From contig OY729431.1 in the NCBI GenBank assembly GCA_963422395.1, forward strand, positions 2,496,001-2,560,000: a stretch of 64,000 bases of DNA. Direction: 5' to 3'. How positions within the stretch are numbered: the stretch's first letter is position 1; every line of letters starts with the position of its first letter. Position numbers and translations under genes: made by a program. The DNA is from Vicinamibacteria bacterium. GTDB taxonomy: Bacteria; Acidobacteriota; Vicinamibacteria; Marinacidobacterales; Marinacidobacteraceae. The notes beneath the pieces were generated by a model. That model saw only the letters and a list, made by a program, of their open reading frames with translations. It was not told where the DNA came from and made no database searches. Shown in pieces: positions 1 through 64,000 of this stretch.

Positions 1-1755
1 CGAGAGATGCACCTGCCGTACCCGGGGAATGTCGGGGCGCCGTGAGACCCGCCCGGAGAGAAAGGACTTGCGGATGCCGCGGCGCCGGACGAAACCGACT
101 CCAGGATCGAAGTTCTTCCCGATCTCGATGAACTTCACGGTTCCCCCGAACCGGTCGTCGTCGTAGGAGAGCCGCCCGCTGGCCAGGCCCGTGCTGTTCT
201 GGCCCGTCTCCTCGAAGACCCGCGCCCAGACGCCCTCGAAGGTCCAGACATCGCGGAAGTACAGGCTGGTATCCAGTCCGGCGACCCGATTGAAGCGGAC
301 ACCGTTGCTCCGGTCGGTGAAGACGGCGCCGACGGTCGAACGCGAGAACAGGTCGCGGCGCACCCGCGCCACGGTGAATCGTTCTCCGGGAGCGCCGCCA
401 GCGGCGGCGGTGGCCATTCCCATGAGCCCCACGGTGTAGGCGCCCTGTCGGCCGGAGAGCCGGCCGCCGCCCAGGATGGGGACCGCCTGCCCCTCATCGG
501 AAAGCCCGATTCGGCGGGTGAAGACGATGTCCGCGTCGCGGCGCTCGCCGAAGGAGAAGTTCCGCTGCCCTTCGAGGAAGATCTGCCGTTTTTCGGGGAA
601 GCGGAGGGAGAATCGGCTGAAGTTGATCTGGAGGTCGTCCACTTCCTCCTGGGCGAAGTCGGTGTTCCAGGTGAAGTCGGCGGTGAGGCCGGGGGTTACC
701 CCCCACTTCAGATCGAGTCCTCCGTCGGCGCGGCGGGCCTCTCCTTCCCACGCCGCGCCGCCGGACAACGCACCGAGCGCGTAGGGCCGGATCTCTATGT
801 TCCGCCCCGGCTGGATGCCCTCGAGCCCGCGCAGTTTGCCGAGTTCGGCGGGGCGGTACCAGGTGGAGTCGTTCGAGACGAACGGCCAGTACACCTCCTC
901 GGTCTTCATCGGCATGTTCCGCTTGAAACCGATGCCGAAGACCAGCGGCTGTCCGGGGAGCGGCGGCCGGAAACGGAGCGACTGGAACGGCACCCGCACC
1001 TCGGCGGTCCAGCCGCCGGGGACGAACTGGCCGCGGGACTCCCAGACGGTGTCCCAGTCGAGGTTCCGGGTCTCGGGCCCCTGCCCGTTCTGGCTCATGT
1101 CGAAAACGATGCCGTTCGCGTTGGTGGCGAGGAAGACCGCGCTCCGCTGGTCGTCGTAGGCGTCGAGCATGATCGCCACTGCGTCGTCGCTGCCGATGTT
1201 CTCGTCACGGAACATCGTCCGGGGACGGCTTCGCTCGGCCGAGCGCTCCGCATGGGGAACCTCGTGTCCCTGGATGCGGTGCTCACCGACCGTACAGAAG
1301 AAACCGAAGTAGAGATTCTCGTCGTCGTAGAGCACCCGCACGATCGTGGATTCGGTGGACGGCAACCCCTCGTCGGTCTCGCGCTCGTAGAAATCGCCGA
1401 TCGGGCGCGCCCGCTCCCAGGCCGCTTCGTCCAGCCAGCCGTCCACCGAGATCCGTTCGCCGATGCGCTCGGCATGGATCTCCCAGCTCCTGGCCTCGAG
1501 CACCCGCACCCGATCCTCGCGGCTCAGCTGCCGCAGCTCGGCGGCAGTCGGCGAGACCGCCGGCGGCGCCGGCAGCAGGGCGGCGGCGCTGCGGCGGCCC
1601 GCGCCGCCGCCGGTGACCCGCTCCCGATCCTGACCCGCCTCGGAATGCCCCGGCCGCTCTTGACCGGCTCCCGCAGCGGCCAGGACCAGGACCGCAGCAG
1701 CAGCGAGCACGGCGCGCGCTGCGGCACCCCCGGGCGAAAGGGTCCGCGTCGGCAT
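1..1755 (-). CDS. CBM9-like/DUF5916 domain secreted protein, 3' end beyond window start
   Basis: Not in the ORF track because it runs off the window. Minus frame from ATG 1755 reads a signal-like N-terminus, ISVDGWLDEAAW, and GLDLKWGVTPGLTADFTWNTDFAQEEVDDLQINFSRFSLRFPEKRQIFLEG, typical of DUF5916 proteins. Confidence 0.8.
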   Translation of the reverse strand, partial: MPTRTLSPGGAAARAVLAAAAVLVLAAAGAGQERPGHSEAGQDRERVTGGGAGRRSAAALLPAPPAVSPTAAELRQLSREDRVRVLEARSWEIHAERIGERISVDGWLDEAAWERARPIGDFYERETDEGLPSTESTIVRVLYDDENLYFGFFCTVGEHRIQGHEVPHAERSAERSRPRTMFRDENIGSDDAVAIMLDAYDDQRSAVFLATNANGIVFDMSQNGQGPETRNLDWDTVWESRGQFVPGGWTAEVRVPFQSLRFRPPLPGQPLVFGIGFKRNMPMKTEEVYWPFVSNDSTWYRPAELGKLRGLEGIQPGRNIEIRPYALGALSGGAAWEGEARRADGGLDLKWGVTPGLTADFTWNTDFAQEEVDDLQINFSRFSLRFPEKRQIFLEGQRNFSFGERRDADIVFTRRIGLSDEGQAVPILGGGRLSGRQGAYTVGLMGMATAAAGGAPGERFTVARVRRDLFSRSTVGAVFTDRSNGVRFNRVAGLDTSLYFRDVWTFEGVWARVFEETGQNSTGLASGRLSYDDDRFGGTVKFIEIGKNFDPGVGFVRRRGIRKSFLSGRVSRRPDIPRVRQVHLS

Positions 1756-1769
1756 CCCGAAGAATCGGT

Positions 1770-2795
1770 TTAGGAGGTGCGCGCGAAACCGGTGGCGATC
1801 TCGGCCAACCACGGCTGGATCGCGCCGTAGAGACCGTCGCGGCAGTGGAAACGGTAGAGGTAGGTGCGGCCGTCCACGAAGTTGTAGATCACCCATTCGA
1901 GATAATCGGCGAGCTGGGTCTCGACCGAGTAGAGCACTGCGATTCCCCGGCCCTCCTCGAGGAGGTCGTGACGGAGCATTCGGTAGTTCTCGCCGAGACC
2001 CGCCGCCGCCGCGCTGTAGAAACCCTCGAGGGTCGTTCCCGGCTGCGCCTGGTTCACGGTGACCTCGAGCGTGGCGTGCACGGTCGCCCCGTCGCTGTCC
2101 ACCGCGAGCGGCCCGCTACGGAAACCGACGAACAGCGTCTCCCCGGCCTGGCGGAGGAAGTGCGAGCGCGTCCAGCTTCGTGGGTAACGGAGCGACAGCT
2201 CGAACGCAGCATCCTCGTAGAGATCGAAATGGCTGGCGGATTCGATCGAGAAACCCTGGTACATGCGGTCCAGCGTGGGCCCGTAGGCGAGCACGCTCCG
2301 CGCCTCCCCGGTGGCGAAGACGCCGTAGAGAACTTCTTCGACCTCGATCAACAGCAGGCGGCCGGATTGCGGCCGCCGCTCCCACTCGAAGCTCCACAAG
2401 AACCCCTCGGCGGCGCCGAGCCGGAACGACCTCTCCGAGAGCACCTTCTGCTCTCCGATGTAGAACCGGTCGGCCAGCTCGCGCAGCGACTGTCCGGCGG
2501 GCGCCGGACCGGCCATCACCTGGACCTGGATGCCGTCTCGCTCCGGGACATCCACCGACGGACCGGTGAAGGTGGTCATGCGAAAGCCGCCCTGCTGGTC
2601 CGCCGCCGAGCTCCAGCCCTGCGGCAGCGGCAGCGACACCGCGATGTCCGGCACATAGACGGTGATGAGCCGCTGCTTCGCGGGATCGCGGCAGGAGAGC
2701 GCAGCGAGCGGCAGGAGCAACAGCGCCGCGGGCGCGAGACGAAACCGAATCGGGAAGGGCCGCGGACGCCGCGTGACTTCACTCACATCGTCCAC
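1770..2795 (-). CDS. Hypothetical lipoprotein with two PsbP/DcrB-like repeats
   Basis: Lipobox-like LAALSC after a hydrophobic stretch; two similar units (SLPLPQGW / SLRYPRSW). Start trimmed to GTG 2795 to avoid overlap with guaB. Confidence 0.6.
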   Translation of the reverse strand: MDDVSEVTRRPRPFPIRFRLAPAALLLLPLAALSCRDPAKQRLITVYVPDIAVSLPLPQGWSSAADQQGGFRMTTFTGPSVDVPERDGIQVQVMAGPAPAGQSLRELADRFYIGEQKVLSERSFRLGAAEGFLWSFEWERRPQSGRLLLIEVEEVLYGVFATGEARSVLAYGPTLDRMYQGFSIESASHFDLYEDAAFELSLRYPRSWTRSHFLRQAGETLFVGFRSGPLAVDSDGATVHATLEVTVNQAQPGTTLEGFYSAAAAGLGENYRMLRHDLLEEGRGIAVLYSVETQLADYLEWVIYNFVDGRTYLYRFHCRDGLYGAIQPWLAEIATGFARTS

Positions 2796-2802
2796 CGAAC
2801 CA

Positions 2803-4317
2803 CTACTCCAGCCGGTAGTTCGGCGCTTCCTTGGTGACCACCACATCGTGCGCATGCCCTTCGCGCTGCCCGGCCCCGGTGACCTGGACGAACTCGGCGC
2901 TCTCGGCGAGTTCAGCGATGGAGCGGCATCCGGTGTAGCCCATCCCCGAGCGGAGTCCGCCGACGAGCTGTTCCACCACCCCGGCCAGCGGCCCCTTCGT
3001 CGGAACCCGCCCTTCGATCCCTTCGGGGACCAGCTTCGACGGCTCGCGGCCGGTCTGGTAGTAGCGGTCCGCGGACCCGCCGCTCATCGCTCCGAGCGAC
3101 CCCATCCCTCGATACCCCTTGAAGGTGCGCCCCTGGTAGAGGATCGTCTCGCCGGGGCTCTCGTCGGTTCCGGCGAACAGATTGCCCACCATCACGCAAT
3201 CGGCGCCGGCGCCGATGGCTTTCACGATGTCGCCGCTGAAGCGGATGCCGCCATCGGCGATCAGCGGCGGACCGCTCGCCGGGCGCACCTGCCGGATCGC
3301 GGAGAACTGCGGCATTCCGGTTCCGGCCACCACTCGGGTGGTGCAGATCGAGCCGGGCCCCATGCCCACTTTCACTCCGTCGGCGCCGGCCTCCACCAGG
3401 TCGCGAGCAGCCTCGGCGGTGGCGATGTTGCCGGCCACCAGGTCCACGCCCTCGGGAAGGCGCTCCCGAAGCCGCCGCACGGTACCGAGGCCGGTCCCGG
3501 TGTGACCGTGCGCAGTGTCCACCACGATCGCATCTACCTGGCGCTCGGCGAGGAGTTCCGCGCGGGCCACCGCAGCCTCCCCCACGCCCACTGCGGCGGC
3601 ACAGCGAAGACGGCCGAAGTCGTCCTTGGTGGCGTCGGGGTAGGCCATCGCCTTCTGGATGTCCTTGACGGTGAGGAGGCCGGCGAGCGTCCCGTGCTCG
3701 TCGAGGACCGGCAGCTTTTCCACCCGGTGCTCGTGCAGGATGGCCTTCGCCTCGTCGAGGGTGGTGCCGAGCGGGGCGGTATGGAGGGGCGAGCGGGTCA
3801 TGAGCTCGGCCACCAGGAGATCGCCGCGGGTCACGAAGCGCAGGTCCCGGCTGGTCAGGATACCCACCAGCCGACCGGTCTCGACCACCGGCAGGCCGGA
3901 AATCCCGTGGCGCTCCATGAGCCCGAGCGCCAGCTCGACCGGAGCGTCGGGGGGAACGGTGACCGGATCCACCACCATGCCGCTCTCCGAGCGCTTCACC
4001 TTGGCCACCTCGTCGGCCTGCTCTTCGGCGGAGAGGTTGCGATGGATCACGCCGATGCCGCCGAGCTGAGCGATGGCGATGGCGAGCCTCGCCTCGGTGA
4101 CGGTGTCCATCGCAGCGCTGACCAGCGGGATGGCGAGGCCGATCCGGCGGCTGAAGCGAGTGCTCACCTCGGTGGCGGCGGGCAGCACCTCCGAATACCG
4201 CGGCTTCAGCAGAACATCGTCGAAAGTGAGCGCGACGGCCGGACCTCGAGCCGGCTCCCGGGGCAGCTCACGAGGTTCGAGAGCGTCTGACGAACCCTGC
4301 GGATCGGAGGTCGGCAC
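2803..4317 (-). CDS. guaB: IMP dehydrogenase
   Basis: [24 protein letters not shown] pair, catalytic [29 protein letters not shown]. Start estimated at GTG 4317; the longer ORF overlaps secA. Confidence 0.95.
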
Positions 4318-4331
4318 GGACAGCGGATCGC

Positions 4332-7118
4332 TCAGGCGGCGTGGCACTTCTTGTACTTCTTCCCGCTGCCGCAGGGGCAGGGCTCGTTCCTTCCCACCTT
4401 CTTCTGGCCGCTCCGGACCGGAATCACTCGCCCGCCACGCGGAGCGGCAGGCGCCGGCGTCCGCAGCCCGCCTCCACCGGGAGCAACCGCAGCGATTCCC
4501 GAACCGGCAGCTGCGTCCGCAGCGGCTCCGTTTCCCGCTCCGCTGAGGACCAGGCGCGGCGCGGGGCGTGCCGGCGGAGGCGTCGGAGCGGCGCGAACCG
4601 CTTTGAGCACGAACAGCAGCCGCACCGTTTCCCGCTCGATGCGGTCCCACACCTCCTCGAACAGCGAGAACGACTCCTTCTTGTACTCGATGAGCGGATC
4701 GCGCTGGCCGTAACCGCGAAGGCCGATTCCCTGTTTCAGGTGGTCCATCGAGTACAGATGGTCCTTCCACTGCGCATCGAGGATGTGGAGCATGATGTAA
4801 CGCTCCTGGATGCGCATCAGCTCCGCGCCGATCTCCTGTTCCCTTTCGGTGTACCGCGCGGGAATCGCCTCGGCGAGCAGTTCTACGACCTCGCCGCGCC
4901 CGAGCTCGTCGAAAGGAATGTCGTCTTTCGGTTCCGGAAGAAAGCCGTACTGTCCGCGGATTGCCTCGCGCAGCCCGGGGTAATCCCAATCGTCGGGATC
5001 CACTTCCTTCGAGAGCCGGGAGTCCACCAGGTTTTCCGCGGCGATCGACGCCAGATCGAGAACATATTCCCGCTGATCCTGCCCTTCGAGGATGCGGCGG
5101 CGGAGTCCATAGATGGCGACCCGCTGCTTGTTCATCACATCGTCGTATTCGAGCAGGTGTTTCCGGTAGGAGAAGTTCTGCGCTTCCACCTGTTTCTGGG
5201 CTCGTTCGATCGCCCGGGTAACCATTCCCGCCTCGACGGGAACTCCTTCCTCCATTCCCAGCCGCTGCATGAGCCCGCTCATGCGGCCGCTGCCGAAGAT
5301 GCGCATCAGATCGTCTTCGAGCGAAAGGAAGAACCGGGAGCTCCCCGGATCTCCCTGCCGTCCGGAACGGCCCCGCAGCTGGTTGTCTATCCGCCGGGAC
5401 TCGTGGCGTTCGGTCCCCACGATGTGCAGACCGCCGAGCTCCACCACCTCGTCGTGCGCCGCCCGGGTCTCTTCCCGGGCCTCGGCAACCGCGTTTTCCC
5501 AGACCTCGCCGGGCGCCTCCGTCCAGTCCACCCCTTCCTTGCGGAGCCGCGCCTTGGCGATCTCCTCGGGACTGCCGCCGAGCAGGATGTCCGTGCCGCG
5601 GCCGGCCATATTGGTGGCGATGGTCACCGATCCGGCGCGGCCTGCTTGCGCCACGATCTCCGCCTCGCGCTGATGGTACTTGGCGTTCAGCACCACATGG
5701 GGAACCTGCTGGCGCTTCAGCAGCCGCGCGAGCCGTTCGCTCTTTTCGATCGAGGTCGTGCCGACCAGCACCGGCCGGCCCCGGCGCTGTTCTTCCCGGA
5801 TTTCCTCGGCGATGGCATTCAGCTTTTCGCGCTCGGTGCGATAGACCACATCGGGATATTCGATGCGGACGAGCTCTCGGTTCGTGGGAATGGGAACGAC
5901 TTCGAGCTCGTAGATCTTCTCGAACTCGGCGGCCTCGGTTTCGGCCGTTCCGGTCATGCCCGCGAGCTTCCGATACATGCGGAAGTAGTTTTGGAAGGTG
6001 ATCGTCGCGAGCGTCTGGTTTTCCCGCTCGATCTTCACATTCTCCTTCGCTTCGACTGCCTGGTGGAGGCCGTCGGACCAACGCCGGCCCGGCATGAGAC
6101 GCCCCGTGAACTCGTCCACGATGACGACCTTGCCTTCCTTTACCGTGTAGTCCTTTTCCCGCTTGTAGAGCGCGTGGGCACGGAGCGCCTGCAGCAGATG
6201 GTGCAGCAAGGTCATCTGCTCGGGCTCATAGAGGTTGTCCACCCGCAGCAGCTCTTCCGCCTTCGGAACACCCTCTTCGGTCAGAGTGACCGAGCGGGAT
6301 TTCTCGTCCACGGTGTAGTCCACATCGCGGCGCAGCCGGGGAATGATGCGGTCCACCGTGTAATAGAGATCGGTGGATTGCTCCGCCGGGCCGCTGATGA
6401 TGAGCGGTGTCCGCGCCTCGTCGATCAGGATCGAATCCACTTCATCCACGATGGCGAAATGGAACAGACGCTCCACTTCCTTGCCGTCGCGGCCCCGCTC
6501 GGTACGGGGGAAGATGCGGTGGACGAAGTTCTCGGCGCGGAACTTCATGTTGTCGCGCAGATAGTCGAATCCGAATTCGTTGTTCGTGCCGTAGGTGATG
6601 TCCGAGCCATAGGCGGCGCGTCGTTCCTCGTCGCCCAGGTCATGCTGGATGACTCCCACCTCCAGCCCGAGGAACCGATACAGCCGGCCCATCCAGTCCG
6701 CGTCGCGCCGGGCCAGGTAGTCGTTCACGGTGACCACATGGACTCCCATCCCGGAGAGTGCGTTGAGGACGGCCGGCAGAGTGGCCACCAGGGTCTTTCC
6801 CTCGCCGGTCTTCATCTCGGCGATCCGCCCCTGGTGCAGGATGGCGCCTCCCAGCAACTGCACATCGAAGTGGCGCATCCCGAGGGTGCGCCGCGCCGCC
6901 TCCCGACAGACCGCGAAAGTCTCCGGCATCAGATCGTCGAGCGGCTCGCCGTTTTCGGCCCGCGACCGCAGCGCGGCGATCCGTTCGGGGAACTGCCGGT
7001 CCTCGATCCCGGAGAGTTCCGGCTCGAGAGCACCGACCCTGGCGACGAGCGGCCGCAGCCGCTTCAGCTCGCGCTCCGATTTCTTCCCGACGATGCTGGT
7101 GAGGACCTTCTGGAACAC
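4332..7118 (-). CDS. secA: Preprotein translocase subunit SecA
   Basis: [40 protein letters not shown]-terminal [22 protein letters not shown]. Confidence 0.99.
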
Positions 7119-7146
7119 GTAACGATGCCGGGTAAACCGGAGAATT

Positions 7147-7314
7147 CTAGCAGCCTGTGGAAAAAGAGGCGCGAACCCCGAGATCGGACCCGTTCTCCCG
7201 ATGGGAGCCGCCGCGCGGTACCCGGCGGTTTTCCGGGGCGGCCGCTGCCAGCGAGACCGCTCCCACGAGCCGCTTCCGGAGGCGAAGCGGCGTGCTTCTA
7301 CCGCGGACCGCTAC
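7147..7314. mobile_element. Degenerate MITE-like element of the CTAG/GCAGCCTGTGGA family
   Basis: Starts CTAG-CAGCCTGTGGAAAAAGAGGCGCGAACCCCGAGATCGG, similar to the IS end near 13005-13043. Ends with a degenerate inverted copy TTCTACCGCGGACCGCTAC overlapping the M23 stop codon. Confidence 0.6.
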
Positions 7315-8234
7315 GGGGCGTAATCCACGATGTGGTCGAGCGGGTTCTGCGCCCGCTCGTTCAACCAGACCTCGTAGTGGAGGTGCGGCGCGCGGCTCCG
7401 GCCGGTGTTCCCGACGAGCCCCACCAGCTGTCCCCGGCGGAGGCGCTGATTACGGCGGACATGGACCTGCGACAGGTGTGCGTAGCGGGTCACGGTGCCG
7501 AACCCGTGGGAAACCACCACGAACTTTCCGTAGGTCGCGGAAGCCGAGGTCTCGATGACCAAGCCATCTGCGGTGACCCGCACCGGAGTTCCGGTATTCG
7601 CCGAGATATCCACTCCGTAGTGCCATTCCAGATCGCCGGTGAACGGATCGTTGCGGCGCCCGAACCCCGAGGACAGGTACCCGCGAACCGGCCAGATGGA
7701 CGGAGTTCCCGCCAGCAACCGGCTTTTTTCCCGCATCATCCGTTCGAGGGCGGTTCCCTGCTGGTCCAGCGATGCGATCCGGCCCGACAGGTCGTCGATC
7801 CGTTCACTCACATAGTCGTATCCCGCAGCGGTCCCCGAGCCGCCGACACCGCCGATCGGATTGGGAATCGGTTCGGCGCCGGCGAGCACCGCGAGCTTTC
7901 GCATCTGCGCCTCGAGCGATTCGAGCCGACCCGCCATCCGCTCGGTGTCCTGTGCATACCCGCGGTTCAGCCGGCGGAGCAGGTTCCGCTCCTCGGTCAG
8001 CGCCCGGGACGCTGGACTCTGGCGGACGAGGAGCCACCCGTAGTGGACGGCTCCGCCGAGTACCGCGACAGCAGCGAGGCGCAGCGCCCATCGCTTCCAG
8101 CCGGCGACCTGGATCTCGCGGGGGGTGTGCGTTCCCGCCCGGAAAACGATGAACCGGGTGGGACCGCCGCCGGTACGGAGAGGCAGCAGACGCCGGAAGA
8201 ACTCCCGTACCCGATAAGACTTTCCTCGGAACAT
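7311..8234 (-). CDS. M23 family metallopeptidase
   Basis: PSIWPVRGYLSSGFG, HYGVDISA, TRYAHLS, GNTGRSRAPHLHYEV, N-terminal TM plus coiled coil. Start 8234 or 8258. Confidence 0.92.
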   Translation of the reverse strand: MFRGKSYRVREFFRRLLPLRTGGGPTRFIVFRAGTHTPREIQVAGWKRWALRLAAVAVLGGAVHYGWLLVRQSPASRALTEERNLLRRLNRGYAQDTERMAGRLESLEAQMRKLAVLAGAEPIPNPIGGVGGSGTAAGYDYVSERIDDLSGRIASLDQQGTALERMMREKSRLLAGTPSIWPVRGYLSSGFGRRNDPFTGDLEWHYGVDISANTGTPVRVTADGLVIETSASATYGKFVVVSHGFGTVTRYAHLSQVHVRRNQRLRRGQLVGLVGNTGRSRAPHLHYEVWLNERAQNPLDHIVDYAP

Positions 8235-8392
8235 GGACTTCGGCAGGATTTGTAACAAATCGACCCTGGCAATTCAAGTTTCGGACAGGGCAGCTGCCTT
8301 CATCCTCCGGGGCAGCGCTCCCTCGAAACTGCGCCCGAGGGTCGGTGACGACAGCGAAAAAAGGTCACCCGCGGCGCGACCCGAGGGGAAGT

Positions 8393-10069
8393 TCACTCCC
8401 GCCTGTCCGGGGAAGGAGGGGCGGGAGTGCCGAAAGCCTCCGGAGACGGGACATCGGCAGCGGCTCGGAACTGCAGCGCCTCCTCGAAGTGCGCCGGCTG
8501 GAGGACCGTATCGCCGGCGAGATCGGCGATCGTGCGGGCCACTCGGAACGCGCGGGTCACGCCGCGCGCGGACAGGCCGAGGCCGTCCATCGCCCAGGAA
8601 ACCAGCGAGCGAAAGGGGCCCGCGCCACAGGCGCGCTTGACTTCCGCGACCGTGGTCCACGGATGCGCCTTCGCCGCCCGAAATCGCTCGTCGCGGGCAT
8701 GGCGGGCGCGCCGCACCCGCTCCCGGACCACGGCGCTCGACTCGCCCGGGCCGCCGCTGAGCACATCGCGCGAACGCACCGGGCGCACTGTCAGGTGCAT
8801 GTCCATCCGGTCGAGGAGCGGGCCGGAAATGCGCCCTCGATACCGGGCCACCGCCGCCGGGGTACACCGGCACGGCCGACCGCCATCGCCGTGAAAACCG
8901 CAGGGGCACGGATTCATGGCCGCCACCAGCTGGAAGGAAGCAGGAAAACGCAACGAATGCCGAACCCGTCCCACCTGGATGTCTCCGCTTTCGAGCGGTT
9001 GCCGCAGGCATTCGAGCACCGGGCGCTGGAACTCGGGGAGTTCGTCGAGGAACAGCACGCCGTGGTGGGCGAAGGTGATCTCGCCCGGGCTCGGACCCGG
9101 CCCGCCGCCGGCCATCGCCGCATACGAGATCGTGTGATGGGGAGCCCGGAACGGCGGACGGTTGCGAATCCGCGGCGATACCTCGCCGACCGCCGAGCGG
9201 ATGCGCGCCACATCCATCGCCTGGCAGGGGGTCAACTCCGGCAACAGATCGGGCAGGATGCCGACCAGCAGGGTTTTCCCGCTCCCCGGGGGACCGATGA
9301 AGAGCAGGTTGTGCCGGCCCGCAGCGGCGATTTCGAGCGCCCGCCGGGCGCGCGGCTGCCCCTGCACTTCCGCGAGGTCCACTCCGGACCGAGGCTCCGG
9401 CGGCTGCCGCCGCGGCACATGCGCCGGAGGAAGCGTTTCGGCGGCGAGCAAATCCATCGCAGCGCCGAGACTTTCCGCCGGATAGACCCGGAGCCCCGAG
9501 GCCAGCGCCGCCTCATCCGCATTTCCAGGAGGCAGGATCGCCATGCTCATCCCCGCAGCGGCAGCCTCCCAGGCGATCGGCAGCGCGCCGCGCACCGGTC
9601 GGAGAGCGCCGTCGAGCGCCACTTCACCGAGCAGCACCGTCTCGGACAGCCGGCGGCGCGGAACCATCCCCTTCGCGACCAGGATCCCGACCGCCACTGC
9701 CAGGTCGAACCCCGCACCCTCCTTGCGCACTCCGGCGGGAGCCAGATTCACGACGATGTGCGCATTTCCGGGATCGAATCCTCCGTTACGCAGAGCGGTC
9801 CGCACCCGCTGCTGCGCTTCCCGGACCACCGGATCGGGAAGGCCCACCATGTGGAAGCTCGGCTTGTCGGCGGGCTGCAGGTCCACTTCCACCCGAACCA
9901 GCAGACCATCCACCCCGCGAACGGTCCCGGTGCGGGTGACCGCGAGGAGGCGGCCCTCGGCGGCGGTTCGCGGCGGCCGGGGCCCGCCGCCGGGGCCGGG
10001 GGAGCCGTCCGGCGAGGAGGCCGGAGGCGGTATCTCGCCCGAGTCGGGGTGCGAAGAATCGAAGCGCAT
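8393..10069 (-). CDS. comM: YifB/ComM Mg-chelatase-like AAA+ ATPase
   Basis: VNLAPAGVRKEGAGFDLAVA, GPPGSGKT, PFRAPHH, GVLFLDELPEF, AMNPCPCG, ISGPLLDRMD. Start uncertain. Confidence 0.92.
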   Translation of the reverse strand: MRFDSSHPDSGEIPPPASSPDGSPGPGGGPRPPRTAAEGRLLAVTRTGTVRGVDGLLVRVEVDLQPADKPSFHMVGLPDPVVREAQQRVRTALRNGGFDPGNAHIVVNLAPAGVRKEGAGFDLAVAVGILVAKGMVPRRRLSETVLLGEVALDGALRPVRGALPIAWEAAAAGMSMAILPPGNADEAALASGLRVYPAESLGAAMDLLAAETLPPAHVPRRQPPEPRSGVDLAEVQGQPRARRALEIAAAGRHNLLFIGPPGSGKTLLVGILPDLLPELTPCQAMDVARIRSAVGEVSPRIRNRPPFRAPHHTISYAAMAGGGPGPSPGEITFAHHGVLFLDELPEFQRPVLECLRQPLESGDIQVGRVRHSLRFPASFQLVAAMNPCPCGFHGDGGRPCRCTPAAVARYRGRISGPLLDRMDMHLTVRPVRSRDVLSGGPGESSAVVRERVRRARHARDERFRAAKAHPWTTVAEVKRACGAGPFRSLVSWAMDGLGLSARGVTRAFRVARTIADLAGDTVLQPAHFEEALQFRAAADVPSPEAFGTPAPPSPDRRE

Positions 10070-10349
10070 AGGAACATAGACGGGATTCGGAGCGATTTCT
10101 TCCCACTTTTTTCGGTTGTCGGGAAAAGTCGTCTGTGTGAGAGCAGCCGCGTTCCCGCAGCGGATAGGATTCGCTGCTGCTGCAGGCGGCTGCGGTCGCG
10201 CTCTAGAGCGGCGGGGCGGCGCTTCACTGGAGTCGGTCCCGTCGGCGGTTCGGGCACGGAGGCGCGAACCCGGGCTCTCGAAGAGCGGCGGCGGGACTGC
10301 CGGAGCGCGGCCCTCGCCGGCGGTCCCTGCCCACGACCCCCGCCACGAC

Positions 10350-11081
10350 ATGGACATCCTGACTCTGCTCACCGCCGCGGGCGCCGGCGTACTGTCGTTC
10401 CTCTCGCCGTGCGTGCTCCCCCTGGTTCCCGGTTACATCTCGTTCGTGTCGGGATCATCGCTGAGCGATCTGGCGGGGGGCGCTCAAGACGCCGCCGCTC
10501 GGGGGCGCCGGCGGCGGGTCATCCGGAACACCGTCGCCTTCGTGCTCGGGTTTTCCCTCGTGTTCGTCGCGATGGGCGCTTCGGCGACCTACGCAGGACA
10601 ATGGCTCGCGGGGAACCGGGTGCTGCTCGGCCGGATCGCCGGAACGGTGATCGTGGTGTTCGGGCTCCATGTCATGGGGCTCTTCAAGATTCCGTTCCTG
10701 AATGTGGAGAAGCGCTTCCACTCGAACCGGGAGCCGGTCAGCCTGTTGGGCTCGTTCGGGATCGGATTGGCTTTCGCCTTCGGCTGGTCGCCCTGTATCG
10801 GCCCCATCCTCGCCGGAGTGCTGGTGCTGGCGGCGAGCCGAGAGACCGTGGGGCAGGGCATCGTATTGCTGAGCGTCTATTCCGCCGGGCTCGGAATCCC
10901 GTTCCTGCTCACCGGCATCGCGGTGGACCGATTCTTCGCCCTCTCGGCTCGGGCCAAGCGCCACTTGCGGGTAGTGGAGATCGTCGCCGGCGCGCTGCTC
11001 ATCGTGATCGGAGTGCTGGTGTTCACCGACAGCCTGCAGGCGCTTTCGCGTTACCTCACCTTCCTGCCCGTCCTCGGCTGA
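10350..11081 (+). CDS. ccdA: Cytochrome c biogenesis protein CcdA
   Basis: SFLSPCVLPLVPGYI and FGWSPCIGPIL motifs, multiple TM helices, ATG at 10350. Confidence 0.92.
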   Translation: MDILTLLTAAGAGVLSFLSPCVLPLVPGYISFVSGSSLSDLAGGAQDAAARGRRRRVIRNTVAFVLGFSLVFVAMGASATYAGQWLAGNRVLLGRIAGTVIVVFGLHVMGLFKIPFLNVEKRFHSNREPVSLLGSFGIGLAFAFGWSPCIGPILAGVLVLAASRETVGQGIVLLSVYSAGLGIPFLLTGIAVDRFFALSARAKRHLRVVEIVAGALLIVIGVLVFTDSLQALSRYLTFLPVLG

Positions 11082-11103
11082 ACCTTCTCCTCGGGGGTAT
11101 TCC

Positions 11104-11490
11104 ATGCCGCAACTGCTCGCTCTTTCCGCTCTGCTGGCCTTCGGGCTCACCGCTCAGGAACCCTGGGAGGTTCCCGAGGAGGCGCGCACGACTCCGAATC
11201 CGGTGCCGGGCGGCGAGGCGGCCGTTGCCGCCGGCAAGACCGCTTACGACGCTCGCTGCGCCTCCTGCCACGGCGACACCGGCAAGGGGGACGGGAAGGC
11301 CACGCGGTTCATCAAACCCGCGCCGGCAGACATCTCCACCGCCGAGGCTCGGGATCGGATGACCGACGGCGAGATGTTCTACAAGATCACCGAAGGCAGG
11401 AAACCGATGCCCGGGATGGCGCGAACCCTGAGTGAAGAGGAACGCTGGCAGGTGGTCCACTACCTTCGGACGCTGCAACCGCTCCGGTGA
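11104..11490 (+). CDS. Monoheme c-type cytochrome
   Basis: Signal peptide, CASCH heme motif, distal MP motif (GRKPMPG). Confidence 0.9.
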   Translation: MPQLLALSALLAFGLTAQEPWEVPEEARTTPNPVPGGEAAVAAGKTAYDARCASCHGDTGKGDGKATRFIKPAPADISTAEARDRMTDGEMFYKITEGRKPMPGMARTLSEEERWQVVHYLRTLQPLR

Positions 11491-11522
11491 AACCCCGGAA
11501 GTCCGAGAAAGGAGAACGTCTC

Positions 11523-12059
11523 ATGTCCATTGCCAGACTCCCCCACCCGCTTCTCGTCGGCGCTGCACTTCTGACCGCCGGCTGTGTCGCTCCTCCTCCC
11601 GGAGGCGGAGGAAGCGGAGGAGGAATGGCCGCCGAAGCGCCCGATCTGACGCTGATGCTCGTGGACGGCAGCCGGGATTTGAGCCTGCTCGCGGACGGCG
11701 GCGGAAAGGTGGTCCTCGTGGACCTCTGGGCGACCTGGTGTGTTCCCTGCGTCGCCGAACTCCCACACCTGCAACAGCTCTCCGAGTCGCTGCCGGAGGA
11801 GGATTTCCTGATGCTGGGCATCGTGCTGGAATCCGGAGACCCCGAAGATGTCGCGCCGTTCATCGCGGAGAAGGGCCTCAGCTACCCGAACGTGATGGGG
11901 TCCAACGAGGCCCGCGACGCCTTCGGCCCCTTCCTCGGCTATCCGACGAAGTACCTCATCGATCGCAACGGAAAGCTCGTGAAGCGGTATTTCGGTGCGG
12001 TCGGAGAGACCCTGGACGAAGAGATCGGCAAACTCCTCGAGAACGGCACCCTCGACTGA
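11523..12059 (+). CDS. TlpA-family thiol:disulfide reductase lipoprotein
   Basis: Lipobox LTAGC, DLWATWCVPC, YPTKYLIDRNG. Confidence 0.9.
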   Translation: MSIARLPHPLLVGAALLTAGCVAPPPGGGGSGGGMAAEAPDLTLMLVDGSRDLSLLADGGGKVVLVDLWATWCVPCVAELPHLQQLSESLPEEDFLMLGIVLESGDPEDVAPFIAEKGLSYPNVMGSNEARDAFGPFLGYPTKYLIDRNGKLVKRYFGAVGETLDEEIGKLLENGTLD

Positions 12060-12179
12060 CCCACACCGCGGCGCTGCCGCGCCCCCGGCAGCTGCGGCCT
12101 CCGCCCCGCGGCTCCACACCTGCTGTGCCCGAAGCGAAGCTTCGGGTGCGGCGCAGCGGGAGAAAGTGTGAAAGGGGGC

Positions 12180-13046
12180 CTAGCAGCCCGTGGAAAAACT
12201 ACCCTAATCGGTGAGGATCAGCGGCCCCGGAGGGGGTGCCGTGATCGGCGCAGTACGGCGTGCGGGCGCGGTCTGCGCGGGAAAACCGCCCGACAGGGCG
12301 CTATCCAGGCCCAGGCGGGCGGTTCCCGGCTCCGGTAGGCGAAAATGAGAGCGAAAAGCGCGCCGCCGAACGCCGCCGCGCGCCCCTGCAGTCGTCGCGG
12401 CTTGCCGATTCCGCACCGGTGGCGCATCAGCAGCCCGAGGTCGAAGCCCGCTGCCTGGATCAACAGCCGCTTCCCGATGTTCCCCCGTCCGCGCAAATAC
12501 AGCCGCCGCATCCCCCCGGTCTCGTAACCGTGCGCAAACGAGCGCTCCACCAACTCGCCCCGCCGGCGCAGCAGGCGCTTCCCGTGCTCACCACGAACGC
12601 GCCGCCGATTCGCAACCACCGCCCGGCGCTCCTCCTCCTTCCCCCGCCAGCTCCAAAGGCCTCGCTTCGGCTCCGATACATACGAACGCACCCCCTCCCG
12701 CCGCAGACGCAACCGCGTCGCGTTGCTGTGATACTCCTTGTCGCACACCAGCTCTCGCGGACCAGCCGGTTCCCCGACCGCCGACGCCAGCGCCCCGCTC
12801 TCCCGGTCCAACCGCATCGAATCCGGACTCTTCCAGAATCCGGTTCAGCCGCTCGTAGAACGGATCCCCCGCGCTTCGAGGAAGACTCGCCGTCGAAGTC
12901 CAGGATGTCCGGCGCTGCTCAACCCGACGCAATCCCATAGCCATACACACATACGGCCAAACTGACCCCGCTCGGTCGAGAGCTCCTGGTTCGCCGGGCG
13001 CCTCCCCGATCTTGGGGCTCGCGCCACTTCATCCACAGGCTGCCAG
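12180..13046 (-). mobile_element. Internally deleted IS (IS1182/IS5-like DDE transposase remnant) with terminal inverted repeats
   Basis: TIRs GCAGCCCGTGGAAAAA and TTCATCCACAGGCTGC, flanked by CTAG/CCAG. N-terminal fragment MAMG..LPRSAGDPFYERLNRILEESGFD is joined out of frame to a C-terminal fragment DKEYHSN..RRRGELVERSFAHGYETGGMRR. Confidence 0.85.
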
Positions 13047-14447
13047 GAGGCCGGCAGCGAGGAAGGCCGCGGCGGCGGCGAATCCTCCCAGCAGCGCGTA
13101 AGGCAGCTGGGTATTCACATGGTCCACCAGGTCGGAGCCCGAGGCCATCGAAGCGATGATCGTGGTATCGGAGATGGGCGAACAGTGGTCACCGAAGATG
13201 CCGCCGGAGAGCACCGCGCCGGTGACCAGCGAAATGTCGAGCCCGAGTGTCGAAACCGCCGGGATCGCCAGCGGCAGCATGATAGCGAAGGTGCCCCAGG
13301 AGGTCCCCGTCGAGAAGGCCGTCGCCGCGCTCACCGCGAAGAGGACCGCCGGCAGGAGCCAGGCGGGCATCGCCGCTCCCGCGAGTTCCGCGAGATAGAC
13401 CCCGGCGCCGAGGTCCCGCGCCACCCCGGAGATCGCGAAGGCGAGCAGCAGCACCGTGACCACCGGCACCATTCCGGAAGCTCCCTGCACCACCAGGTCC
13501 ACGCTCTCGGAAAGCCGCAGCACCCGCTGGAAGAGCCCGAGCAGGGCGGCGGCCGCGACGGCGGCGAGAACCGCCCAGAGCACGGAAACGCCCCCGTCCC
13601 CGGCGAGCAGGTCCCCTTCCCCGGTGATCCAGAGCCCGAGGAAGATCATCGCGAGCAGGATCGCCAGCGGAACGACCAGGTTTCGCGCCCGATGGGGAAC
13701 GCCAGGTCCGGGGGGCAGTGCGAGCACTTCGGTGGAAACCAGCGGGCGGGCGCCTTTCCGGAGGACCTGGCCGGTCTCCCGCGCCCGCCGCTGGGCGCGC
13801 GCCATCGGGCCGAAGTCCCGCCCCGAGAGGCCGAAGACGAAGGCCAGCGCGAGCGCGGCGAGTGCGTAGAAATTGAACGGGATGCTGCTCACCAGCACTG
13901 AAACGCCGCGTTCGACTCCGAGCGTCCCCAGGACGCCGATCACGAGCGCTCCCCAGCCGTTCATCGGGATCAGGATGCAAACCGGCGCCGAGGTGGAGTC
14001 GGTGAGATAGGCCAGCTTCTCCCGCGAGAGGCGGAAGCGGTCGAACAGGGGCCGCGACACCGTGCCGCTGACCAGGCAGGTGATGCTCGATTCGACGAAG
14101 ATGCCCAGTCCGAGCAGCAGGGCGAGCGCCTGGGCGCCCCGCGGCCCGCTGACCAGCCGGCGCGAGGTGACCCAATGGACGAAGCCGGTGATCCCGCCGG
14201 TGCGTCCGACGAGCGCCAGCACTGCACCGACCAGGGTGCTGAAAAGCAGGATGGACGGATTTTCGGAAAATGCGGTGGTGATCCGGGTCACGGTGGCGGC
14301 CAGCGCCGAGAAGGGATTCCCGCCAACGAGGAGCAGCTCGCCGAACACCACCCCGGCCAGCAGCGCCAGCACCGCCTGCCTCGTTGTCAGGGCGACGAGA
14401 ATCGCGAGGATCGGGGGAAGGATGCTGAGGAAGCCGAGGTCGTCCAC
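13029..14447 (-). CDS. Na+/H+ antiporter NhaC-family membrane protein
   Basis: LSILPPILAI, SREKLAYLTDSTSAP, FSTGTSWGTFAIM, GDHCSPISDTTIIAS, HVNTQLPYAL. Confidence 0.9.
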   Translation of the reverse strand: MDDLGFLSILPPILAILVALTTRQAVLALLAGVVFGELLLVGGNPFSALAATVTRITTAFSENPSILLFSTLVGAVLALVGRTGGITGFVHWVTSRRLVSGPRGAQALALLLGLGIFVESSITCLVSGTVSRPLFDRFRLSREKLAYLTDSTSAPVCILIPMNGWGALVIGVLGTLGVERGVSVLVSSIPFNFYALAALALAFVFGLSGRDFGPMARAQRRARETGQVLRKGARPLVSTEVLALPPGPGVPHRARNLVVPLAILLAMIFLGLWITGEGDLLAGDGGVSVLWAVLAAVAAAALLGLFQRVLRLSESVDLVVQGASGMVPVVTVLLLAFAISGVARDLGAGVYLAELAGAAMPAWLLPAVLFAVSAATAFSTGTSWGTFAIMLPLAIPAVSTLGLDISLVTGAVLSGGIFGDHCSPISDTTIIASMASGSDLVDHVNTQLPYALLGGFAAAAAFLAAGLLAACG

Positions 14448-14694
14448 GAGTGGGGAACTCCTTTTCGAGTCTGGTTGGCGGAGTCAGCCTCTCGTTCGGG
14501 TACGGCTGAGAGAGGAATCCGCGCTACGGCCCGCACCGAGCGGCCGAGCGTCGGCGGGCCGCCTGCCCACCTTCACGGAGGCGGGGCGTTGTCCGCGGGC
14601 GGCAATCGTTGCATGGCGGCGACGGTACACTCTCCCGCGGATCGGAACCGCCTCCTTCGGGCGGCGCTTCCGGACGATTCGGCGACGGAGATCC

Positions 14695-16188
14695 TTGGAA
14701 GAACGAAACAAGACGCTACGGCCGGGGAGGGACCGGGGGGCTTCCGACACCGAGCCTGTCCGGCGGTCCGATCGGCAGGCAGGTAGGCAGCCCGCCGGTG
14801 AAGCGAGATCGCCGGAGTCGCGCCGGGACTCGAAACGGCAGGCGAGCCGGGAACGCGCCGGAGGACGAGGACCACACCCCACCGGACCGTCTCCGGCTGA
14901 GATCGACGGGGTACGCATCGTTCGGGATGCGGCCGGGCTCGAGACGCTCATCGGCGAGGTGCGTGCTCAGGGGGAGTTCGCCCTCGACACCGAGTTCATC
15001 CCGGAGAATCGCCTCTTCCCTGAACTCGGGCTGGTCCAGATCGCTTCGCCAGGGGTGGAAGCGGTCGTGGACCCACTCGAAATCGAGGATCTGGGTCCGC
15101 TCTTCGCGCTGGTCGCAGATCCCGCGATCCAGAAAGTCGTCCATTCGGGCAAGCACGACTTCGACATCTTCTACGCGCTGGCTTCGGTCGTGCCGCAGAA
15201 TGTCTTCGACACCCAGATCGCCGCCGCGGTGATCGGCCACGGCAAGAAGGTGCAGGTTGCGCTCCGGACGCTGGTCGCGGGTTTCGTGGGCCGCGAGCTC
15301 TCGAAACAGGAGCAGATGTCCAACTGGCTGCGGCGTCCGCTGACGCCCCGCCAAGTGGAGTACGCGATCGCCGATGTCCGCTATCTCCTGCCGCTTCGGG
15401 CCAAGCTCATCGCGCGGGCGACCGCGCTCGGCCGACAGGACTGGTTGGACGAGGAGATGAAGCCGCTGACTATCGAGTCCGCTTACCAGCTGCCGCCGGT
15501 CGAGGAGTGTTACCGCGCCCTCGACGCGCCCGGCCTCACGCCCTCGCAGCGCGGTTCGCTCCGAGAACTGGCCGCTTGGAGAGAACGGCGCGCCCGGGCT
15601 TCCAACCGACCCCGCGGTTGGATCCTCAAGGACGGAGCGGTCCGCGACCTGGCGCGCCGCCAGCCACGGAACCGGGAACAGCTGTTGGCACCCTACGAAT
15701 CCACCGGCGGCCGGCCGCCGAAGGGAGACCCGAGAACCGTCCAGCAGACGCGCGGGGCTCTGCAAAAGAACGCCGAAAAGGTACTCCGCCTGCTCGAAGC
15801 CGGCGCTTCTTGCCCGATTCCCTTCACCGGAACCGGGAAACAGGAGCGCCGCTCCGCTCCCGAGTCGCTGGCCCTGTTGCTGGAGACCTGGCTCAAGCTG
15901 CGCGCCGCCGAGCACGGAGTCGCCCCCGAACTGCTGGCCACCCAGGAGGAGTTGCGCGCCATCGCTGCCGCCTGGCCGGAAGAGCCTCCCAGTGCGCGGC
16001 CGCTCACCGGATACCGCCGCCGTGTCCTGGGCAACGACTTGCTCCTCATTCTCTCCGGACAGGCGGTCATCCAGGTGGGCGCCAAGGGGAAACAGCCCGG
16101 CGAGCGGCCTCCGATCCGGCTCGCGCGTCTCGGCCGCCTCGGCCGGTTCGTCCTCCGGGACTACGGCAAAGGGAATGGGCCCCGATGA
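14695..16188 (+). CDS. rnd: Ribonuclease D (3'-5' exonuclease plus HRDC)
   Basis: ALDTEF, LVQIA, KVVHSGKHD, FDTQIAA, SNWLRRPLT..YAIADV, HRDC LAAWRERRAR. Start put at TTG 14695 after GGAG. Confidence 0.88.
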   Translation: MEERNKTLRPGRDRGASDTEPVRRSDRQAGRQPAGEARSPESRRDSKRQASRERAGGRGPHPTGPSPAEIDGVRIVRDAAGLETLIGEVRAQGEFALDTEFIPENRLFPELGLVQIASPGVEAVVDPLEIEDLGPLFALVADPAIQKVVHSGKHDFDIFYALASVVPQNVFDTQIAAAVIGHGKKVQVALRTLVAGFVGRELSKQEQMSNWLRRPLTPRQVEYAIADVRYLLPLRAKLIARATALGRQDWLDEEMKPLTIESAYQLPPVEECYRALDAPGLTPSQRGSLRELAAWRERRARASNRPRGWILKDGAVRDLARRQPRNREQLLAPYESTGGRPPKGDPRTVQQTRGALQKNAEKVLRLLEAGASCPIPFTGTGKQERRSAPESLALLLETWLKLRAAEHGVAPELLATQEELRAIAAAWPEEPPSARPLTGYRRRVLGNDLLLILSGQAVIQVGAKGKQPGERPPIRLARLGRLGRFVLRDYGKGNGPR

Positions 16189-16217
16189 ACGAGCTGTCCC
16201 CGATCCTCGCACCGGCC

Positions 16218-16413
16218 CTAGCAGCCTGTGGACGAAGTCACACGGCCAAAGGTCGGCGATGCCCAGTCCTCCCGGTGGGGGCCCCGGCTGAACCGCTTCG
16301 CTCGGCGCTGCGATTCCGTCGGAATACACCCGGTATGCCTCCCGAATCGCGCCTTGTCCGCCGGGCGCCTCCCCGACCTTGGGGCTCGCGCCACTTCATC
16401 CACAGACTGCTAG
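16218..16413. mobile_element. MITE (~196 bp) derived from the IS at 12180-13046
   Basis: CTAG at both ends; TIRs GCAGCCTGTGGACGAAGT and ACTTCATCCACAGACTGC; last ~50 bp nearly identical to 12992-13043; no coding capacity. Confidence 0.85.
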
Positions 16414-16474
16414 TCCATGCTCTCGCCGCTGTCGACCGCAGAACGGCGAAGCCTCTTCCCGCTCCGCTTTCATC

Positions 16475-17779
16475 ATGAAGAACACTCCCTGGTACCGCAA
16501 GCTGTGGGTGCAGATCCTCGCGGGTCTCGCCCTGGGCGTCGTGTACGGCGCCTTCGCCGCCGCCGCCGGCTGGACGGAGTTCACCGAGGACTTCATCGCG
16601 CCGTTCGGGGTGGTTTTCTTCAACGGCCTGCAGCTGATCGCGGTGCCGCTCGTTCTCGCCTCGCTCATCATCGGGGTGTCCTCGCTCAGCGACATGCGCA
16701 AGGTGAGCCGGATCGGCGGAAAGACGATCGCCATCTATGTGGCGACCACCGCGATCTCGGTCACCATCGGCCTCGCCTACGCCAATCTGCTGCGGCCCGG
16801 CGACCAGGTGCCGGAAGCGCTCCAGCAGGAACTCTCCGAACAGTACCGGGAGGCCGCGGAGGGGCGGGAGGGCCAGGCGGCCCGCCTGATGGAAGAGCGC
16901 GGTCCGCTCAGCTTCCTACTCGACATCGTGCCCTCGAACGCGGTGTCTTCGGCCTCGAACAACCGGAACATGCTCCAGGTTGTGTTCCTGGCGCTGCTGT
17001 TCGGCATCGCGCTGCTCCGGATCCCGCAGGAGAAGGCAGCGCCGCTGATCGGCTTCTTCAAGGGACTCGAAGCGGTCGTCGTCGAATTCGTCGGAATCGT
17101 GATGCGGATGGCGCCGCTCGGAGTGTTCGCGCTCATCGCCCGCGCCATCACCGGGATGGCCGGAGACGACCCGCAGCAGGTCGCGCAACTGCTCGGCGCG
17201 CTCGGGTTCTACTGCTTCGTGGTGATCGCCGGACTCGCGACCCAGATGCTGGTCGTCTATCCGCTGATCCTGAAGCTCTTCACTCCGATCCGTTGGCGGC
17301 GCTTCTTCCCCGCGGCCGGCCAGGTGCAGCTGGTCGCGTTCTCGACGAGTTCCAGCGGCGCCACTCTCCCGGTGACGATGGATCGCGCCCAGCGCGATCT
17401 GGGAGTGTCCGAGGAGGTTTCGTCGTTCGTCCTTCCGCTCGGAGCCACGATCAACATGGACGGCACCGCGCTCTACCAGGCGGCGGCGGCGATCTTCATC
17501 GCGCAGTCTCTCGGAATGTCCATCGGTCTCGAGGGGCAGCTGGCCATCGTGCTCACCGCGGTGCTCGTCTCGATCGGGACGGCGGCGGTCCCGGGCGCGG
17601 GGATCATCATGCTGGTCATCATCCTGCAGGCCATCGGAGTGCCCACCGAGGGGGTGGCGCTCATCCTCGGAGTGGACCGCATCCTCGACATGATGCGGAC
17701 CGCTACGAATGTCACCGGTGACCTGACGGTCGCTTCGGTGGTCGCCGCCTCGGAAAACCAGCTCTCGATCCGGAAGTGA
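16475..17779 (+). CDS. Dicarboxylate/amino acid:cation symporter (GltP/DctA family)
   Basis: AFSTSSSGATLP, PLGATINMDGTALY, GVDRILDMMRTATNVTGD. Confidence 0.95.
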   Translation: MKNTPWYRKLWVQILAGLALGVVYGAFAAAAGWTEFTEDFIAPFGVVFFNGLQLIAVPLVLASLIIGVSSLSDMRKVSRIGGKTIAIYVATTAISVTIGLAYANLLRPGDQVPEALQQELSEQYREAAEGREGQAARLMEERGPLSFLLDIVPSNAVSSASNNRNMLQVVFLALLFGIALLRIPQEKAAPLIGFFKGLEAVVVEFVGIVMRMAPLGVFALIARAITGMAGDDPQQVAQLLGALGFYCFVVIAGLATQMLVVYPLILKLFTPIRWRRFFPAAGQVQLVAFSTSSSGATLPVTMDRAQRDLGVSEEVSSFVLPLGATINMDGTALYQAAAAIFIAQSLGMSIGLEGQLAIVLTAVLVSIGTAAVPGAGIIMLVIILQAIGVPTEGVALILGVDRILDMMRTATNVTGDLTVASVVAASENQLSIRK

Positions 17780-17862
17780 GAAGCGGGAGGGTGGTTTGAC
17801 CGCTATCGCTCTTCATCTCTCTCGAAGGGCCCCTCTGTCTGGTATAGCCTTGCCCGAGTCGC

Positions 17863-18340
17863 ATGTCCGCTACCAACTTCAACACCCGCAACGACACTTG
17901 GCGCAAACTGATGGCGAACGGCTTGAGTTACCGGGTGCCGAGGTTCCATAAGGGACTACAACTGGGGCCCGGAAGAGTGGGAGGATCTCTGGCAGGACAT
18001 CCTCGCCACCGTCGCACCGGGAGGCGAACCGGCTCATTACTTGGGCTACCTGGTTCTGCGCACCGACGACGAGAAACGCTTCGACGTCATTGACGGTCAG
18101 CAGCGCCTGACCACTCTCAGCATCCTGGTGCTGGCCGGGCTGCGCAGGCTCCGAGACACGATCGAAGCAGAGGAATCAGTCGAGGAGACGAAAAAGCGCC
18201 TCGATGGATTGCGCGGAGCGCACATCGGTTATATGGATCCGGTAACTCTGGTATCGGAAGCGAAACTGAAGCTGAATCGAAACAACGACCACTACTTCCA
18301 GACCTACCTGATACCTCTGGTTAAACCTTTGCCCCCGCGA
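17863..18340 (+). pseudogene. Frameshifted and truncated DUF262 (GmrSD-type N-terminal domain) gene
   Basis: YRVPRF(H/Q)-RDYNW..WEDLWQDI joined across a frameshift near 17950; VIDGQQRLTTL motif; cut off at the IS-end relic at ~18340. Confidence 0.85.
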
Positions 18341-18543
18341 TGACTGCAGGGGCGCGCGGCGGCGGTCGGCGCCGCGCTTTTCGCCTACCGGAGCCGGGAA
18401 ACGCCCGCCTGGGCCTGGATAGCGCCCTGTCGGGCGGTTTTCCCGCGCAGACCGCGCCCGCACGCCGTACTGCGCCGATCACGGCACCCCCTCCGGGGCC
18501 GCTGATCCTCACCGATTACAGCAGTTTTTCCACAGGCTGCTAA
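18336..18543 (+). mobile_element. Solo IS end (transposase 3' end plus TIR), inverted copy of ~12181-12395
   Basis: Near-identical reverse complement of the IS end at 12181 onward; ends TTTTTCCACAGGCTGC-TAA. Confidence 0.85.
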
Positions 18544-18573
18544 CCTGAGGCGGACGTACACTCCGCCCTCGCC

Positions 18574-19449
18574 ATGCCCGAAAACACCCTGCTCGACACT
18601 CTGGCAGAGGAGGCCCGGCCCCTGATCTCCGGAGAAGACGGCGAGGGCCCCGAACTCGTCCCCCTCGACCCGGAGCACCCGGGATTCCGCGACCCGGCCT
18701 ACCGCGCGCGCCGGAATGCCATCGCCCGCCTCGCCTTCGGCCACACACCGGGGGATCCGGCCCCAACGGTCGCCTACACCGACGAAGAGCACGGCGTCTG
18801 GCGGCAGGTGCGGGAGCTGCTCGACCCGCGGCACCGCGTCTCCGCCAATTCCGAATACCTCGAGTGCGCGGCCGCGGCGGCGCTCGATCCGGAGCGGATT
18901 CCACAACTCGAAGAAGTGAACGCGCGCATCCGTGCGATCAGTGGATTCCGGATGCAGCCGGTGGCGGGGCTGGTCACTGCGCGCGCTTTCCTCTCGTGCC
19001 TGGCGGACCGCATATTCCTCGCCACCCAGTACATCCGCCACCCGAGCCGTCCGCTCTATACCCCGGAGCCCGATGTCATCCACGAACTCGTGGGGCACGC
19101 CGCATCGTTCGCCCATCCGGCGTATTCCGAGTTGAGCGCACACTTCGGCCGCGCCGCGCGGGCGGCGGACGAGGAGGAGGTCGAGCGGATCGCCCGGCTC
19201 TACTGGTTCACCCTGGAGTTCGGAGCGGCTCTCGAAGACGGTACCCCCAAGGCCTACGGCGCCGGCCTCCTCTCCTCGGTCGGCGAACTGGACCGACTCG
19301 CCGAGGTCGAGCTGCGCCGCTTCGACTGCCGAACGATGGCGGAGACCCCGTTCGACCCAACGGATTTCCAGCCGTTCTATTTCGTGGCACCGAGCTTCGC
19401 CGCCATGAAGGAGGGAGTCAGCGCATACCTGCGCCGTTACGCCGACTGA
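18574..19449 (+). CDS. phhA: Phenylalanine-4-hydroxylase / biopterin-dependent aromatic amino acid hydroxylase
   Basis: HPGFRDPAYRARR, TQYIRH, YTPEPDVIHELVGH, LYWFTLEFG, KAYGAGLLSS. Confidence 0.93.
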   Translation: MPENTLLDTLAEEARPLISGEDGEGPELVPLDPEHPGFRDPAYRARRNAIARLAFGHTPGDPAPTVAYTDEEHGVWRQVRELLDPRHRVSANSEYLECAAAAALDPERIPQLEEVNARIRAISGFRMQPVAGLVTARAFLSCLADRIFLATQYIRHPSRPLYTPEPDVIHELVGHAASFAHPAYSELSAHFGRAARAADEEEVERIARLYWFTLEFGAALEDGTPKAYGAGLLSSVGELDRLAEVELRRFDCRTMAETPFDPTDFQPFYFVAPSFAAMKEGVSAYLRRYAD

Positions 19450-19477
19450 CCGCTCGGGCGCGCCGCGCTCTTTTCCA

Positions 19478-19915
19478 TCACTCGCTACCAGACCCTTTCG
19501 AGCGCGCAGCACGACCGACCCCGACTCCGACCCCGAGGGGGACGGAAGTCCAGAGTCCTAGTGCCAGAGGGAGACGAAGTCCCTCGATCGGAAGGAGGAA
19601 CGGGCCGTTCAGACGCCCGGTGAGGATCGCCGTGATCAGCCAGGCGCCGGCTCCGAATGTGATTCCGAGCCCGCCACCGAGAACGAGCCAGTCTCGAAAC
19701 CTCGACTCGAAGAGAGTCCCCAGCCGAGTTCCGATGTGCACCCAAACCGGGAAGCCGAGCAGTATCCCGAAGGAAACGCCGAAACCCATCCGCAGCACAT
19801 CCCACACGGACTCACGCTCTACGGCGACTCCCCACAGAACGAGCCCGATGAAGAAGCCCAACGCCAGGCTCACCCCTGGCCTCACGACACTTGGCGCTAC
19901 TTCGGTTACCGCCAT
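19478..19915 (-). CDS. Small Gly-rich four-TM membrane protein (candidate immunity or partner protein)
   Basis: About four hydrophobic segments; ATG at 19915 overlaps the TGA of the upstream peptide gene (TGATG). Confidence 0.65.
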   Translation of the reverse strand: MAVTEVAPSVVRPGVSLALGFFIGLVLWGVAVERESVWDVLRMGFGVSFGILLGFPVWVHIGTRLGTLFESRFRDWLVLGGGLGITFGAGAWLITAILTGRLNGPFLLPIEGLRLPLALGLWTSVPLGVGVGVGRAARSKGSGSE

Positions 19916-20208
19916 CAGATCCAACAGGTAGAAAGGCAGTTGCTGAATCGATTCAGACATGCGTTCACTTCTTCGAGGTGTCTGTCGTAGCACTGTTCCA
20001 AGCAATTTTTCGCACCCCAGAACCCGCATTGGCGTGCACATGTCTCAAGGTCATCTTCCGCTGTCCGAAGGCAGTCGGAAAGATTACCGCTGCACTCGGC
20101 CACACAGTCCTGCGGATTGGGTTGGGCACGACCGACAGCTGGAATTATGAGAAGAAGAAGAAGTCCGACATATGTGAGGGAGAATAGAAAAATTCGAAAA
20201 GTCTTCAT
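19915..20208 (-). CDS. Secreted 10-cysteine small protein (97 aa)
   Basis: AGGAG RBS before ATG 20208; Sec signal ending VGRA/Q; Cys spacing 3-6-10-3-7-3-10-6-3. Confidence 0.75.
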   Translation of the reverse strand: MKTFRIFLFSLTYVGLLLLLIIPAVGRAQPNPQDCVAECSGNLSDCLRTAEDDLETCARQCGFWGAKNCLEQCYDRHLEEVNACLNRFSNCLSTCWI

Positions 20209-20263
20209 GAGAGTTCTCCTGTTAGGCAGTTTCCGATGATCCATTTGGAAACAGCGGGAATCA

Positions 20264-20674
20264 CTATTCAGTCGAGAGCCGCTGCGACAGCATCTCGAAT
20301 CGTTTCACCTTCGCCTCCGTGAGGCTGGCAAGACGCGCCATCAGCTCAGCCAAATCCTCTTCTTGCATTCCACGCGTGCGAAGCATCGACTCGATTTCGC
20401 GGAATCTGGTTTCATAGAGGGCTCTGAGGTCGATCTCGGCACTCCTTCTGCTCGGGACGAGGGGAGGACCTGGTCCATCGAAGGCAACTGACGCTTCCGT
20501 AACCAGCGGCGCGTACGTCCGGGCAGTGGCCTCCGCCTGGCTCTGATCGACAGTCGCAATGGTTGGTGCCACGACCGAAGGGGTCGAGGTGTTTCCGGTA
20601 CTGTCGCAACCGGAACCGACCGACAGCGCCGCGAAGATCGCAACGAGAAGGACGAGGGGGTTCTTTCGGAACAT
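20264..20674 (-). CDS. Hypothetical lipoprotein
   Basis: GAGGAG RBS; MFRKNPLVLLVAIFAALSVGSGC lipoprotein-like signal; helical C-terminus. Confidence 0.65.
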   Translation of the reverse strand: MFRKNPLVLLVAIFAALSVGSGCDSTGNTSTPSVVAPTIATVDQSQAEATARTYAPLVTEASVAFDGPGPPLVPSRRSAEIDLRALYETRFREIESMLRTRGMQEEDLAELMARLASLTEAKVKRFEMLSQRLSTE

Positions 20675-20951
20675 GACGAGGGTCTCCTCTATGGAAAGTG
20701 TCAAGCCTTTGCTGATAGTTCGAGAAACCGGCCGAGTCGAGGACAACGGTTGCGAAGAATCACCCATCCTCGTGCGTCCTCGGTTGGGTCTCTACGAGTA
20801 CCAACTGGTTTAGCGTGCCCCAATCCAATTTTCAACAGCAGATCCCCCGAAAATATCCTTCAGGCTCGGGATGGACCGGATCGCCGTATGGATTTGACTT
20901 TCGGTCTGGTTGTCGCAAGACTGCAGGTGAGGACCTCGAAGAAGGACGCGA

Positions 20952-22073
20952 GTGGCGGTTTCGGATCTCGAAGATCGGGGTTGCTGGTTCCGTGGCGCTG
21001 CCGGTGAGAATGCGGTCGAAGACGAAGACGAACGGCTCCCCGGAGAGACCGAGGGGCTGCCGGAATCGGGCGACATCATCCCGGAGCCGCCGGTCCCGGT
21101 AGGCGGGGCGGATGACCTGGGCATCGTGGGCCTCTATCTCCGGGACACCCGCCGGTGTGGTCGGCTTACCGGGAAAGATGAACAGCGGTGCGCCCGCTCC
21201 ATGCGGAGGAACGCGCGAGGAAATCGAAAAGCCGAGCAGTCGGCCGCAGAGGCGGCCGCGTTCCATGCCAGCCGCCACCGGATGATCGAGGGGAGCCTCG
21301 GACTCGTCGTTGCGATCGCAAGGGAATACGAACACCTGGGTCTGCCGCTTGAAGACCTCATCCAGGAAGGCAACCTCGGGCTGATCGCGGCAGTGGACAA
21401 GTTCGACCCCGAGCGGAACCTGAGGCTTTCGACCTACGCCGTGACCTGGATCCGAGAAGCGATCTGCCGGGCGCTCTCCCAGAAGTCCCGGACGATCCGG
21501 ATTCCGCTCGACAAACTGGCGATTCGCCGCCGAGCGGCTAAAGTGCATGACGAGATAGAACAGCGGTACGGGAACGAGGCGTGCTGCGGTGGCTCTCGCC
21601 GGGCGCATACCCTGGAGGACGACGCCGGGGAACTCGGAGTGGATGCCGAAGTGCTGCGAACGACGATCCGGCTGGTGCCCGACATCGATCCGCTGGAGGA
21701 CCGGCCGAGCGGCAGGCCATCCCTCTTGGCGTCGCTGCCAGACCCCCAGTCGCCGAATCCGGCGGACCGGGCTGCGGCTGCGGAGCAGCAGCAGCGAGTC
21801 AGGGACGCGGTTTCCGAACTCCCGCCCCGCCTGCAGTGGATCGTGCGGCGGCGCTATGGGCTTTCCGGCGGAGAAGAAGCCGGCTTGGCGAAGGTCGGAC
21901 GCGAAGTGCGACTCTCCGCCGAGCGGGTTCGCCAGTTGCAGCGCCGAGCGCTGCGCCTGCTTCGTGGGATCCACGCTTCTTCTGCCGCGCGCACGGAACC
22001 GATCCGAGGTCGGCCCTCTCGAACCGCTTTGGCCCCTTTCGCCGGAGCGCCGCCCTTCAGATCGCCCGGATGA
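20952..22073 (+). CDS. Sigma-70 family (RpoD/RpoS-like) sigma factor without region 1.1
   Basis: LYLRD, SLGLVVAIAREY, DLIQEGNLGLIAAVDKFDPER, STYAVTWIR, RTIRIP, LSAERVRQLQ. Start uncertain. Confidence 0.88.
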   Translation: MAVSDLEDRGCWFRGAAGENAVEDEDERLPGETEGLPESGDIIPEPPVPVGGADDLGIVGLYLRDTRRCGRLTGKDEQRCARSMRRNARGNRKAEQSAAEAAAFHASRHRMIEGSLGLVVAIAREYEHLGLPLEDLIQEGNLGLIAAVDKFDPERNLRLSTYAVTWIREAICRALSQKSRTIRIPLDKLAIRRRAAKVHDEIEQRYGNEACCGGSRRAHTLEDDAGELGVDAEVLRTTIRLVPDIDPLEDRPSGRPSLLASLPDPQSPNPADRAAAAEQQQRVRDAVSELPPRLQWIVRRRYGLSGGEEAGLAKVGREVRLSAERVRQLQRRALRLLRGIHASSAARTEPIRGRPSRTALAPFAGAPPFRSPG

Positions 22074-23361
22074 CGACTGCAGTGGCGTCGTCGTCCGGGG
22101 CGCCCCCCCGAAAACGACGAGCGGCGCGGACCACCGCGTCGCACACCTCCGCCGCCGGAGTGCCGAGTTCCCGTTCCCGACGCAGCAGCGCTGCGAGCCG
22201 TTTGCGGCCGTAGAGCTCTCCCCGCCGGTCCGAGGACTCGGTGATCCCATCGGTGTAGAGCGCCAGCAGATCGCCGTCCTCGAGCTGGATATCCTGTTCG
22301 AAGTAGCGCGGCGCAGGAAAGAGACCGACCGGGAGGCCCCCGGCCGGGATCTCCTCCGCCGAGCCATCGGCCCGGATCAGCAGCGGCGGCGGGTGGCCGG
22401 CATTGATGTGGATGAGGCGGCGCAGCGGGACATCGAGCACGCCGTAGAACAGGGTGGCGTACCGGCTCTCGCCGACGCTCTCATAGAGGAGCTGGTTCGT
22501 GCGTCCCAGGATCGTCCGCAGCGAGAAGTTCGAGTGGGCGAGCGAGAACACCGAGGCGCGGAGCGCCGCGACCAGGAGCGCGGCGGGGAGACCCTTGCCC
22601 GCTACATCGGCCACCGCGATCCCCCAGCGATCTTCGCCGAGCGCAACGAAGTCGTAGTAGTCCCCGCCGACCTGGGAGCAGGGCTCGTACACCGCCGCCA
22701 CTTCGAGGCCGACGAGCGACGGGTTGTCGTGCGGCAGCAGGTCGTGCAGCACCTTTCCCGCCACTTCCATCTCGGAGACCAGCTTCCGGCCCTCCACCGC
22801 CTTCTCGTAGAAGAGGATGCGTTCGATGGCGGGAGCGGTTCCGGCCGCCCAGGCGCGGAGTGCGGTTCGGTCGCGCTCGCCGAAGGCCGCCGGCCGCTGC
22901 GATTCGGCGACGACGGCACCGAGGCGGCGGCCGCCCGCCCCGAGGAGCGGGGCGACGACCGCCGAACCGGTTTCCGGGCTCAGGTCGGGATCTTCGAACG
23001 CCATCCCCCCCTGAGCCGACCCGACGAGCTCCGGCCGACCGCTCTCCATGACCTGAGCCACGACCCCGCCCGCCGGAATCTCGCAGCCATCCGGGATTTC
23101 CGTATCCACCAGCTCGCTGGCGCGGCCACGCGCCCGCCTGCAGATCAGGCTTCCGTCGAGGCCGACGATGGTGAGCGTCGCGCGGTCGCAACCCGGCAGC
23201 ACCTGGCGCAGCCCGGCGAGCACGGTGTCCGCGGTGCGCCCGATCTCCAGACTGCGCCCGACCTCCTGGAAGGCTTCGAGCAGTCGATCGGCGTTCGTTT
23301 CGAGCAGGCCCTCGGCGGTCGCCCCTCGACGGTCATCGCTGGGAAGCCGAGGAGCGGGCAC
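22057..23361 (-). CDS. GAF plus SpoIIE/RsbU-type PP2C phosphatase
   Basis: VGGDYYDF, VADVAGKG, NAGHPPP, LYTDGITE, DDDAT. Start trimmed to avoid overlap with the upstream gene. Confidence 0.88.
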   Translation of the reverse strand: MPAPRLPSDDRRGATAEGLLETNADRLLEAFQEVGRSLEIGRTADTVLAGLRQVLPGCDRATLTIVGLDGSLICRRARGRASELVDTEIPDGCEIPAGGVVAQVMESGRPELVGSAQGGMAFEDPDLSPETGSAVVAPLLGAGGRRLGAVVAESQRPAAFGERDRTALRAWAAGTAPAIERILFYEKAVEGRKLVSEMEVAGKVLHDLLPHDNPSLVGLEVAAVYEPCSQVGGDYYDFVALGEDRWGIAVADVAGKGLPAALLVAALRASVFSLAHSNFSLRTILGRTNQLLYESVGESRYATLFYGVLDVPLRRLIHINAGHPPPLLIRADGSAEEIPAGGLPVGLFPAPRYFEQDIQLEDGDLLALYTDGITESSDRRGELYGRKRLAALLRRERELGTPAAEVCDAVVRAARRFRGGAPDDDATAVVIRAI

Positions 23362-23408
23362 CGCCGCGTCGAGAGGCCCGGCAGCGAAACGAGAAGGGGG
23401 CAGCGCGG

Positions 23409-24077
23409 TTACCGCATCGCGAAGCAGTAGAACAGGCCGTCGCCTCCGGTTCCCTGGAGGTCCGCCTGCCCGCAGCCGCGCGAGCCGTGGGCCGAGTTCC
23501 ACGAAGAGCCGTCGTCGCCCCCGCCGACCCGGTCGTGGTGCCCCACCCGGGCGCTGCCATCGCCGGCGTTGCTCGTCCAGTCGGCACAGGTGGTGTCCCC
23601 TTCCCCCTGAAAAGCGGTCCCGTCGGCGGCGGTCCCGGTGATGATGTCGTGGCGGTTCACCTCATCGCCGCGGCCGCTGATGACTTCGCCCTTCTCGGAG
23701 ACGGAGTTCTCCTTGCTCAGCAAGTTGGCGTCGCTGTGGAGGCCGGCCCCATCCGCCGCGACCCTCACCCCGTTCGCGTTGTGCCAGGGGCCCGCGCCGA
23801 TGCGGTCTCTGGCGTCCACTGCGCCGCTGCCGGTCGTGCTCAGGTAGGCGCGCCAGGTGAGGCCGTCAGCGGCCATCGCCTCGGAAGCGAGCAGCGCGCA
23901 ATGCGAATCCGCGCCTTCGAGCCCGCCGAGGTCGGCGCCGTCGCCGGGACCACGGCTGGTGAGGAAGAAAGTCATCTCCTCCTGCGCAACACGCGCCGTC
24001 TCCGGGCTCCCCGAGGAAAATGCGAAAAGCGCCGGAACGCCGGTGGCGACCAACAGGGGCAGTGCGATGCGCTTCAT
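23409..24077 (-). CDS. Secreted lectin-like (endostatin/NC10-like) protein
   Basis: Signal peptide; FFLTS..GDGADLGGLEGADSHC, WRAYLS, ARDRIGAGPW, HDIITG, TCADWTS, GLFYCFA. Confidence 0.75.
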   Translation of the reverse strand: MKRIALPLLVATGVPALFAFSSGSPETARVAQEEMTFFLTSRGPGDGADLGGLEGADSHCALLASEAMAADGLTWRAYLSTTGSGAVDARDRIGAGPWHNANGVRVAADGAGLHSDANLLSKENSVSEKGEVISGRGDEVNRHDIITGTAADGTAFQGEGDTTCADWTSNAGDGSARVGHHDRVGGGDDGSSWNSAHGSRGCGQADLQGTGGDGLFYCFAMR

Positions 24078-24274
24078 GGAAGGCTCCTTTTCCGGTCGAT
24101 TCGCCGGACCCGTCATTCTAGGAGTCTTTTCGGGGGTTCGCTCGGGAAGTTACGGATGCCATCCGAGGCAGCCGGGCATGAGCGCCTCCTCCCCCCGGGG
24201 CCGACAGGTCGAACCATTGCCGCAAGGAGCAGATCCGCAGCCACCGCTCCAACTCCACCGGCGGCGCGGATTCC

Positions 24275-25363
24275 TCAGCGAAGCCGGCGGATCCCGAACC
24301 AGAGGAGCGGCAGGATGAAGACCGCCCAGAACATGTAGGTGAGGATCCGGTAGCCGATCCCGATCAGGCCCTCGAGTCCCGCCTGCGCGAGCAGGACGGC
24401 GGCCAGCAGGACGATCGTCGAAGTCACCGGCCGCAGCCAGGGCCTGAGGGCGCGGCCGCTCTCCTCCATGGCGCGGGCGGCCCGCTCGTTGACTGCGTGG
24501 ATCAGACTGGTCGCGGTTTCGATCAGGGTGCCGAACAGGATCAACTGGAAGGCGGCCGAAAGCAGCGGCGAGCCGATTCGCTCCAGCAGCACGAGTGAGG
24601 GAACGGTCTCCGCAAGCATTCCCGAGCCGAGCCCGGCGATCGCCACGAAGAAGAGCACGGCGGGGAGGATCCCGATGGGCCCGGCGAGGATTCCGGCGGT
24701 GATCGCGTCGCGCCGGGTCACCAGATGGCGGCCGCAGAAGAGCACCGCCGGCAGCGTGCCCACGTTGTAGGCCATGTATTCCGCTCCGCCGAGCGCCCAG
24801 TCACGGGTCGCGGCGCCGTCCCGGAGGGCGGCCGCGATGTCCGGCCCGAAGGAGCGGAAGGCGGCGAACAGCACCACCCCATAGACGGCATAGAGGGCGA
24901 GCGACCAGAAGGAGAGGAAGTTCTCTACCGCTGCCGTACCCCGGAGGACCAGCCAGCCCACCGCCAGCATGATGCCGGCTACCCCGGCGGCATAGGGAAG
25001 GCCCAGCGAGCGGGAGGCGATTTCGCCGCCGGCGGCGGCCACCACCGAAACCACCGCCAGCATGGCGGCGAGATAGGTGACTTCGTAGAGCCAATACCCC
25101 CGGCCCAGGAGTTCCCGGGCGAAGCTCCGGTAGTCGTAGGCGCGGGCCCGCCGGGCGATCTCGAAAGTCAGCGCGCAGACCACCGACCAGAGCGGCACGG
25201 TCACCAGGAGCATCCCCAGCAGGCCCCCCAGGACTCCCTTGCTCAGGAAGAAGTCCACCAGCTCGCGGCCGGTGCCGTACCCGCCGGCGATGATCATGGA
25301 CTGGAAGCAGAATCCCGGCAGCAGAATCCTTCGGAACCAGTTGGAACGGAGGGGGTTTCGCAT
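24275..25363 (-). CDS. YkvI-family membrane protein
   Basis: IIAGGYGTGRELVDFF motif; about 10 TM helices. Confidence 0.8.
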   Translation of the reverse strand: MRNPLRSNWFRRILLPGFCFQSMIIAGGYGTGRELVDFFLSKGVLGGLLGMLLVTVPLWSVVCALTFEIARRARAYDYRSFARELLGRGYWLYEVTYLAAMLAVVSVVAAAGGEIASRSLGLPYAAGVAGIMLAVGWLVLRGTAAVENFLSFWSLALYAVYGVVLFAAFRSFGPDIAAALRDGAATRDWALGGAEYMAYNVGTLPAVLFCGRHLVTRRDAITAGILAGPIGILPAVLFFVAIAGLGSGMLAETVPSLVLLERIGSPLLSAAFQLILFGTLIETATSLIHAVNERAARAMEESGRALRPWLRPVTSTIVLLAAVLLAQAGLEGLIGIGYRILTYMFWAVFILPLLWFGIRRLR

Positions 25364-25468
25364 CGGCGGGCCGGGGGGCGGGCACCGAGGATACCGGCTG
25401 CCGAGCCCAGGAAGCTGCGGCCGGACAGGGCCCGCCTCGCCGGGAAGGCGAACCGCTGCCGCCCGGGG

Positions 25469-27904
25469 CTATCCGTGGCGAAGGGCGGCGATGGGTTGGA
25501 TGCGGGCGGACCGGCGGGCGGGGATGATGCTGGCTAGCACCGCGGCGCCGAGCACGATGACGAGGGTTGCGACCCAGGACGAAGGGTCGGACGCCCGCAC
25601 TCCGAAGAGCAGGCTCTGGAGCAGCCGACTCGCGAACAGCGCTCCGACGAGCCCGGCCGCAAGCCCGATGGCGGCGAGACGCATCCCCTCGCTCAGGATC
25701 AGCCGCGTCAACTCGGCGCGGCCGGCGCCGAAGGCCATCCGGACGCCGATTTCGGCGGTCCGTTCCGCAGCCAGTGCCGACACCACGCTGTAAGACCCGG
25801 CAGCCGCGAGCGCCACCGCGAGGGCGGCGAACACCGTCAGCAGCAGCGCGAGGAAGCGCGAGTCCTGCAAGGAGTCGGCGAGCACTGCCTCCATGCTGCG
25901 GAAGCCGTCCACCGGAAGCGCCGGATCGAGCTCGTGGGCGGCTTCCCGCACCGGCACCGCCAGCGCCTCGGGCGGCAGCTCCGAGCGCAGAACCACATGC
26001 ATCGCGCGCGGCGCGTAACCGGCGGCAGCGGCCGTTTGCGGGTAGTGGAAATAGACTTCGGTGCCGGTCTCGGCCCCGAGTCCGCCCTGTTTCACATCCT
26101 TGGCTACGCCGATCACGGTGAACCAGGGGATCTCGGAGCCGGGGGGCTTCAGCCGCCGTCCGATGGGATCCTGATCGGGCCAGAACAGCTCCGCTGCCGT
26201 CCGGTTCACGACCGCGACCGGCGTCGCCCCGCCGTCGTCGGAGGGAGTGAAGCCGCGCCCGGCGAGCAGCGGGATCCCCATGGTCTCGAAGTAACCCGAC
26301 CCGGCGAACTGCCAGTAATCCATGTTCTGCTCGGGATACCCCTCACTCTCGGGCAGGCCCTCGATCAGGGTGTCGTTCGCGTTCAGCCGCCGGCGCGGCG
26401 GCAGTCCGCTCATCATGGTGACGGCTTCTACCCCGGGAATCCGTTCGATCCGGGCGCTCAGCCGGTCGAGGAAGGCCAACTGGTCCGTCGACTCCGGGTA
26501 ATCGGTTTCGGGTAGAAAGGTCTGGAAGGCCGAAAGCTCCGACGGCGCAAAGCCGGGGTCCTCGGCCTGGAGAGCGAAGAGGCTTCGCACCAGCAGCAGG
26601 GAGGAGATCAGCAGCACTGCCGACAGGCCGATCTCGAAAGCCACGAGCCCCTGACGCAGCCGCCGCCGCTTCGGGGTGGTGCGGAGCCCGCCCGACTGCA
26701 GGCTCGCGAGCAGCTGCGCCTCCTGGCGTCCGGTGGCGAGGTAGGCCGCCGGCGCCGCTCCGCTGACGAGACCGGTGATCAGCACCGCAGCGACGGCGAA
26801 ACCCAGCACCGGCCACGAGATTCCGATCTCGGCGATCCGGGGGATCCCGCCGGGGTAGGCGGCGACGAGGGCTTCGGTGGCAGCCGCGGCGAGGAACACG
26901 CCGAGGGCGCCGCCGAGGCCGGCGACGATGAAGCCCTCGCCCAGGAACGGCATGGCACTCCGGAAGCGCCCCGAGCCGAGCGCGGTGCGCACGGCGATCT
27001 CGCCGCGCCGCGCCTCCGCCCGCCCGAGAACGAGATTCCCGAGGTTCGCGCAGGCGGCGAAGAGCAACACCCCGGAGAGCGCCAGCAGCGCGAGCAGTCG
27101 GGCGCTGTGCTCGCCGACCACCTCCTCATGCAGATCCACCAGGATCACTGGATGGAACTCGGGATGGGGAGCGTGGGTGTCCTGCGACTCCGATCTCCAA
27201 CGGTCGAGAAGCACCGGCAACTCCGCGCGGGCGGAATCCAGCCCGGCCCCCTCGGCGAGCCGGGCCACCATGATGTAGTTGTGGGATCCCCGCCCCGGCA
27301 AGTCGGCGGGATCGAGCGCGAGCGGAGTCCAGACCTCGATGCGGTGGTCGAGCAGGTCCACGCCTTTCGGCAGCACACCGATGACGGTGTGCTGCACCCC
27401 GTCCACCAGGAGTCGGGTTCCGAGCACCCCCGGATCGGCGCCGAAGGCCCGCTGCCAGAGACCGTGAGAGAGGACGACGACCGGTTCGGTGCCTGGGCGA
27501 TCTTCCTCTTCGCCGAAGACGCGCCCGAGAGCCGCCGAGATGCCGAGGGTGCGGAAGAGGCTGGCAGTGACAGCCGCCTCCTGGGCCCGGAAGGGCGCCC
27601 CGCCTCCCTGAAGCGAGGCCATCCCGGCATTGAAGGCCCCGGCCTCCTCGAAAGAGGAGCTCCACTCGCGGTATTCGAGGTATTCCGGCGCGGAGATCCA
27701 GAACTTGTCGAACCCCATGGTGGGGAACTGCGTCGCGACCCGGACCAGATCGTCGGGCGCCCGGTAGGGCAGCGGGGCGAAGAGCGCCGTGTTCACCACG
27801 GTGAAGACGGCGGTGTTGACACCGACGCCGAGAGCGATCACCAGGACCGCGAAGGCTGCGTAGCCGGGGTTCTTCAACAGCGAGCGAACGGCGGGGAATT
27901 TCAC
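25469..27904 (-). CDS. ABC transporter permease with duplicated MacB/FtsX domains (ADOP type)
   Basis: ALGVGVNTAVFTVVN, ACANLGNL..RRGEIAVRTALG, EIGVRMAFGA, PARRSARIQPIAALR. Confidence 0.92.
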   Translation of the reverse strand: MKFPAVRSLLKNPGYAAFAVLVIALGVGVNTAVFTVVNTALFAPLPYRAPDDLVRVATQFPTMGFDKFWISAPEYLEYREWSSSFEEAGAFNAGMASLQGGGAPFRAQEAAVTASLFRTLGISAALGRVFGEEEDRPGTEPVVVLSHGLWQRAFGADPGVLGTRLLVDGVQHTVIGVLPKGVDLLDHRIEVWTPLALDPADLPGRGSHNYIMVARLAEGAGLDSARAELPVLLDRWRSESQDTHAPHPEFHPVILVDLHEEVVGEHSARLLALLALSGVLLFAACANLGNLVLGRAEARRGEIAVRTALGSGRFRSAMPFLGEGFIVAGLGGALGVFLAAAATEALVAAYPGGIPRIAEIGISWPVLGFAVAAVLITGLVSGAAPAAYLATGRQEAQLLASLQSGGLRTTPKRRRLRQGLVAFEIGLSAVLLISSLLLVRSLFALQAEDPGFAPSELSAFQTFLPETDYPESTDQLAFLDRLSARIERIPGVEAVTMMSGLPPRRRLNANDTLIEGLPESEGYPEQNMDYWQFAGSGYFETMGIPLLAGRGFTPSDDGGATPVAVVNRTAAELFWPDQDPIGRRLKPPGSEIPWFTVIGVAKDVKQGGLGAETGTEVYFHYPQTAAAAGYAPRAMHVVLRSELPPEALAVPVREAAHELDPALPVDGFRSMEAVLADSLQDSRFLALLLTVFAALAVALAAAGSYSVVSALAAERTAEIGVRMAFGAGRAELTRLILSEGMRLAAIGLAAGLVGALFASRLLQSLLFGVRASDPSSWVATLVIVLGAAVLASIIPARRSARIQPIAALRHG

Positions 27905-27989
27905 TGGGGCGCCTCTCGTTGACCAGATAGAACGATTCCGGCTGGCTGGAGGTTCATCGAGCCGCGGCCTCGCCGTTATGCTCGGCGGC

Positions 27990-28541
27990 ATGGACATCCG
28001 CCGGAGGTTTTCCCGGGGAATCGCCGCGCTCCCGATCCTCCTGGGCGCGCTCCTCCCGGGTACAGCGGCGGCCCATGAGGAATCGGAGGAGGCGTTGGTC
28101 GCGGCCCGGTGGTTCCGGCTCGTCGAGGGACTCGACGGGAGCGAGGCGAGCCGGGAAGCGTTCCTCGCTCTCTATGCCGAAGACGCGCTCCATATCCAGG
28201 GACCCTCCGGACCGCACCAGCGGGGAAGCGCCGCCTACTGGGGACGGGAGAAGGTGGGCCTCCTCGTGGACCGGCTGCTCGCCGAGTGGACGGACCACTC
28301 GATCCGTCCCGAAGTGGCCACCGCCGCCGAGGTCTCGGAGACGGTCTGGGCCGAGGCCCCGGGCCCCTGGGGCGGCCCCTTGGTCGCCGTCCAGTTCACG
28401 ATCACCGGCACCCGCGTCGCCGACGAGACCCGCTGGCAGGTTCCGGGAGCGGCCTTCTTCCGAATCCGAGGCGGGGAACTGGTGCGGGTGCGGATCTACC
28501 TGGGACTCGGAGAAGCCGCCGAAGTCGAAATCCAGCGGTGA
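27990..28541 (+). CDS. Secreted SnoaL/NTF2-like protein
   Basis: Signal peptide, FLALYAEDA, GAAFFRIRGGELVRVRIY. Confidence 0.65.
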   Translation: MDIRRRFSRGIAALPILLGALLPGTAAAHEESEEALVAARWFRLVEGLDGSEASREAFLALYAEDALHIQGPSGPHQRGSAAYWGREKVGLLVDRLLAEWTDHSIRPEVATAAEVSETVWAEAPGPWGGPLVAVQFTITGTRVADETRWQVPGAAFFRIRGGELVRVRIYLGLGEAAEVEIQR

Positions 28542-28604
28542 ACGCTAGCACTGCCGCGGCTCTATATAGATAGCTTCGACATAGGGATAGGATGGAAAGG
28601 GAGC

Positions 28605-29612
28605 ATGAAGGAGAGCGTTCGTCCCCGGTGTTACCTTCCGGCGATGCGACGCATCGTTCCCATGTTGTTCCTGGCCACCGCCTGCTCGGCGCCGCCCGAG
28701 ATCGCCGATCCACCGGGTGAGCCCGAGACCGACCTGCCGCCCATCCTCGCCCAGAACGCCTTCCTCTACTACCGCGACCTCGCGGGTGCGGAGGCATTCT
28801 ACGGAGAAGTGCTCGGATTGCCGCTCGCCGCCGACTTCGGGTTCGCCAAGATGTTCCGGGTTGCGGAATCGGCGTACTTGACCCTCGTGGACGAAGCCGA
28901 GGGGATGCACAGTGCCGACGAGCCGAAGACGGTGGCCTTCGCGCTGATCAGCGAGCGGCTCGCCGCCTGGCAGGAGCGGCTCGACGCGGCGGGCGCCGAC
29001 TTCCGCAGCCGTTTCGACCCCGAAACGGCCGACCCGGAGGCGCCGCATCACGGCTTCACGGTGTACGACCCCGGCGGTTACCTCCTGGAGTTCGAGCGAT
29101 TCCTGCCCCACCCAGAGAACACCGAGCTGATGCCGATCCTCGATTCCACCGAGCCGCTCGGCGGGGACGGCGCGGCGGCGGGACCGGGCATGGGGTTCGA
29201 GGCCATGATCGTCTGGCTCTACTACCCGGACATCCCGCCGCTCCTCGACTTCTATCGACAGGGGTTCGGGCTGCCGCAGACCGTGGATCAGGGATGGGTG
29301 AAGATCCTGCGCACTTCGCACGCCGGATTCGTCGGCCTCGTGGACTCGAATCGGGGGATGCACTCCTTCACCGAGGAGAAGGCGGTCACGGTGAGCTTCT
29401 TCGTGGATGCGGTGGAGCCCTGGTTCGCGCGCCTCTCGTCCTTCCCCGGCTACCGCCGGCGGACCGGGATCCTCACCGAGAGCGACCGGGTGCAGGTCTT
29501 CGTCGGCTACGACCCGGCGAACTACACGATCGAGTTCGACGAGTTCTTCGAGGCCCCCGGAAACGAGGAGTTGCGGGCTCAGCTCGCAGCGGTACCCCGG
29601 CAGAACCACTAG
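28605..29612 (+). CDS. Tandem VOC/glyoxalase-domain lipoprotein
   Basis: Two repeats of LYY.D...FY...GL and DP.GY.(L/I)EF; lipobox ATAC. Start may lie slightly downstream. Confidence 0.8.
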   Translation: MKESVRPRCYLPAMRRIVPMLFLATACSAPPEIADPPGEPETDLPPILAQNAFLYYRDLAGAEAFYGEVLGLPLAADFGFAKMFRVAESAYLTLVDEAEGMHSADEPKTVAFALISERLAAWQERLDAAGADFRSRFDPETADPEAPHHGFTVYDPGGYLLEFERFLPHPENTELMPILDSTEPLGGDGAAAGPGMGFEAMIVWLYYPDIPPLLDFYRQGFGLPQTVDQGWVKILRTSHAGFVGLVDSNRGMHSFTEEKAVTVSFFVDAVEPWFARLSSFPGYRRRTGILTESDRVQVFVGYDPANYTIEFDEFFEAPGNEELRAQLAAVPRQNH

Positions 29613-29673
29613 CTGCGCAGGGGACCGGCAGCCTGCACGGCCGCCCCTCGCGGCGCCGCCGCCGGGCGCGCCG

Positions 29674-31032
29674 TTACATGTAGTCGGATTGATGGGTCGC
29701 GAGATGGTGGACGGCGCGGACCAGGGCATCCACCTCGCCGGGCATGTTGTAGAAGTGGACCGAAGCACGAACCGCGGAGAGATCGGGTTTCTCCACGGTG
29801 CGGATGAAGATCCGCTCGCGGTCCATCACTCCGGCGACGATGTTCTCGGGCGGGACCTCGCCGATGCTGAAGGCGGTGAGCGCCGCCGCGAGCCGCGGGT
29901 CCGCCGCAGTGCGCAGGGTGACCCCGGGAATACCGGAGAGCTCCTCCCGGAGGCGGTCGTTCATCGCACGGATCCGCGATTCGATGTTCTGCATGCCGAT
30001 GGTCTGCTGCAGCTCGACCGCGGCGCCGAGGGCCAGCGACGAAGCCGCGTTCCGCTGCCCGCCGAAGTCGTAGATGCGCGCGCCCTGCTGGTATTCCCCC
30101 TTCTCCTCTTCGGCGACCCAGCAGTCGGGCCAGATCCGGTCCTGCAGATCGGACCGCACATAGGCGATCCCGGTTCCGGTGCCGGCGAGCAGCCACTTCT
30201 GCCCCGCACCGGCATAGTGGTCGCAGCCCATCGCACGGAGGTCGATATCCACCATGCCGACCGGATGGGCGCCGTCCACCGAACTGAGCACTCCGTGCTC
30301 GCGCGCCAGGGTGCAGAGCTCACGGACCGGCATCATCGCGCCGGTGGGGTACATGGCGTGGCTGACCACGAGGGCGCGGGTCTTCGGCCCCATCGCCTTC
30401 CGGTAGATGTCCACTACCTGCTCCGGGCTCTCCGGCGGCCAGGGGACATCCACCCATCGGATCCGCAGGCCGTGCCGTTTTTCGAGGCCGCGGTAGATCT
30501 GGATCGGCCAGGGGTGCTCATGCGGGTTCATGAGGACTTCGTCGCCCTCGCGCCAGTCGAGCCCCATGGCGAAAACGCGCATGCCCTCGGTGGTGTTGCG
30601 GACCAGCGAGATCTCGGAGATGTCGGCGCCGAGGAACTCGGCGAGCTGGCCCCGCACCACCTCCCGATCGGCGAAGCGGTAGCCGTTCCGAGGATCCTCG
30701 GAGACCTCGCGGGCGACCCGCTCCATCGTGTCGAGCACGACCCGAGGCGACGGCCCGAGCGTGCCGTTGTTCATGAAGGTCATGCCGTCGAGCACATTGA
30801 ACTGCCCGCGAACCTTCCACCAGTAGGCCTCGTCCACGGCTCCGGCGGGAGGGACGAGGTCCCGAAGGGTGCCGGCGACCGACGGATCGGGGTTCGCAGC
30901 GCCGAGCGCCGGGCGGGCAGCGAACGCGGCGGCGGCAGTGGCAGCAGCAGCAGTGGAAGCGCCGAGGAAGCCGCGGCGGGTCCAGCCGGCGGCGCCGTCC
31001 GTTTCGGGGTTCGGGGTCTTCGGGTTCGGCAT
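29674..31032 (-). CDS. Tat-exported class V PLP aminotransferase (isopenicillin-N epimerase/cysteine desulfurase-like)
   Basis: TRRGFL Tat motif, NNGTLGPSP, RNTTEG, VDGAH, GQKWL. Confidence 0.88.
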   Translation of the reverse strand: MPNPKTPNPETDGAAGWTRRGFLGASTAAAATAAAAFAARPALGAANPDPSVAGTLRDLVPPAGAVDEAYWWKVRGQFNVLDGMTFMNNGTLGPSPRVVLDTMERVAREVSEDPRNGYRFADREVVRGQLAEFLGADISEISLVRNTTEGMRVFAMGLDWREGDEVLMNPHEHPWPIQIYRGLEKRHGLRIRWVDVPWPPESPEQVVDIYRKAMGPKTRALVVSHAMYPTGAMMPVRELCTLAREHGVLSSVDGAHPVGMVDIDLRAMGCDHYAGAGQKWLLAGTGTGIAYVRSDLQDRIWPDCWVAEEEKGEYQQGARIYDFGGQRNAASSLALGAAVELQQTIGMQNIESRIRAMNDRLREELSGIPGVTLRTAADPRLAAALTAFSIGEVPPENIVAGVMDRERIFIRTVEKPDLSAVRASVHFYNMPGEVDALVRAVHHLATHQSDYM

Positions 31033-31333
31033 GTCAGGGTCTCCTCAGGATCTCCGGGAAGCGCACCGACCAGCGAGCACCGCGAACCGGAGAGGCCCCG
31101 GACGCTATCCGCTCGCGAGCCGAGCCGTCAATGGCCACTCGGGGGCTGCGCCGGGGGAGCTTCGGACAGGCGGTCGCAGGGGAGCGGACCGAGGCCCCAC
31201 GGAAAGCTGCTCTTCCCGCCTATAGAAGAGGATGTTGCGCTTGCTTCGCAGGGGCTCGATGGGTGTCCCCGCATGGATGACGATTTTTGTCCAGGTGATC
31301 GAGTATCCTGTCTTGCTTCAGACCCTCTCTGCG

Positions 31334-33586
31334 ATGCCTTCTCGATCTGATCACTATTTCGCGCACAGCGCCCCCTCCGAAAACCCGTCCTCGTGGCACC
31401 GGCTGGACGACCACCTCCGGCACACCGGAGACCGCGCCGCCGGCTTCCTCGAACGGGTCGGGCTCGCCCACTTCGGTCGGGCCGCCGGGCTCCTCCATGA
31501 CCTCGGCAAGTACACCGAGAAGTTCCAGCAGAGGCTCCGCGGCGGCCCGCGCGTGAATCATTCGACAGCCGGAGCCAAAATCGCGTGCGAACGCTATCCA
31601 GGCATCATCGGAAAAATGCTGGCATTCGGTGTTGCCGGCCATCACGCGGGACTTGCGAATGGTGTGAACGGCGAGAAAATCACTGCCCTCGCCGATCGGT
31701 TGCGCGAAAACACCCCCGAACTCGACCCGTTATGGAGCCAGGAAATACAACTCCCGCCGCTTGGTCCACCGCAGATCCAGAGCCGCAGTCGGGAGAACGC
31801 CGGATTTTCCGGGTCGTTCCTGATCCGCCTGCTGTTCTCGGCCCTGGTGGACGCAGACTATCTCGATACCGAGGCCTATTACGCAAGAATCGAGAAAACG
31901 AGTCCGAGTCGCGGAGGCCACCCCTCACTCGGAATACTTCGCGACCGCCTCGATGCCCACCTCGAAGGGCTCACCGCGCGGGCCTCGGCCAGCGAAGTGA
32001 ACGCGCTCCGCCGCGAAGTGCTGCACCACGCCAGAAAACGGGCAGTGGACACGCCCGGCCTCTTCACTCTCACGGTACCTACCGGCGGCGGCAAGACCCT
32101 CACTTCACTGTCGTTCGCCCTCCACCACGCCGTGCACCACGGGCTCGACCGGATCCTCTATGTCATCCCGTACATGAACATCATCGAACAGACGGCCGCT
32201 GTTTTCCGCGATGTCCTGCAAGACGACGAATCCGAGGGGCCGCACTTCGTGATCGAGCATCACAGCACCTTCGACGAGCAGCGAGTCGAGAAACGTTCCG
32301 GTAAAGAGAAACTCCGTCTCGCGATGGAGAATTGGGACGCTCCCATCGTGGTCACCACCGCCGTCCAGTTCTTCGAGAGCCTTTTCTCGAACCGCCCGTC
32401 CCGCTGCCGAAAACTGCACAACATCGCTGGCAGCGTCGTCGTCCTAGATGAGGCGCAGACTCTTCCCCTCGAATTCCTGCGCCCCTGCGTCGCCGCGATG
32501 GATGAGCTGGCGCGGAATTGGCGCGCCACCGTCGTCCTCTGCAGTGCCACGCAGCCGGCGCTGCGCGAGGAGAGCGGCTTCTGTGGCGGATTGCGCGAAG
32601 TGCGTGAACTCGCACCCCAACCGACTCGGCTCCAGCGAAGCCTAAAGCGAACTCGTATCCACCAAAAAGGCCCGATGGAGGACTCCGAGATCACCGAACG
32701 ATTGCGTGGAACGCCGCAGGCACTTTGCATCGTCAACACGCGGGCCCACGCACGGGCTCTGTACGAAGCAATCGAAGATCAGGATGGGGCCACGCACCTC
32801 ACCACTTCGATGTGCGCCCGTCACCGTCGGGAGATTCTGGAAGAAGTCCGCTCCCGGCTGACGATCGGTGAACCGATTCGGTTGATCGCCACCTCACTGG
32901 TCGAAGCCGGGGTGGACCTGGATTTTCCGGTCGTTTGGCGTGAGGAAGCAGGCCTCGAATCCATCATCCAGGCGGCAGGACGATGCAATCGGGAAGGGAA
33001 AGCGCCGTCCGGAGATGTGATCGTGTTCCGTTCGCAAGCCGGTGGTCGAGGATTGCCCGAGATACGGAAGGCCGCAGACGCTGCGCGCCAGGTCCTCCGG
33101 AAGCACCAGGATCCCATGTCTCTGCCCGCCATCCAGGAGTATTTCCAGACGCGCTACTGGATCGAAGGAGATAATGCCTTGGACACCAAGGGGATCCTTC
33201 CCATGCTCCGTGAACGGAAAAGGAGTCTCGACTTTCCTTTCGAAACGATCTCTCGTGCGTTCTGCCTGATCGAAACACCCATGGCCCCGGTGATCGTCCC
33301 CTACAGAGGCCGAGAGGGGAAAGACAGAACCGCAGACCGCCTGATCGCCGCTCTCGAGCATGAAGAGCGCCCCGGCTGGCTGGCGCGTAGTCTGCAGCCG
33401 TACACGGTCCCCGTTCCGCTGCTCGGCCGGAAATCTCTACTGGACTCCAGGGCCGCCCGGATCATCCGGGAGGCCGATTTCGACGAACAGTTCGTCGTCC
33501 TCGACAACCGAGACATCTATCGGGCGGACATCGGCCTCACCTGGGACGATCCAAGCTTTCACAGCGTCGAGGGGCTGATCTGTTGA
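31334..33586 (+). CDS. cas3: Cas3 HD nuclease-helicase (type I-C)
   Basis: YFAHS..WHRLDDHL, LLHDLGKY, SALVDADYLDT, PTGGGKT, DEAQ, IQAAGRCNREG. Confidence 0.97.
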   Translation: MPSRSDHYFAHSAPSENPSSWHRLDDHLRHTGDRAAGFLERVGLAHFGRAAGLLHDLGKYTEKFQQRLRGGPRVNHSTAGAKIACERYPGIIGKMLAFGVAGHHAGLANGVNGEKITALADRLRENTPELDPLWSQEIQLPPLGPPQIQSRSRENAGFSGSFLIRLLFSALVDADYLDTEAYYARIEKTSPSRGGHPSLGILRDRLDAHLEGLTARASASEVNALRREVLHHARKRAVDTPGLFTLTVPTGGGKTLTSLSFALHHAVHHGLDRILYVIPYMNIIEQTAAVFRDVLQDDESEGPHFVIEHHSTFDEQRVEKRSGKEKLRLAMENWDAPIVVTTAVQFFESLFSNRPSRCRKLHNIAGSVVVLDEAQTLPLEFLRPCVAAMDELARNWRATVVLCSATQPALREESGFCGGLREVRELAPQPTRLQRSLKRTRIHQKGPMEDSEITERLRGTPQALCIVNTRAHARALYEAIEDQDGATHLTTSMCARHRREILEEVRSRLTIGEPIRLIATSLVEAGVDLDFPVVWREEAGLESIIQAAGRCNREGKAPSGDVIVFRSQAGGRGLPEIRKAADAARQVLRKHQDPMSLPAIQEYFQTRYWIEGDNALDTKGILPMLRERKRSLDFPFETISRAFCLIETPMAPVIVPYRGREGKDRTADRLIAALEHEERPGWLARSLQPYTVPVPLLGRKSLLDSRAARIIREADFDEQFVVLDNRDIYRADIGLTWDDPSFHSVEGLIC

Positions 33587-33723
33587 ACCGGCAGGGATCC
33601 GTTCCAACGCAGCGAGGTGGAGTTGCGGCTTCCCCGGAGACCTCCTGGAATTCGGGTTCCTCACCATGCGAACGAAAAGAGCCATCCTTCCCAGCCATGA
33701 CGGGGGCCACCCGCTCCCAACGA

Positions 33724-33805
33724 GTCGCAGCACGGGGACTGAAACGGATGGCGAGTACCGATGAGGACTGTCGTCCCCGGCTCGCCCGGGGACTCGGATC
33801 GACGG
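33724..33805 (+). ncRNA. Putative crRNA-like regulatory mini-array (degenerate repeat, 24-nt spacer, degenerate repeat)
   Basis: 33724-33745 GTCGCAGCACGGGGACTGAAAC keeps 9 of 11 nt of the repeat 3' handle. 33770-33805 GTCGTCCCCGG-CTCGC-CCGGGGACTCGGATCGAC keeps the GTC start, a stem with compensatory changes and a CGGAT tail. Confidence 0.55.
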
Positions 33806-33834
33806 AGAGTACAGAAGTTCGGGGGAGGAAGACG

Positions 33835-34030
33835 ATGCCCGACTCCACTCATGAATGGCCGGAAAGTCCTTCGGACTCTGGAGCGCCAAGGATTCGAATG
33901 CGTGCGCCGGCGGGGAAGCCACCGCATCCTTCGAACCTCTGCCAGAGGCAGCGAACGGGTGACAGTCGCCGGGAAATAAGGCGACGAGCTACGGAAGGGA
34001 ACCCCGGTGGCGGTCTCCTTCGACCTGCTA
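33835..34030 (+). pseudogene. HicA-family toxin pseudogene
   Basis: GGAGG RBS and ATG 33835 out of frame with MNGRKVLRTLERQGFECVRRRGSHRIL..VTVAGK*GDELRKGT (HicA GSH and KGT motifs; in-frame TAA at 33977-33979). Confidence 0.75.
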
Positions 34031-34130
34031 CCACCAAGAGAGCTTTCCACTGCCGCCGCCTCGACTGCAGCGTACCGGGAACGACCCCGGAGCGGCTGAT
34101 GCGGGGCGGACTTCTCGCCGGGGCGGCCTG

Positions 34131-34802
34131 ATGTCGTACGGAGCAAGACTCCATGTGTGGGGCGATTACGCATGTTTCACTCGCCCCGAGATGAAGGCCG
34201 AGCGCGTCTCCTACGACGTCATGACACCGTCGGCAGCGCGTGGAATTCTGGAAGCGATCCATTGGAAGCCGGCGATCCGGTGGATCGTGGATCGGATCCA
34301 GGTGTTGAAACGGATCCGGTTCGAAACGATTCGAAGAAACGAACTCGGAAGCAAGATTCCGGCAGGAAACATCAGCGTCGCGATGCAGCGCGGCGACACC
34401 GGAGGTCTCGCCGTCTCGATCGAAAGCGACCGGCAGCAGCGCGCCGCCACCGTACTGCGCGATGTCGCTTATCTCATCGAAGCGCACTTCATCCTCACAC
34501 CCGTTGCAAACCCAGACGATACTCCGGCGAAACACGCCGCGATGTTCCACCGGCGCGCCGCTCGAGGGCAGTGCTTCCACCGACCGTATCTGGGGACCCG
34601 CGAGTTCCCGGCCCACTTCGCCCCGGTCCCGGATCCGCCGCCATCATCCTCCCTACCGACCGATCAGTGTGATCGTGATCTAGGCTGGATGCTGCACGAC
34701 CTCGACTACGCGAATGCCGCGTCGCCCAGATTCTTCCGCGCAACGCTCCGGAATGGCGTGGTGCATGTCCCGCCGCTTGATTCAGAGGAGGTCAAGGGAT
34801 GA
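34131..34802 (+). CDS. cas5: Cas5c (Cas5d)
   Basis: VWGDYACFTRPEMKAERVSYDVMTPSAARG, RRNE, GQCFHRPYLGTREF, DLGWMLHD. Confidence 0.97.
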   Translation: MSYGARLHVWGDYACFTRPEMKAERVSYDVMTPSAARGILEAIHWKPAIRWIVDRIQVLKRIRFETIRRNELGSKIPAGNISVAMQRGDTGGLAVSIESDRQQRAATVLRDVAYLIEAHFILTPVANPDDTPAKHAAMFHRRAARGQCFHRPYLGTREFPAHFAPVPDPPPSSSLPTDQCDRDLGWMLHDLDYANAASPRFFRATLRNGVVHVPPLDSEEVKG

Positions 34803-36568
34803 GCATCCTCCAAGCACTCATCCAGCGCTATGAGCGACAGGCAGCACGCGACCAGGCGCCGAAGTACGGCTTTTCGGAGCAGAAAATTTCCTATGCAATA
34901 GTAATCGATCGGAGCGGTCAGGCCATCGACACGATCGATCTGAGGGATACGAGCGGGAAGAAGCCGCGGCCCAGCAAACGCGAAGTGCCGAATCCCGTAG
35001 TCCGTACCGCCAAAATCCAACCCCAATTCCTGTGGGACAAGACTGCCTATGCCCTTGGAGTCAAGAAAGCCCAAACAGGTTCCGCAGTCCCCGCCGAACG
35101 GGGAGAGTACGATGCTTTCGTTTCCTGCCATCGGAAACTCCTCTCCTGTTCCGAAGATGATGGGCTCCAGGCATTTCTCGCCTTCCTCGATAACTGGCGG
35201 CCCGATCGCTACAGTGACCTCCGGAACAGCGACGACATGTTGGACACCAATGTCGTTTTTCGTTTCGAAGCCGATTCCAAATCGTTCTTGCACGACCGCC
35301 CGGCGGCGCGGGAAATCTGGGTGCGACTTCTGACAGGAAACGAGACCGAGCGACATCTGTGCCTGGTGACCGGCGAGCAACTCTCGATAGCCCGGGTGCA
35401 CTCCAAGATCAAGGGTGTCCGGGGCGCCCAGACTTCCGGGGCATCGATCGTCTCCTTCAACCAGAAGGCATTCAATTCTTTCGGAAAGGAACAGGGCGGG
35501 AACGCGCCGATCTCGGATCGCGCTGCTTTCGCATACACCACCTCACTGAACTCCCTTCTCGCCCGAGGCAGCCGCAATCGAATCCAGATCGGCGATACGA
35601 CGACTGTGTTCTGGGCAGACTCCGGAGACGATCCAGAGAGTGCCGAAGCCGCCGATAGCCTGTTCTCTGCGCTCATGGGCGCGCCGCCGACCGACGAAGA
35701 AGAGGCAGCAGTGGTCCGGGACAAAGTCGAAAAATTTCAAGCCGGGCGTCCGGTCGAATCTGTCGAGCCGGGCGTTCAGGAGGACACGCGCTTCTTCGTT
35801 CTTGGTCTCGCACCCAATGCGGCGCGCCTTTCCGTCCGATTCTGGCATGAAGACACGATCGGCCGCATGGGAGAACGGCTTCGAGAGCACTGGGGCGATC
35901 TTCATATCGAACCGGTCCCTTGGCACACGCCCCCGGATGCTTGGCGGCTCCTGCGCGAGACCGCCATTCAGGGCAAGTCGGAGAAAATACCGCCAGTGCT
36001 CAGCGGCACGCTCATGAGCGCGATCCTCCGGGGCAGCAGATACCCTCGATCGTTGTTGGCCAATGTATTGCTGCGGATGCGCTCCGACGGCAACATCAAT
36101 GGGTTGCGTGCTGCGATCTGCAAGGCATGTCTCGCCCGCGACCATCGCTTCGGTCTCGAAGAGGAGGCACTCCCCGTGAGTCTAAACCCCGACGAAAAAA
36201 ACCCGGCCTATCGCCTCGGCAGACTGTTCGCCATCTATGAAGGCGTTCAGCAGGCCGCGATGGGACGACGGGTGAACGTGACGATCAAGGATCAGTTCTA
36301 CGGATCCGCGTCCGCCACCCCGGCCGCGGTCTTTCCGGTAATCAACCGGAAGGCCGCCCACCACCTCGGATCCCTTCGCAAGGACAAAGGGGGGTTGGCC
36401 GTCTGGTACGAACGACACCTGGACGCGGTATTCGATGGCTTCGAGACGGCGTTCCCGCGCAGCCTCGGGATCGAGGAACAGGGCCGCTTCACCATCGGCT
36501 ATTACCACCAGCGGGCAAGCCTCAAAGGGAAGCCCGCCAACGACAGCGTCGAGACGCCGGAGGAATGA
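34799..36568 (+). CDS. cas8c: Cas8c/Csd1
   Basis: [50 protein letters not shown]. Confidence 0.96.
36176..36568 (+). CDS. cas11: Internally translated Cas11c small subunit, in frame within cas8c
   Basis: GAGGAGG at 36161-36167 then in-frame GTG at 36176 starting [19 protein letters not shown]; internal Cas11 initiation is established for type I-C. Confidence 0.75.
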
Positions 36569-37509
36569 ACATCATGTCAGCAATCCGTAACCGATACGAT
36601 TTCGTGTATCTGTTCGACATCTCCAACGGAAACCCCAACGGAGATCCCGATGCCGGAAACCTGCCCCGGCTCGATCCAGAAACCAACCAGGGTCTCGTCA
36701 CCGATGTGTGCCTCAAGCGAAAGATTCGAAATTTCGTCACGATGACGAAGGGGGGCGAACCACCGTATGGAATCTATATCGCCGAGCGTGCCGTGCTGGA
36801 GCGGCTGCAGCAGCGTGCCTGGGATGCGATCGTCCCGGACGCCAGCGACGAAGCTCGGAAAAAGTTGCCGAAAGACGAGGCAAAGGCGCGAAAACTGACC
36901 CGATGGATGTGCGACAATTTCTTCGATGTACGGACATTCGGCGCGGTGATGTCCACGAAGGGCGCCAACTGCGGCCAGGTCCGGGGGCCAGTCCAGTTCT
37001 CGTTCGGCCGATCCGTTGAACCGATCGTCCCGCTGGAGGTTTCGATCACCAGGATGGCGGCGACCACACAGAAGGACGCCGACGAGAAGGGCGATGTTCG
37101 CACGATGGGGCGCAAGTACATCGTGCCGTACGGTCTGTATCGCGCCCACGGCTTCGTCTCGGCATGCCTGGCCGGAAACGGTGCCGGGGGAACCGGCTTC
37201 TCGCAAGAAGACCTGGATCTGGTGTGGACCGCCCTCGAACAGATGTTCGATCACGACCGCTCCGCGGCAAGGGGCGAGATGACAGCCCGCCGTCTCATCA
37301 TATTCCGCCACGAGAGCACGCTCGGCAACACCGCCGCCCACCGACTCTTCGACCGCGTCCGGGTTTCGCGGATCCACGAGGAGCAGGAAGCCTCCCTCGG
37401 TGCACCTGCTTCACGGAGCCTGCCCCCGGCACGGTCGTACTCCGATTACTCCGTTGTCGTGGATGCCGAAAACCTTCCTGAAGGGATCACGATCCTGGAT
37501 CGGATCTGA
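36565..37509 (+). CDS. cas7: Cas7/Csd2
   Basis: [52 protein letters not shown]. Confidence 0.97.
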
Positions 37510-38159
37510 TGTGCGGCGAGGACACCGATGCCGCGGCGCCCATCTCCGAGAACGAACTCGTCCCGATTTCCGCTCTTCAACACCTGCTCTACTGTCCCCG
37601 GCAGTGCGCGCTGATCCATGTCGAGCGCCTGTGGATGGAGAATCGATTCACCGCCGAGGGTCGCATCCTCCACAACAAGGTCGAAAAAGCCGCTTCGGAT
37701 CGCCGTTTCGGCGTCCAAACCGAGCGCAGCGTTCCCCTGCGATCCTGGCGCCTCGGCGTCTTCGGGATCGCCGATGTGGTTGAAGTTCACGACGATGGGT
37801 GCGTATTTCTCGTGGAGTACAAGCGAGGCCGTCCCAAGCAGCATCGCGCCGATGAAGTGCAACTCTGTGCACAGGCGATCTGTCTCGAAGAGATGCTGGA
37901 TCGACAGATTCCCGGAGGTGCCTTGTTCTACGGCCGCACCCGCCGCCGGACGCCGGTCGTCTTCGATGCGGCACTCCGAGGCCTCACCGAGCGCACAGCC
38001 AGGGGCGCCCGAAAAATGATCGCAACCGGGGTCACGCCCGCTCCGATCTATGAATCCTGGAAGTGCGAACCTTGTTCGCTGAAGGTCGTCTGTAAGCCCG
38101 AAAAAATGCAGCAGACCGCCACAGTCGAATCGTGGCTGGAGGAAGCGCTCGCTGACTGA
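37509..38159 (+). CDS. cas4: Cas4
   Basis: ISALQHLLYCPRQCAL, GIADVVE, VEYKRG, QLCAQAICLEEM, C-terminal CxxCSLxxxC. Confidence 0.96.
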   Translation: MCGEDTDAAAPISENELVPISALQHLLYCPRQCALIHVERLWMENRFTAEGRILHNKVEKAASDRRFGVQTERSVPLRSWRLGVFGIADVVEVHDDGCVFLVEYKRGRPKQHRADEVQLCAQAICLEEMLDRQIPGGALFYGRTRRRTPVVFDAALRGLTERTARGARKMIATGVTPAPIYESWKCEPCSLKVVCKPEKMQQTATVESWLEEALAD

Positions 38160-38167
38160 GCACCACA

Positions 38168-39208
38168 GTGCGCCGCCATCTGAACACGCTCTATGTCACG
38201 ACCGAAGGGGCGATGCTCCACAAGGACGGAGAGAACGTCGTCGTTCGCGTCGAACGGGAAGAACGATGTCGCGTACCGTTTCACATCGTGGATGGGATCG
38301 TTTGTTTCGGCGCCGTCGGCGTCACCCCATCTCTGATCGCACACTGCGCGAAATTCGGGATAACCCTGTCTTTTCTGAGTTGGACTGGCCGATTCTCCGC
38401 TCGGGTCGAGGGGCCGGTATCGGGCAATGTGTTACTTCGACGCACTCAGTATCGGCGTGCCGACGACCCTGTAGGAACGGCCGCATTGGTGAGAAGTTTT
38501 CTGACTGGCAAACTGGTCAACCAGCGGGCTGTAATTCGGCGAGCCCTTCGTGACCATCGGTCGAAACTCACCGCGGACTTCGAACAACGACTGGTGACCT
38601 GCGAACGACGACTCACCGGCTCGATTCGGCGCGCATCGAAAGGCACCGATACAGATTCTCTGAGGGGAATCGAGGGAGAAGCGGCGCGCTCGTACTACGG
38701 CGTGTTCGAATGTCTGATTCTGCGCGACCGATCATCACTCACATTCGCTCGTCGCTCTCGCCGTCCGCCAATGGATCCGGTCAACGCATTGCTTTCCTTC
38801 CTCTACACACTGCTGGTCCACGACTGTCGCTCGGCACTCGAATCCGTGGGTCTCGATCCCGCAGTCGGCTATCTGCACCGTGATCGACCCGGACGACCAA
38901 GTCTCGCACTCGACCTGGTAGAGGAGCTCCGTCCAGTCATCGCCGACCGCCTTGCTCTGTCCATGATCAATCGGCGTCAAATTCTCCCGGGAGATTTCGA
39001 GACCGCAGTCAGCGGAGCGGTCAACATGAGCGAGAAAGCTCGCAAGGTATTACTCGTTGCCTACCAAGAACGCAAGCGTGACGAAATCACCCATCCATTC
39101 CTCGGTGAGAAGACCACTGTTGGACTCGTTCCATTCTTGCAAGCAACAATAATGGCACGCTGTCTGCGCGGAGATCTAGACGCTTATCCTCCCTTCCTCT
39201 GGAAGTAA
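38168..39208 (+). CDS. cas1: Cas1 (type I-C)
   Basis: LNTLYVTTEG, GNVLLRRTQY, LRGIEGEAA, NALLSFLY, SLALDLVEELR, YPPFLWK. Confidence 0.98.
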   Translation: MRRHLNTLYVTTEGAMLHKDGENVVVRVEREERCRVPFHIVDGIVCFGAVGVTPSLIAHCAKFGITLSFLSWTGRFSARVEGPVSGNVLLRRTQYRRADDPVGTAALVRSFLTGKLVNQRAVIRRALRDHRSKLTADFEQRLVTCERRLTGSIRRASKGTDTDSLRGIEGEAARSYYGVFECLILRDRSSLTFARRSRRPPMDPVNALLSFLYTLLVHDCRSALESVGLDPAVGYLHRDRPGRPSLALDLVEELRPVIADRLALSMINRRQILPGDFETAVSGAVNMSEKARKVLLVAYQERKRDEITHPFLGEKTTVGLVPFLQATIMARCLRGDLDAYPPFLWK

Positions 39209-39216
39209 TACAAATC

Positions 39217-39507
39217 ATGCTGATTCTGGTCACCTATGATGTTGCAACTCAGAGCAGCGAGGGGCGACGGCGCCTGCGCCGCATTGCTCGGCATTGCAAA
39301 AACTACGGGCAGCGCGTCCAGTATTCCGTCTTCGAATGTCTGGTGGACCCGGCTCAGTGGACCGCCCTTCGGGCGGCCCTCCTCGCCGAGATGGATCCTG
39401 CCGAAGACAGCCTTCGGTTCTACCGACTGGGGTCGAACTGGAGACCTCGGATCGAGCATGTGGGGGCCAAGCGATCCTACGACCCCGACGCCCCATTGGT
39501 GATGTGA
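39217..39507 (+). CDS. cas2: Cas2
   Basis: LVTYDV, GQRVQYSVFEC, DSLRFYRLG. Confidence 0.97.
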   Translation: MLILVTYDVATQSSEGRRRLRRIARHCKNYGQRVQYSVFECLVDPAQWTALRAALLAEMDPAEDSLRFYRLGSNWRPRIEHVGAKRSYDPDAPLVM

Positions 39508-39686
39508 TCGGTGCGAACCCGTAGCGGTAGCCACTGACCAAAGCTTTCGCACAATTCGAAAATCATTATATTTCAACGAATTAGACGAGCTATTCCACCC
39601 TGGTAATAGCTAGACTCCAACGGCTGGAGCAGGTTCGCACAAAGAGGCGGAATCTGCCAAGAGCCACCAGCAGATATATTCCTGCG
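39508..39686 (+). promoter_or_regulatory. CRISPR leader
   Basis: AT-richer non-coding stretch between cas2 and the first repeat, with the inverted motif GTGCGAACC...GGTTCGCAC seen in I-C leaders. Confidence 0.8.
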
Positions 39687-41735
39687 GTCGCCCCCCGCAC
39701 GGGGGGCGCGGATTGAAACTTCTGGAATCGCACATTGGAGACATTGAATGCGGTGTCGCCCCCCGCACGGGGGGCGCGGATTGAAACCGTGAGGCTGTCC
39801 AGGATCTCTCCTGCTATGTATGGTCGCCCCCCGCACGGGGGGCGCGGATTGAAACTCCTTTGCCGGCTTGCCGGCGGTTGATGTTGGAGTCGCCCCCCGC
39901 ACGGGGGGCGCGGATTGAAACATCGCAGTCCGCGCATTTCCTCGCGTCGCTCTTTGTCGCCCCCCGCACGGGGGGCGCGGATTGAAACGCACGCTGGGGC
40001 AGGAAAGCCGAAGAGCTCTATGTCGCCCCCCGCACGGGGGGCGCGGATTGAAACTCATCGAACCGGGGGCAAGCCCCCCAAAGGAAAAAGTCGCCCCCCG
40101 CACGGGGGGCGCGGATTGAAACATCGTGTTTTTCCTTTGCCGGCGGGCTGCCGGCGTCGCCCCCCGCACGGGGGGCGCGGATTGAAACTGATCAGGATTG
40201 ACAATCGCTAGCCGACTGCGCGACGTCGCCCCCCGCACGGGGGGCGCGGATTGAAACGAGTGAACGGAACGCCATTCGCGTAGGCAGCCGAGTCGCCCCC
40301 CGCACGGGGGGCGCGGATTGAAACTCGTCTGTACGGCGTGCTGGGCAGCCCGTAGGGCAGCGTCGCCCCCCGCACGGGGGGCGCGGATTGAAACTCGTGT
40401 ACGGGCTGGTCAGCCCGCCCAGCCCAGCGTCGCCCCCCGCACGGGGGGCGCGGATTGAAACAGTGGGGTGCCGCCGCCGCGCAGTCCGCGCAAAGTCGCC
40501 CCCCGCACGGGGGGCGCGGATTGAAACCCTCTCTGGTCGCGATCATCGGCAGTCTGCCGCGTCGCCCCCCGCACGGGGGGCGCGGATTGAAACCCCACTT
40601 ACTGCCACGCTGCCCTACCCCATGCGTCGCCCCCCGCACGGGGGGCGCGGATTGAAACCATATCCGCATCGCATTCCGCGCAGGCCTTCACGGTCGCCCC
40701 CCGCACGGGGGGCGCGGATTGAAACTATTCCATCCGGACTTGGTCCGACACCGCCTTGAGTCGCCCCCCGCACGGGGGGCGCGGATTGAAACCACTTCCT
40801 GCTGACTGCGGCAGTCGGCATCTTGGTCGCCCCCCGCACGGGGGGCGCGGATTGAAACTTTGTCTCCTCCTCGATTTCCGCCCATCGGCGAAGGACGTCG
40901 CCCCCCGCACGGGGGGCGCGGATTGAAACTCCTTTGGCGGCCGGCGGCCGCCGTGTTGTTTGAGTCGCCCCCCGCACGGGGGGCGCGGATTGAAACGCTA
41001 GGCGGGCGTTGGATTTGCGCCTCCCGCCGCCGGTCGCCCCCCGCACGGGGGGCGCGGATTGAAACGTTGGATGCGGCCCGGACCAAAGCTCCTTGCATGC
41101 GTCGCCCCCCGCACGGGGGGCGCGGATTGAAACCTCCTTTCGGCGGCCGGCGGCCTCCGTGTTTGAGTCGCCCCCCGCACGGGGGGCGCGGATTGAAACG
41201 GTTGCGATTCGTGGAGTATGTCTGCTCGAATCGGGTCGCCCCCCGCACGGGGGGCGCGGATTGAAACCCTTCATCGCAACCGAACACCGCCCCCGGCGGC
41301 GTCGCCCCCCGCACGGGGGGCGCGGATTGAAACCTTTGGCGCCGGGTTAGGCGCCGGTTTGATTCGCGTCGCCCCCCGCACGGGGGGCGCGGATTGAAAC
41401 CAAGTGCACCTTGCCGGAGTGCTTTGAGGACCTGGGTCGCCCCCCGCACGGGGGGCGCGGATTGAAACTTCCTGGATTCGCGGCGATGATGCCGTGTTTC
41501 CTGTCGCCCCCCGCACGGGGGGCGCGGATTGAAACCGCGCGCGTGTCTGTCCCTAGTGGGGACGAGCTGCGTCGCCCCCCGCACGGGGGGCGCGGATTGA
41601 AACGCCAAAGCATCGCTGACGCTCGCGAAGCCCGCGGTCGCCCCCCGCACGGAGGGCGCGGATTGAAACTCCATGGATTGGCGCCGAGGAACCGGTGTTC
41701 CCGTCGCCCCCCGCGCGGGGGGCGCGGATTGAAAC
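39687..41735 (+). CRISPR. Type I-C CRISPR array: 31 repeats of 33 nt (GTCGCCCCCCGCACGGGGGGCGCGGATTGAAAC) and 30 spacers of ~32-38 nt
   Basis: Counted directly. The last two repeats (41637, 41703) each carry one substitution, marking the trailer end. Confidence 0.99.
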
Positions 41736-41766
41736 GGGGCACTGAAGAGCGCCGCCCGGATTCTGC

Positions 41767-42147
41767 CTACCCTACCGAATCGGTGATCCAGCGGAGGTAG
41801 TCGGGGTCGCCGGCCCCAGCCCGGCAGGCGAGGAACTCCGGGGTGTCATAGGAGTGGAGAGCGAGGAGGCGCTGCCGGAGGGATTCGAGCCGCTCCCCCG
41901 TCGTCTTCATCAGGAGGAGCGCCTCGTCCTCGCGCTCGACCTCGCCGCGCCAGCGATAGACGGACCGGATGGGAGAGAGGATGTTGATGCAGGCGGCAAG
42001 ACGCTCGCCGACGAGCGCCTCCGCAAGCCGCTCCGCCTCCTTCCGGCCAGGGGCGGTGGTGAGCGCCAGCCAGGTCTCCGGCCCGCTGGACGGGGGACTG
42101 GATGCCCTCGCCGGGTCGGCACTCGCCGTGCTGGATCGCCGGGACAT
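41767..42147 (-). CDS. cutA: Divalent-cation tolerance protein CutA
   Basis: LVGERLAACIN, SVYRWRG, LMKTT, HSYDTPE, YLRWI. Confidence 0.92.
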   Translation of the reverse strand: MSRRSSTASADPARASSPPSSGPETWLALTTAPGRKEAERLAEALVGERLAACINILSPIRSVYRWRGEVEREDEALLLMKTTGERLESLRQRLLALHSYDTPEFLACRAGAGDPDYLRWITDSVG

Positions 42148-42204
42148 CGGAGACCCTGGGGAGTGCAGCTGCTCCGTTGCTTCGAGCGGGGCGCGCCGAC
42201 GCCT

Positions 42205-42849
42205 TCAGGCGGCTTCGGCCTGATTCTGCTCTTCCACTTCGGCGCCGAGGGCGGCCGACAGGGTGAAGGTCTCGTGCGCAGCACGCAGTGCGTCGTCCGG
42301 AGTCGGGAGAGTCTCCCCGACCCGGTCGATGCCGCTCCGGGCCTGCTGCCAGCACTCCCGCTGCCGGCTCCCATAGGGATCGAAGTAGCGAAGGTTGCCG
42401 GCGAACTCCGGACGGGCGGCCTCCAGGGCGCGGCGGATGAAACGGTTGCCGTTCATCGAGCCTTCGACCACATAGAAGGCGCCGAGCGCGGTGCCGGCGG
42501 ACCACTCGGCCCCTCCGAGCCGCTCCACGAAAGCGGCGACCGCTGCGGAAGGCTTCGGCGCCTCACCATCCGAGAGGCCCTCGAGGTCCTGCGCCAGGCG
42601 GGAAGCGTGGGCGGCAGCCGCCCGGCGGAACGCGCTCCATTCGCCTGACTCCTGCGGGAGCCGGGAATGGAGGGCGCTCAAGAGTTCCAGCATCCCCGAC
42701 TGGAAGGCGGCGAAGGCCGGGCGGGACACCTCGCCGCGGACGAGAGAGCGCTGGAACGCCTGGTTTTCGGCGGCGGCGTGGTCCTCGGCGGTGGCCTGCT
42801 TCAGCAGATCGGCGAGGGGAGTCACGGAGGCGCCGTTCGTGCTCGACAT
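42205..42849 (-). CDS. Biliverdin-producing heme oxygenase-like protein
   Basis: LKQATAEDHAAAE (proximal His), LAQDL, YVVEGSMNGN, YFDPYG, AHETF. Confidence 0.85.
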   Translation of the reverse strand: MSSTNGASVTPLADLLKQATAEDHAAAENQAFQRSLVRGEVSRPAFAAFQSGMLELLSALHSRLPQESGEWSAFRRAAAAHASRLAQDLEGLSDGEAPKPSAAVAAFVERLGGAEWSAGTALGAFYVVEGSMNGNRFIRRALEAARPEFAGNLRYFDPYGSRQRECWQQARSGIDRVGETLPTPDDALRAAHETFTLSAALGAEVEEQNQAEAA

Positions 42850-43007
42850 CAGGAGAGACGGAAAGCGGACCACGCCGCGGCGGCGGCGATCCCGAGCCAG
42901 ACGAGACCCTTGACGAGGAAGAAGAGGAAGGCGGCGCCCGCAGCCCGCTTGGCGATCCGAGAGTTACGGAACCTGCCCCACATTCCGGTACCGGATTTCG
43001 ATTCCAT
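42849..43007 (-). CDS. Small single-TM protein (FLFFLVKGLVWL)
   Basis: Basic N-region plus one hydrophobic helix; TGA overlaps the heme oxygenase ATG. Confidence 0.6.
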   Translation of the reverse strand: MESKSGTGMWGRFRNSRIAKRAAGAAFLFFLVKGLVWLGIAAAAAWSAFRLS

Positions 43008-43110
43008 GTCCGGGCAGGCTAGTCGCGCACGGCTCACGGGTCAACGCCAGCTCGGCGCGCGAGCCTGGCTGCCGACATCCTGCGGCCCGCCCTGGGTCAA
43101 GCGCCCTGGG

Positions 43111-44700
43111 TCAACGAACGCGGCGGAACTCGGTGTCGCCGATCCGGAGACCGGCAGGCTTCCCGGCCGCGTCCAGCCGGAAGCTGATCAGCGCCTCGCC
43201 GCGCCAGCGGGCGTCCCAGGCGACCCGGAAAGTGTCGAAGTGCCAATGACTGAGCGGTCCTCGGAGGCCCGGACCGTAATCGAGACGGAGGGCCTCGCCG
43301 TCCAGACGCACCACCGCAGTGCCGCCGAGTTCGTGCTCGTAGGTCCCACCGTAGGCGGCGGAATCGAGGCTCGGTGCCGTGCCGAGGATCCGGCGGGCGC
43401 GCATCTCTTCGAGGGCGGCCGCCTGCGCTTCGGCGAGGCCGTCGTAGAGCGCGAGGAGTTCGGCGCTCCAGTCACGCTCCGGCGATCCGAGCAGCGCGTC
43501 GAACGCGCGCAGCATCAGCGCGTGGCGGACCTCCACATGATCGCGGTTCCCGAGGACGAAGACCCCGATCTTCTCGTCGCGGACGAGACCCGCGATCGCC
43601 ACCATGCCGTCGATGCTCCCGGTGTGGAAATCCACTGCCTGCCCGCCGTAGTCCTGCTGGAACCAGCCGAGCCCGTAGGTCACCCAATGGGGCTTCGTGA
43701 GCCGCTCCGTCGGATAGAAGCCCGTCCGGTCCACGAGAGACTGCGGCCGGAACATCTCCTCGACCACCGCTTCGCTCAGAATCCGGGTTCCATCGGCAGC
43801 GACTCCGGAGGCGAGGAGCATCCGGAGCCAGAGCGACATCTCCCGGACCGAACTCCACACCGATCCGGCGGCGGCAACGGAGTCCACCGAGGCGTTTTCG
43901 ATGACCACCGTCTCGCCGTCCACGAGGTGGTGCGGCGAGGCGACATTGGCCCGGCGGCGGGCCAGGGAAAGCAGCGGCGCGGTCCGCTCCATGCCGAGCC
44001 GGTCGAAGATGCGGGAGTCCACGAAGTCGTGCCACGGCATTCCCGAGACCCGCTTCACGACCTCGCCGGCGGTCGCGTAGAGCACATTCTGGTACACGAA
44101 TCCGGAGCGCATCGAGTAGGCCGGCTCGACCTGTCGGAGCCGTTCGAGCATCTCCTCCATGTCGGTCTCCTGTCCGTACCAGAAGACATCGGTATTCGGG
44201 AGCCCGCCGCGATGGGTCAGCAGATCGCGCACCGTCATCTCTCGGCTGACCCAGGCGTCCCGAACCGCGAACTCGGGGAGGTGCCGGCGCACCGGATCGT
44301 CCCAGGCGAGCTTCCCCTCGTCCACGAGCATGCCGACCGCGGCGGCGGTCATCGCCTTCGTGGTGGAGCCGATCGCGAAGAGGGTGTCGGGGTTCACCGG
44401 GTTCGGGCTTCCGAGTTCCAGCACTCCGTAGCCGCGGGCGAAGAGGAGTTCGTCTCCGCGCACCACGGCGACCGCGAGCCCGGTGGCGCCCCAGTCCGAA
44501 ACCGCCCGGGCCGCATAGTCGTGGAAGGCCTCGGCATCGAAAGCAGCACTGGATTCATGGACAGCACCGGATTCTCGTCCGGTTTCGCTTTCTGGGGGCG
44601 GGGAGGCGGGCTTCCTCGCGCCCGGAACCGCCTCGGCGGCGGGCGCGGACCCGAGGAAGATCGCCAGCAGCAGCCGGGGGAACGACGGGAAGCGGATCAC
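43111..44700 (-). CDS. Serine hydrolase (beta-lactamase class C-like) with DUF3471-like C-terminus
   Basis: FAIGSTTK (SxxK), DLLTHRGG, YQN, HTGSIDG. Confidence 0.9.
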   Translation of the reverse strand: MIRFPSFPRLLLAIFLGSAPAAEAVPGARKPASPPPESETGRESGAVHESSAAFDAEAFHDYAARAVSDWGATGLAVAVVRGDELLFARGYGVLELGSPNPVNPDTLFAIGSTTKAMTAAAVGMLVDEGKLAWDDPVRRHLPEFAVRDAWVSREMTVRDLLTHRGGLPNTDVFWYGQETDMEEMLERLRQVEPAYSMRSGFVYQNVLYATAGEVVKRVSGMPWHDFVDSRIFDRLGMERTAPLLSLARRRANVASPHHLVDGETVVIENASVDSVAAAGSVWSSVREMSLWLRMLLASGVAADGTRILSEAVVEEMFRPQSLVDRTGFYPTERLTKPHWVTYGLGWFQQDYGGQAVDFHTGSIDGMVAIAGLVRDEKIGVFVLGNRDHVEVRHALMLRAFDALLGSPERDWSAELLALYDGLAEAQAAALEEMRARRILGTAPSLDSAAYGGTYEHELGGTAVVRLDGEALRLDYGPGLRGPLSHWHFDTFRVAWDARWRGEALISFRLDAAGKPAGLRIGDTEFRRVR

Positions 44701-45546
44701 GGGGAGCAGCCCTCCTCTCCCGGCAACAGCGGGCGGGCAGCGAGCTGGTAGAGCGTCCCCCGATGGTTCCAGCGGGTCGCGTGGTTCGCGGTGCTGAAGA
44801 TCTCGAGAAGGCGAGCGGCGGCGACGCCTTCGTGGACGCTGCAGGAAATCCGGGATTCGCCGCCGGTCGGCGGGTCGGGCAATGGCCAGGGAAGCTCGTT
44901 CGCCACCGTCGGATCGGCCGGATGCGGGTTCGAGATCATGTACACCTGCAGCCGGTCGCCCTCATAGGGGGCCGCAGCGGCCGTGAGGTCGCCGAGCCGC
45001 TGGACGAGTGCCTCGATGGGCGCGGCCCGCGGGTCCGTGTGTCGGACGGCGCCGAACGCCTCGATGGAGACCCGGTGGACGCCGCCGCGCTCTCGCAGGA
45101 CCACTTGGAGGTTCGGTGCGTCGGCGATGATCGGCCCGGTGCTCGGCTGGGATGTGGAGGATTTCCACCTCGGGAAGCACGGTGGCCGCCGCCGCCGCGG
45201 CCACCGAGTCGAGCTCGGCCGCCGCAAGCTGCGTCATCAGGATGTTCGGGAGGATCGGCCCCGGATAGATCTCCAGGATCGGACCTTCCGAGTAGAGGAC
45301 TCCAGAGACGGTCAGCGCATGCAGCGGAGGACGACCGAGTTGGTACTCGATGGGGATGAATCCGCCCGTCTTTTGCACTTCGAGGAAGATCACGCCGGGA
45401 TCTTCGGGCAGATCGAACCCCAGGGGACCCGGGACCGGCTTCGGCGGGAGCAGGGTCGCGGGTCCAGGATGGTCGTCCGGTCCGCAGCCGGAGGCGGCGA
45501 TCATCACCGGCAGCAATGCGGCAACGATCGGCAGCAAACCGGTCAT
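44697..45546 (-). pseudogene. Lipoprotein gene split by one frameshift near 45150
   Basis: 5' ORF has a lipobox (AASGC) and TGGFIP..IYPGPILPN; the protein continues in another frame as IADAP....YQLAARPLLPGE. Confidence 0.65.
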
Positions 45547-45560
45547 CGACAGACCCCTCG

Positions 45561-45646
45561 GCAGCCCGTGGAGGAAGCGGCGCGACCCCCGAGACGGATG
45601 CCGCTCGCATACCCGGCACGGCCGTGCGGCTTCGTCCAGGGACTGT
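45561..45646. mobile_element. Short degenerate MITE of the same TIR family
   Basis: Starts GCAGCCCGTGGAGGAAGCGGCGCGACCCCCGAGA; ends GGCCGTGCGGCTTCGTCCAGGGACTGT, resembling the reverse complement of 16221-16247. Confidence 0.6.
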
Positions 45647-45674
45647 TCACCGGCCCCGCGCGCGGGCGGAAGGC

Positions 45675-46775
45675 TCAGAAACCGATCCCATCACCGATCG
45701 AATCCCTGATCACTCGAGCGAGCCCGTAGAGCCCCGCCGCGAGCAGGCCTCCGATCGCGGCGAGACGGCCTCCGCTGCGAAGAGCGCTCGATCCGGAGAA
45801 CAGGCTCGCCGCGGCTCCCGAGCAGAAGAGCGCCAGTACCGCGAGCGCCGACGCGCCGAGGAGGGCCGTCCCCTCCGGGAGCAGGAGAAGCGGGACCAGC
45901 GGAATCGCAGCGCCGGCGCCGAAGCTTGCGAAGGAAGCGAGCGCCGACGCCCACGGTGAGCCCAGGTCGTCCGGATTCAGGCCCAGTTCCTCCCGGGTGA
46001 GCACATCGAGCGCTTTCGCCGGGTCGTCGATCAGCCGCTTGCCGAGCGTCCGCGCCTGTTCCCGTTCGAAGCCGCGCGCCTCGAAGATGAGCGCCAGCTC
46101 CTCGGCCTCGTCGTCCGGATAGAGGCGCAGTTCTTCTTCTTCGAGCGCGATCTGCCGCTCGAACAATTCGACCCGGGAGCGCGCTGCGAAGTATTCCCCG
46201 GCGGCCATGGACACCGCACCGGCGAGCATCCCGAAGGCGCCGACGAGCAGCGCGGTGTGCGGTTCGGCACCGAGCCCACCGACCGCGAGCACGAGCGCGG
46301 TATTCGACACCAGCCCGTCGCCCAAGCCGAAGACCGCGGCGTGGAGGGCCACCACCCCGCGGGTGTACAGGTGGCGCTGTTCTTCGCCGAGCAGGTGATG
46401 GCGGGGTCCGGTCCGCTCGGGGGCGTCGGCCTCCCGTTCCAGCAGCGCTTCGAGGTTCGACGGCGCCGCGCGGTACAGCGAGAGCCCCCGCACCTTGAGC
46501 GCGGCGAGCGCGGGAAGGAGCGAGCGCGGGCCGATCCAGCGGACGAGAGCCCCCACCAGCCGCACCCGGAAAGAGGCCTCGTAAGGGCCCGGTGCGGGAT
46601 CGCCTGCTTCTGCGATCGCCCGCACCCACGCCTGGCTCTGCTCCAGCGCGTCCTCCGAGAGCGCTTCGAAGAGGCGCTGCTTCTCTCCGGTCTCCACTCC
46701 GGCGAGCACCCGGTAGAGCCAGGCCGCCTGGACCTCGCTCTCCCAGCTCTCCCGGAGCGACGCGCGGTCAGCCAT
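45675..46775 (-). CDS. VIT1/CCC1 family Fe/Mn transporter with N-terminal ferritin-like segment
   Basis: AAVFGLGDGLVSN, AGAVSMAAGEY, ELALIFEARG, REELGLNPDDLGSPW. Confidence 0.9.
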   Translation of the reverse strand: MADRASLRESWESEVQAAWLYRVLAGVETGEKQRLFEALSEDALEQSQAWVRAIAEAGDPAPGPYEASFRVRLVGALVRWIGPRSLLPALAALKVRGLSLYRAAPSNLEALLEREADAPERTGPRHHLLGEEQRHLYTRGVVALHAAVFGLGDGLVSNTALVLAVGGLGAEPHTALLVGAFGMLAGAVSMAAGEYFAARSRVELFERQIALEEEELRLYPDDEAEELALIFEARGFEREQARTLGKRLIDDPAKALDVLTREELGLNPDDLGSPWASALASFASFGAGAAIPLVPLLLLPEGTALLGASALAVLALFCSGAAASLFSGSSALRSGGRLAAIGGLLAAGLYGLARVIRDSIGDGIGF

Positions 46776-47718
46776 GCGCCGAAGCCAGATCCTCGATCAT
46801 CGGACCCACCGGCGAGTCGTCCAGCCAACGGGAGAAGGCTCGGGACGCCCCGCGCACCCAGGCCGAAGGGAACGGAATCACTCCCACCCGAAACGAGCGC
46901 AAGCCGGCGCGGAAAGTTCCGTCCTCGACGGAGGGCTGGGAAGCCAGGATCAGGTTCACGAAGCGCTCTCCGAAGAGCGGAGCCGAAAACGGAAACGACG
47001 CCCGCACCTCGAGGTTGTCGTCGAGCATCGCCAACTCGAGACGGAGGCCGGGGTCCAATCCGGAGGCCGCCGATACCTCGGGCCAGGCAGCAGCCATCCG
47101 GGCCCCCATGAGCGAATCGGCGGAGTGCGATTCGACGGAGAGCGTCCGCCGCTCCGCCTCTGCGGCAGACGCGCCGAGCGGGGCCGCCACCGGAGTCTGG
47201 TCGGTGAGCAGCAGGAAGGCGACCGCGACGATGGCGAGCAGGGCAGCGCCGATGGCCGCAACCACCGCGAGCGTGACCAGCGCCGAGCGGAGGCCCCGCG
47301 CCAGGATCGTACCGAGCAGCACCCCGGGGAACATGCCGGCGAGCGGAACGAGCAGCGAGAGGAGCTCAGGAACGTCCAACGCCTCTAAAGCCCACCAGGA
47401 CGTGTCGGCCGAACTCAGGGCGACGAGCACTGTGAGAACCGCCCCGAGCGCGAGCGAAGGGAGGAGGACGAAGAAGAAAACGGCGAGGATGCCGCGCATC
47501 CGCGGGAGCGCGAGCGGAACCAGCAGACCGATCGGGGTGAACCAGAGCGCCTGCCGCGCGAGCCCGGAGGTGAGCGAGCCCAGGTCCTGTCCGGGGAAGC
47601 CGAGCTCGGGCCCGGCCGAGGACGCGTACCAGCACCAGGCGGCGAGCCCGAGGAGCGCGCCGAGGTTCCTGAACCCGAACCGCGGGGGAGTGGTTTCCAC
47701 CCGGGAATCCTCCACCAC
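46768..47718 (-). CDS. Hypothetical membrane protein
   Basis: Several TM helices then a soluble C-terminus; in a tightly packed gene run. Confidence 0.6.
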   Translation of the reverse strand: MVEDSRVETTPPRFGFRNLGALLGLAAWCWYASSAGPELGFPGQDLGSLTSGLARQALWFTPIGLLVPLALPRMRGILAVFFFVLLPSLALGAVLTVLVALSSADTSWWALEALDVPELLSLLVPLAGMFPGVLLGTILARGLRSALVTLAVVAAIGAALLAIVAVAFLLLTDQTPVAAPLGASAAEAERRTLSVESHSADSLMGARMAAAWPEVSAASGLDPGLRLELAMLDDNLEVRASFPFSAPLFGERFVNLILASQPSVEDGTFRAGLRSFRVGVIPFPSAWVRGASRAFSRWLDDSPVGPMIEDLASAHG

Positions 47719-50700
47719 TCAGCGAGAGCGCGCCTCGGTCAGAGCCCGCCAGAAGGGAGGCAGCGTCTCGTCGCGAAGGCGCCGGAACTCCTCGCGGGCC
47801 GTATCGAGCCGTTCGCTCAGCAGCGCATGGACCTCGCGCTGCTGATCGGTGGGGTGGAAATCGGCGCCGTCGTGACCGGCGTCGTTCGCAAGCGCCCCGA
47901 ACCTCCCGTAGAGACGCATCGGCGCGCGGAAGGCATCCTCGCGGGAACCGGTGAGACCAGTGTCGAAAAGCCGTCCTTCCACGGCGATCACGGTGCCTTC
48001 GATCTCGGCCGCGCTCTCGAGCAGCGCCTCGAATACCTCATCCCCTCGGTGGCGTTCCCTCAGACCCTCGAGCTCGCGGCGCATCCATTCCAGCTCGTCC
48101 ACCATCGCCGCCAGCTCGTTCAGCTGCTCTCGGATCGTCATGAGGAATTCGTGTTTCTCGGCGATCTCCGCCAGCGTCCCGGCGGACGCCGGATCCTTTC
48201 GGACCTCGAAGGAGACCTCGGCGGAGTGCTCGCCCGCGGTGACCCGGGCGGTGTACCTGCCCGGCGGCGCCAACGGACCGCGGTAGCCGGGGAAGATATC
48301 GAGATCCCAAGTACGGATTCGCCGCTCACCGTCTTCGCCGAGCCGCACCCAGTCGAGGTCCGGGGGGCGGGTACGCAGCGTGGCGCGCTCCGCCGCCTCG
48401 TACCGGAGATCCCAGTACTCCCGATGGAGGCCGGCCTGCGCCGATCCTTCGAGTTCGCGGATCACCTCGCCGGCAGCGTCGAGGATCTCGATGACCGCGC
48501 CCGTCCCTGCCTCCTCGGCGAGCCGCCAGGAGATGCCGGCTCCGTAGGGCGGATTCTGCCCGGTGACGAGGCTCCCGGGCTCCGACTTGATCGCCTGGCG
48601 GGGAAGGAAGCGATAGGCCGCCGCGGGCGCGAAGACCCGGAGCGGCTCGGAGGGCGGATCGGCCAGCGCCCGCAACGGGCCGATGTCGTCGAGGATGAAG
48701 AAACCGCGTCCGTAGGTCGCCGCCACCAGGTCGTCGAAGCGCTCTTGCACCACGAGGCCGTAGATCGGGGCCGGAGGCATCCCCAGGCGGAGCGAGAACC
48801 AGAACTCCCCGTCGTCCAGACTGGCCCAGACCTGGTTGTCGGTCCCGGCGTAGAGCATCCCGGCCCGCTGCGGGTCCTCGCGGACCACATGGACGAAGGA
48901 GAAAGGCGACTCGGGGAGGCCGCCGCTGATCCGCTCCCAGCTCGCGCCGAGGTCGCGGGTGCGGAAGATGTGGGGGCGGAAGTCGCCGGACTGGTGGCGG
49001 CTGACCGCGAGGTATGCGGTCTCGGGGTCGTGCCGCCCGGGCTCGATGGACTTGACCCAGCCTTCGATGTCGAGCCCGGGGACGTTTGCGCTCACATCGC
49101 GCCAGTTCGCACCGCCGTCCTCGGTGAGATGGACTCGGCCGTCCACGCTCCCCGCCCAGAGCTGGCCCCGGGCGAGCGGCGATTCGGCCAGCGCGAAGAG
49201 CACCGAGCCGTCGAAGGTGTAGAGGTTGTCCACCGTGACCCCGCCGGAGTCCTGCTGACGCGATTCGTCGTCGGTGGTGAGGTCGGGGCTGATCTGCCGC
49301 CACGACTGGCCGCGGTTTCGGCTCTCGTGGACGAACTGGCTGCCGACCCATGTCGTCCCCGGTTCGTTACGCGAGAGCACCATCGGGAAGTTCCAGTGCC
49401 AGCGCAACTTCACCTCCACGGGAGCCCAACCGTAGGAAGCTTCCGGCCATACCCGGACATCGCGAGTGTGCCCGGTGCGGTCGTCGTACACCTCGAGGCC
49501 ACCGTCGTAGCAGCCCGACCAGACGATGTCGTCGTCGGCCGGTTCCGGGGTGGCCCAACCGCTCTCGCAGCCGCCGACCCCCTGCCAGAGACCGAGCGGG
49601 ATGCCGCCCCCGCTCGTTCGGCTCGGTCCCCGGTAGGAATAGCCGTCCTGGCGATTCCCGTACACCCGGTAGGGGATCCGGTCGTCCACGCTCACCTGGT
49701 ACATCTGGGCCACCGGGGGGACGATCCGCCGCCAGCTCGCACCCCGGTTCGTCGAGAGGCTGCCGCCGCCGTCGTGGGCGACCAGGATGCGTTCCGGCAG
49801 GTAGGGGTCCACCCAGACATCGTGATTGTCGCCTCCGGCGCGGTAGGAGGTCTCGACCAGGCTCCGCCCGCCGTCCACGCTGGTACTGAACAGCACCGAA
49901 GCGAAGTAGATCCGGTCCGGATCTCTGGAATCCACCGCGAAGCGGACATAGTAGGGAGCGCGTTCGGCGAGATCGTGGTGGGTGAGCGTGAGCCGCCAGG
50001 AGGCGCCGCCGTCGTCGGAGCGGTAGAAGCCGGGACTTTCGTCTTCGATCAGCGCGTACCAGCGATCCGGGTCGCTCGGGGCGATCCCGACTGCGATCTT
50101 TCCGACCTCGTGCTCCTCCCCACCGGGAAGCGCCGCGATCCGCTCCCAGGTGTCTCCGCCGTCGAGGCTTCGGTACGCCCCGCTGCCCGGCCCGCCGCTC
50201 GAGAGCCCCCCGGTATCGATCTGGAGTTGCCACATCCCGGCGAGCAAGCGCCGCGGGTGGCGAAGATCCAGCGCCAGATCGGAGCACCCGGTGTTCTCGT
50301 CCACGAAGAGCACGAGCTCCCACGAATCCCCGCCGTCGGTCGTGCGATAGACCCCGCGCTCGGGCTGGGGCGCGTAGGAGTGGCCCAGCGCGCAGGCGTA
50401 CACCAGGTCCGGGTCGCCGGGGTGGACGAGGATGCGCGCGATCCGCCCGCTGGCTTCGAGCCCACGATGGTGGAACGACCGGCCGCCGTCGGTCGAGCGG
50501 TAGATCCCGTTCCCCATGGCGAGCGCCGGACGGATGATGAAAGTCTCGCCGGTCCCCGCCCAGACCTGCGCCGGATCCGAGGGCGACACCGCGAGCGCGC
50601 TGATCGAGGCGGCGTCCTGGTCGTCGAAGACCGGCTTCCAGCTCGTTCCACCGTCGTCCGTCCTCCAGATCCCTCCCGAAGCCGCCCCGAAAAACGCCAC

Positions 50701-50868
50701 TTCGGGGTTTCCCCACTCCCCGACCGCCGCGCTGAGTCGGTTTCCGTCCGGCCCGATCGTCCGCCACTTCAGGGCGGGCGCGGTCTCTTCGCTGATCGGC
50801 GGTTGGGCAAATCCGGGGGCGGCGAGCAGCGGGACGAGGAAAAGGATGAGCAGGCAGGCAGCGCGCAT
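47719..50868 (-). CDS. VPS10/BNR-repeat beta-propeller glycosyl hydrolase-like secreted protein
   Basis: Signal peptide; LKWRTIGP; repeated Asp-boxes (RTDDGGTSW, STDGGRSF, TTDGGDSW); DNHDVW; ISPDLT. Confidence 0.88.
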   Translation of the reverse strand: MRAACLLILFLVPLLAAPGFAQPPISEETAPALKWRTIGPDGNRLSAAVGEWGNPEVAFFGAASGGIWRTDDGGTSWKPVFDDQDAASISALAVSPSDPAQVWAGTGETFIIRPALAMGNGIYRSTDGGRSFHHRGLEASGRIARILVHPGDPDLVYACALGHSYAPQPERGVYRTTDGGDSWELVLFVDENTGCSDLALDLRHPRRLLAGMWQLQIDTGGLSSGGPGSGAYRSLDGGDTWERIAALPGGEEHEVGKIAVGIAPSDPDRWYALIEDESPGFYRSDDGGASWRLTLTHHDLAERAPYYVRFAVDSRDPDRIYFASVLFSTSVDGGRSLVETSYRAGGDNHDVWVDPYLPERILVAHDGGGSLSTNRGASWRRIVPPVAQMYQVSVDDRIPYRVYGNRQDGYSYRGPSRTSGGGIPLGLWQGVGGCESGWATPEPADDDIVWSGCYDGGLEVYDDRTGHTRDVRVWPEASYGWAPVEVKLRWHWNFPMVLSRNEPGTTWVGSQFVHESRNRGQSWRQISPDLTTDDESRQQDSGGVTVDNLYTFDGSVLFALAESPLARGQLWAGSVDGRVHLTEDGGANWRDVSANVPGLDIEGWVKSIEPGRHDPETAYLAVSRHQSGDFRPHIFRTRDLGASWERISGGLPESPFSFVHVVREDPQRAGMLYAGTDNQVWASLDDGEFWFSLRLGMPPAPIYGLVVQERFDDLVAATYGRGFFILDDIGPLRALADPPSEPLRVFAPAAAYRFLPRQAIKSEPGSLVTGQNPPYGAGISWRLAEEAGTGAVIEILDAAGEVIRELEGSAQAGLHREYWDLRYEAAERATLRTRPPDLDWVRLGEDGERRIRTWDLDIFPGYRGPLAPPGRYTARVTAGEHSAEVSFEVRKDPASAGTLAEIAEKHEFLMTIREQLNELAAMVDELEWMRRELEGLRERHRGDEVFEALLESAAEIEGTVIAVEGRLFDTGLTGSREDAFRAPMRLYGRFGALANDAGHDGADFHPTDQQREVHALLSERLDTAREEFRRLRDETLPPFWRALTEARSR

Positions 50869-50968
50869 GGCCGAACGGTAGCAGTCCGTTCCCCGGACGG
50901 TGCTCTCGCGGGTTCCCGGCGAGTACGATGGGCCAGCAGCAGGAAACCTGCTGGAGGAGGAGAACACG

Positions 50969-52678
50969 ATGCCTCGATACTCGACGCTTCCTCTCTTTGC
51001 CGCGGCCTGCCTCTCGGCGGCGGCCGTCTCGGCACAACCCGCCTACGACCTGCTGCTCACCGGCGGCTGGGTGTTCGACGGCAGCGGAAACCCGGCAGTC
51101 CGCGCGGATGTCGGAATTCGGGGCGATGAAGTGGCGGCGGTCGGCCGGTTGGCGGGAAGACCCGGCCACCGGGCGGCACGCACCATCGCGGTGGACGGAC
51201 TCTTCCTCGCTCCGGGGTGGGTGGACCTGCACTCGCACGCCGACCGGTCGCTGGTCGGCGACGATCTGGAAGCGCGCAAGGCGTTGAATCTGGTGGCTCA
51301 GGGGATCACCACGGTGGTTCTGGGCGCCGACGGGCGGAATCCGATCTGGCCGATTCGGGACGAGATCGCCGCCTACCAGAGCCGTGGGATCGGACTGAAT
51401 GTGGTCCCGGTAGTGGGACATTCGACGGTGCGGCTCGAAGTGATGGGCGCGGACCACGAACGCCCCGCCGCCGCGGACGAGGTCGCCCGGATGGCGGAGT
51501 TGGTCCGGGAAGGCATGGAGGACGGAGCCTGGGGCCTCGGCGCCGGCCCCGAGTACCGCCCGGCCCGTTTCTCCGAGACCAGCGAGATCGTCGCTCTGGC
51601 CCAGGTGGTCGCCGAGTACGACGGCTTCTACTACTCCCACCAGCGCAGCCAGTCGCCGATGCCCCGCTGGCAAGTACCGAGTATCGTGGATGGGCCGACC
51701 CTCACCGGGACCGAAGGGATGGCCGAGACCATCCACATCGGGCGCGAGACGGGGATCCGGGTGGTGGGGACCCACATCAAGGCGAAGGGACCGTCGAGCT
51801 GGGGCCAAGCGGCGAAGGATGTGCAGGCGATCCGGGAGGCCCGGCGGCAGGGGGTGCAGGTCTATCTCGATCAATACCCCTTCGAAACCTTCGGCGGCGG
51901 GCCGGTCGGGGTGATCCCGGTCTGGGGATTCGCGCCGCCGGGGACCGACCGTTCCGGCGGGCTGGACGATCCGAAGTGGCGGACCCCGGGTCTCCTGAAC
52001 CTCGAAAACCTCGAAGCGAACCTGGCCGACGAGGCGATCCGCACCGAACTGCTCCACGATCTGGAACAGCAGCTCGACCTCTTCGGGGGCGCCGACCGGC
52101 TGGTCATCGTCCTTTTTCCGGAGGAACCCTCGCTGGTGGGGCGGACGGTCGCGGCCGTCTCGGCGGACGCCGGCAAGAGCGTCACCGAGACCCTGATCGA
52201 CTTCGCCCGCACCGGGAATCAGGAACTGCTCCATGGGGTGCTGATCCGCCCGATCGCCGGACACCGTTTCGATGTGGAGACCTACATGGTCCAGGACTAC
52301 ACCGCGACCTCCACCGACGCCGGGGTCGCGCTCGAGGCCGCTCCCGGACGCCATCCCCGTTACTGGGGGACCTACCCGCGGAAGATCGCCCACTATGTCC
52401 GCGAGCGCGGGATCATCAGCCTCCCCTTCATGATTCGATCCTCGACGAGCCTCCCGGCAGCCATCGTGGGGCTGACCGATCGGGGATGCCTCCGGGTCGG
52501 CTGCAAGGCCGACCTCGTGGCCTTCGACTACGAACGGGTCGAGGACCGCGCGACGATCCTCGATCCGGCCGCCGCTCCGACGGGCATCCCATGGGTGCTG
52601 GTGGGCGGTGAGGTCGCCATCGAGAACGGCCGAGCCACCGGCGCGCTGGCCGGAGTCGTCATCCGCCGCGGCGGCTGA
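50969..52678 (+). CDS. N-acyl-D-amino-acid deacylase (amidohydrolase)
   Basis: APGWVDLHSHAD, QGITTVVLGADG, THIK, HPRYWGTYPR, GCKADLVAFD. Confidence 0.9.
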   Translation: MPRYSTLPLFAAACLSAAAVSAQPAYDLLLTGGWVFDGSGNPAVRADVGIRGDEVAAVGRLAGRPGHRAARTIAVDGLFLAPGWVDLHSHADRSLVGDDLEARKALNLVAQGITTVVLGADGRNPIWPIRDEIAAYQSRGIGLNVVPVVGHSTVRLEVMGADHERPAAADEVARMAELVREGMEDGAWGLGAGPEYRPARFSETSEIVALAQVVAEYDGFYYSHQRSQSPMPRWQVPSIVDGPTLTGTEGMAETIHIGRETGIRVVGTHIKAKGPSSWGQAAKDVQAIREARRQGVQVYLDQYPFETFGGGPVGVIPVWGFAPPGTDRSGGLDDPKWRTPGLLNLENLEANLADEAIRTELLHDLEQQLDLFGGADRLVIVLFPEEPSLVGRTVAAVSADAGKSVTETLIDFARTGNQELLHGVLIRPIAGHRFDVETYMVQDYTATSTDAGVALEAAPGRHPRYWGTYPRKIAHYVRERGIISLPFMIRSSTSLPAAIVGLTDRGCLRVGCKADLVAFDYERVEDRATILDPAAAPTGIPWVLVGGEVAIENGRATGALAGVVIRRGG

Positions 52679-52804
52679 ACTCGGCCATCATTCCCCGACC
52701 AGCGGCGGTGCACCGCATGAGCCGCCGGATCCAGCGGCGGTTTCGGCAGTCGGATTGTGATGATCTGAAGCGCCGCTTGAATATTACATGATAATCTGCA
52801 GCAT

Positions 52805-53974
52805 GTGTATGACAGACGCTTGGACCTCCCACCTCCCGGAGCGCGCACCTTCTTCCTCTGGGGGCCGCGGCAGGTCGGCAAGACCACATTGCTGCGGCGA
52901 AGCTATCCCGAAGCCCGCTGGGTGGACTTGCTGAAGGCCGACGAGTTCCGACGATACGCGACCCGGCCCGAGGCCCTGCGGTTGTCGCTGCAGGCGGAGG
53001 GCGCCGACCCGGCCCGGCAGGTGGTGGTGGATGAAGTGCTCAAGGTTCCCGCGCTGCTCGACGAAGTGCACTGGATGGTCGAGAACCTCGGGCTCCGCTT
53101 CGCGCTTTGCGCCTCGAGCGCTCGCAAGGTGCGTCGCCGCACCGCCGGGCTCCTCGGCGGGCGGGCGGTGCGACACGAGCTGCGCGGCCTCACTGCGGTA
53201 GAACTAGGCGGCGATTTCGATCTCCGGCGCATGGTGAACCACGGATTTCTGCCCCGCGTGCATCAGGACCCCGAGCCCGTGCTGCTGGTCGAGTCGTACA
53301 TCGCCGACTATCTCAAGGAAGAAGTCGCTGCCGAGGGACTGGTTCGCAACCTGCCGGCTTTCGCGGACTTCCTCGAGGCCGCCGCGATCGCGGACACCGA
53401 GATGGTCAACTTCTCGAATGTGGCGCAGGACTGCGGTGTGAGCAGCCAGACGGCGAAGGCGTACTACGGCATTCTCGAAGACACCCTGCTCGGGCGGTGG
53501 CTTCCGGCCTTCCGGAAACGCCCGAAGCGGCGCGTGCTGCGCGCTCCCAAGTTCTATTTCGCCGATGTCGGCGTCGTGAATCGGCTCGCGCGCCGCGGCG
53601 CGATAGAGCCGGGTTCCGAACTCTTCGGAAAGGCGTTCGAGAACTGGGTCTTCCACGAACTGGACGCGAGCCTGAGCTATGGGGGTTCGCCCGAGCGGCT
53701 CTCCTATTGGCGCCTCGCTGGCGGGACGGAAGTGGACTTCATCGTCGGCGACATGCGAATCGCCATCGAGGCCAAGGCGGCAGCGCGTGTCGGCTCCCGC
53801 CATTTGAAAGGGTTGCGGGCACTCGCCGAGGACCATCCCGAGGTTCGGCGCCGCATCGCCGTCTGCCTCGAACCGCAGGCGCTCGTGACCGACGACGGCA
53901 TCGATATCCTGCCGGTGGCCGACTTCCTCGAAAGCCTCGGGAACGGCGACCTGCTGGGGCAGACCGTCCGGTAG
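52805..53974 (+). CDS. AAA+ ATPase (AAA_14 plus DUF4143)
   Basis: GPRQVGKTT, VVDEV, KFYFADVG, GKAFENWV, EVDFIV..AIEAK. Confidence 0.9.
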   Translation: MYDRRLDLPPPGARTFFLWGPRQVGKTTLLRRSYPEARWVDLLKADEFRRYATRPEALRLSLQAEGADPARQVVVDEVLKVPALLDEVHWMVENLGLRFALCASSARKVRRRTAGLLGGRAVRHELRGLTAVELGGDFDLRRMVNHGFLPRVHQDPEPVLLVESYIADYLKEEVAAEGLVRNLPAFADFLEAAAIADTEMVNFSNVAQDCGVSSQTAKAYYGILEDTLLGRWLPAFRKRPKRRVLRAPKFYFADVGVVNRLARRGAIEPGSELFGKAFENWVFHELDASLSYGGSPERLSYWRLAGGTEVDFIVGDMRIAIEAKAAARVGSRHLKGLRALAEDHPEVRRRIAVCLEPQALVTDDGIDILPVADFLESLGNGDLLGQTVR

Positions 53975-54020
53975 CAGTCCGTGGATGAAATGGCGCGCGC
54001 CCTCGTCCACGGACTGCCAG
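53972..54020. mobile_element. Minimal ~50-bp TIR-only element
   Basis: TAG-CAGTCCGTGGATGAAATGGCGCGCGCCCTCGTCCACGGACTGC-CAG: both TIR-like arms nearly adjacent; TAG is the ATPase stop codon. Confidence 0.7.
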
Positions 54021-54170
54021 TTTCGAAATTCCGAGGATCGTTTCGAGAAGATGTCTGCAGACTATCCCGGCACGGCCGTCACGATCGAGGTCAATACCTC
54101 GGACACAGCTCGCTATGTCGTCGCACGGGAGGGGCCGGTCCCGGATGATTTGCCACGGAGAAGGGCGTGA
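54021..54170 (+). pseudogene. C-terminal remnant of an ATP-binding (HATPase-like) gene
   Basis: YPGTAVTIEVNTSD resembles the final strand of HATPase_c proteins; the 5' part is missing at the TIR relic. Confidence 0.45.
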
Positions 54171-54178
54171 TCCGATCC

Positions 54179-54543
54179 ATGTCGAAGCCGATCGTCGTTC
54201 CGGTCCATGACTTCATAGGTGGGCCGCTGCGGAAGATGGCGAGCATCTCTACGAGAAGATCGTTCCGCTCCTCGCTCAGGAAACGCTGGTGGTGCTCTCG
54301 TTCGAGGATGTGGAAATCATCATTTCTGCTTTCCTGAACGCTTCCGTAGGGCGTCTCTACGGCGAGTTTCCCGAAGAGACTATTCGGAAATTCCTTTCTT
54401 ACGAGGGTCTGCAGAAGGATGATCTGGATATGCTGAAACGAGTCGTGGACAATGCGAAGAAATACTTCAGCAATCCACTCGACTACGACCGGGCGTGGAC
54501 AGAGGAGATCGGGCCGGAGGATGAGGAGCCGGATGTGTCATGA
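54179..54543 (+). pseudogene. STAS-like (DUF4325) gene with a frameshift near 54230
   Basis: MSKPIVVPVHDFIGGP / EDGEHLYEKI..VVLSFEDVEIIISAFLNASVGRLYG..LKRVVDNAKKYF. Confidence 0.75.
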
Positions 54544-54686
54544 AGAACAGGATACATGACATCCAAGATTACGAATTCCTCCCTGAATTTCTCTTTCTGT
54601 TCGACACGAATGTATGGATGTATATCCACGATATTTCCTCACCGACGAACAAAGCGCGGCACGCGGCCTCTGCGGCAAGCCGATGA
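54540..54686 (+). pseudogene. Truncated PIN-domain gene
   Basis: ATGA overlap with the STAS gene; MKNRIHDIQDYEF..FLFDTNVWMYI (PIN first-strand DTN motif), then an early stop. Confidence 0.6.
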
Positions 54687-54891
54687 GCGAAGCGATCAGC
54701 CCGCCGTACCCCGCACCCGGCACGGCAGTGTGGTACGGCTTCGGGAGGAAACGGCAGGCGGCCTCATCAACCTCGCGGAAGCTCTCGATCCGATAACCGC
54801 GCGTTTCGCGACCCGCGCGATGCTCCAGCTACCGCCACGCTCGGGCGGCCCGGGGGCGGGCGCGCAGGGCGCCCGCCCGGGTCTTGGAAGA

Positions 54892-57816
54892 TCAGAAAGA
54901 GTAGCGGACCGCCAGCTCGATCTGGCGGGAAGGCGCGTTGATGTTCGCCGCCAGCGAGTTCTCGTTGTTGCCGAAGCTGGCTGACCGCAGGTTGCCGTTC
55001 GGGACATCGAAGTTCACCCGATCGAAGGCATTCAGCACCTGGAAGACCAGTTCGATCCCGTGGGTCCCGGAAAGGTAGAAATTCTTCGAGGCGCGGAAAT
55101 CCACATTCAGGAAAGGCGAGCAGGTGAAGGATCCCACCGGGGCCCGACCGGTGGACTCGCGGTACGAGTTCGCCAGGCCGAGGTCCAGATTGCGGCATCC
55201 ATAGGCGTTGGCGGCGGTGAAGCCCGGCGCGAGGTCCCCGGAGTAGCCGTCGCCGTTCAGGTTCGTTCCCGAGTTCACCAGCACCGGAAGCGGTGAGCGG
55301 TAGTCGAGGATCGTCGAAACCCGGATGTCTCCCGGCAGCACGAGGATGCCGCTGCTCACCAGCCGGTGCCGCCGGTCGGTGCCGCCCGGGTGGGTCGCCC
55401 ACGCGTACCCCGGAAAGCTGCTGTCCCAGCTCGAGGGCTCGGTGTTCCGGGTCCAGAGTTCGGTGGTCTCGGTCTTGGCGAGCGTATAGCTGACGAGGAA
55501 CTGCCAGCCGTCCGCATAGCGCTTCTCGAACTTGGCGTAGAACGCCTGGTAGTCGTGATCGAGGATCGAATAGGAGGCGTTCACCCGGTTGAACTGGGGC
55601 CAGGGCCGCACGCCGTCCACCGGGTAGTTGATGTTCACGTTCCGCATCGCGTCGGCGCGGGTGGCCACCCGGGTCAGGTCGAGGGAGAGCGCCATGTCGT
55701 CCCGCAACTGATGCGCGAGCCCGAGGTTGAAGTGGTGGGCGTAGGGCTGCTGGTAGCCGTTGTCGAGAGTCGTGATGTTCGGCGGCGCCGTGGAGAGGAA
55801 CTCCTCGCGCGAACGGCCGCCGAGCGGGTCGAGGAAGTCGGGGTCGTCGATGATGATCGTCTGCCCCTGGTGCCACCAGCGTTCGCCGAAGTTGGTGAGG
55901 GTGCGGATGTTCTCGAAGAACTTGCCGTAGCCGCCCTTCACCGTGGTGCGTCCGGTGCCGTCGCCCGAGAGGTCGTACACGAAGCCGATCCGCGGGCCCC
56001 AGTTGTTCCGGTCGCCCCTGGCGTCGGCACCCTCGTGGAACGGGATCGGCAGCGGGAACCGGATGTCCCGGATGTCCTCGTTGAAGGTTCCCACCTGCAG
56101 GTCGTAGCGGAGCCCCAGGTTCAGGGTGAGGCGGTCGGTGCTCCAGTCGTCCTGGGTATAGATCGAGAAGTGGTGCACCGGCACCCGGTCGTAGCGCGGC
56201 TGGGTCTGCGTGTACTGGATCGGGTGGGTTTCGGGATCGTTCGGATCGAACGCCTCGTCGGTGTCGAAGGTGAATCGGCCCGAGTAGTTGCCCACGCTGT
56301 CCGCCGCGAAATCGATCCAGTTGTAGTCCACACCGAACTTGATCTGGTGATCCCCGCCGAACCCCTGCTGGAAGAGGGTGAAGTCGTCCTTGAACTGCCA
56401 GCGGGTCTCGGGGCCCATTTGGTCGTTGCAGGATCCGGTGCGCAGGGTGGGCCGCCGAATGTTCATTTCACAGAGGGCGAGGCGCTCGGAGTTGAAATCG
56501 CCGGGATCCCAGGAACCGTGGGAGAACGCCTCGCTGACTTCGTACTTCGAGAAGGCGCGCTGGAAGCGGAACTCGTTCAGCGAGTTCGCGCCGGTCACCG
56601 AAGTGACTCCGAATACCTCGGCGTTCCGCGGCACCGCGAAGTCGAAACCGTCCACGGTGATCCCCCGCGCGTTCAGATTCGGGCGGTACTCGTTCTCCCA
56701 GGCTACCCGCAGCCAGATCGAATGGTCTTCGTTCAGCTGGTGGTTCAACCGGCCGAGCCACATGTAGCGCCACTCGTCCTTCGGGAAGGTTCCCTCGACC
56801 TCGGGGAATACGCCGCCGTTCGAGATCGTGTAGAACAGCTCCTCGTCGGTGCGCTCGAACGCGAAGAAGAAGTGGGTCCGATCCTCCACGATGGGGCCGC
56901 CGAACGAGCCGCCGTACTGGTAGCGGCGGTAGTCGGGCTTTTCCCGGCCGGCTTCGCGGTCCTGGTGGGTGAGCGCGGTGAGCGCCTTGTCGCGGAAGAA
57001 CACGAAGGCGCTGCCCGCGAGGTCGTTCGTGCCCGACTTCGTCACCACCGTCATCAGCCCGCCGGTGGCGAGGCCGTACTCCGCCTTGAAGTTGCTGGTG
57101 GTGACCTGGAACTCGCCGATGGCGTCCATCGGGAAGTTCTGACGCGCCTCACCCATCTCGGCCCAGGTGTTGTTCACCCCGTCCACGATGAAGGCGTTCG
57201 CGTAGTAGCGGCCGCCGGCGCCCATGTTCACATTGCCCCGGTAGTAGAACCCGCGGATCGCGTCCTGGCTGGTGCCCGGAGTGAGCAGGGCGAGGTCCAC
57301 CCAGCGCCGCGAGGCCACCGGGAGGTCCTGGATCTGGAGATCGGACACCGAAGTCGAGATGTCGGAGCGCCGGGTGTCGAGCAGCGGCGCGGCCCCGGTC
57401 ACGGTGACCATCTCCTCGACCTGGGCCAGCGCGAGCTCCATGTCCATGACGATCGTCTGCTGGATGCTCAGGATCACCCCGGTGGCCTGCACCGTGGAGA
57501 ACCCGCTCAGTTCGGCAGTGACCGTGTAGGGCCCCGGGAGCAGCGCCGGCAGGCGGTAACCGCCTCCGGCGTCCGCGACCGAAGAGCGGAAGACGCCGGT
57601 CTCCTCGTTCGTCGCGGTCACGGCGGCGCCGGGCAGGACCGCGCCGGTCGCGTCCACCACCGTCCCTTCGATCTGCCCGTACTGGGCAAAAGCCGGAACG
57701 GCGAAGAAGAAGAGGGCGGCCGCCAGGACGGCCGCCCCCGAACAGACCCGAGCGCCCGGAGTTCTCCCGGACTCGGCGGACTCGTCTGGTCTGCGGGATG
57801 TCGTCGTGTTGGCCAT
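54892..57816 (-). CDS. TonB-dependent receptor (Oar-type, N-terminal carboxypeptidase-regulatory-like domain)
   Basis: GTVVDATGAVLPGAAV, EFQVTTSNFKAEYG, VVTKSGTN, YGGSFGGPI, LNLGLRYD, C-terminal RYSF. Confidence 0.93.
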   Translation of the reverse strand: MANTTTSRRPDESAESGRTPGARVCSGAAVLAAALFFFAVPAFAQYGQIEGTVVDATGAVLPGAAVTATNEETGVFRSSVADAGGGYRLPALLPGPYTVTAELSGFSTVQATGVILSIQQTIVMDMELALAQVEEMVTVTGAAPLLDTRRSDISTSVSDLQIQDLPVASRRWVDLALLTPGTSQDAIRGFYYRGNVNMGAGGRYYANAFIVDGVNNTWAEMGEARQNFPMDAIGEFQVTTSNFKAEYGLATGGLMTVVTKSGTNDLAGSAFVFFRDKALTALTHQDREAGREKPDYRRYQYGGSFGGPIVEDRTHFFFAFERTDEELFYTISNGGVFPEVEGTFPKDEWRYMWLGRLNHQLNEDHSIWLRVAWENEYRPNLNARGITVDGFDFAVPRNAEVFGVTSVTGANSLNEFRFQRAFSKYEVSEAFSHGSWDPGDFNSERLALCEMNIRRPTLRTGSCNDQMGPETRWQFKDDFTLFQQGFGGDHQIKFGVDYNWIDFAADSVGNYSGRFTFDTDEAFDPNDPETHPIQYTQTQPRYDRVPVHHFSIYTQDDWSTDRLTLNLGLRYDLQVGTFNEDIRDIRFPLPIPFHEGADARGDRNNWGPRIGFVYDLSGDGTGRTTVKGGYGKFFENIRTLTNFGERWWHQGQTIIIDDPDFLDPLGGRSREEFLSTAPPNITTLDNGYQQPYAHHFNLGLAHQLRDDMALSLDLTRVATRADAMRNVNINYPVDGVRPWPQFNRVNASYSILDHDYQAFYAKFEKRYADGWQFLVSYTLAKTETTELWTRNTEPSSWDSSFPGYAWATHPGGTDRRHRLVSSGILVLPGDIRVSTILDYRSPLPVLVNSGTNLNGDGYSGDLAPGFTAANAYGCRNLDLGLANSYRESTGRAPVGSFTCSPFLNVDFRASKNFYLSGTHGIELVFQVLNAFDRVNFDVPNGNLRSASFGNNENSLAANINAPSRQIELAVRYSF

Positions 57817-57924
57817 CTTGGCGGCCCTCCTTCGAGAGCGAGTGGAAGACGCCCGGCTGCGCTGCCGGACGAAGAGCAGAGAGAGGAAGAAAGACGCCAG
57901 GAAGCGCCGCCGCGGCCCCCGGGA

Positions 57925-58434
57925 CTACTCGGCGCGGAACCCGGCGGTCAGCACGGTTTCGCCCCAGGCGAAGTGGAGCTCGCCGTCGTGATCTCCGCTG
58001 GCGCCGATGGAAACGGTGAACTGCTCGGCGGCCTCGCCGCTGCCGACTCCCATGGGGATCTCGGCCACATCCAGGGAGGCATCGTGATCGGTGCCCCACT
58101 GCCCGGTCTGGGAATTCACCAGGAGCACCCAGCCGTCTCCCGATTTCCGCGCGAAGAGGCTGTACGAGCCGGCGCTCACCGAGGTGCCGCCGAATTGGAG
58201 ATCGGCGCCGCTCACGGTGAGGGTGGTGGCCTGGTCGGCGCCGAGCCGCCAGACCATCCCGTCGGCGGCCTGACCGAGCATGTCGCGGCCTTTCAGGCTC
58301 GGACGCCCGTAGTCGATGGAGATCGACGCCTCACCGACGGTGGCTTCGGCGGTTCCGCGCGGGCTCTGGGCGAGAGCCGCCGGGGCGGCCAGCAGAACTC
58401 CGGCGAGGATGCCGGCGAAATAGTGAATCTTCAT
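57925..58434 (-). CDS. DUF2911 family secreted protein
   Basis: SPRGT, IDYGRPSLKGR, VWRLGADQAT, GSYSLF, QTGQWGT. Confidence 0.88.
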   Translation of the reverse strand: MKIHYFAGILAGVLLAAPAALAQSPRGTAEATVGEASISIDYGRPSLKGRDMLGQAADGMVWRLGADQATTLTVSGADLQFGGTSVSAGSYSLFARKSGDGWVLLVNSQTGQWGTDHDASLDVAEIPMGVGSGEAAEQFTVSIGASGDHDGELHFAWGETVLTAGFRAE

Positions 58435-58469
58435 GGGGAAAACTCCTTGGTAGGGGGCAGATGAAGTTG

Positions 58470-59060
58470 TCAGGGACCGGTCAGACGGTCATGGGAATCG
58501 GTTCGGCGTCCGGACTTCGGAGCGCGGCGCCGGATGCCGATGACGCGCCCCTGCTCGGCGGGCCGCGGGAAGTCTCCCTGGCGCCGGGTCAGCTCGGCGA
58601 GCAGCGCGGAGAACTGCGCCGGCATCGGGGTGGAGCGGCGGGTCCGCATGTCCACATAGCAGCCGATGTGCTCGCAGGTGGCGGCCTGAACCGGTTCGCT
58701 GCCGGGACGCTCGGGCGCACCGAAGAGACGCAGGAAAGCGTGGACCAGTTTCTCGCTGTAGTCGAGCAGTTGGTAGCTGACGAAGAAAGCGCGTCCGGGG
58801 TGCAGCTCATTCTGATAGACCACATGGTCTTCCAGCGCGAATGTCGAACCGCGGTCGTTGTCGTTGTCCCACAGCCCGATGCTGGAAAGCATGTGTTGGG
58901 TAGCCTGATCGAAAGCCCGCCGATAGTACACGACATTCATGTGCCCGTTCCGGTCGGTCCAGTCGGGAGCCACCACTCCCTGGTAGATGCGGAAACCGCG
59001 TTCGGGATCGAACGACAGATCGGAGGGGAAGCGGAACGGCACGCGGCGCAGCGGGAACAC
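58470..59060 (-). CDS. Hotdog-fold acyl-CoA thioesterase
   Basis: WTDRNGHMNVVYY, STFALEDHVVY, QLLDYSEK. Confidence 0.8.
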   Translation of the reverse strand: MFPLRRVPFRFPSDLSFDPERGFRIYQGVVAPDWTDRNGHMNVVYYRRAFDQATQHMLSSIGLWDNDNDRGSTFALEDHVVYQNELHPGRAFFVSYQLLDYSEKLVHAFLRLFGAPERPGSEPVQAATCEHIGCYVDMRTRRSTPMPAQFSALLAELTRRQGDFPRPAEQGRVIGIRRRAPKSGRRTDSHDRLTGP

Positions 59061-59225
59061 TAGCCGGGCGGTTCCGCCCGATCGCTTCTGGTCGAGGGCG
59101 TTCGGCCCGGCGCTTCACCGTCCCTGCCCAGCCGATCCGGACATCCCGTGCCGGCATCGTCACAAACCAGCCCGTACCGCCAGCCGTACAAGTCAGAATG
59201 CTGCGACGAACGGAGGTTCCTCCCC

Positions 59226-61477
<2,252 letters not shown>

Positions 61478-61502
<25 letters not shown>

Positions 61503-62413
61503 CGGCCCGGGATTCGAGCGGTTGCTGACGCCTGCCGCGGAGGGGCCGTCCAACCGCCCTCGGGGCGGTCGAACCAGACATGGACCTGGCCGGTGCCGAT
61601 GGCGCTCTCGTAGCGGGAGAACATCCGGCCGCGAGCGGCGCAGTCGGCCCCGCCGACGGCGGCGACCGCCATCAGGTAGTGGCCGAAGCGTCCCTCGGGG
61701 GCGAAGCGCGCGTAGTCGTCCATCGCCTCGATGATCCGACGGTGGCCGCCGGCGAGCATCCAGCCGAGGCGTATTCCATCGGCGGCGCGGGCCTCCGGAG
61801 TGCGGAGATTCCTCGGGTCGGAGGCCTCGCGGCGGGGAATTTCCCGGAGCGGCCAGAACCGGTGGCTCATCCCGCCCGAAGCGAGGAGCACGGCCCGGCG
61901 CCCCGTCTCCTCCACCGCCTCGCCGATCGCGCGGCCCATTGCGAGGAAGTCGGGAGTGGTCCCGGTCTGCGCGCAGCTGACCGAAACCACCCGCTCGCCC
62001 CGATGGAGGTAGTGGAGCAGGTTCGTCGTCGGATAGTGGATGGGGAGGTCGGGGTCCGCGGAGGCATGGGCGGGCTGGCCGGCGCGCCCGGCGGCGGTTT
62101 CGGCGGCGCGGGCGAGTTCGGGATCGCCGGGGAAGTCGTAGGGCAGGCCGTGCATCCCGCGCGGCAGCTCGTCCGAGGTGTACCGCCCCGAGCGGCGCTC
62201 GTGCGCCGAGAGGAGGTGCTCCACCGTGCTCGCCCAGTGGGTGTCGAAGACGACGAGCGTCTCGGGGGCCAGCGGATCGAGCGCTTCGGTGCGCAGCCGG
62301 TGGAGGCCGGGAACGAGGCTGATCTCCTCCCCCTCGTTCAGCGCCCGGCGTTCCGCTTCGGGCAGCATGATCGTCGGGACATGGGAGACGAGTCCGAAGC
62401 CGACGACCGCCAT
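61478..62413 (-). CDS. LigB-family extradiol dioxygenase (3,4-dihydroxyphenylacetate 2,3-dioxygenase-like)
   Basis: SHVPTIML, FDTHW, YTSDELP, HYPT, ASGGMSHRFWP, IGTGQVHVWF. Confidence 0.88.
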
Positions 62414-62417
62414 CGGG

Positions 62418-63212
62418 TCACTCCCCGCCTTCGGCGAGCGTCCGGCCGCCGCGGAAAGTGAAGCCGACCCGCCGCCAGCAGCCGCCGAGGATCTCTCGCG
62501 GGGCGAGCGCTTCGAGCTCTTCGGTCGGCGAAGGAAAGACCCGGAGCTCGGCGGTTCCGGTGAAGGCGGTTTCGAGCTCCACATCCTCGGAAGCGACGGA
62601 GACCAGCTCGTGGAGCGCGTCGCCGCCGCCGGCCTCGACCCGGGGCAGCAGGCGGTGGTGCAGCATCGGGTGCGCATTCACGAATCCGGCCGCCGCCGCC
62701 TCTCCGGTGATCGTGAAACCCGCCTCCATCAGCCGCCGCGACCCGGCGGCCAGCGTGGCCCCGAACTGCCCCCCGGGCGCGAGCCGAGGTCCCGCCCGGC
62801 CGATCAGGGCGGGCCGGGTCATCCAGATATCGCCGAGCTTCTTGGGGTAGCCCTGGAAGTGGCCGCGGGCGAGCGAAGCGTCGCTGTCCACCCAGATGAA
62901 GACGCACCGCGACCAGTCGCGGTCCCCGAAGCGGCAGCGGACCACCAGCAGGCATTCCTTGTATTGGGCGCGCACCGGGTCGAGCAGCTCTTCGCCGGAT
63001 TCGCTGGCGCACTGCCATTCCGCCCAGATGGCGGCCACCGCGTCGGGACGGTCGGCGACCGGATGGAGCGGCGGAGGCAGGAGCGCCGCCACCGCGCCGG
63101 GTTCGGCGAGATACTCGATGGTGAGCATCTCTCCCGAATAGTGCCAGGGGGGAGAAGGAACGAGCGAGGCGCGGCCCGAAGGCGTGCGGGGAAAGAGAAA
63201 TCCGGCGGCCAA
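62418..63212 (-). CDS. Acetoacetate decarboxylase family protein
   Basis: PSPPWHYSG, QYKEC, IWVD, RGHFQGYPKKLG (Schiff-base Lys). Confidence 0.88.
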   Translation of the reverse strand: MAAGFLFPRTPSGRASLVPSPPWHYSGEMLTIEYLAEPGAVAALLPPPLHPVADRPDAVAAIWAEWQCASESGEELLDPVRAQYKECLLVVRCRFGDRDWSRCVFIWVDSDASLARGHFQGYPKKLGDIWMTRPALIGRAGPRLAPGGQFGATLAAGSRRLMEAGFTITGEAAAAGFVNAHPMLHHRLLPRVEAGGGDALHELVSVASEDVELETAFTGTAELRVFPSPTEELEALAPREILGGCWRRVGFTFRGGRTLAEGGE

Positions 63213-63267
63213 CTCAGACGCCCCAGAAGACGCGCACCTTCACCGGGCCGCGGAGCGGTGGCGCCGC

Positions 63268-64000
63268 TCAGAGATACGGCAGGTACTCACGCTTCTCCCA
63301 GTCGGTGGTGTGCGCGCGGAAGCGCTCCCACTCGGCGCGCTTCACCGCGGCCTGCATGCGGACGAAGTCCGCGCCGAAGGCGGCGACGAGATCCGGATCC
63401 GCTTCGAGATCGTCGAGGGCGCGGGGAAGATCCGCAGCGACGGTGACCGAAGCGGACGAGCGCTCGAGGCAGTCCTCGGTCTCCTCCGGCGGCGGCGCGT
63501 CGCCGCGTTCGATCCCGAGCCGCGCGCCGATGAGGGTCGCGGCGACCGCGAGGTGCGGGCCGCAGGCGCCGTCGGCGAGACGGTGTTCGATCCGCGCCCC
63601 CTCGCCGCGTTCTCGGGGAATCCGCACCGTGCAGCCCCGGTGGTCGTGTCCCCAATTCGCCCAGTAGCCGCTCATCTGCCCCGGACGGAGCCGCTTGTAG
63701 GCGTTCACCGTGGGAGCGACCACGCCGGCGAGCCCGCGGTGGTGCCGGAGCAGCCCGGCGACCGCCGCCCAGGCCGGCTGCGCCAAGCCCGCCTCCCCTC
63801 CGGGATCGTCGAAGAGATTCGTTCCGTCCCGCTCGAGACTCAGGTTCACATGGAGCCCCGAACCGCCCCGGTCGCTGAAGGGTTTGCCCAAGAAGGTGAG
63901 GGCGAAGCCCTTCGCTGCCGCGACCTCTCGGGCGAGCAGTTTGAAGAGGAACGCCTCGTCGGCGGCGGCGAGAGCGTCCTTCTTCCCGAGGGTCAGCTCG
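63268..64000 (-). CDS. Glutamine synthetase-family (gamma-glutamyl ligase) protein, 5' end beyond window
   Basis: TFLGKPF..GSGLHVNLS, APTVNAYKRL, WGHDHR, RIEHR, TDWEKREYL. Confidence 0.9.
   Translation of the reverse strand, partial: ELTLGKKDALAAADEAFLFKLLAREVAAAKGFALTFLGKPFSDRGGSGLHVNLSLERDGTNLFDDPGGEAGLAQPAWAAVAGLLRHHRGLAGVVAPTVNAYKRLRPGQMSGYWANWGHDHRGCTVRIPRERGEGARIEHRLADGACGPHLAVAATLIGARLGIERGDAPPPEETEDCLERSSASVTVAADLPRALDDLEADPDLVAAFGADFVRMQAAVKRAEWERFRAHTTDWEKREYLPYL

Follow-up and report, generated by a model that had tools for sequence, protein, structure and literature searches.

A degenerate mini-CRISPR beside a hicA pseudogene in a type I-C CRISPR-Cas locus, a probable relic of a cassette present in related loci

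INTRODUCTION

Does the short repeat-like unit between cas3 and cas5c of this type I-C locus encode a guide with which Cascade represses a promoter and, if so, which promoter? The original prediction described a degenerate unit of the CreA/CreR type and proposed that it lets Cascade autoregulate cas3 or the neighbouring toxin gene. We analysed the unit within the window, by which we mean the whole 64 kb stretch of DNA, and compared it with related type I-C loci. The sequences and coordinates given in the prediction were all as claimed, including the site at 31275-31285 (Table 1).

Several systems of this kind are described in the accessible parts of the literature. CreTA belongs to type I-B and consists of an RNA toxin and a CreA guide (10.1101/2023.03.10.532045; 10.1101/2023.03.03.530964), and CrePA belongs to type I-F and consists of a protein toxin and a CreA guide (10.1101/2024.01.05.574328). 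Stand-alone creA-like elements, named CreR (Cas-regulating RNAs), were noticed manually in type I-C (Liu et al., 10.1101/2023.03.10.532045). In the CRISPR-supervised immune systems (CRISIS) of type I-C, the pseudo-spacer of a crRNA-like RNA (crlRNA) matches the promoter of the cargo with a TTC or TTA PAM, positions 6 and 12 being mismatched; both psiR1 and psiR2 are present in the Gabija-linked units (Shu et al., 10.1101/2024.12.27.630466). The worked examples in the available text of Shmakov et al. are type I-D, and enrichment of toxin-antitoxin genes is named there for types I-B, I-E, I-F1 and I-D (10.1101/2023.03.03.530964).

Table 1. Features of the type I-C locus and of the mini-array, numbered from the first nucleotide of the window
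Feature	Position	Strand	Description
Earlier candidate target	31275-31285	+	GGATGACGATT; flank CAT, 49 nt before the cas3 ATG
cas3	31334-33586	+	751 aa from ATG at 31334; Pfam HD, DEAD, Cas3-like_C_2; start MPSRSDHYFAHS
Remnant of ancestral target	33681-33690	-	GGATGGC (reverse complement of 33681-33687), equal to pseudo-spacer positions 1-7
psiR1 (shortened repeat)	33724-33745	+	GTCGCAGCACGGGGACTGAAAC
Putative 5' handle	33735-33745	+	GGGACTGAAAC, the final 11 nt of psiR1
Pseudo-spacer (psiS)	33746-33769	+	GGATGGCGAGTACCGATGAGGACT, 24 nt
psiR2	33770-33803	+	8-bp stem, 5-nt loop, then TCGGATCGAC
hicA pseudogene	33851-33979	+	42 codons, then in-frame TAA at 33977-33979; Pfam HicA_toxin
cas5c	34131-34802	+	Pfam Cas_Cas5d, E 8e-46
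cas8c	34799-36568	+	Pfam Cas_Csd1, match over full length
cas7	36565-37509	+	Pfam Cas_Cas7, match over full length
CRISPR array	39687-41735	+	31 repeats of GTCGCCCCCCGCACGGGGGGCGCGGATTGAAAC; 30 spacers of 32-38 nt

RESULTS

Anatomy and homology of the mini-array

With its cas genes and array intact, the locus probably makes Cascade, which could load RNA from the mini-array. The spacers of the array had no full-length match in the organism's own genome, and spacers 1 and 2 had no exact protospacer match in viral contigs. The mini-array occupies the cas3-cas5c intergenic gap on the + strand in the orientation of the array, the placement of a crlRNA gene. Its parts stand in the order of a mini-CRISPR, with a first repeat that keeps the 3' handle part, the pseudo-spacer, and a second repeat that keeps the stem-loop part. 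The resemblance to the array repeat exceeds chance, as the covariance model described below shows. Identity was found in 20 of 33 alignment columns for psiR1 and in 25 of 36 for psiR2, and the putative handle is identical to CGGATTGAAAC of the array repeat at 9 of 11 positions. The stem 5' of the handle in psiR1 has 2 bp, compared with at least 4 bp in 12 of the 15 relatives that carry a comparable unit. This weak stem is not diagnostic because the stem before the handle is also missing in L011, L026 and L057, which still have good targets or handles. The stem of psiR2 is perfect over 8 bp (33773-33780 with 33786-33793, also listed as inverted repeat I6), and its hairpin is present in the MFE fold. 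psiR2 is nearer to the psiR2 of L026 (26/31) and of L023 (26/32) than to its own array repeat (22/31). The pseudo-spacer length of 24 nt compares with 21-35 nt in relatives.

In order to place the unit among its relatives, we used a covariance model (R1) trained on psiR2 of the 15 relatives, with the window excluded from training. The model matched 33770-33805 with 28.9 bits (E 1.5e-4), the sole non-array match of that strength in the 64 kb; the next-best non-array match scored 16.3 bits (E 0.12). In alignment A4, which sets the window beside nine relatives, all 10 sequences line up at psiR2, at the start of hicA and in the GG..GAAA columns of the handle, and the window handle retained the columns that are invariant among the relatives. 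Conservation of handle and stem across related cas3-cas5 gaps, for which the original prediction had suggested looking, was thus found, and its assignment of a degenerate CreA/CreR-type unit is upheld by its anatomy and by the homologous mini-arrays that occupy this position in related type I-C loci. We give almost no credence to the alternative that the unit never descended from a CRISPR and is just a hairpin or resembles a repeat by chance. It is true that 33670-33830 as a whole folds no more stably than shuffled sequences do (z -0.5) and that an Rfam search of 33400-34300 found no family above noise, but a model built from relatives only matches the unit specifically, and handle, pseudo-spacer, psiR2 and hicA start align with those of nine relatives column by column. 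A perfect psiR2 stem and invariant handle columns could mean ongoing selection, an observation that runs against a relic.

The cassette in related type I-C loci

In the cas3-cas5c gaps of 59 relatives, hicA was found in 12 and an ORF for a HicB-like protein in 13. The cassette runs, between cas3 and cas5c, in the order promoter, psiR1, pseudo-spacer, psiR2, hicA and a convergent HicB-like gene, and hicA is full length in the relatives. A loose pattern flagged mini-arrays in 25 of 60 gaps, and 16 (15 relatives and the window) were retained by eye; each retained unit has no more than 2 mismatches in its handle, a stem rich in G+C and a tail resembling GGAT. L012 and L013 were dropped as a single record filed twice with the match inside hicA, and L040, L060, L062, L067, L072, L073 and L077 as A+T-rich weak hairpins within long intergenic gaps. 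The units of L012/L013, L022 and L059, atypical or partial by eye, do not enter the counts. The relatives are not independent, and include the groups L017/L027, L023/L025/L026 and L016/L019/L029.

Matching of pseudo-spacer and promoter, the second feature sought by the original prediction, is the rule among these relatives. In 11 of 15, the pseudo-spacer matches, from position 1, the promoter directly upstream of its own mini-array with a TTC or TTT PAM. The matches cover 12-15 of 15 counted positions and carry mismatches at positions 6, 12 and 18; such scores were reached by 0-3 of 200 shuffles, and non-self pseudo-spacers average 5.5-8.5. Promoter-like hexamers overlap or adjoin the protospacer, and in intact relatives the match falls in the promoter -35 region. 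A target with a canonical PAM is lacking in 3 of 15 (L016 and L019 have GTC, L029 has none), and the target of L057 is weak among the 15. Under a stricter pattern, 5 of 62 stretches of the metagenome set were flagged: L094 (14/15) and L117 (13/15) add two target cases, L091 and L111 duplicate L011 and L058, and L108 scored at shuffle level. In the closest relative, L011, the mini-array stands immediately ahead of cas5c with no hicAB, and its target matches at 15/15; toxin-free CreR-like versions therefore exist in the clade. A Cas5c search of genome and metagenome contigs found nothing above 77% identity. The 544-nt gap DNA had no match in the genomes of 60 relatives beyond one of 26 nt, which lies inside a cell-wall gene of G056 and was rejected as chance.

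These positions suggest how an intact cassette would work. Cascade loaded with the crlRNA would occupy the promoter upstream of the mini-array and, once bound, would repress the transcript that carries both the crlRNA and hicA. If Cascade were lost or inhibited, HicA would be released.

The HicB-like partner in relatives

By sequence, the HicB-like ORF had no match in Pfam, NCBIfam or PDB. The nine structures that best matched its predicted model (pLDDT 77.7) were all chains of HicB or closely related folds, among them 6g1c_B (Z 8.6, rmsd 4.0, 84 residues aligned); Foldseek alone gave E 0.05 or weaker. The structural matches span residues 1-100 only, and therefore no DNA-binding domain is seen. 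As modelled, the protein has only the fold of the toxin-binding N-domain of HicB, without the C-terminal DNA-binding domain.

We also predicted the complex of HicA with the HicB-like protein. The score was 0.43 compared with 0.00 for the best control, contacts agreed 100% between runs, and the pLDDT of the partner was at least 64. Of 80 solved complexes, 58 reach the mark applied to such predictions, as do 2 of 110 mismatches; at scores of 0.60 or below it is reached by only 7 of the 80 solved complexes and by both mismatches. HicAB complexes have already been solved, so that the predictor may simply have reproduced them. The prediction thus hints, weakly, that HicA pairs with the HicB-like protein.

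Decay of hicA and loss of the partner

The hicA copy of the window matches only positions 1-37 of the 58 of Pfam HicA_toxin (E 1.8e-8) and so lacks a full-length HicA domain. In alignment A3, the column of its stop codon holds E, G, D, L or V in relatives, and the conserved C-terminal TLASIRRQSGLP is lost from the window copy; diverged hicA-derived sequence runs on past the stop to about 34096. The letters of the hicA region are the same in contigs of three runs from two studies. When the HicB-like proteins of the relatives served as tblastn queries against the window's gap, no match appeared at E up to 1e-3, so hicA has no adjacent antitoxin gene here. No Shine-Dalgarno sequence precedes the hicA ATG at 33851; the GGAGGA at 33824-33829 belongs to an ATG in a different frame from hicA, at 33835. 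A scan of 33400-34250 found 0 promoter-like sites; it covers the sigma-70 consensus only, a limit that, like the probable presence of Cascade, counts against a relic.

The part of HicA around the GSH motif survives in the 42-residue fragment (Pfam positions 1-37 of 58), and one could suppose that this fragment, or a read-through product, has kept its toxicity and that Cascade with the crlRNA restrains it. We consider this very improbable: the stop removes the C-terminal third, nearly invariant residues are lost downstream, the antitoxin gene is absent, no Shine-Dalgarno sequence stands before the ATG and the target has no PAM. A functional adjacent toxin with a targeted promoter, the mark of a Cascade-repressed toxin of the CreTA or CrePA type, is therefore not present in the window. 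The proposal that Cascade regulates the neighbouring toxin fits the hicA of the relatives and is not supported for the window, where hicA is broken, the PAM is lost and 7 nt of the target are left. A further reading, which we regard as unlikely, is that of a dying Cascade-guarded toxin module: its hicA and hicB-like genes would have decayed, while the guide gene would have been kept, would still be expressed as part of the cas3-cas5 transcript and would occupy Cascade, acting as a weak Cas regulator or as a competitor of immune crRNAs.

Candidate target sites of the pseudo-spacer

At the position homologous to the relatives' targets, the window keeps seven matching nucleotides (Table 1). The remnant has the strand and the offset seen in relatives, lying 59 nt upstream of the pseudo-spacer start compared with 57-79 nt, and its PAM position (33688-33690) reads GAA, not TTC or TTT. 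Seed runs of at least 6 occur at 73 window sites in about 128,000 positions, so that ∼0.013 would be expected in the 23-position homologous interval. Its full score is 10/15, which 85 of 200 shuffles reach, and the sigma-70 scan found no promoter-like site adjoining 33681-33690. The inverted repeat at 33681-33752, which the original prediction had noted could be only a hairpin, is present (33681-33694 against 33739-33752, 11 of 14 complementary); the hairpin-only explanation gives way, since the repeat is the remnant of a pseudo-spacer/target pair.

The site upstream of cas3, by which Cascade had been proposed to autoregulate that gene, was not supported. It has a seed run of 8 and is one of nine window sites with an equal or better run; ∼0.014 runs of 8 would be expected in 200 positions, and this one falls less than 60 nt from the cas3 ATG. 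It agrees at 9 of 10 seed positions, and sites with at least 9/10 number 8 in the window and 390 in the genome. With its PAM of CAT, these 390 genome sites, and no pseudo-spacer match upstream of cas3 in any of 14 relatives, we judged it a chance match. The genome-wide search for seed and PAM that the prediction had recommended gave no convincing target and no perfect 10-nt seed site with a TTC, TTT or CTC PAM. Three TTC-flanked genome matches proved to be one repeated element with a seed mismatch at position 5 and were set aside. The best local sites for the window pseudo-spacer carry the PAMs GAA, CAT or GGA, and no PAM-flanked promoter match from position 1 was found in the window.

These data bear on whether the mini-array is still a working CreR-like regulator, part of the cas-operon transcript and processed by Cas5c, with which Cascade damps a promoter at 31275 or 33681-33687. 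Intact Cascade genes, an intact array, the perfect psiR2 stem and the conserved handle speak for this reading; both sites are mildly unusual for their location, and the toxin-free version of L011 shows that a 15/15 target without hicAB occurs in the clade. Against this, neither site has a TTC, TTT or TTA PAM, whereas such a PAM accompanies all good targets in relatives and the type I-C cases in the available text of Shu et al. (10.1101/2024.12.27.630466). The 15-position score is at shuffle level, the cas3 upstream region is targeted in none of the 14 relatives, and nothing promoter-like adjoins 33681-33690. We therefore regard a working regulator as possible but doubtful.

The reading that we prefer, and hold to be reasonably probable, is that 33724-33803 is a genuine degenerate mini-CRISPR, the gene of a crlRNA of the CreA/CreR/CRISIS type, which is now probably a non-functional relic. 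A relic is most likely because hicA contains a stop, the HicB-like gene has disappeared, the sigma-70 scan detected nothing promoter-like, and the target is reduced to 7 nt without a PAM. With target, toxin, partner and promoter worn away, the mini-array would regulate nothing now. Read-through from cas3 into cas5 might still yield a transcript from which its RNA is processed and loaded into Cascade.

DISCUSSION

Among known systems, CRISIS is close in that it is of subtype I-C, uses the cas3-cas5c slot and has a repeat-like unit giving a crlRNA with an 11-nt 5' handle. As laid out in the available text, the CRISIS unit follows its cargo, stands directly before cas5c and has its target before the cargo; in contrast, the unit of this clade stands ahead of its cargo, and its target is the promoter immediately before the unit. 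The cargo also differs, being a HicA/HicB-like pair, and the window copy is eroded. With CreTA and CrePA, as described in the accessible parts of those papers, the cassette shares a degenerate mini-CRISPR RNA that would direct Cascade to repress an adjacent toxin promoter and so make the cell dependent on an active effector. It differs from them in subtype and in that HicA, its predicted toxin, is an RNase of a type II family with a protein antitoxin-like partner; in the window, moreover, the toxin is dead. CreR, as far as it is described in the available text, is a stand-alone element located between cas genes, with a target next to an effector-gene promoter. L011 fits this description, whereas in the window no PAM-flanked target at a cas promoter was found. 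The mini-arrays in the accessible part of Shmakov et al. also have two repeats and a spacer partly complementary to a cargo promoter within the cas locus; their cargo varies, and empty and mini-array-only relatives occur.

Compared with type II HicAB (PF07927; 6g1c, 6g26, 4p78, 6hpb), the relatives share the HicA domain and a partner with the predicted N-terminal fold of HicB. Their partner differs in lacking, in the model, the C-terminal DNA-binding domain, and its gene is convergent and overlaps the 3' end of hicA, whereas the genes of HicAB share one operon; the window retains a hicA pseudogene and no partner gene. A HicA-type cargo under a crRNA-like guide was not found in the texts searched. 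The string 'hic' is absent from the main text of Shu et al. (10.1101/2024.12.27.630466), as are 'I-C' and 'HicA' from that of Shmakov et al. (10.1101/2023.03.03.530964). Cas13a with HicAB was considered as a precedent and rejected, its mechanism being different. These texts thus describe no cassette in which HicA is joined by a HicB-like protein lacking a DNA-binding domain and a guide is directed at the promoter upstream of itself.

For this genome, the result is an annotation point only, a degenerate mini-CRISPR and a hicA pseudogene in an otherwise intact type I-C locus, and we believe that the comparative result is more useful than the window copy itself. It would extend the logic of CreTA, CrePA and CRISIS, in which the effector represses a harmful cargo and a cell that loses or inhibits its effector is punished, to toxins of a classical type II family. 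If this is true, control of the promoter in an intact HicA cassette may have been handed from the HicB-like partner to Cascade. The pairs of pseudo-spacer and promoter mismatched at positions 6, 12 and 18 offer test cases for the amount of pairing that type I-C Cascade requires for binding without cutting. The clade also displays natural stages of gain and loss of the cassette: full cassettes, the guide only in L011, the antitoxin-like gene only in L015, a disrupted psiR1 in L022 and the eroded copy of the window.

A degenerate mini-array between cas3 and cas5c

The mini-array sits in a 544-nt gap between cas3 and cas5c of a type I-C locus that is complete in the window. The original prediction described a two-repeat unit here, and the sequence at 33724-33803 reads as it was given: two degenerate repeats, psiR1 and psiR2, enclose a spacer-like stretch (pseudo-spacer). 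Identity to the array repeat is 25 of 36 alignment columns for psiR2 and 20 of 33 for psiR1. A covariance model was built from alignment A1, which holds psiR2 of 15 relatives and excludes the window, and was run without filters against the 64-kb window. It returned the 31 array repeats and 33770-33805 (28.9 bits, E 1.5e-4), while the next match was at noise level (16.3 bits, E 0.12). The window psiR2 is nearer to psiR2 of two related loci (26/31 for L026, 26/32 for L023) than to its own array repeat (22/31), and the unit therefore appears to have been inherited with its neighbouring genes, not recently copied from the local array. The stem before the handle has only 2 bp, versus 4 bp or more in 12 of the 15 relatives; because this weakness is common to three relatives, it counts little as erosion. 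One change is found in each of the last two array repeats, which places the array leader on the cas2 side.

Features of the type I-C locus and its mini-array (window coordinates)
Feature	Position	Strand	Remark
cas3	31334-33586	+	
psiR1	33724-33745	+	3' end GGGACTGAAAC
Pseudo-spacer	33746-33769	+	24 nt
psiR2	33770-33803	+	perfect 8-bp stem GTCCCCGG / CCGGGGAC
cas5c	34131-34802	+	
cas8c	34799-36568	+	
cas7	36565-37509	+	
cas4, cas1, cas2	ORFs up to 39507	+	by usual position and length, not Pfam
CRISPR array	39687-41735	+	31 repeats of GTCGCCCCCCGCACGGGGGGCGCGGATTGAAAC

Some related loci carry the unit ahead of hicA

Since a DNA comparison with 60 genomes from the same family, order or class gave no relative of the gap, related loci were fetched through Cas5c. 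A single 26-nt match to the gap sits in a cell-wall gene and was rejected as chance. Eighty I-C loci were chosen by Cas5c similarity (61-77% identity), and the cas3 end and cas5c start were located in each; 59 had both ends and a gap of 40 nt or more, 9 had no cas3 end and 12 had gaps of <40 nt. Of the 59 gaps, 15 contain a clear unit of two repeats in the same orientation, consisting of a handle near GGATTGAAAC, a spacer-like stretch of 21-35 nt, a G+C-rich hairpin and then G(T/C)GGAT. In nine of these (L016, L017, L019, L023, L025, L026, L027, L029 and L031) a full-length hicA follows, and next to it lies an opposite-strand ORF of 100-118 residues that overlaps the hicA 3' end. A tblastn search of the 59 gaps detected hicA in 12 of them and the convergent ORF in 13; L012 and L013 duplicate a single record. 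We refer to promoter, mini-array, hicA and the convergent HicB-like gene together as the cassette.

When the cassettes were aligned (A4), the handle, spacer-like stretch, psiR2 and beginning of hicA in the window shared columns with those of nine of these relatives, so that assignment of the unit to the CreA/CreR type holds by anatomy and ancestry. Handle and stem are conserved, the check that the original prediction had asked for in related I-C gaps: the handle columns GG..GAAA are invariant in 10/10 A4 sequences, and of the 5 base pairs modelled in psiR2, 4 are changed on both sides.

Three further loci are other stages of cassette decay or variation. L015 has the opposite-strand (HicB-like) ORF only. 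L011, the closest relative, has the unit and a fully matched target (15/15) without hicA or the HicB-like gene, and cas5c follows directly. L022 has a cas3-cas5c gap of 3.8 kb, compared with about 800-900 nt in other cassette-bearing relatives; at about 2850-3140 of this gap CGCACCCAAC stands in place of the psiR1 handle, while pseudo-spacer, psiR2, hicA and the HicB-like gene are kept.

In most relatives with the unit the pseudo-spacer matches a site upstream

Targets of the 15 units were scored over pseudo-spacer positions 1-18 minus 6, 12 and 18 (15 counted), on both strands of all sequence ahead of the handle, 100 nt of cas3 included. In 11 of 15 loci the best site was flanked by TTC or TTT and matched at 12-15 positions (15 in L011 and L023; 14 in L025, L027 and L031; 13 in L017, L056 and L058; 12 in L026, L046 and L047), scores reached by only 0-3 of 200 shuffled pseudo-spacers. 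Non-self pseudo-spacers with a TTC/TTT PAM averaged 5.5-8.5 and scored high only between the close pair L017/L027. Each of the eleven lies on the other strand from the mini-array, 57-77 nt before the pseudo-spacer begins; where a small ORF lies in between, the distance is 169-336 nt. The best cases (L011, L023, L025 and L027) have their mismatches at 6, 12 and 18. As the original prediction had asked of relatives, pseudo-spacer and target change together within groups (L023, L025 and L026); the 15 loci form such related groups, and the number of independent cases is thus below 15.

These protospacers overlap or border hexamers that resemble promoter elements; in L023, L025 and L026, for example, positions 1-6 of the protospacer give TTGCAT when reverse-complemented. 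A looser promoter scan gave hexamer pairs in 13/13 relatives scanned, of which 9 overlap the protospacer. L016 and L019 have 12 and 11 matches at the homologous place, but the flank is GTC, reflecting either a PAM relaxed for binding without cleavage or decay. The L057 target is weak (11/15, + strand, equalled by 11 of 200 shuffles), and L029 has no target site in the searched upstream region. Further targets came from a metagenome scan (L094, 14/15 with TTC; L117, 13/15 with TTC).

The convergent gene may encode a HicB-like protein

The opposite-strand ORF had no match among Pfam, NCBIfam or PDB sequences. Its AlphaFold2 model (12-sequence alignment) had a mean pLDDT of 77.7, and the top Foldseek rows were HicB antitoxins, with weak scores (E 0.05 and worse). 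On re-alignment the nine best chains were HicB antitoxins or close structural relatives (Z 6.2-8.6; best 6g1c_B, Z 8.6, rmsd 4.0, 84 aligned), and all nine span model residues 1 to about 100, the toxin-binding N-domain. Such Z values being common, the models are moderate evidence of likeness to HicB. A predicted complex with HicA scored 0.43, against 0.00 for the best of 3 controls; contacts agreed 100% between runs and partner pLDDT was at least 64. Among solved complexes 58 of 80 pass the mark applied, and among mismatched pairs 2 of 110; only 7 of the 80, and both passing mismatches, reach it at a score of 0.60 or under. Binding of HicA by this protein thus gains weak support, and as solved HicAB complexes exist the pass may be memory.

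Classical hicAB is one operon and its HicB carries a DNA-binding domain, whereas here the genes are convergent and nothing resembling the ribbon-helix-helix or helix-turn-helix domain of classical HicB was recognisable anywhere in the protein. In L016, for example, hicA (3353-3562, +) and the HicB-like gene (3519-3875, -) overlap at their 3' ends by ~40 nt, and 11 other loci are arranged likewise.

The copy in the window is eroded

Downstream of psiR2, 33851-33979 encodes a hicA fragment covering positions 1-37 of 58 of the Pfam HicA_toxin profile (E 1.8e-8). Read with X at the stop, it is 31-44% identical to 11 relatives. The in-frame TAA at 33977-33979 stands in a column that holds E, G, D, L or V in relatives, and beyond it the near-invariant residues of the C-terminal helix (I, Q, S and L of TLASIRRQSGLP) are not kept. 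Letters 33000-34326 are identical in contigs of three runs from two studies, one run possibly the window's own source, so the stop is not a single-assembly error and hicA, as read from the DNA, is broken. With the relatives' proteins, tblastn detected no HicB-like gene in the gap. Neither a sigma-70-like promoter nor a terminator-like site was found in 33400-34250, nor did the looser scan give a promoter around the target position.

Little is left of the target. GGATGGC, the reverse complement of 33681-33687, equals pseudo-spacer positions 1-7 and has the strand and offset (59 nt upstream) of the relatives' targets. The match ends after 7 nt, and GAA occupies the PAM position. This seed run occurs at 73 of ~128,000 positions in the window, giving ~0.013 expected in the 23-position homologous interval; on that estimate, made post hoc, we read the site as a remnant of the ancestral target. 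Its 15-position score of 10 is equalled by 85 of 200 shuffles, and with this shuffle-level score and the wrong PAM it would fail as a working site. The original prediction had allowed that the segment could be only a hairpin; its imperfect inverted repeat (33681-33694 / 33739-33752) consists of this remnant together with the handle.

The original prediction placed the target at GGATGACGATT (31275-31285), in the cas3 promoter. This choice did not stand: 9 of 10 pairing seed positions match, but the flank is CAT and no PAM. Sites as good number 390 genome-wide and 8 in the window, and its seed run of 8 is one of 9 such window sites. Its closeness to the cas3 ATG (within 60 nt) is slightly unusual, with ~0.014 such runs expected in 200 positions. 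In none of the 14 relatives with that sequence did the pseudo-spacer match upstream of cas3 (best 8-10/15, none with TTC). The proposed genome-wide search for PAM and seed yielded no perfect 10-nt seed adjoining TTC, TTT or CTC. Outside the window, a thrice-repeated sequence (G000:C1 2130444, 2130931 and 2205744, in the same genome) has TTC and then GGATTCCGAGTCACGA, mismatched to the pseudo-spacer only at 5, 6, 12 and 13; it is probably chance, as 8 TTC-flanked near-seed matches compare with about 6 expected.

Relation to known systems and proposed working

Degenerate mini-CRISPRs are reported to guide Cascade to repress toxin promoters in CreTA (I-B, RNA toxin) and CrePA (I-F, protein toxin) (10.1101/2024.01.05.574328) and to guide it to cas promoters as CreR, with creA-like elements seen by hand in I-C (10.1101/2023.03.10.532045). 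In I-C loci, crRNA-like RNAs (crlRNAs) repress cargo defence genes between cas3 and cas5c, with PAM TTC or TTA and mismatches at positions 6 and 12 (10.1101/2024.12.27.630466). Shmakov et al. predicted that mini-arrays control toxin-antitoxin genes carried as cargo, and their worked cases are from I-D (10.1101/2023.03.03.530964). The searchable main texts contained neither HicA or HicB as guide-controlled cargo nor a guide ahead of a toxin that targets the promoter just upstream of the guide; supplements may list such loci.

The order of parts, the PAM-flanked pairing and its overlap with promoter-like hexamers can be read directly from the intact loci. By analogy with published I-C crlRNAs, a promoter upstream of the mini-array would yield one transcript with mini-array and hicA, from which Cas5c would release a crlRNA bearing an 11-nt 5' handle. 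A Cascade complex carrying this RNA would occupy the promoter and, with Cas3 not recruited, shut the transcript down; HicA would rise if Cascade were lost or blocked. The HicB-like protein, without a DNA-binding domain, could buffer basal HicA. Promoter control is normally the task of HicB in classical hicAB and would here be done by Cascade instead.

On anatomy and ancestry the window unit ranks as a member of the degenerate mini-CRISPR family, and by function, taken as a PAM-flanked promoter target, it falls outside. It is probably a relic. Of the earlier proposal of toxin regulation, the link of the unit to hicA stands and present activity does not, as hicA is broken and the target has no PAM. 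The cassette in relatives, more than the window copy, merits a bench test.

Minor observations

The psiR1 3' part and pseudo-spacer start (33730-33761) resemble the psiR2 3' part and what follows (33784-33815), 72% over 32 nt at a spacing of 54. The spacer register agrees in 12 of 16 letters, matched by only 0.016% of random window 16-mers, and may mean that a repeat-spacer unit was long ago duplicated in tandem; comparable likeness was not seen in relatives inspected by eye. In most relatives an ATG (GATG or CATG; A4 columns 305-320) recurs ~30-40 nt upstream of the hicA ATG, out of the hicA frame, which may be a short upstream ORF or coincidence. In the window, an ATG at 33835 behind a strong Shine-Dalgarno GGAGGA (33824-33829) opens a 98-codon frame across the hicA remnant, out of its frame, ending (33835-34131) in a TGATG that overlaps the start of cas5c; Pfam gave no match for the 182-aa ORF around it. 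By eye, a 23-codon frame in L011 also ends in this TGATG overlap. The 33835 frame either is spurious, in GC-rich sequence, or serves to couple translation to cas5c.

No array spacer has a full-length match in the organism's own genome. Spacers 3, 19 and 22 (39856-39888, 40930-40963 and 41134-41166), and also 7 and 25, are versions of a single sequence, TCCTTTGSCGGC...GTGTT..TTGA, and two of them are 88% alike with flanks included, which suggests repeated acquisition from the same region in related invaders.

What the first reader, a model, noticed from the sequence alone, without database searches (positions are those of the whole stretch)
39856..41367. At least six spacers hit different copies of one AC-rich / GC-hairpin / Shine-Dalgarno cassette
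Seen, written on the common strand: S3 (39856-39888 rc) ACATCAACC-GCCGG CAAG CCGGC-AAAGGA; S6 (40055-40089) TCGAACC-GGGGG CAAG CCCCC-CAAAGGAAAAA; S7 (40123-40155 rc) GCCGGC AGCCC GCCGGC-AAAGGAAAAACACGAT; S19 (40930-40963 rc) TCAAACAACAC-GGCGGCC GCC GGCCGCC-AAAGGA; S22 (41134-41166 rc) TCAAACACGGAGGCC GCC GGCCGCCG-AAAGGAG; S25 (41334-41367 rc) TCAAACC-GGCGCC TAACCC GGCGCC-AAAG. Stems differ but stay paired. Adding the expected TTC PAM completes AAAGGAGAA for S3 and S19 and an ATG for S7. S8 contains TTGACA, and S17 and S18 also show hairpin plus purine-rich RBS-like runs. Inference: the targets are a repeated 5'-UTR module of strongly expressed (early or anti-defence) genes in a phage or MGE family. 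The PAM would fall inside the RBS, making escape costly and possibly letting Cascade silence these genes.
Basis: partly seen in the sequence, partly recalled or inferred. Interest (0 to 1): 0.8.

Follow-up and report, generated by a model that had tools for sequence, protein, structure and literature searches.

The report
CRISPR spacers sampling one hairpin–RBS module
An ordinary type I-C CRISPR array holds six or seven spacers copied from different versions of one short non-coding hairpin-plus-ribosome-binding-site module of an unidentified mobile element, which is far more than chance gives but cannot yet be traced to a target.

Summary
Window 39687-41735 is a type I-C array of 31 repeats and 30 spacers, downstream of cas3-cas5-cas8c-cas7-cas4-cas1-cas2. 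S24 looks like a seventh copy.

The shared module is an AC-rich box TC(A/G)A(A/C)C, then a GC-only hairpin with 5-7 bp stems that differ between copies but stay paired, then AAAGGA(G/A). In S7 it continues ...AAAACACGAT.

It is not chance and not PAM density:
- 4 of the 14 hairpin+AAAGGA sites in the whole 2.9 Mb genome lie in the array.
- 4 of 30 spacers are cassette-like, against 75 of 108,132 TTC-flanked host 34-mers.
- 0 of 259 spacers in 17 other I-C arrays are cassette-like.

Copies differ by 1-nt indels, so the module is non-coding.

No protospacer turned up in any collection searched. Position upstream of start codons, copy number per element and the TTC PAM therefore remain inferred. 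"Early or anti-defence genes" and Cascade silencing have no support.

Best reading (about 0.5): a multi-copy gene-start module of an unsampled phage or plasmid family, over-sampled through an acquisition hot spot or through selection.

The parts
31232..33586 (+). cas3 (784 aa; HD nuclease plus DEAD/ResIII helicase plus Cas3 C-terminal domain)
   Evidence: Pfam
34131..34802 (+). cas5 (Cas5d type)
   Evidence: PF09704, E 8e-46
34799..36568 (+). cas8c (Csd1), the type I-C signature gene
   Evidence: PF09709, E 1e-182
36565..37509 (+). cas7 (Csd2)
   Evidence: PF05107, E 3e-99
37509..38159 (+). cas4
   Evidence: PF01930, E 3e-20
38168..39208 (+). cas1
   Evidence: PF01867, E 2e-101
39217..39507 (+). 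cas2
   Evidence: PF09827, E 3e-26
39508..39686 (+). Leader; an AT-rich stretch lies around 39555-39600
   Evidence: Sequence. It lies between cas2 and the first repeat.
39687..41735 (+). CRISPR array: 31 repeats of 33 nt (GTCGCC...GGATTGAAAC) and 30 spacers of 32-38 nt. The last two repeats each carry one substitution. It is the only array in the genome.
   Evidence: Rfam CRISPR-DR9 matches all 31 repeats on the + strand, below the gathering score.
39856..39888 (-). S3, a cassette copy: ATCAACC / GCCGG-CAAG-CCGGC / AAAGGA
40055..40089 (+). S6, a cassette copy in the opposite spacer orientation: ATCGAACC / GGGGG-CAAG-CCCCC / C AAAGGAAAAA
40123..40155 (-). S7, a cassette copy reaching downstream: GCCGGC-AGCCC-GCCGGC / AAAGGAAAAACACGAT
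40930..40963 (-). S19, a cassette copy: TCAAACAACAC / GGCGGCC-GCC-GGCCGCC / AAAGGA
41134..41166 (-). S22, a close variant of S19 (one 3-nt indel, one 1-nt indel, one substitution that leaves an A.G mismatch in the stem), ending AAAGGAG
   Evidence: (88% to the S19 unit)
41268..41300 (+). S24, a probable seventh copy in the same orientation as S6: (CC TTC) ATCGCAACCGAACA / CCGCC-CCC-GGCGG / C. The spacer ends before the purine run.
   Evidence: Assignment rests on resemblance and is inferred.
41334..41367 (-). S25, a cassette copy reaching upstream: GCGAATCAAACC / GGCGCC-TAACCC-GGCGCC / AAAG
41469..41502 (+). S27, paired with S30 (41670-41702). Same site and same register in two diverged variants; 9 differences, no indel, mostly at every third base (SWIRGDDAVFP against PWIGAEEPVF). 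This is a coding target and serves as the contrast to the cassette.
   Evidence: my own reading of the sequences

Best explanation
This is a canonical, apparently intact type I-C CRISPR-Cas locus. Six, and probably seven, of its 30 spacers were taken from homologous copies of one short non-coding module of foreign DNA.

The module reads, in order: an AC-rich box (A)TC(A/G)A(A/C)C; 0-5 nt; a GC-only hairpin with a 5-7 bp stem and a 3-6 nt loop, whose stem sequences differ between copies but remain paired; 0-1 nt; AAAGGA(G/A)(A/G)A; about 8 nt; ATG.

The most likely reading is an intercistronic or 5'-UTR gene-start module made of a stem-loop followed by a Shine-Dalgarno site. It would occur in several paralogous copies, and in variants, in an unsampled phage or plasmid family that infects this poorly sampled lineage.

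For five of the seven spacers the inferred 5'-TTC PAM is the complement of a GAA lying just beyond the spacer end. For four of them that GAA lies in the purine run; for S7 it overlaps the inferred start codon. The protospacer then covers the hairpin and the AC box on the antisense strand. The other two spacers (S6, S24) use a TTC just upstream of the AC box on the sense strand.

Seven of 30 spacers is more than even a module in front of every gene would give under even PAM use. A second factor is therefore inferred. It could be a sequence- or structure-dependent acquisition hot spot, as has been described for type I-C. It could instead be retention of spacers whose PAM and seed lie in a constrained regulatory element.

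Shown: the locus type, the module, its enrichment, and its non-coding, structure-conserved nature. Inferred: the PAM, the gene-start position, the copy number per element, the kind of host element, and the reason for over-sampling.
For: - Locus: all seven I-C cas genes are present. The repeat ends in ATTGAAAC, on the same strand as the cas genes, with the degenerate repeats at the far end.
- The module is real and specific to this array.
- It is foreign. Nothing in the host genome matches a spacer over more than about 23 nt. The 10 host hairpin+AAAGGA sites outside the array lack the AC box.
- It is non-coding. S3 and S6 differ by two 1-nt indels, and S19 and S22 by a 3-nt and a 1-nt indel. 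The coding-type pair S27/S30 has no indel and differs mainly at third positions (read).
- Structure is conserved. Five different stems are all perfectly paired.
- Gene-start reading. S7 runs AAAGGAAAAACACGAT(+GAA gives ATG). Among 14 unrelated contigs where the loose pattern coincides with a perfect hairpin, 9 have an ORF of at least 30 aa starting 3-13 nt after AAAGGA. In all 4 chance IMG/VR hits to the S7 tail the ATG is followed by an ORF-like start.
- Precedent for repeated start-associated modules. Cluster K mycobacteriophages carry 11-19 copies of a 13-bp Shine-Dalgarno-containing repeat just upstream of start codons, and about half have inverted repeats immediately upstream (PMC3203893, passages read).
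- Precedent for a type I-C hot spot. One site took 16.7% of acquisitions, depended on its internal sequence, and its authors speculated about ssDNA secondary structure at the PAM-proximal end (PMC5602111, passages read).
- Different stems sit next to each other in the array (S3, S6, S7; then S19, S22, S24, S25). This fits several copies being sampled in the same episodes, but only weakly.
Against: - No protospacer was found in any collection searched, so nothing shows the module in front of genes or in several copies in one element.
It gave 0 of 55 genomes in the order and 1 of 401 in the class.
- On the opposite strand the hairpin is followed by a moderately T-rich run (GGTTTGAT and the like), and two loops read CUUG there. 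A weak terminator reading is therefore not excluded.
- Only one copy (S7) reaches the presumed start codon, and its ATG depends on the assumed PAM.
- No stop codon of a preceding gene is visible in the 12-19 nt upstream of the stem in S3, S24 or S25.
- The S27/S30 and S10/S11 pairs show that this array does re-sample the same site from diverged variants. That favours the one-locus rival.
- Hairpins in general are not favoured in other I-C arrays (47 of 259 spacers, about the 16.6% background). A general hairpin hot spot is therefore not supported.
Confidence: 0.5

Rival explanations
1. There is one locus in many variants. The cassette is a single orthologous intergenic site, for example upstream of one conserved gene, in a family of diverged phages or plasmids. 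The array took a spacer from that same site again and again, through priming by older, partly matching spacers or through a strong hot spot. The different stems record divergence of the element under a pairing constraint.
For: - The array demonstrably re-samples identical sites from diverged variants: S27/S30 in the same register, and S19/S22 at the same PAM give or take 1 nt. S10/S11 begin with the same bases and align only with 2-nt and 3-nt indels.
- Type I-C priming and extreme single-site hot spots are documented (PMC5602111, passages read).
- No contig with several copies was found.
Against: - It would need at least five separately diverged variants, all sampled at one site of about 60 bp, using three different PAM positions on both strands. 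Other loci appear at most twice.
- The stems differ at nearly every position while the flanks are kept. That is more than in the coding pair S27/S30 (about 73% identical).
- S3, S6 and S7 lie close together in the array and have three different stems.
Confidence: 0.25
2. The hairpin is not a gene-start element. It is an intrinsic terminator read on the opposite strand, or another DNA- or RNA-level structured site, and the AAAGGA run only looks like a Shine-Dalgarno site.
For: - On the opposite strand the stem is followed by GGTTTGAT, GGTTGATG, GGTTCGAT, GTGTTGTT or TGTTTGA, which is 3-5 T in about 8 nt.
- Two loops read CUUG on that strand, which I recall as a stable tetraloop class. The sequences are read.
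- Stems are all Watson-Crick, so there are no G.U pairs to tell the strands apart.
Against: - The T-run is short and interrupted, and its sequence (TTGA) is conserved rather than merely T-rich.
- The same strand is also T-rich upstream of the stem, where a terminator usually has an A-tract.
- AAAGGA abuts the stem in every copy that reaches it.
- S7 continues with a spacing to ATG that suits translation initiation.
- Unrelated contigs with this arrangement mostly show an ORF start right after it (9 of 14).
Confidence: 0.12
3. The spacers come from generic junctions plus an adaptation bias. They derive from unrelated 'hairpin then RBS' intergenic junctions, which are common in phages. The junctions are over-sampled because GGAGAA supplies the TTC PAM and the I-C adaptation complex favours PAM-proximal hairpins.
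For: - The hairpin / AAAGGAGAA / ATG arrangement occurs sporadically in unrelated viral and metagenomic contigs.
- An internal-sequence-dependent I-C hot spot is known.
- The PAM-proximal 8 nt are at least 7/8 pyrimidine in 6 of 30 spacers, against 3.9% of the background.
Against: - 0 of 259 spacers in 17 other I-C arrays with the same or nearly the same repeat are cassette-like, and their hairpin share (18%) equals the background.
- The shared AC box (5 of 5 informative copies, against 0.8% of the background) shows that the copies are related.
- PAM-only expectation is at most 0.24% per spacer.
Confidence: 0.08

Closest known systems
Type I-C (Dvulg/Csd) CRISPR-Cas systems
   Same: The gene set and order are cas3-cas5-cas8c-cas7-cas4-cas1-cas2-leader-array. 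The 33-nt repeat has a GC hairpin and ends in ATTGAAAC. Spacers are 32-38 nt. The same repeat core occurs in arrays of Verrucomicrobiota, Kiritimatiellia and Proteobacteria genomes and in the same class.
   Different: Nothing about the machinery differs, apart from an unassigned 182-aa ORF between cas3 and cas5. What is unusual is the spacer content.
Start-associated sequences (SAS) and extended SAS of Cluster K mycobacteriophages (PMC3203893, passages read)
   Same: A repeated short module contains the Shine-Dalgarno site just upstream of start codons. Half of the copies have an inverted repeat with a variable spacer immediately upstream. There are many copies per genome, the host has high GC content, and the function is unknown.
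   Different: SAS is a fixed 13-bp sequence and the ESAS arms have a conserved 17-bp consensus, which fits protein binding. Here the stem sequences vary freely and only the pairing is kept, which fits a structural hairpin. There is no sequence similarity. Copy number and position cannot be checked here.
Sequence-dependent acquisition hot spot in Legionella type I-C priming (PMC5602111, passages read)
   Same: It is a type I-C system with a TTC PAM. One site was hugely over-sampled for reasons internal to the protospacer, and the authors suspected PAM-proximal secondary structure.
   Different: That hot spot is one coding site on a plasmid in a laboratory assay. Here a family of related non-coding sites sits in a natural array, and other I-C arrays show no general hairpin preference.
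Intercistronic stem-loops and intrinsic terminators
   Same: A GC-rich perfect hairpin lies between A/T-richer flanks, right before the next ribosome-binding site. Unrelated contigs show the same layout.
   Different: No U-tract follows the stem on the AAAGGA strand. A conserved AC-rich box precedes it.

Membership tests
Type I-C CRISPR-Cas | cas8c (Csd1) together with cas5d and cas7 (Csd2) | tested here: met
   PF09709 (E 1e-182), PF09704 and PF05107
Type I-C CRISPR-Cas | cas3 with HD nuclease and helicase domains; the adaptation genes cas4, cas1 and cas2 | tested here: met
Type I-C CRISPR-Cas | Repeat of about 32-33 nt with a stem-loop, ending in ATTGAAAC | tested here: met
   Rfam CRISPR-DR9 matches on the + strand at 25-33 bits, below the gathering score of 45.
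Type I-C CRISPR-Cas | 5'-TTC PAM next to the protospacers | tested here: inconclusive
   No protospacer was found. The only support comes from comparing copies: S25 ends at AAAG where S6 and S7 continue GAA, and S24 has TTC before ATCG where S6 needs its PAM.
SAS/ESAS start-associated repeats (Cluster K phages) | The conserved 13-bp sequence 5'-GGGATAGGAGCCC | tested here: not met
   The cassette flank is AAAGGA(G/A). There is no resemblance beyond GGAG.
SAS/ESAS start-associated repeats (Cluster K phages) | Position a few bases upstream of start codons; 11-19 copies per genome | not testable with these tools
   No target genome was found. Only S7 reaches a possible ATG.
SAS/ESAS start-associated repeats (Cluster K phages) | Upstream inverted repeats with a conserved 17-bp consensus | tested here: not met
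   Stems are 5-7 bp and differ in sequence between copies.
Intrinsic (rho-independent) terminator | GC-rich hairpin followed directly by a U-tract | tested here: inconclusive
   The hairpin is present. No T-run follows it on the AAAGGA strand. The opposite strand has 3-5 T in about 8 nt, interrupted (read).
Integron attC site | Complementary RYYYAAC and GTTRRRY core sites flanking the palindrome (recalled consensus) | tested here: not met
   ATCAAAC fits 6 of 7 positions of RYYYAAC. The 3' flank is AAAGGA, not GTTRRRY, and the flanks are not complementary.
Solitary CRISPR-repeat mimics (RNA anti-CRISPRs; PMC10651486, search listing only) | Close resemblance to the host repeat | tested here: not met
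   On the opposite strand the hairpin plus GGTTTGAT loosely recalls the repeat hairpin plus GGATTGAAAC. In the Rfam scan at E <= 1, CRISPR-DR9 matched only the 31 true repeats.

The most novel reading that the evidence does not exclude
The array records an unsampled virus or plasmid family, probably of an Acidobacteriota-like lineage, whose genes are headed by a multi-copy translation-start module: AC box, variable but always paired GC stem-loop, Shine-Dalgarno site. The type I-C system preferentially keeps or acquires spacers whose PAM and seed lie inside that module. This could be because a PAM-proximal hairpin makes an adaptation hot spot, or because escape mutations there cost the element translation of many genes. 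If true, it would be a natural case of CRISPR immunity focusing on a repeated, escape-constrained regulatory element.
Probability: 0.3. Interest if true: 0.65.

Novelty: new variant of a known kind. Interest (0 to 1): 0.45.

Why it matters
Spacer content is usually treated as a near-random sample of PAM-flanked sites. Here about a fifth of an array points at one structured non-coding module.

If the module is multi-copy and precedes genes, three things follow. The array reveals a regulatory element of an unknown mobile-element family before that family has been sequenced. It gives a natural test of whether immunity concentrates on targets that are costly to mutate. It also offers a concrete substrate for the unexplained sequence- or structure-dependent acquisition hot spots of type I-C systems.

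If the spacers instead come from one locus in many variants, the array is a record of a long chase at a single site. Either way the claim becomes testable as soon as one target genome is found.

Tried and rejected
Searches for protospacers, all negative:
- blastn-short of the 30 spacers against the host's own genome. The longest match outside the array was 23 nt with one mismatch.
- The whole array against INPHARED phages: 3 records, best E 0.05.
- S25 and S3 alone against phages: only E = 4 matches inside coding genes.
- The whole array against PLSDB plasmids: 9 records. I read all of them as other I-C arrays, because the long matches run at about 65-74% identity.
- IMG/VR, 8 of 8 scans used:
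  - S19/S22 degenerate pattern: 0.
  - Seeds of S7, S3, S25 and S6: 0 each.
  - S27/S30 wobble pattern: 0.
  - Generic cassette pattern: 14 loci, each a single copy and unrelated.
  - S7 tail pattern: 4 chance hits.
- Metagenome contigs, 2 of 2 scans used. The S19/S22 pattern gave 0. No spacer matched them beyond 21 nt.
- BLAST of the array in 20 relatives, in all 28 family genomes and in 401 class genomes. The only hits were other arrays, or short matches that straddle a spacer-repeat boundary. Only 2-14 first-look candidates were scored per genome, so sensitivity was limited.
- The generic pattern in 55 genomes of the order gave 0, and in 401 of the class gave 1 single match.
- The look-up of sequencing runs: none was listed.

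Ideas rejected:
- A coding origin in a K/P/A/E-rich peptide. Open frames exist, but the copies differ by 1-nt indels.
- Integron attC, REP or HUH-transposase ends, and a CRISPR-repeat mimic (see Membership tests).
- The spacers being more folded in general (they are not).
- Self-targeting. A host site at window 15706-15727 matches 17 of the first 18 nt of S22 but diverges after that.

Not done:
- A covariance model of the cassette.
- Naming the organism. Only a weak Acidobacteriota hint came out.

Literature:
- The repeat string occurs in 0 papers.
- Searches were read as listings only. No listed title concerns spacers concentrated on a hairpin-RBS module. That is not proof that none exists.
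- Supplementary tables of PMC5602111 were not seen.

One search was a loose host scan with an over-broad motif. It gave 767 uninformative rows and I used it only for the duplication noted in passing.
Full report
**What is there.** Window 39687-41735 is a CRISPR array of 31 copies of a 33-nt repeat that ends in GGATTGAAAC, with 30 spacers of 32-38 nt. Directly upstream on the same strand lie cas3 (HD plus helicase), cas5, cas8c/Csd1, cas7, cas4, cas1 and cas2 (Pfam). A 179-nt leader follows them. The two substituted repeats are at the far end, and Rfam's CRISPR-DR9 model matches the repeats on the + strand, though below its gathering score. This is a standard type I-C locus transcribed on the + strand. 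It is the only array in the 2,908,270-bp, 68.4% GC genome. By established knowledge of type I-C, a spacer as written on the + strand should be preceded in its target by 5'-TTC (canonical TTC PAM: PMC5602111, passages read; PMC8406640, abstract in a search listing only).

**The observation.** On a common strand they share three parts: an AC-rich box (ATCAACC, ATCGAACC, TCAAACAACAC, TCAAACAC, ATCAAACC), a hairpin made only of G and C, and AAAGGA.
- The stems are GCCGG, GGGGG, GCCGGC, GGCGGCC and GGCGCC, all perfectly paired. In S22 the stem is the S19 stem with one A.G mismatch.
- S7 lacks the upstream part but continues AAAGGAAAAACACGAT.
- I add S24 (41268-41300) as a probable seventh copy. It has the orientation of S6 and reads CC-TTC-ATCGCAACCGAACA / CCGCC-CCC-GGCGG / C. 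The spacer ends before the purine run.

**Is it more than chance?** Yes.
- In the whole host genome 530 AAAGGA sites exist on both strands. Only 14 have a perfect hairpin of at least 5 bp ending within 2 nt upstream, and 4 of those 14 are spacers S3, S6, S7 and S19.
- Among 108,132 TTC-flanked host 34-mers, 75 are cassette-like on the PAM side, against 4 of 30 spacers.
- In viral and metagenomic loci that had been selected for containing such a pattern, the share is only 0.18-0.24%. That gives P(at least 4 of 30) below 1e-6.
- It is also not a habit of type I-C adaptation. In 13 arrays with the same repeat core from other phyla, 0 of 114 spacers are cassette-like. In 4 arrays of the same class with a nearly identical repeat, 0 of 145 are. 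Against 5 of 28 parsed own spacers, Fisher p = 6e-6.
- The AC box lies 0-5 nt before the stem in all 5 copies that reach that far, against 40 of 4,908 host GC hairpins. The motif was defined post hoc.

A result against over-reading: the spacers as a set do not fold better than host sequence (mean -9.5 against -9.1 kcal/mol, p = 0.26). Perfect stems of at least 5 bp are commoner, though: 13 of 30, against 16.6% of host 34-mers and 47 of 259 spacers in other arrays (p = 0.003).

**What kind of sequence is it?**
- It is foreign. No spacer matches the host beyond about 23 nt, and the ten host hairpin+AAAGGA sites outside the array lack the AC box.
- It is non-coding. S3 and S6 differ by two separate 1-nt indels, and S19 and S22 by a 3-nt and a 1-nt indel. 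By contrast S27 and S30, another related pair, align without indels. Their nine differences fall mostly at every third base, giving SWIRGDDAVFP against PWIGAEEPVF, which is the signature of a coding target.
- It is structure-constrained. Stems differ at almost every position yet stay paired. All pairs are Watson-Crick, so the strand on which the structure matters cannot be read off.

**PAM.** No protospacer is available, but the copies cross-check each other.
- S25 ends at AAAG where S6 and S7 continue GAA.
- S3 and S19 end at AAAGGA where S22 continues G.
- S24 contains TTC directly before ATCG, where S6 needs its upstream PAM.

A TTC PAM is therefore consistent for all seven. For S3, S19, S22 and S25 the inferred GAA lies in the purine run. 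For S7 it overlaps the inferred start codon, where GAT+GAA gives ATG. This is inference, not observation.

**Search for the target.** Every route open to me was negative. I searched the own genome, cultured phages, plasmids, IMG/VR (8 scans), metagenome contigs (2 scans), 28 family, 55 order and 401 class genomes, and the SRA index (none listed). Call numbers are under Tried and rejected.

The family holds only 28 species genomes, and the window's genus only this one. An ADOP permease and atlas neighbours hint at Acidobacteriota. A lack of reference phages for such a lineage is unsurprising.

The generic pattern did teach one thing. Hairpin, then AAAGGAGAA, then a start codon 3-13 nt later occurs sporadically in unrelated contigs. 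It was seen in 9 of the 14 pattern hits that have a perfect hairpin, out of 110 unique hits. Some of those follow a stop codon of the preceding gene. That is the ordinary place of such a layout: an intercistronic junction.

**Explanations.**
- I put about 0.5 on a multi-copy gene-start module of an unsampled mobile-element family. The closest precedent is the start-associated sequences of Cluster K mycobacteriophages: 11-19 copies per genome of a Shine-Dalgarno-containing repeat, half with inverted repeats just upstream, function unknown (PMC3203893). There, however, the arms are conserved in sequence. Here only the pairing is kept.
- Even a module before every gene would give only a few per cent of PAM sites. 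This is my estimate, from about one TTC per 54 nt of host sequence counting both strands. Seven of 30 therefore needs a second factor.
  - One candidate is an acquisition hot spot. In Legionella type I-C, one site took 16.7% of acquisitions for reasons internal to the protospacer, and secondary structure near the PAM-proximal end was suspected (PMC5602111).
  - The other candidate is selection for spacers whose PAM and seed sit in a constrained element.
- The main rival (0.25) is a single locus re-sampled from many diverged variants. The S27/S30 and S19/S22 pairs, and probably S10/S11, show that this array does this.
- An opposite-strand terminator or other structured site gets 0.12. The stem is followed there by GGTTTGAT-like runs, and two loops read CUUG.
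- Unrelated junctions plus a general adaptation bias gets 0.08. The 0 of 259 control and the shared AC box speak against it.

Nothing supports "strongly expressed, early or anti-defence genes". Silencing by Cascade is not the expected outcome where cas3 is full-length. "Escape is costly" is plausible but untested.

**Verdict.** The locus itself is ordinary. The spacer content is unusual and statistically solid, but its biological meaning cannot be settled without a target genome. I rate interest at 0.45, as a new variant of known kinds (repeated start-associated modules; type I-C acquisition hot spots).

Noticed in passing
window 41469-41502 (S27) and 41670-41702 (S30); 40325-40361 (S10) and 40395-40428 (S11); 39922-39955 (S4) and 40462-40494 (S12): Other spacers also come in related pairs. 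S27/S30 are the same site in two diverged coding variants. S10/S11 are the same non-coding hairpin region, differing by 2-nt and 3-nt indels. S4/S12 share a 13-nt CGCAGTCCGCGCA core in different flanks. The host has a tandem 9-nt repeat with the same core at genome position 46,690-46,710.
   Followed up: partly
window 33583-34131 (+): A 182-aa ORF with a TTG start lies between cas3 and cas5, where type I-C loci normally have no gene. It has no Pfam or NCBIfam match. It may be spurious or an unknown accessory gene.
   Followed up: partly
genome C1 about 1-36,000 and about 2,872,300-2,908,270 (outside the window): Sites at 637, 4659, 7651, 10719, 19386 and 26647 recur at a nearly constant offset of about 2,872,300, with at least one base difference. 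Either the ends of the circular contig overlap by about 36 kb, or there is a real large duplication.
   Followed up: no
L026-L042 (genome contigs) and L161-L169: The same 23-nt repeat core occurs in arrays of Verrucomicrobiota, Kiritimatiellia, and Alpha- and Gammaproteobacteria genomes. Nearly identical repeats occur in one family of the window's own class, including one very large array (matches spanning more than 12 kb at the start of a contig), but not in its own family. This suggests horizontal spread of this I-C variant.
   Followed up: partly
window 40189-40224 (S8), 40793-40825 (S17), 40859-40896 (S18), 40528-40560 (S13), 40726-40759 (S16): Several further spacers look intergenic. S8 holds TTGACA. 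S13, S16, S17 and S18 have a short hairpin, and on the reverse strand a purine-rich run at the PAM end (AGAGAGG, GATGGAATA, AGCAGGAAGTG, GAGGAGGAGACAAA). In 6 of 30 spacers the PAM-proximal 8 nt are at least 7/8 pyrimidine, against 3.9% of the background.
   Followed up: partly
window 15706-15727: A host coding-region palindrome, GGCGGCCGGCCGCC followed by GAAGGGAG, matches 17 of the first 18 nt of S22 and 18 of 20 nt of S19. It diverges after that and is not a credible self-target.
   Followed up: yes
window 29407-31350 (+), 42667-44751 (+), 28545-29768 (-): Three large ORFs flanking the CRISPR locus (647, 694 and 407 aa) have no Pfam match at E <= 0.05. In a 68% GC genome long spurious ORFs are common, so they may not be genes.
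   Followed up: no
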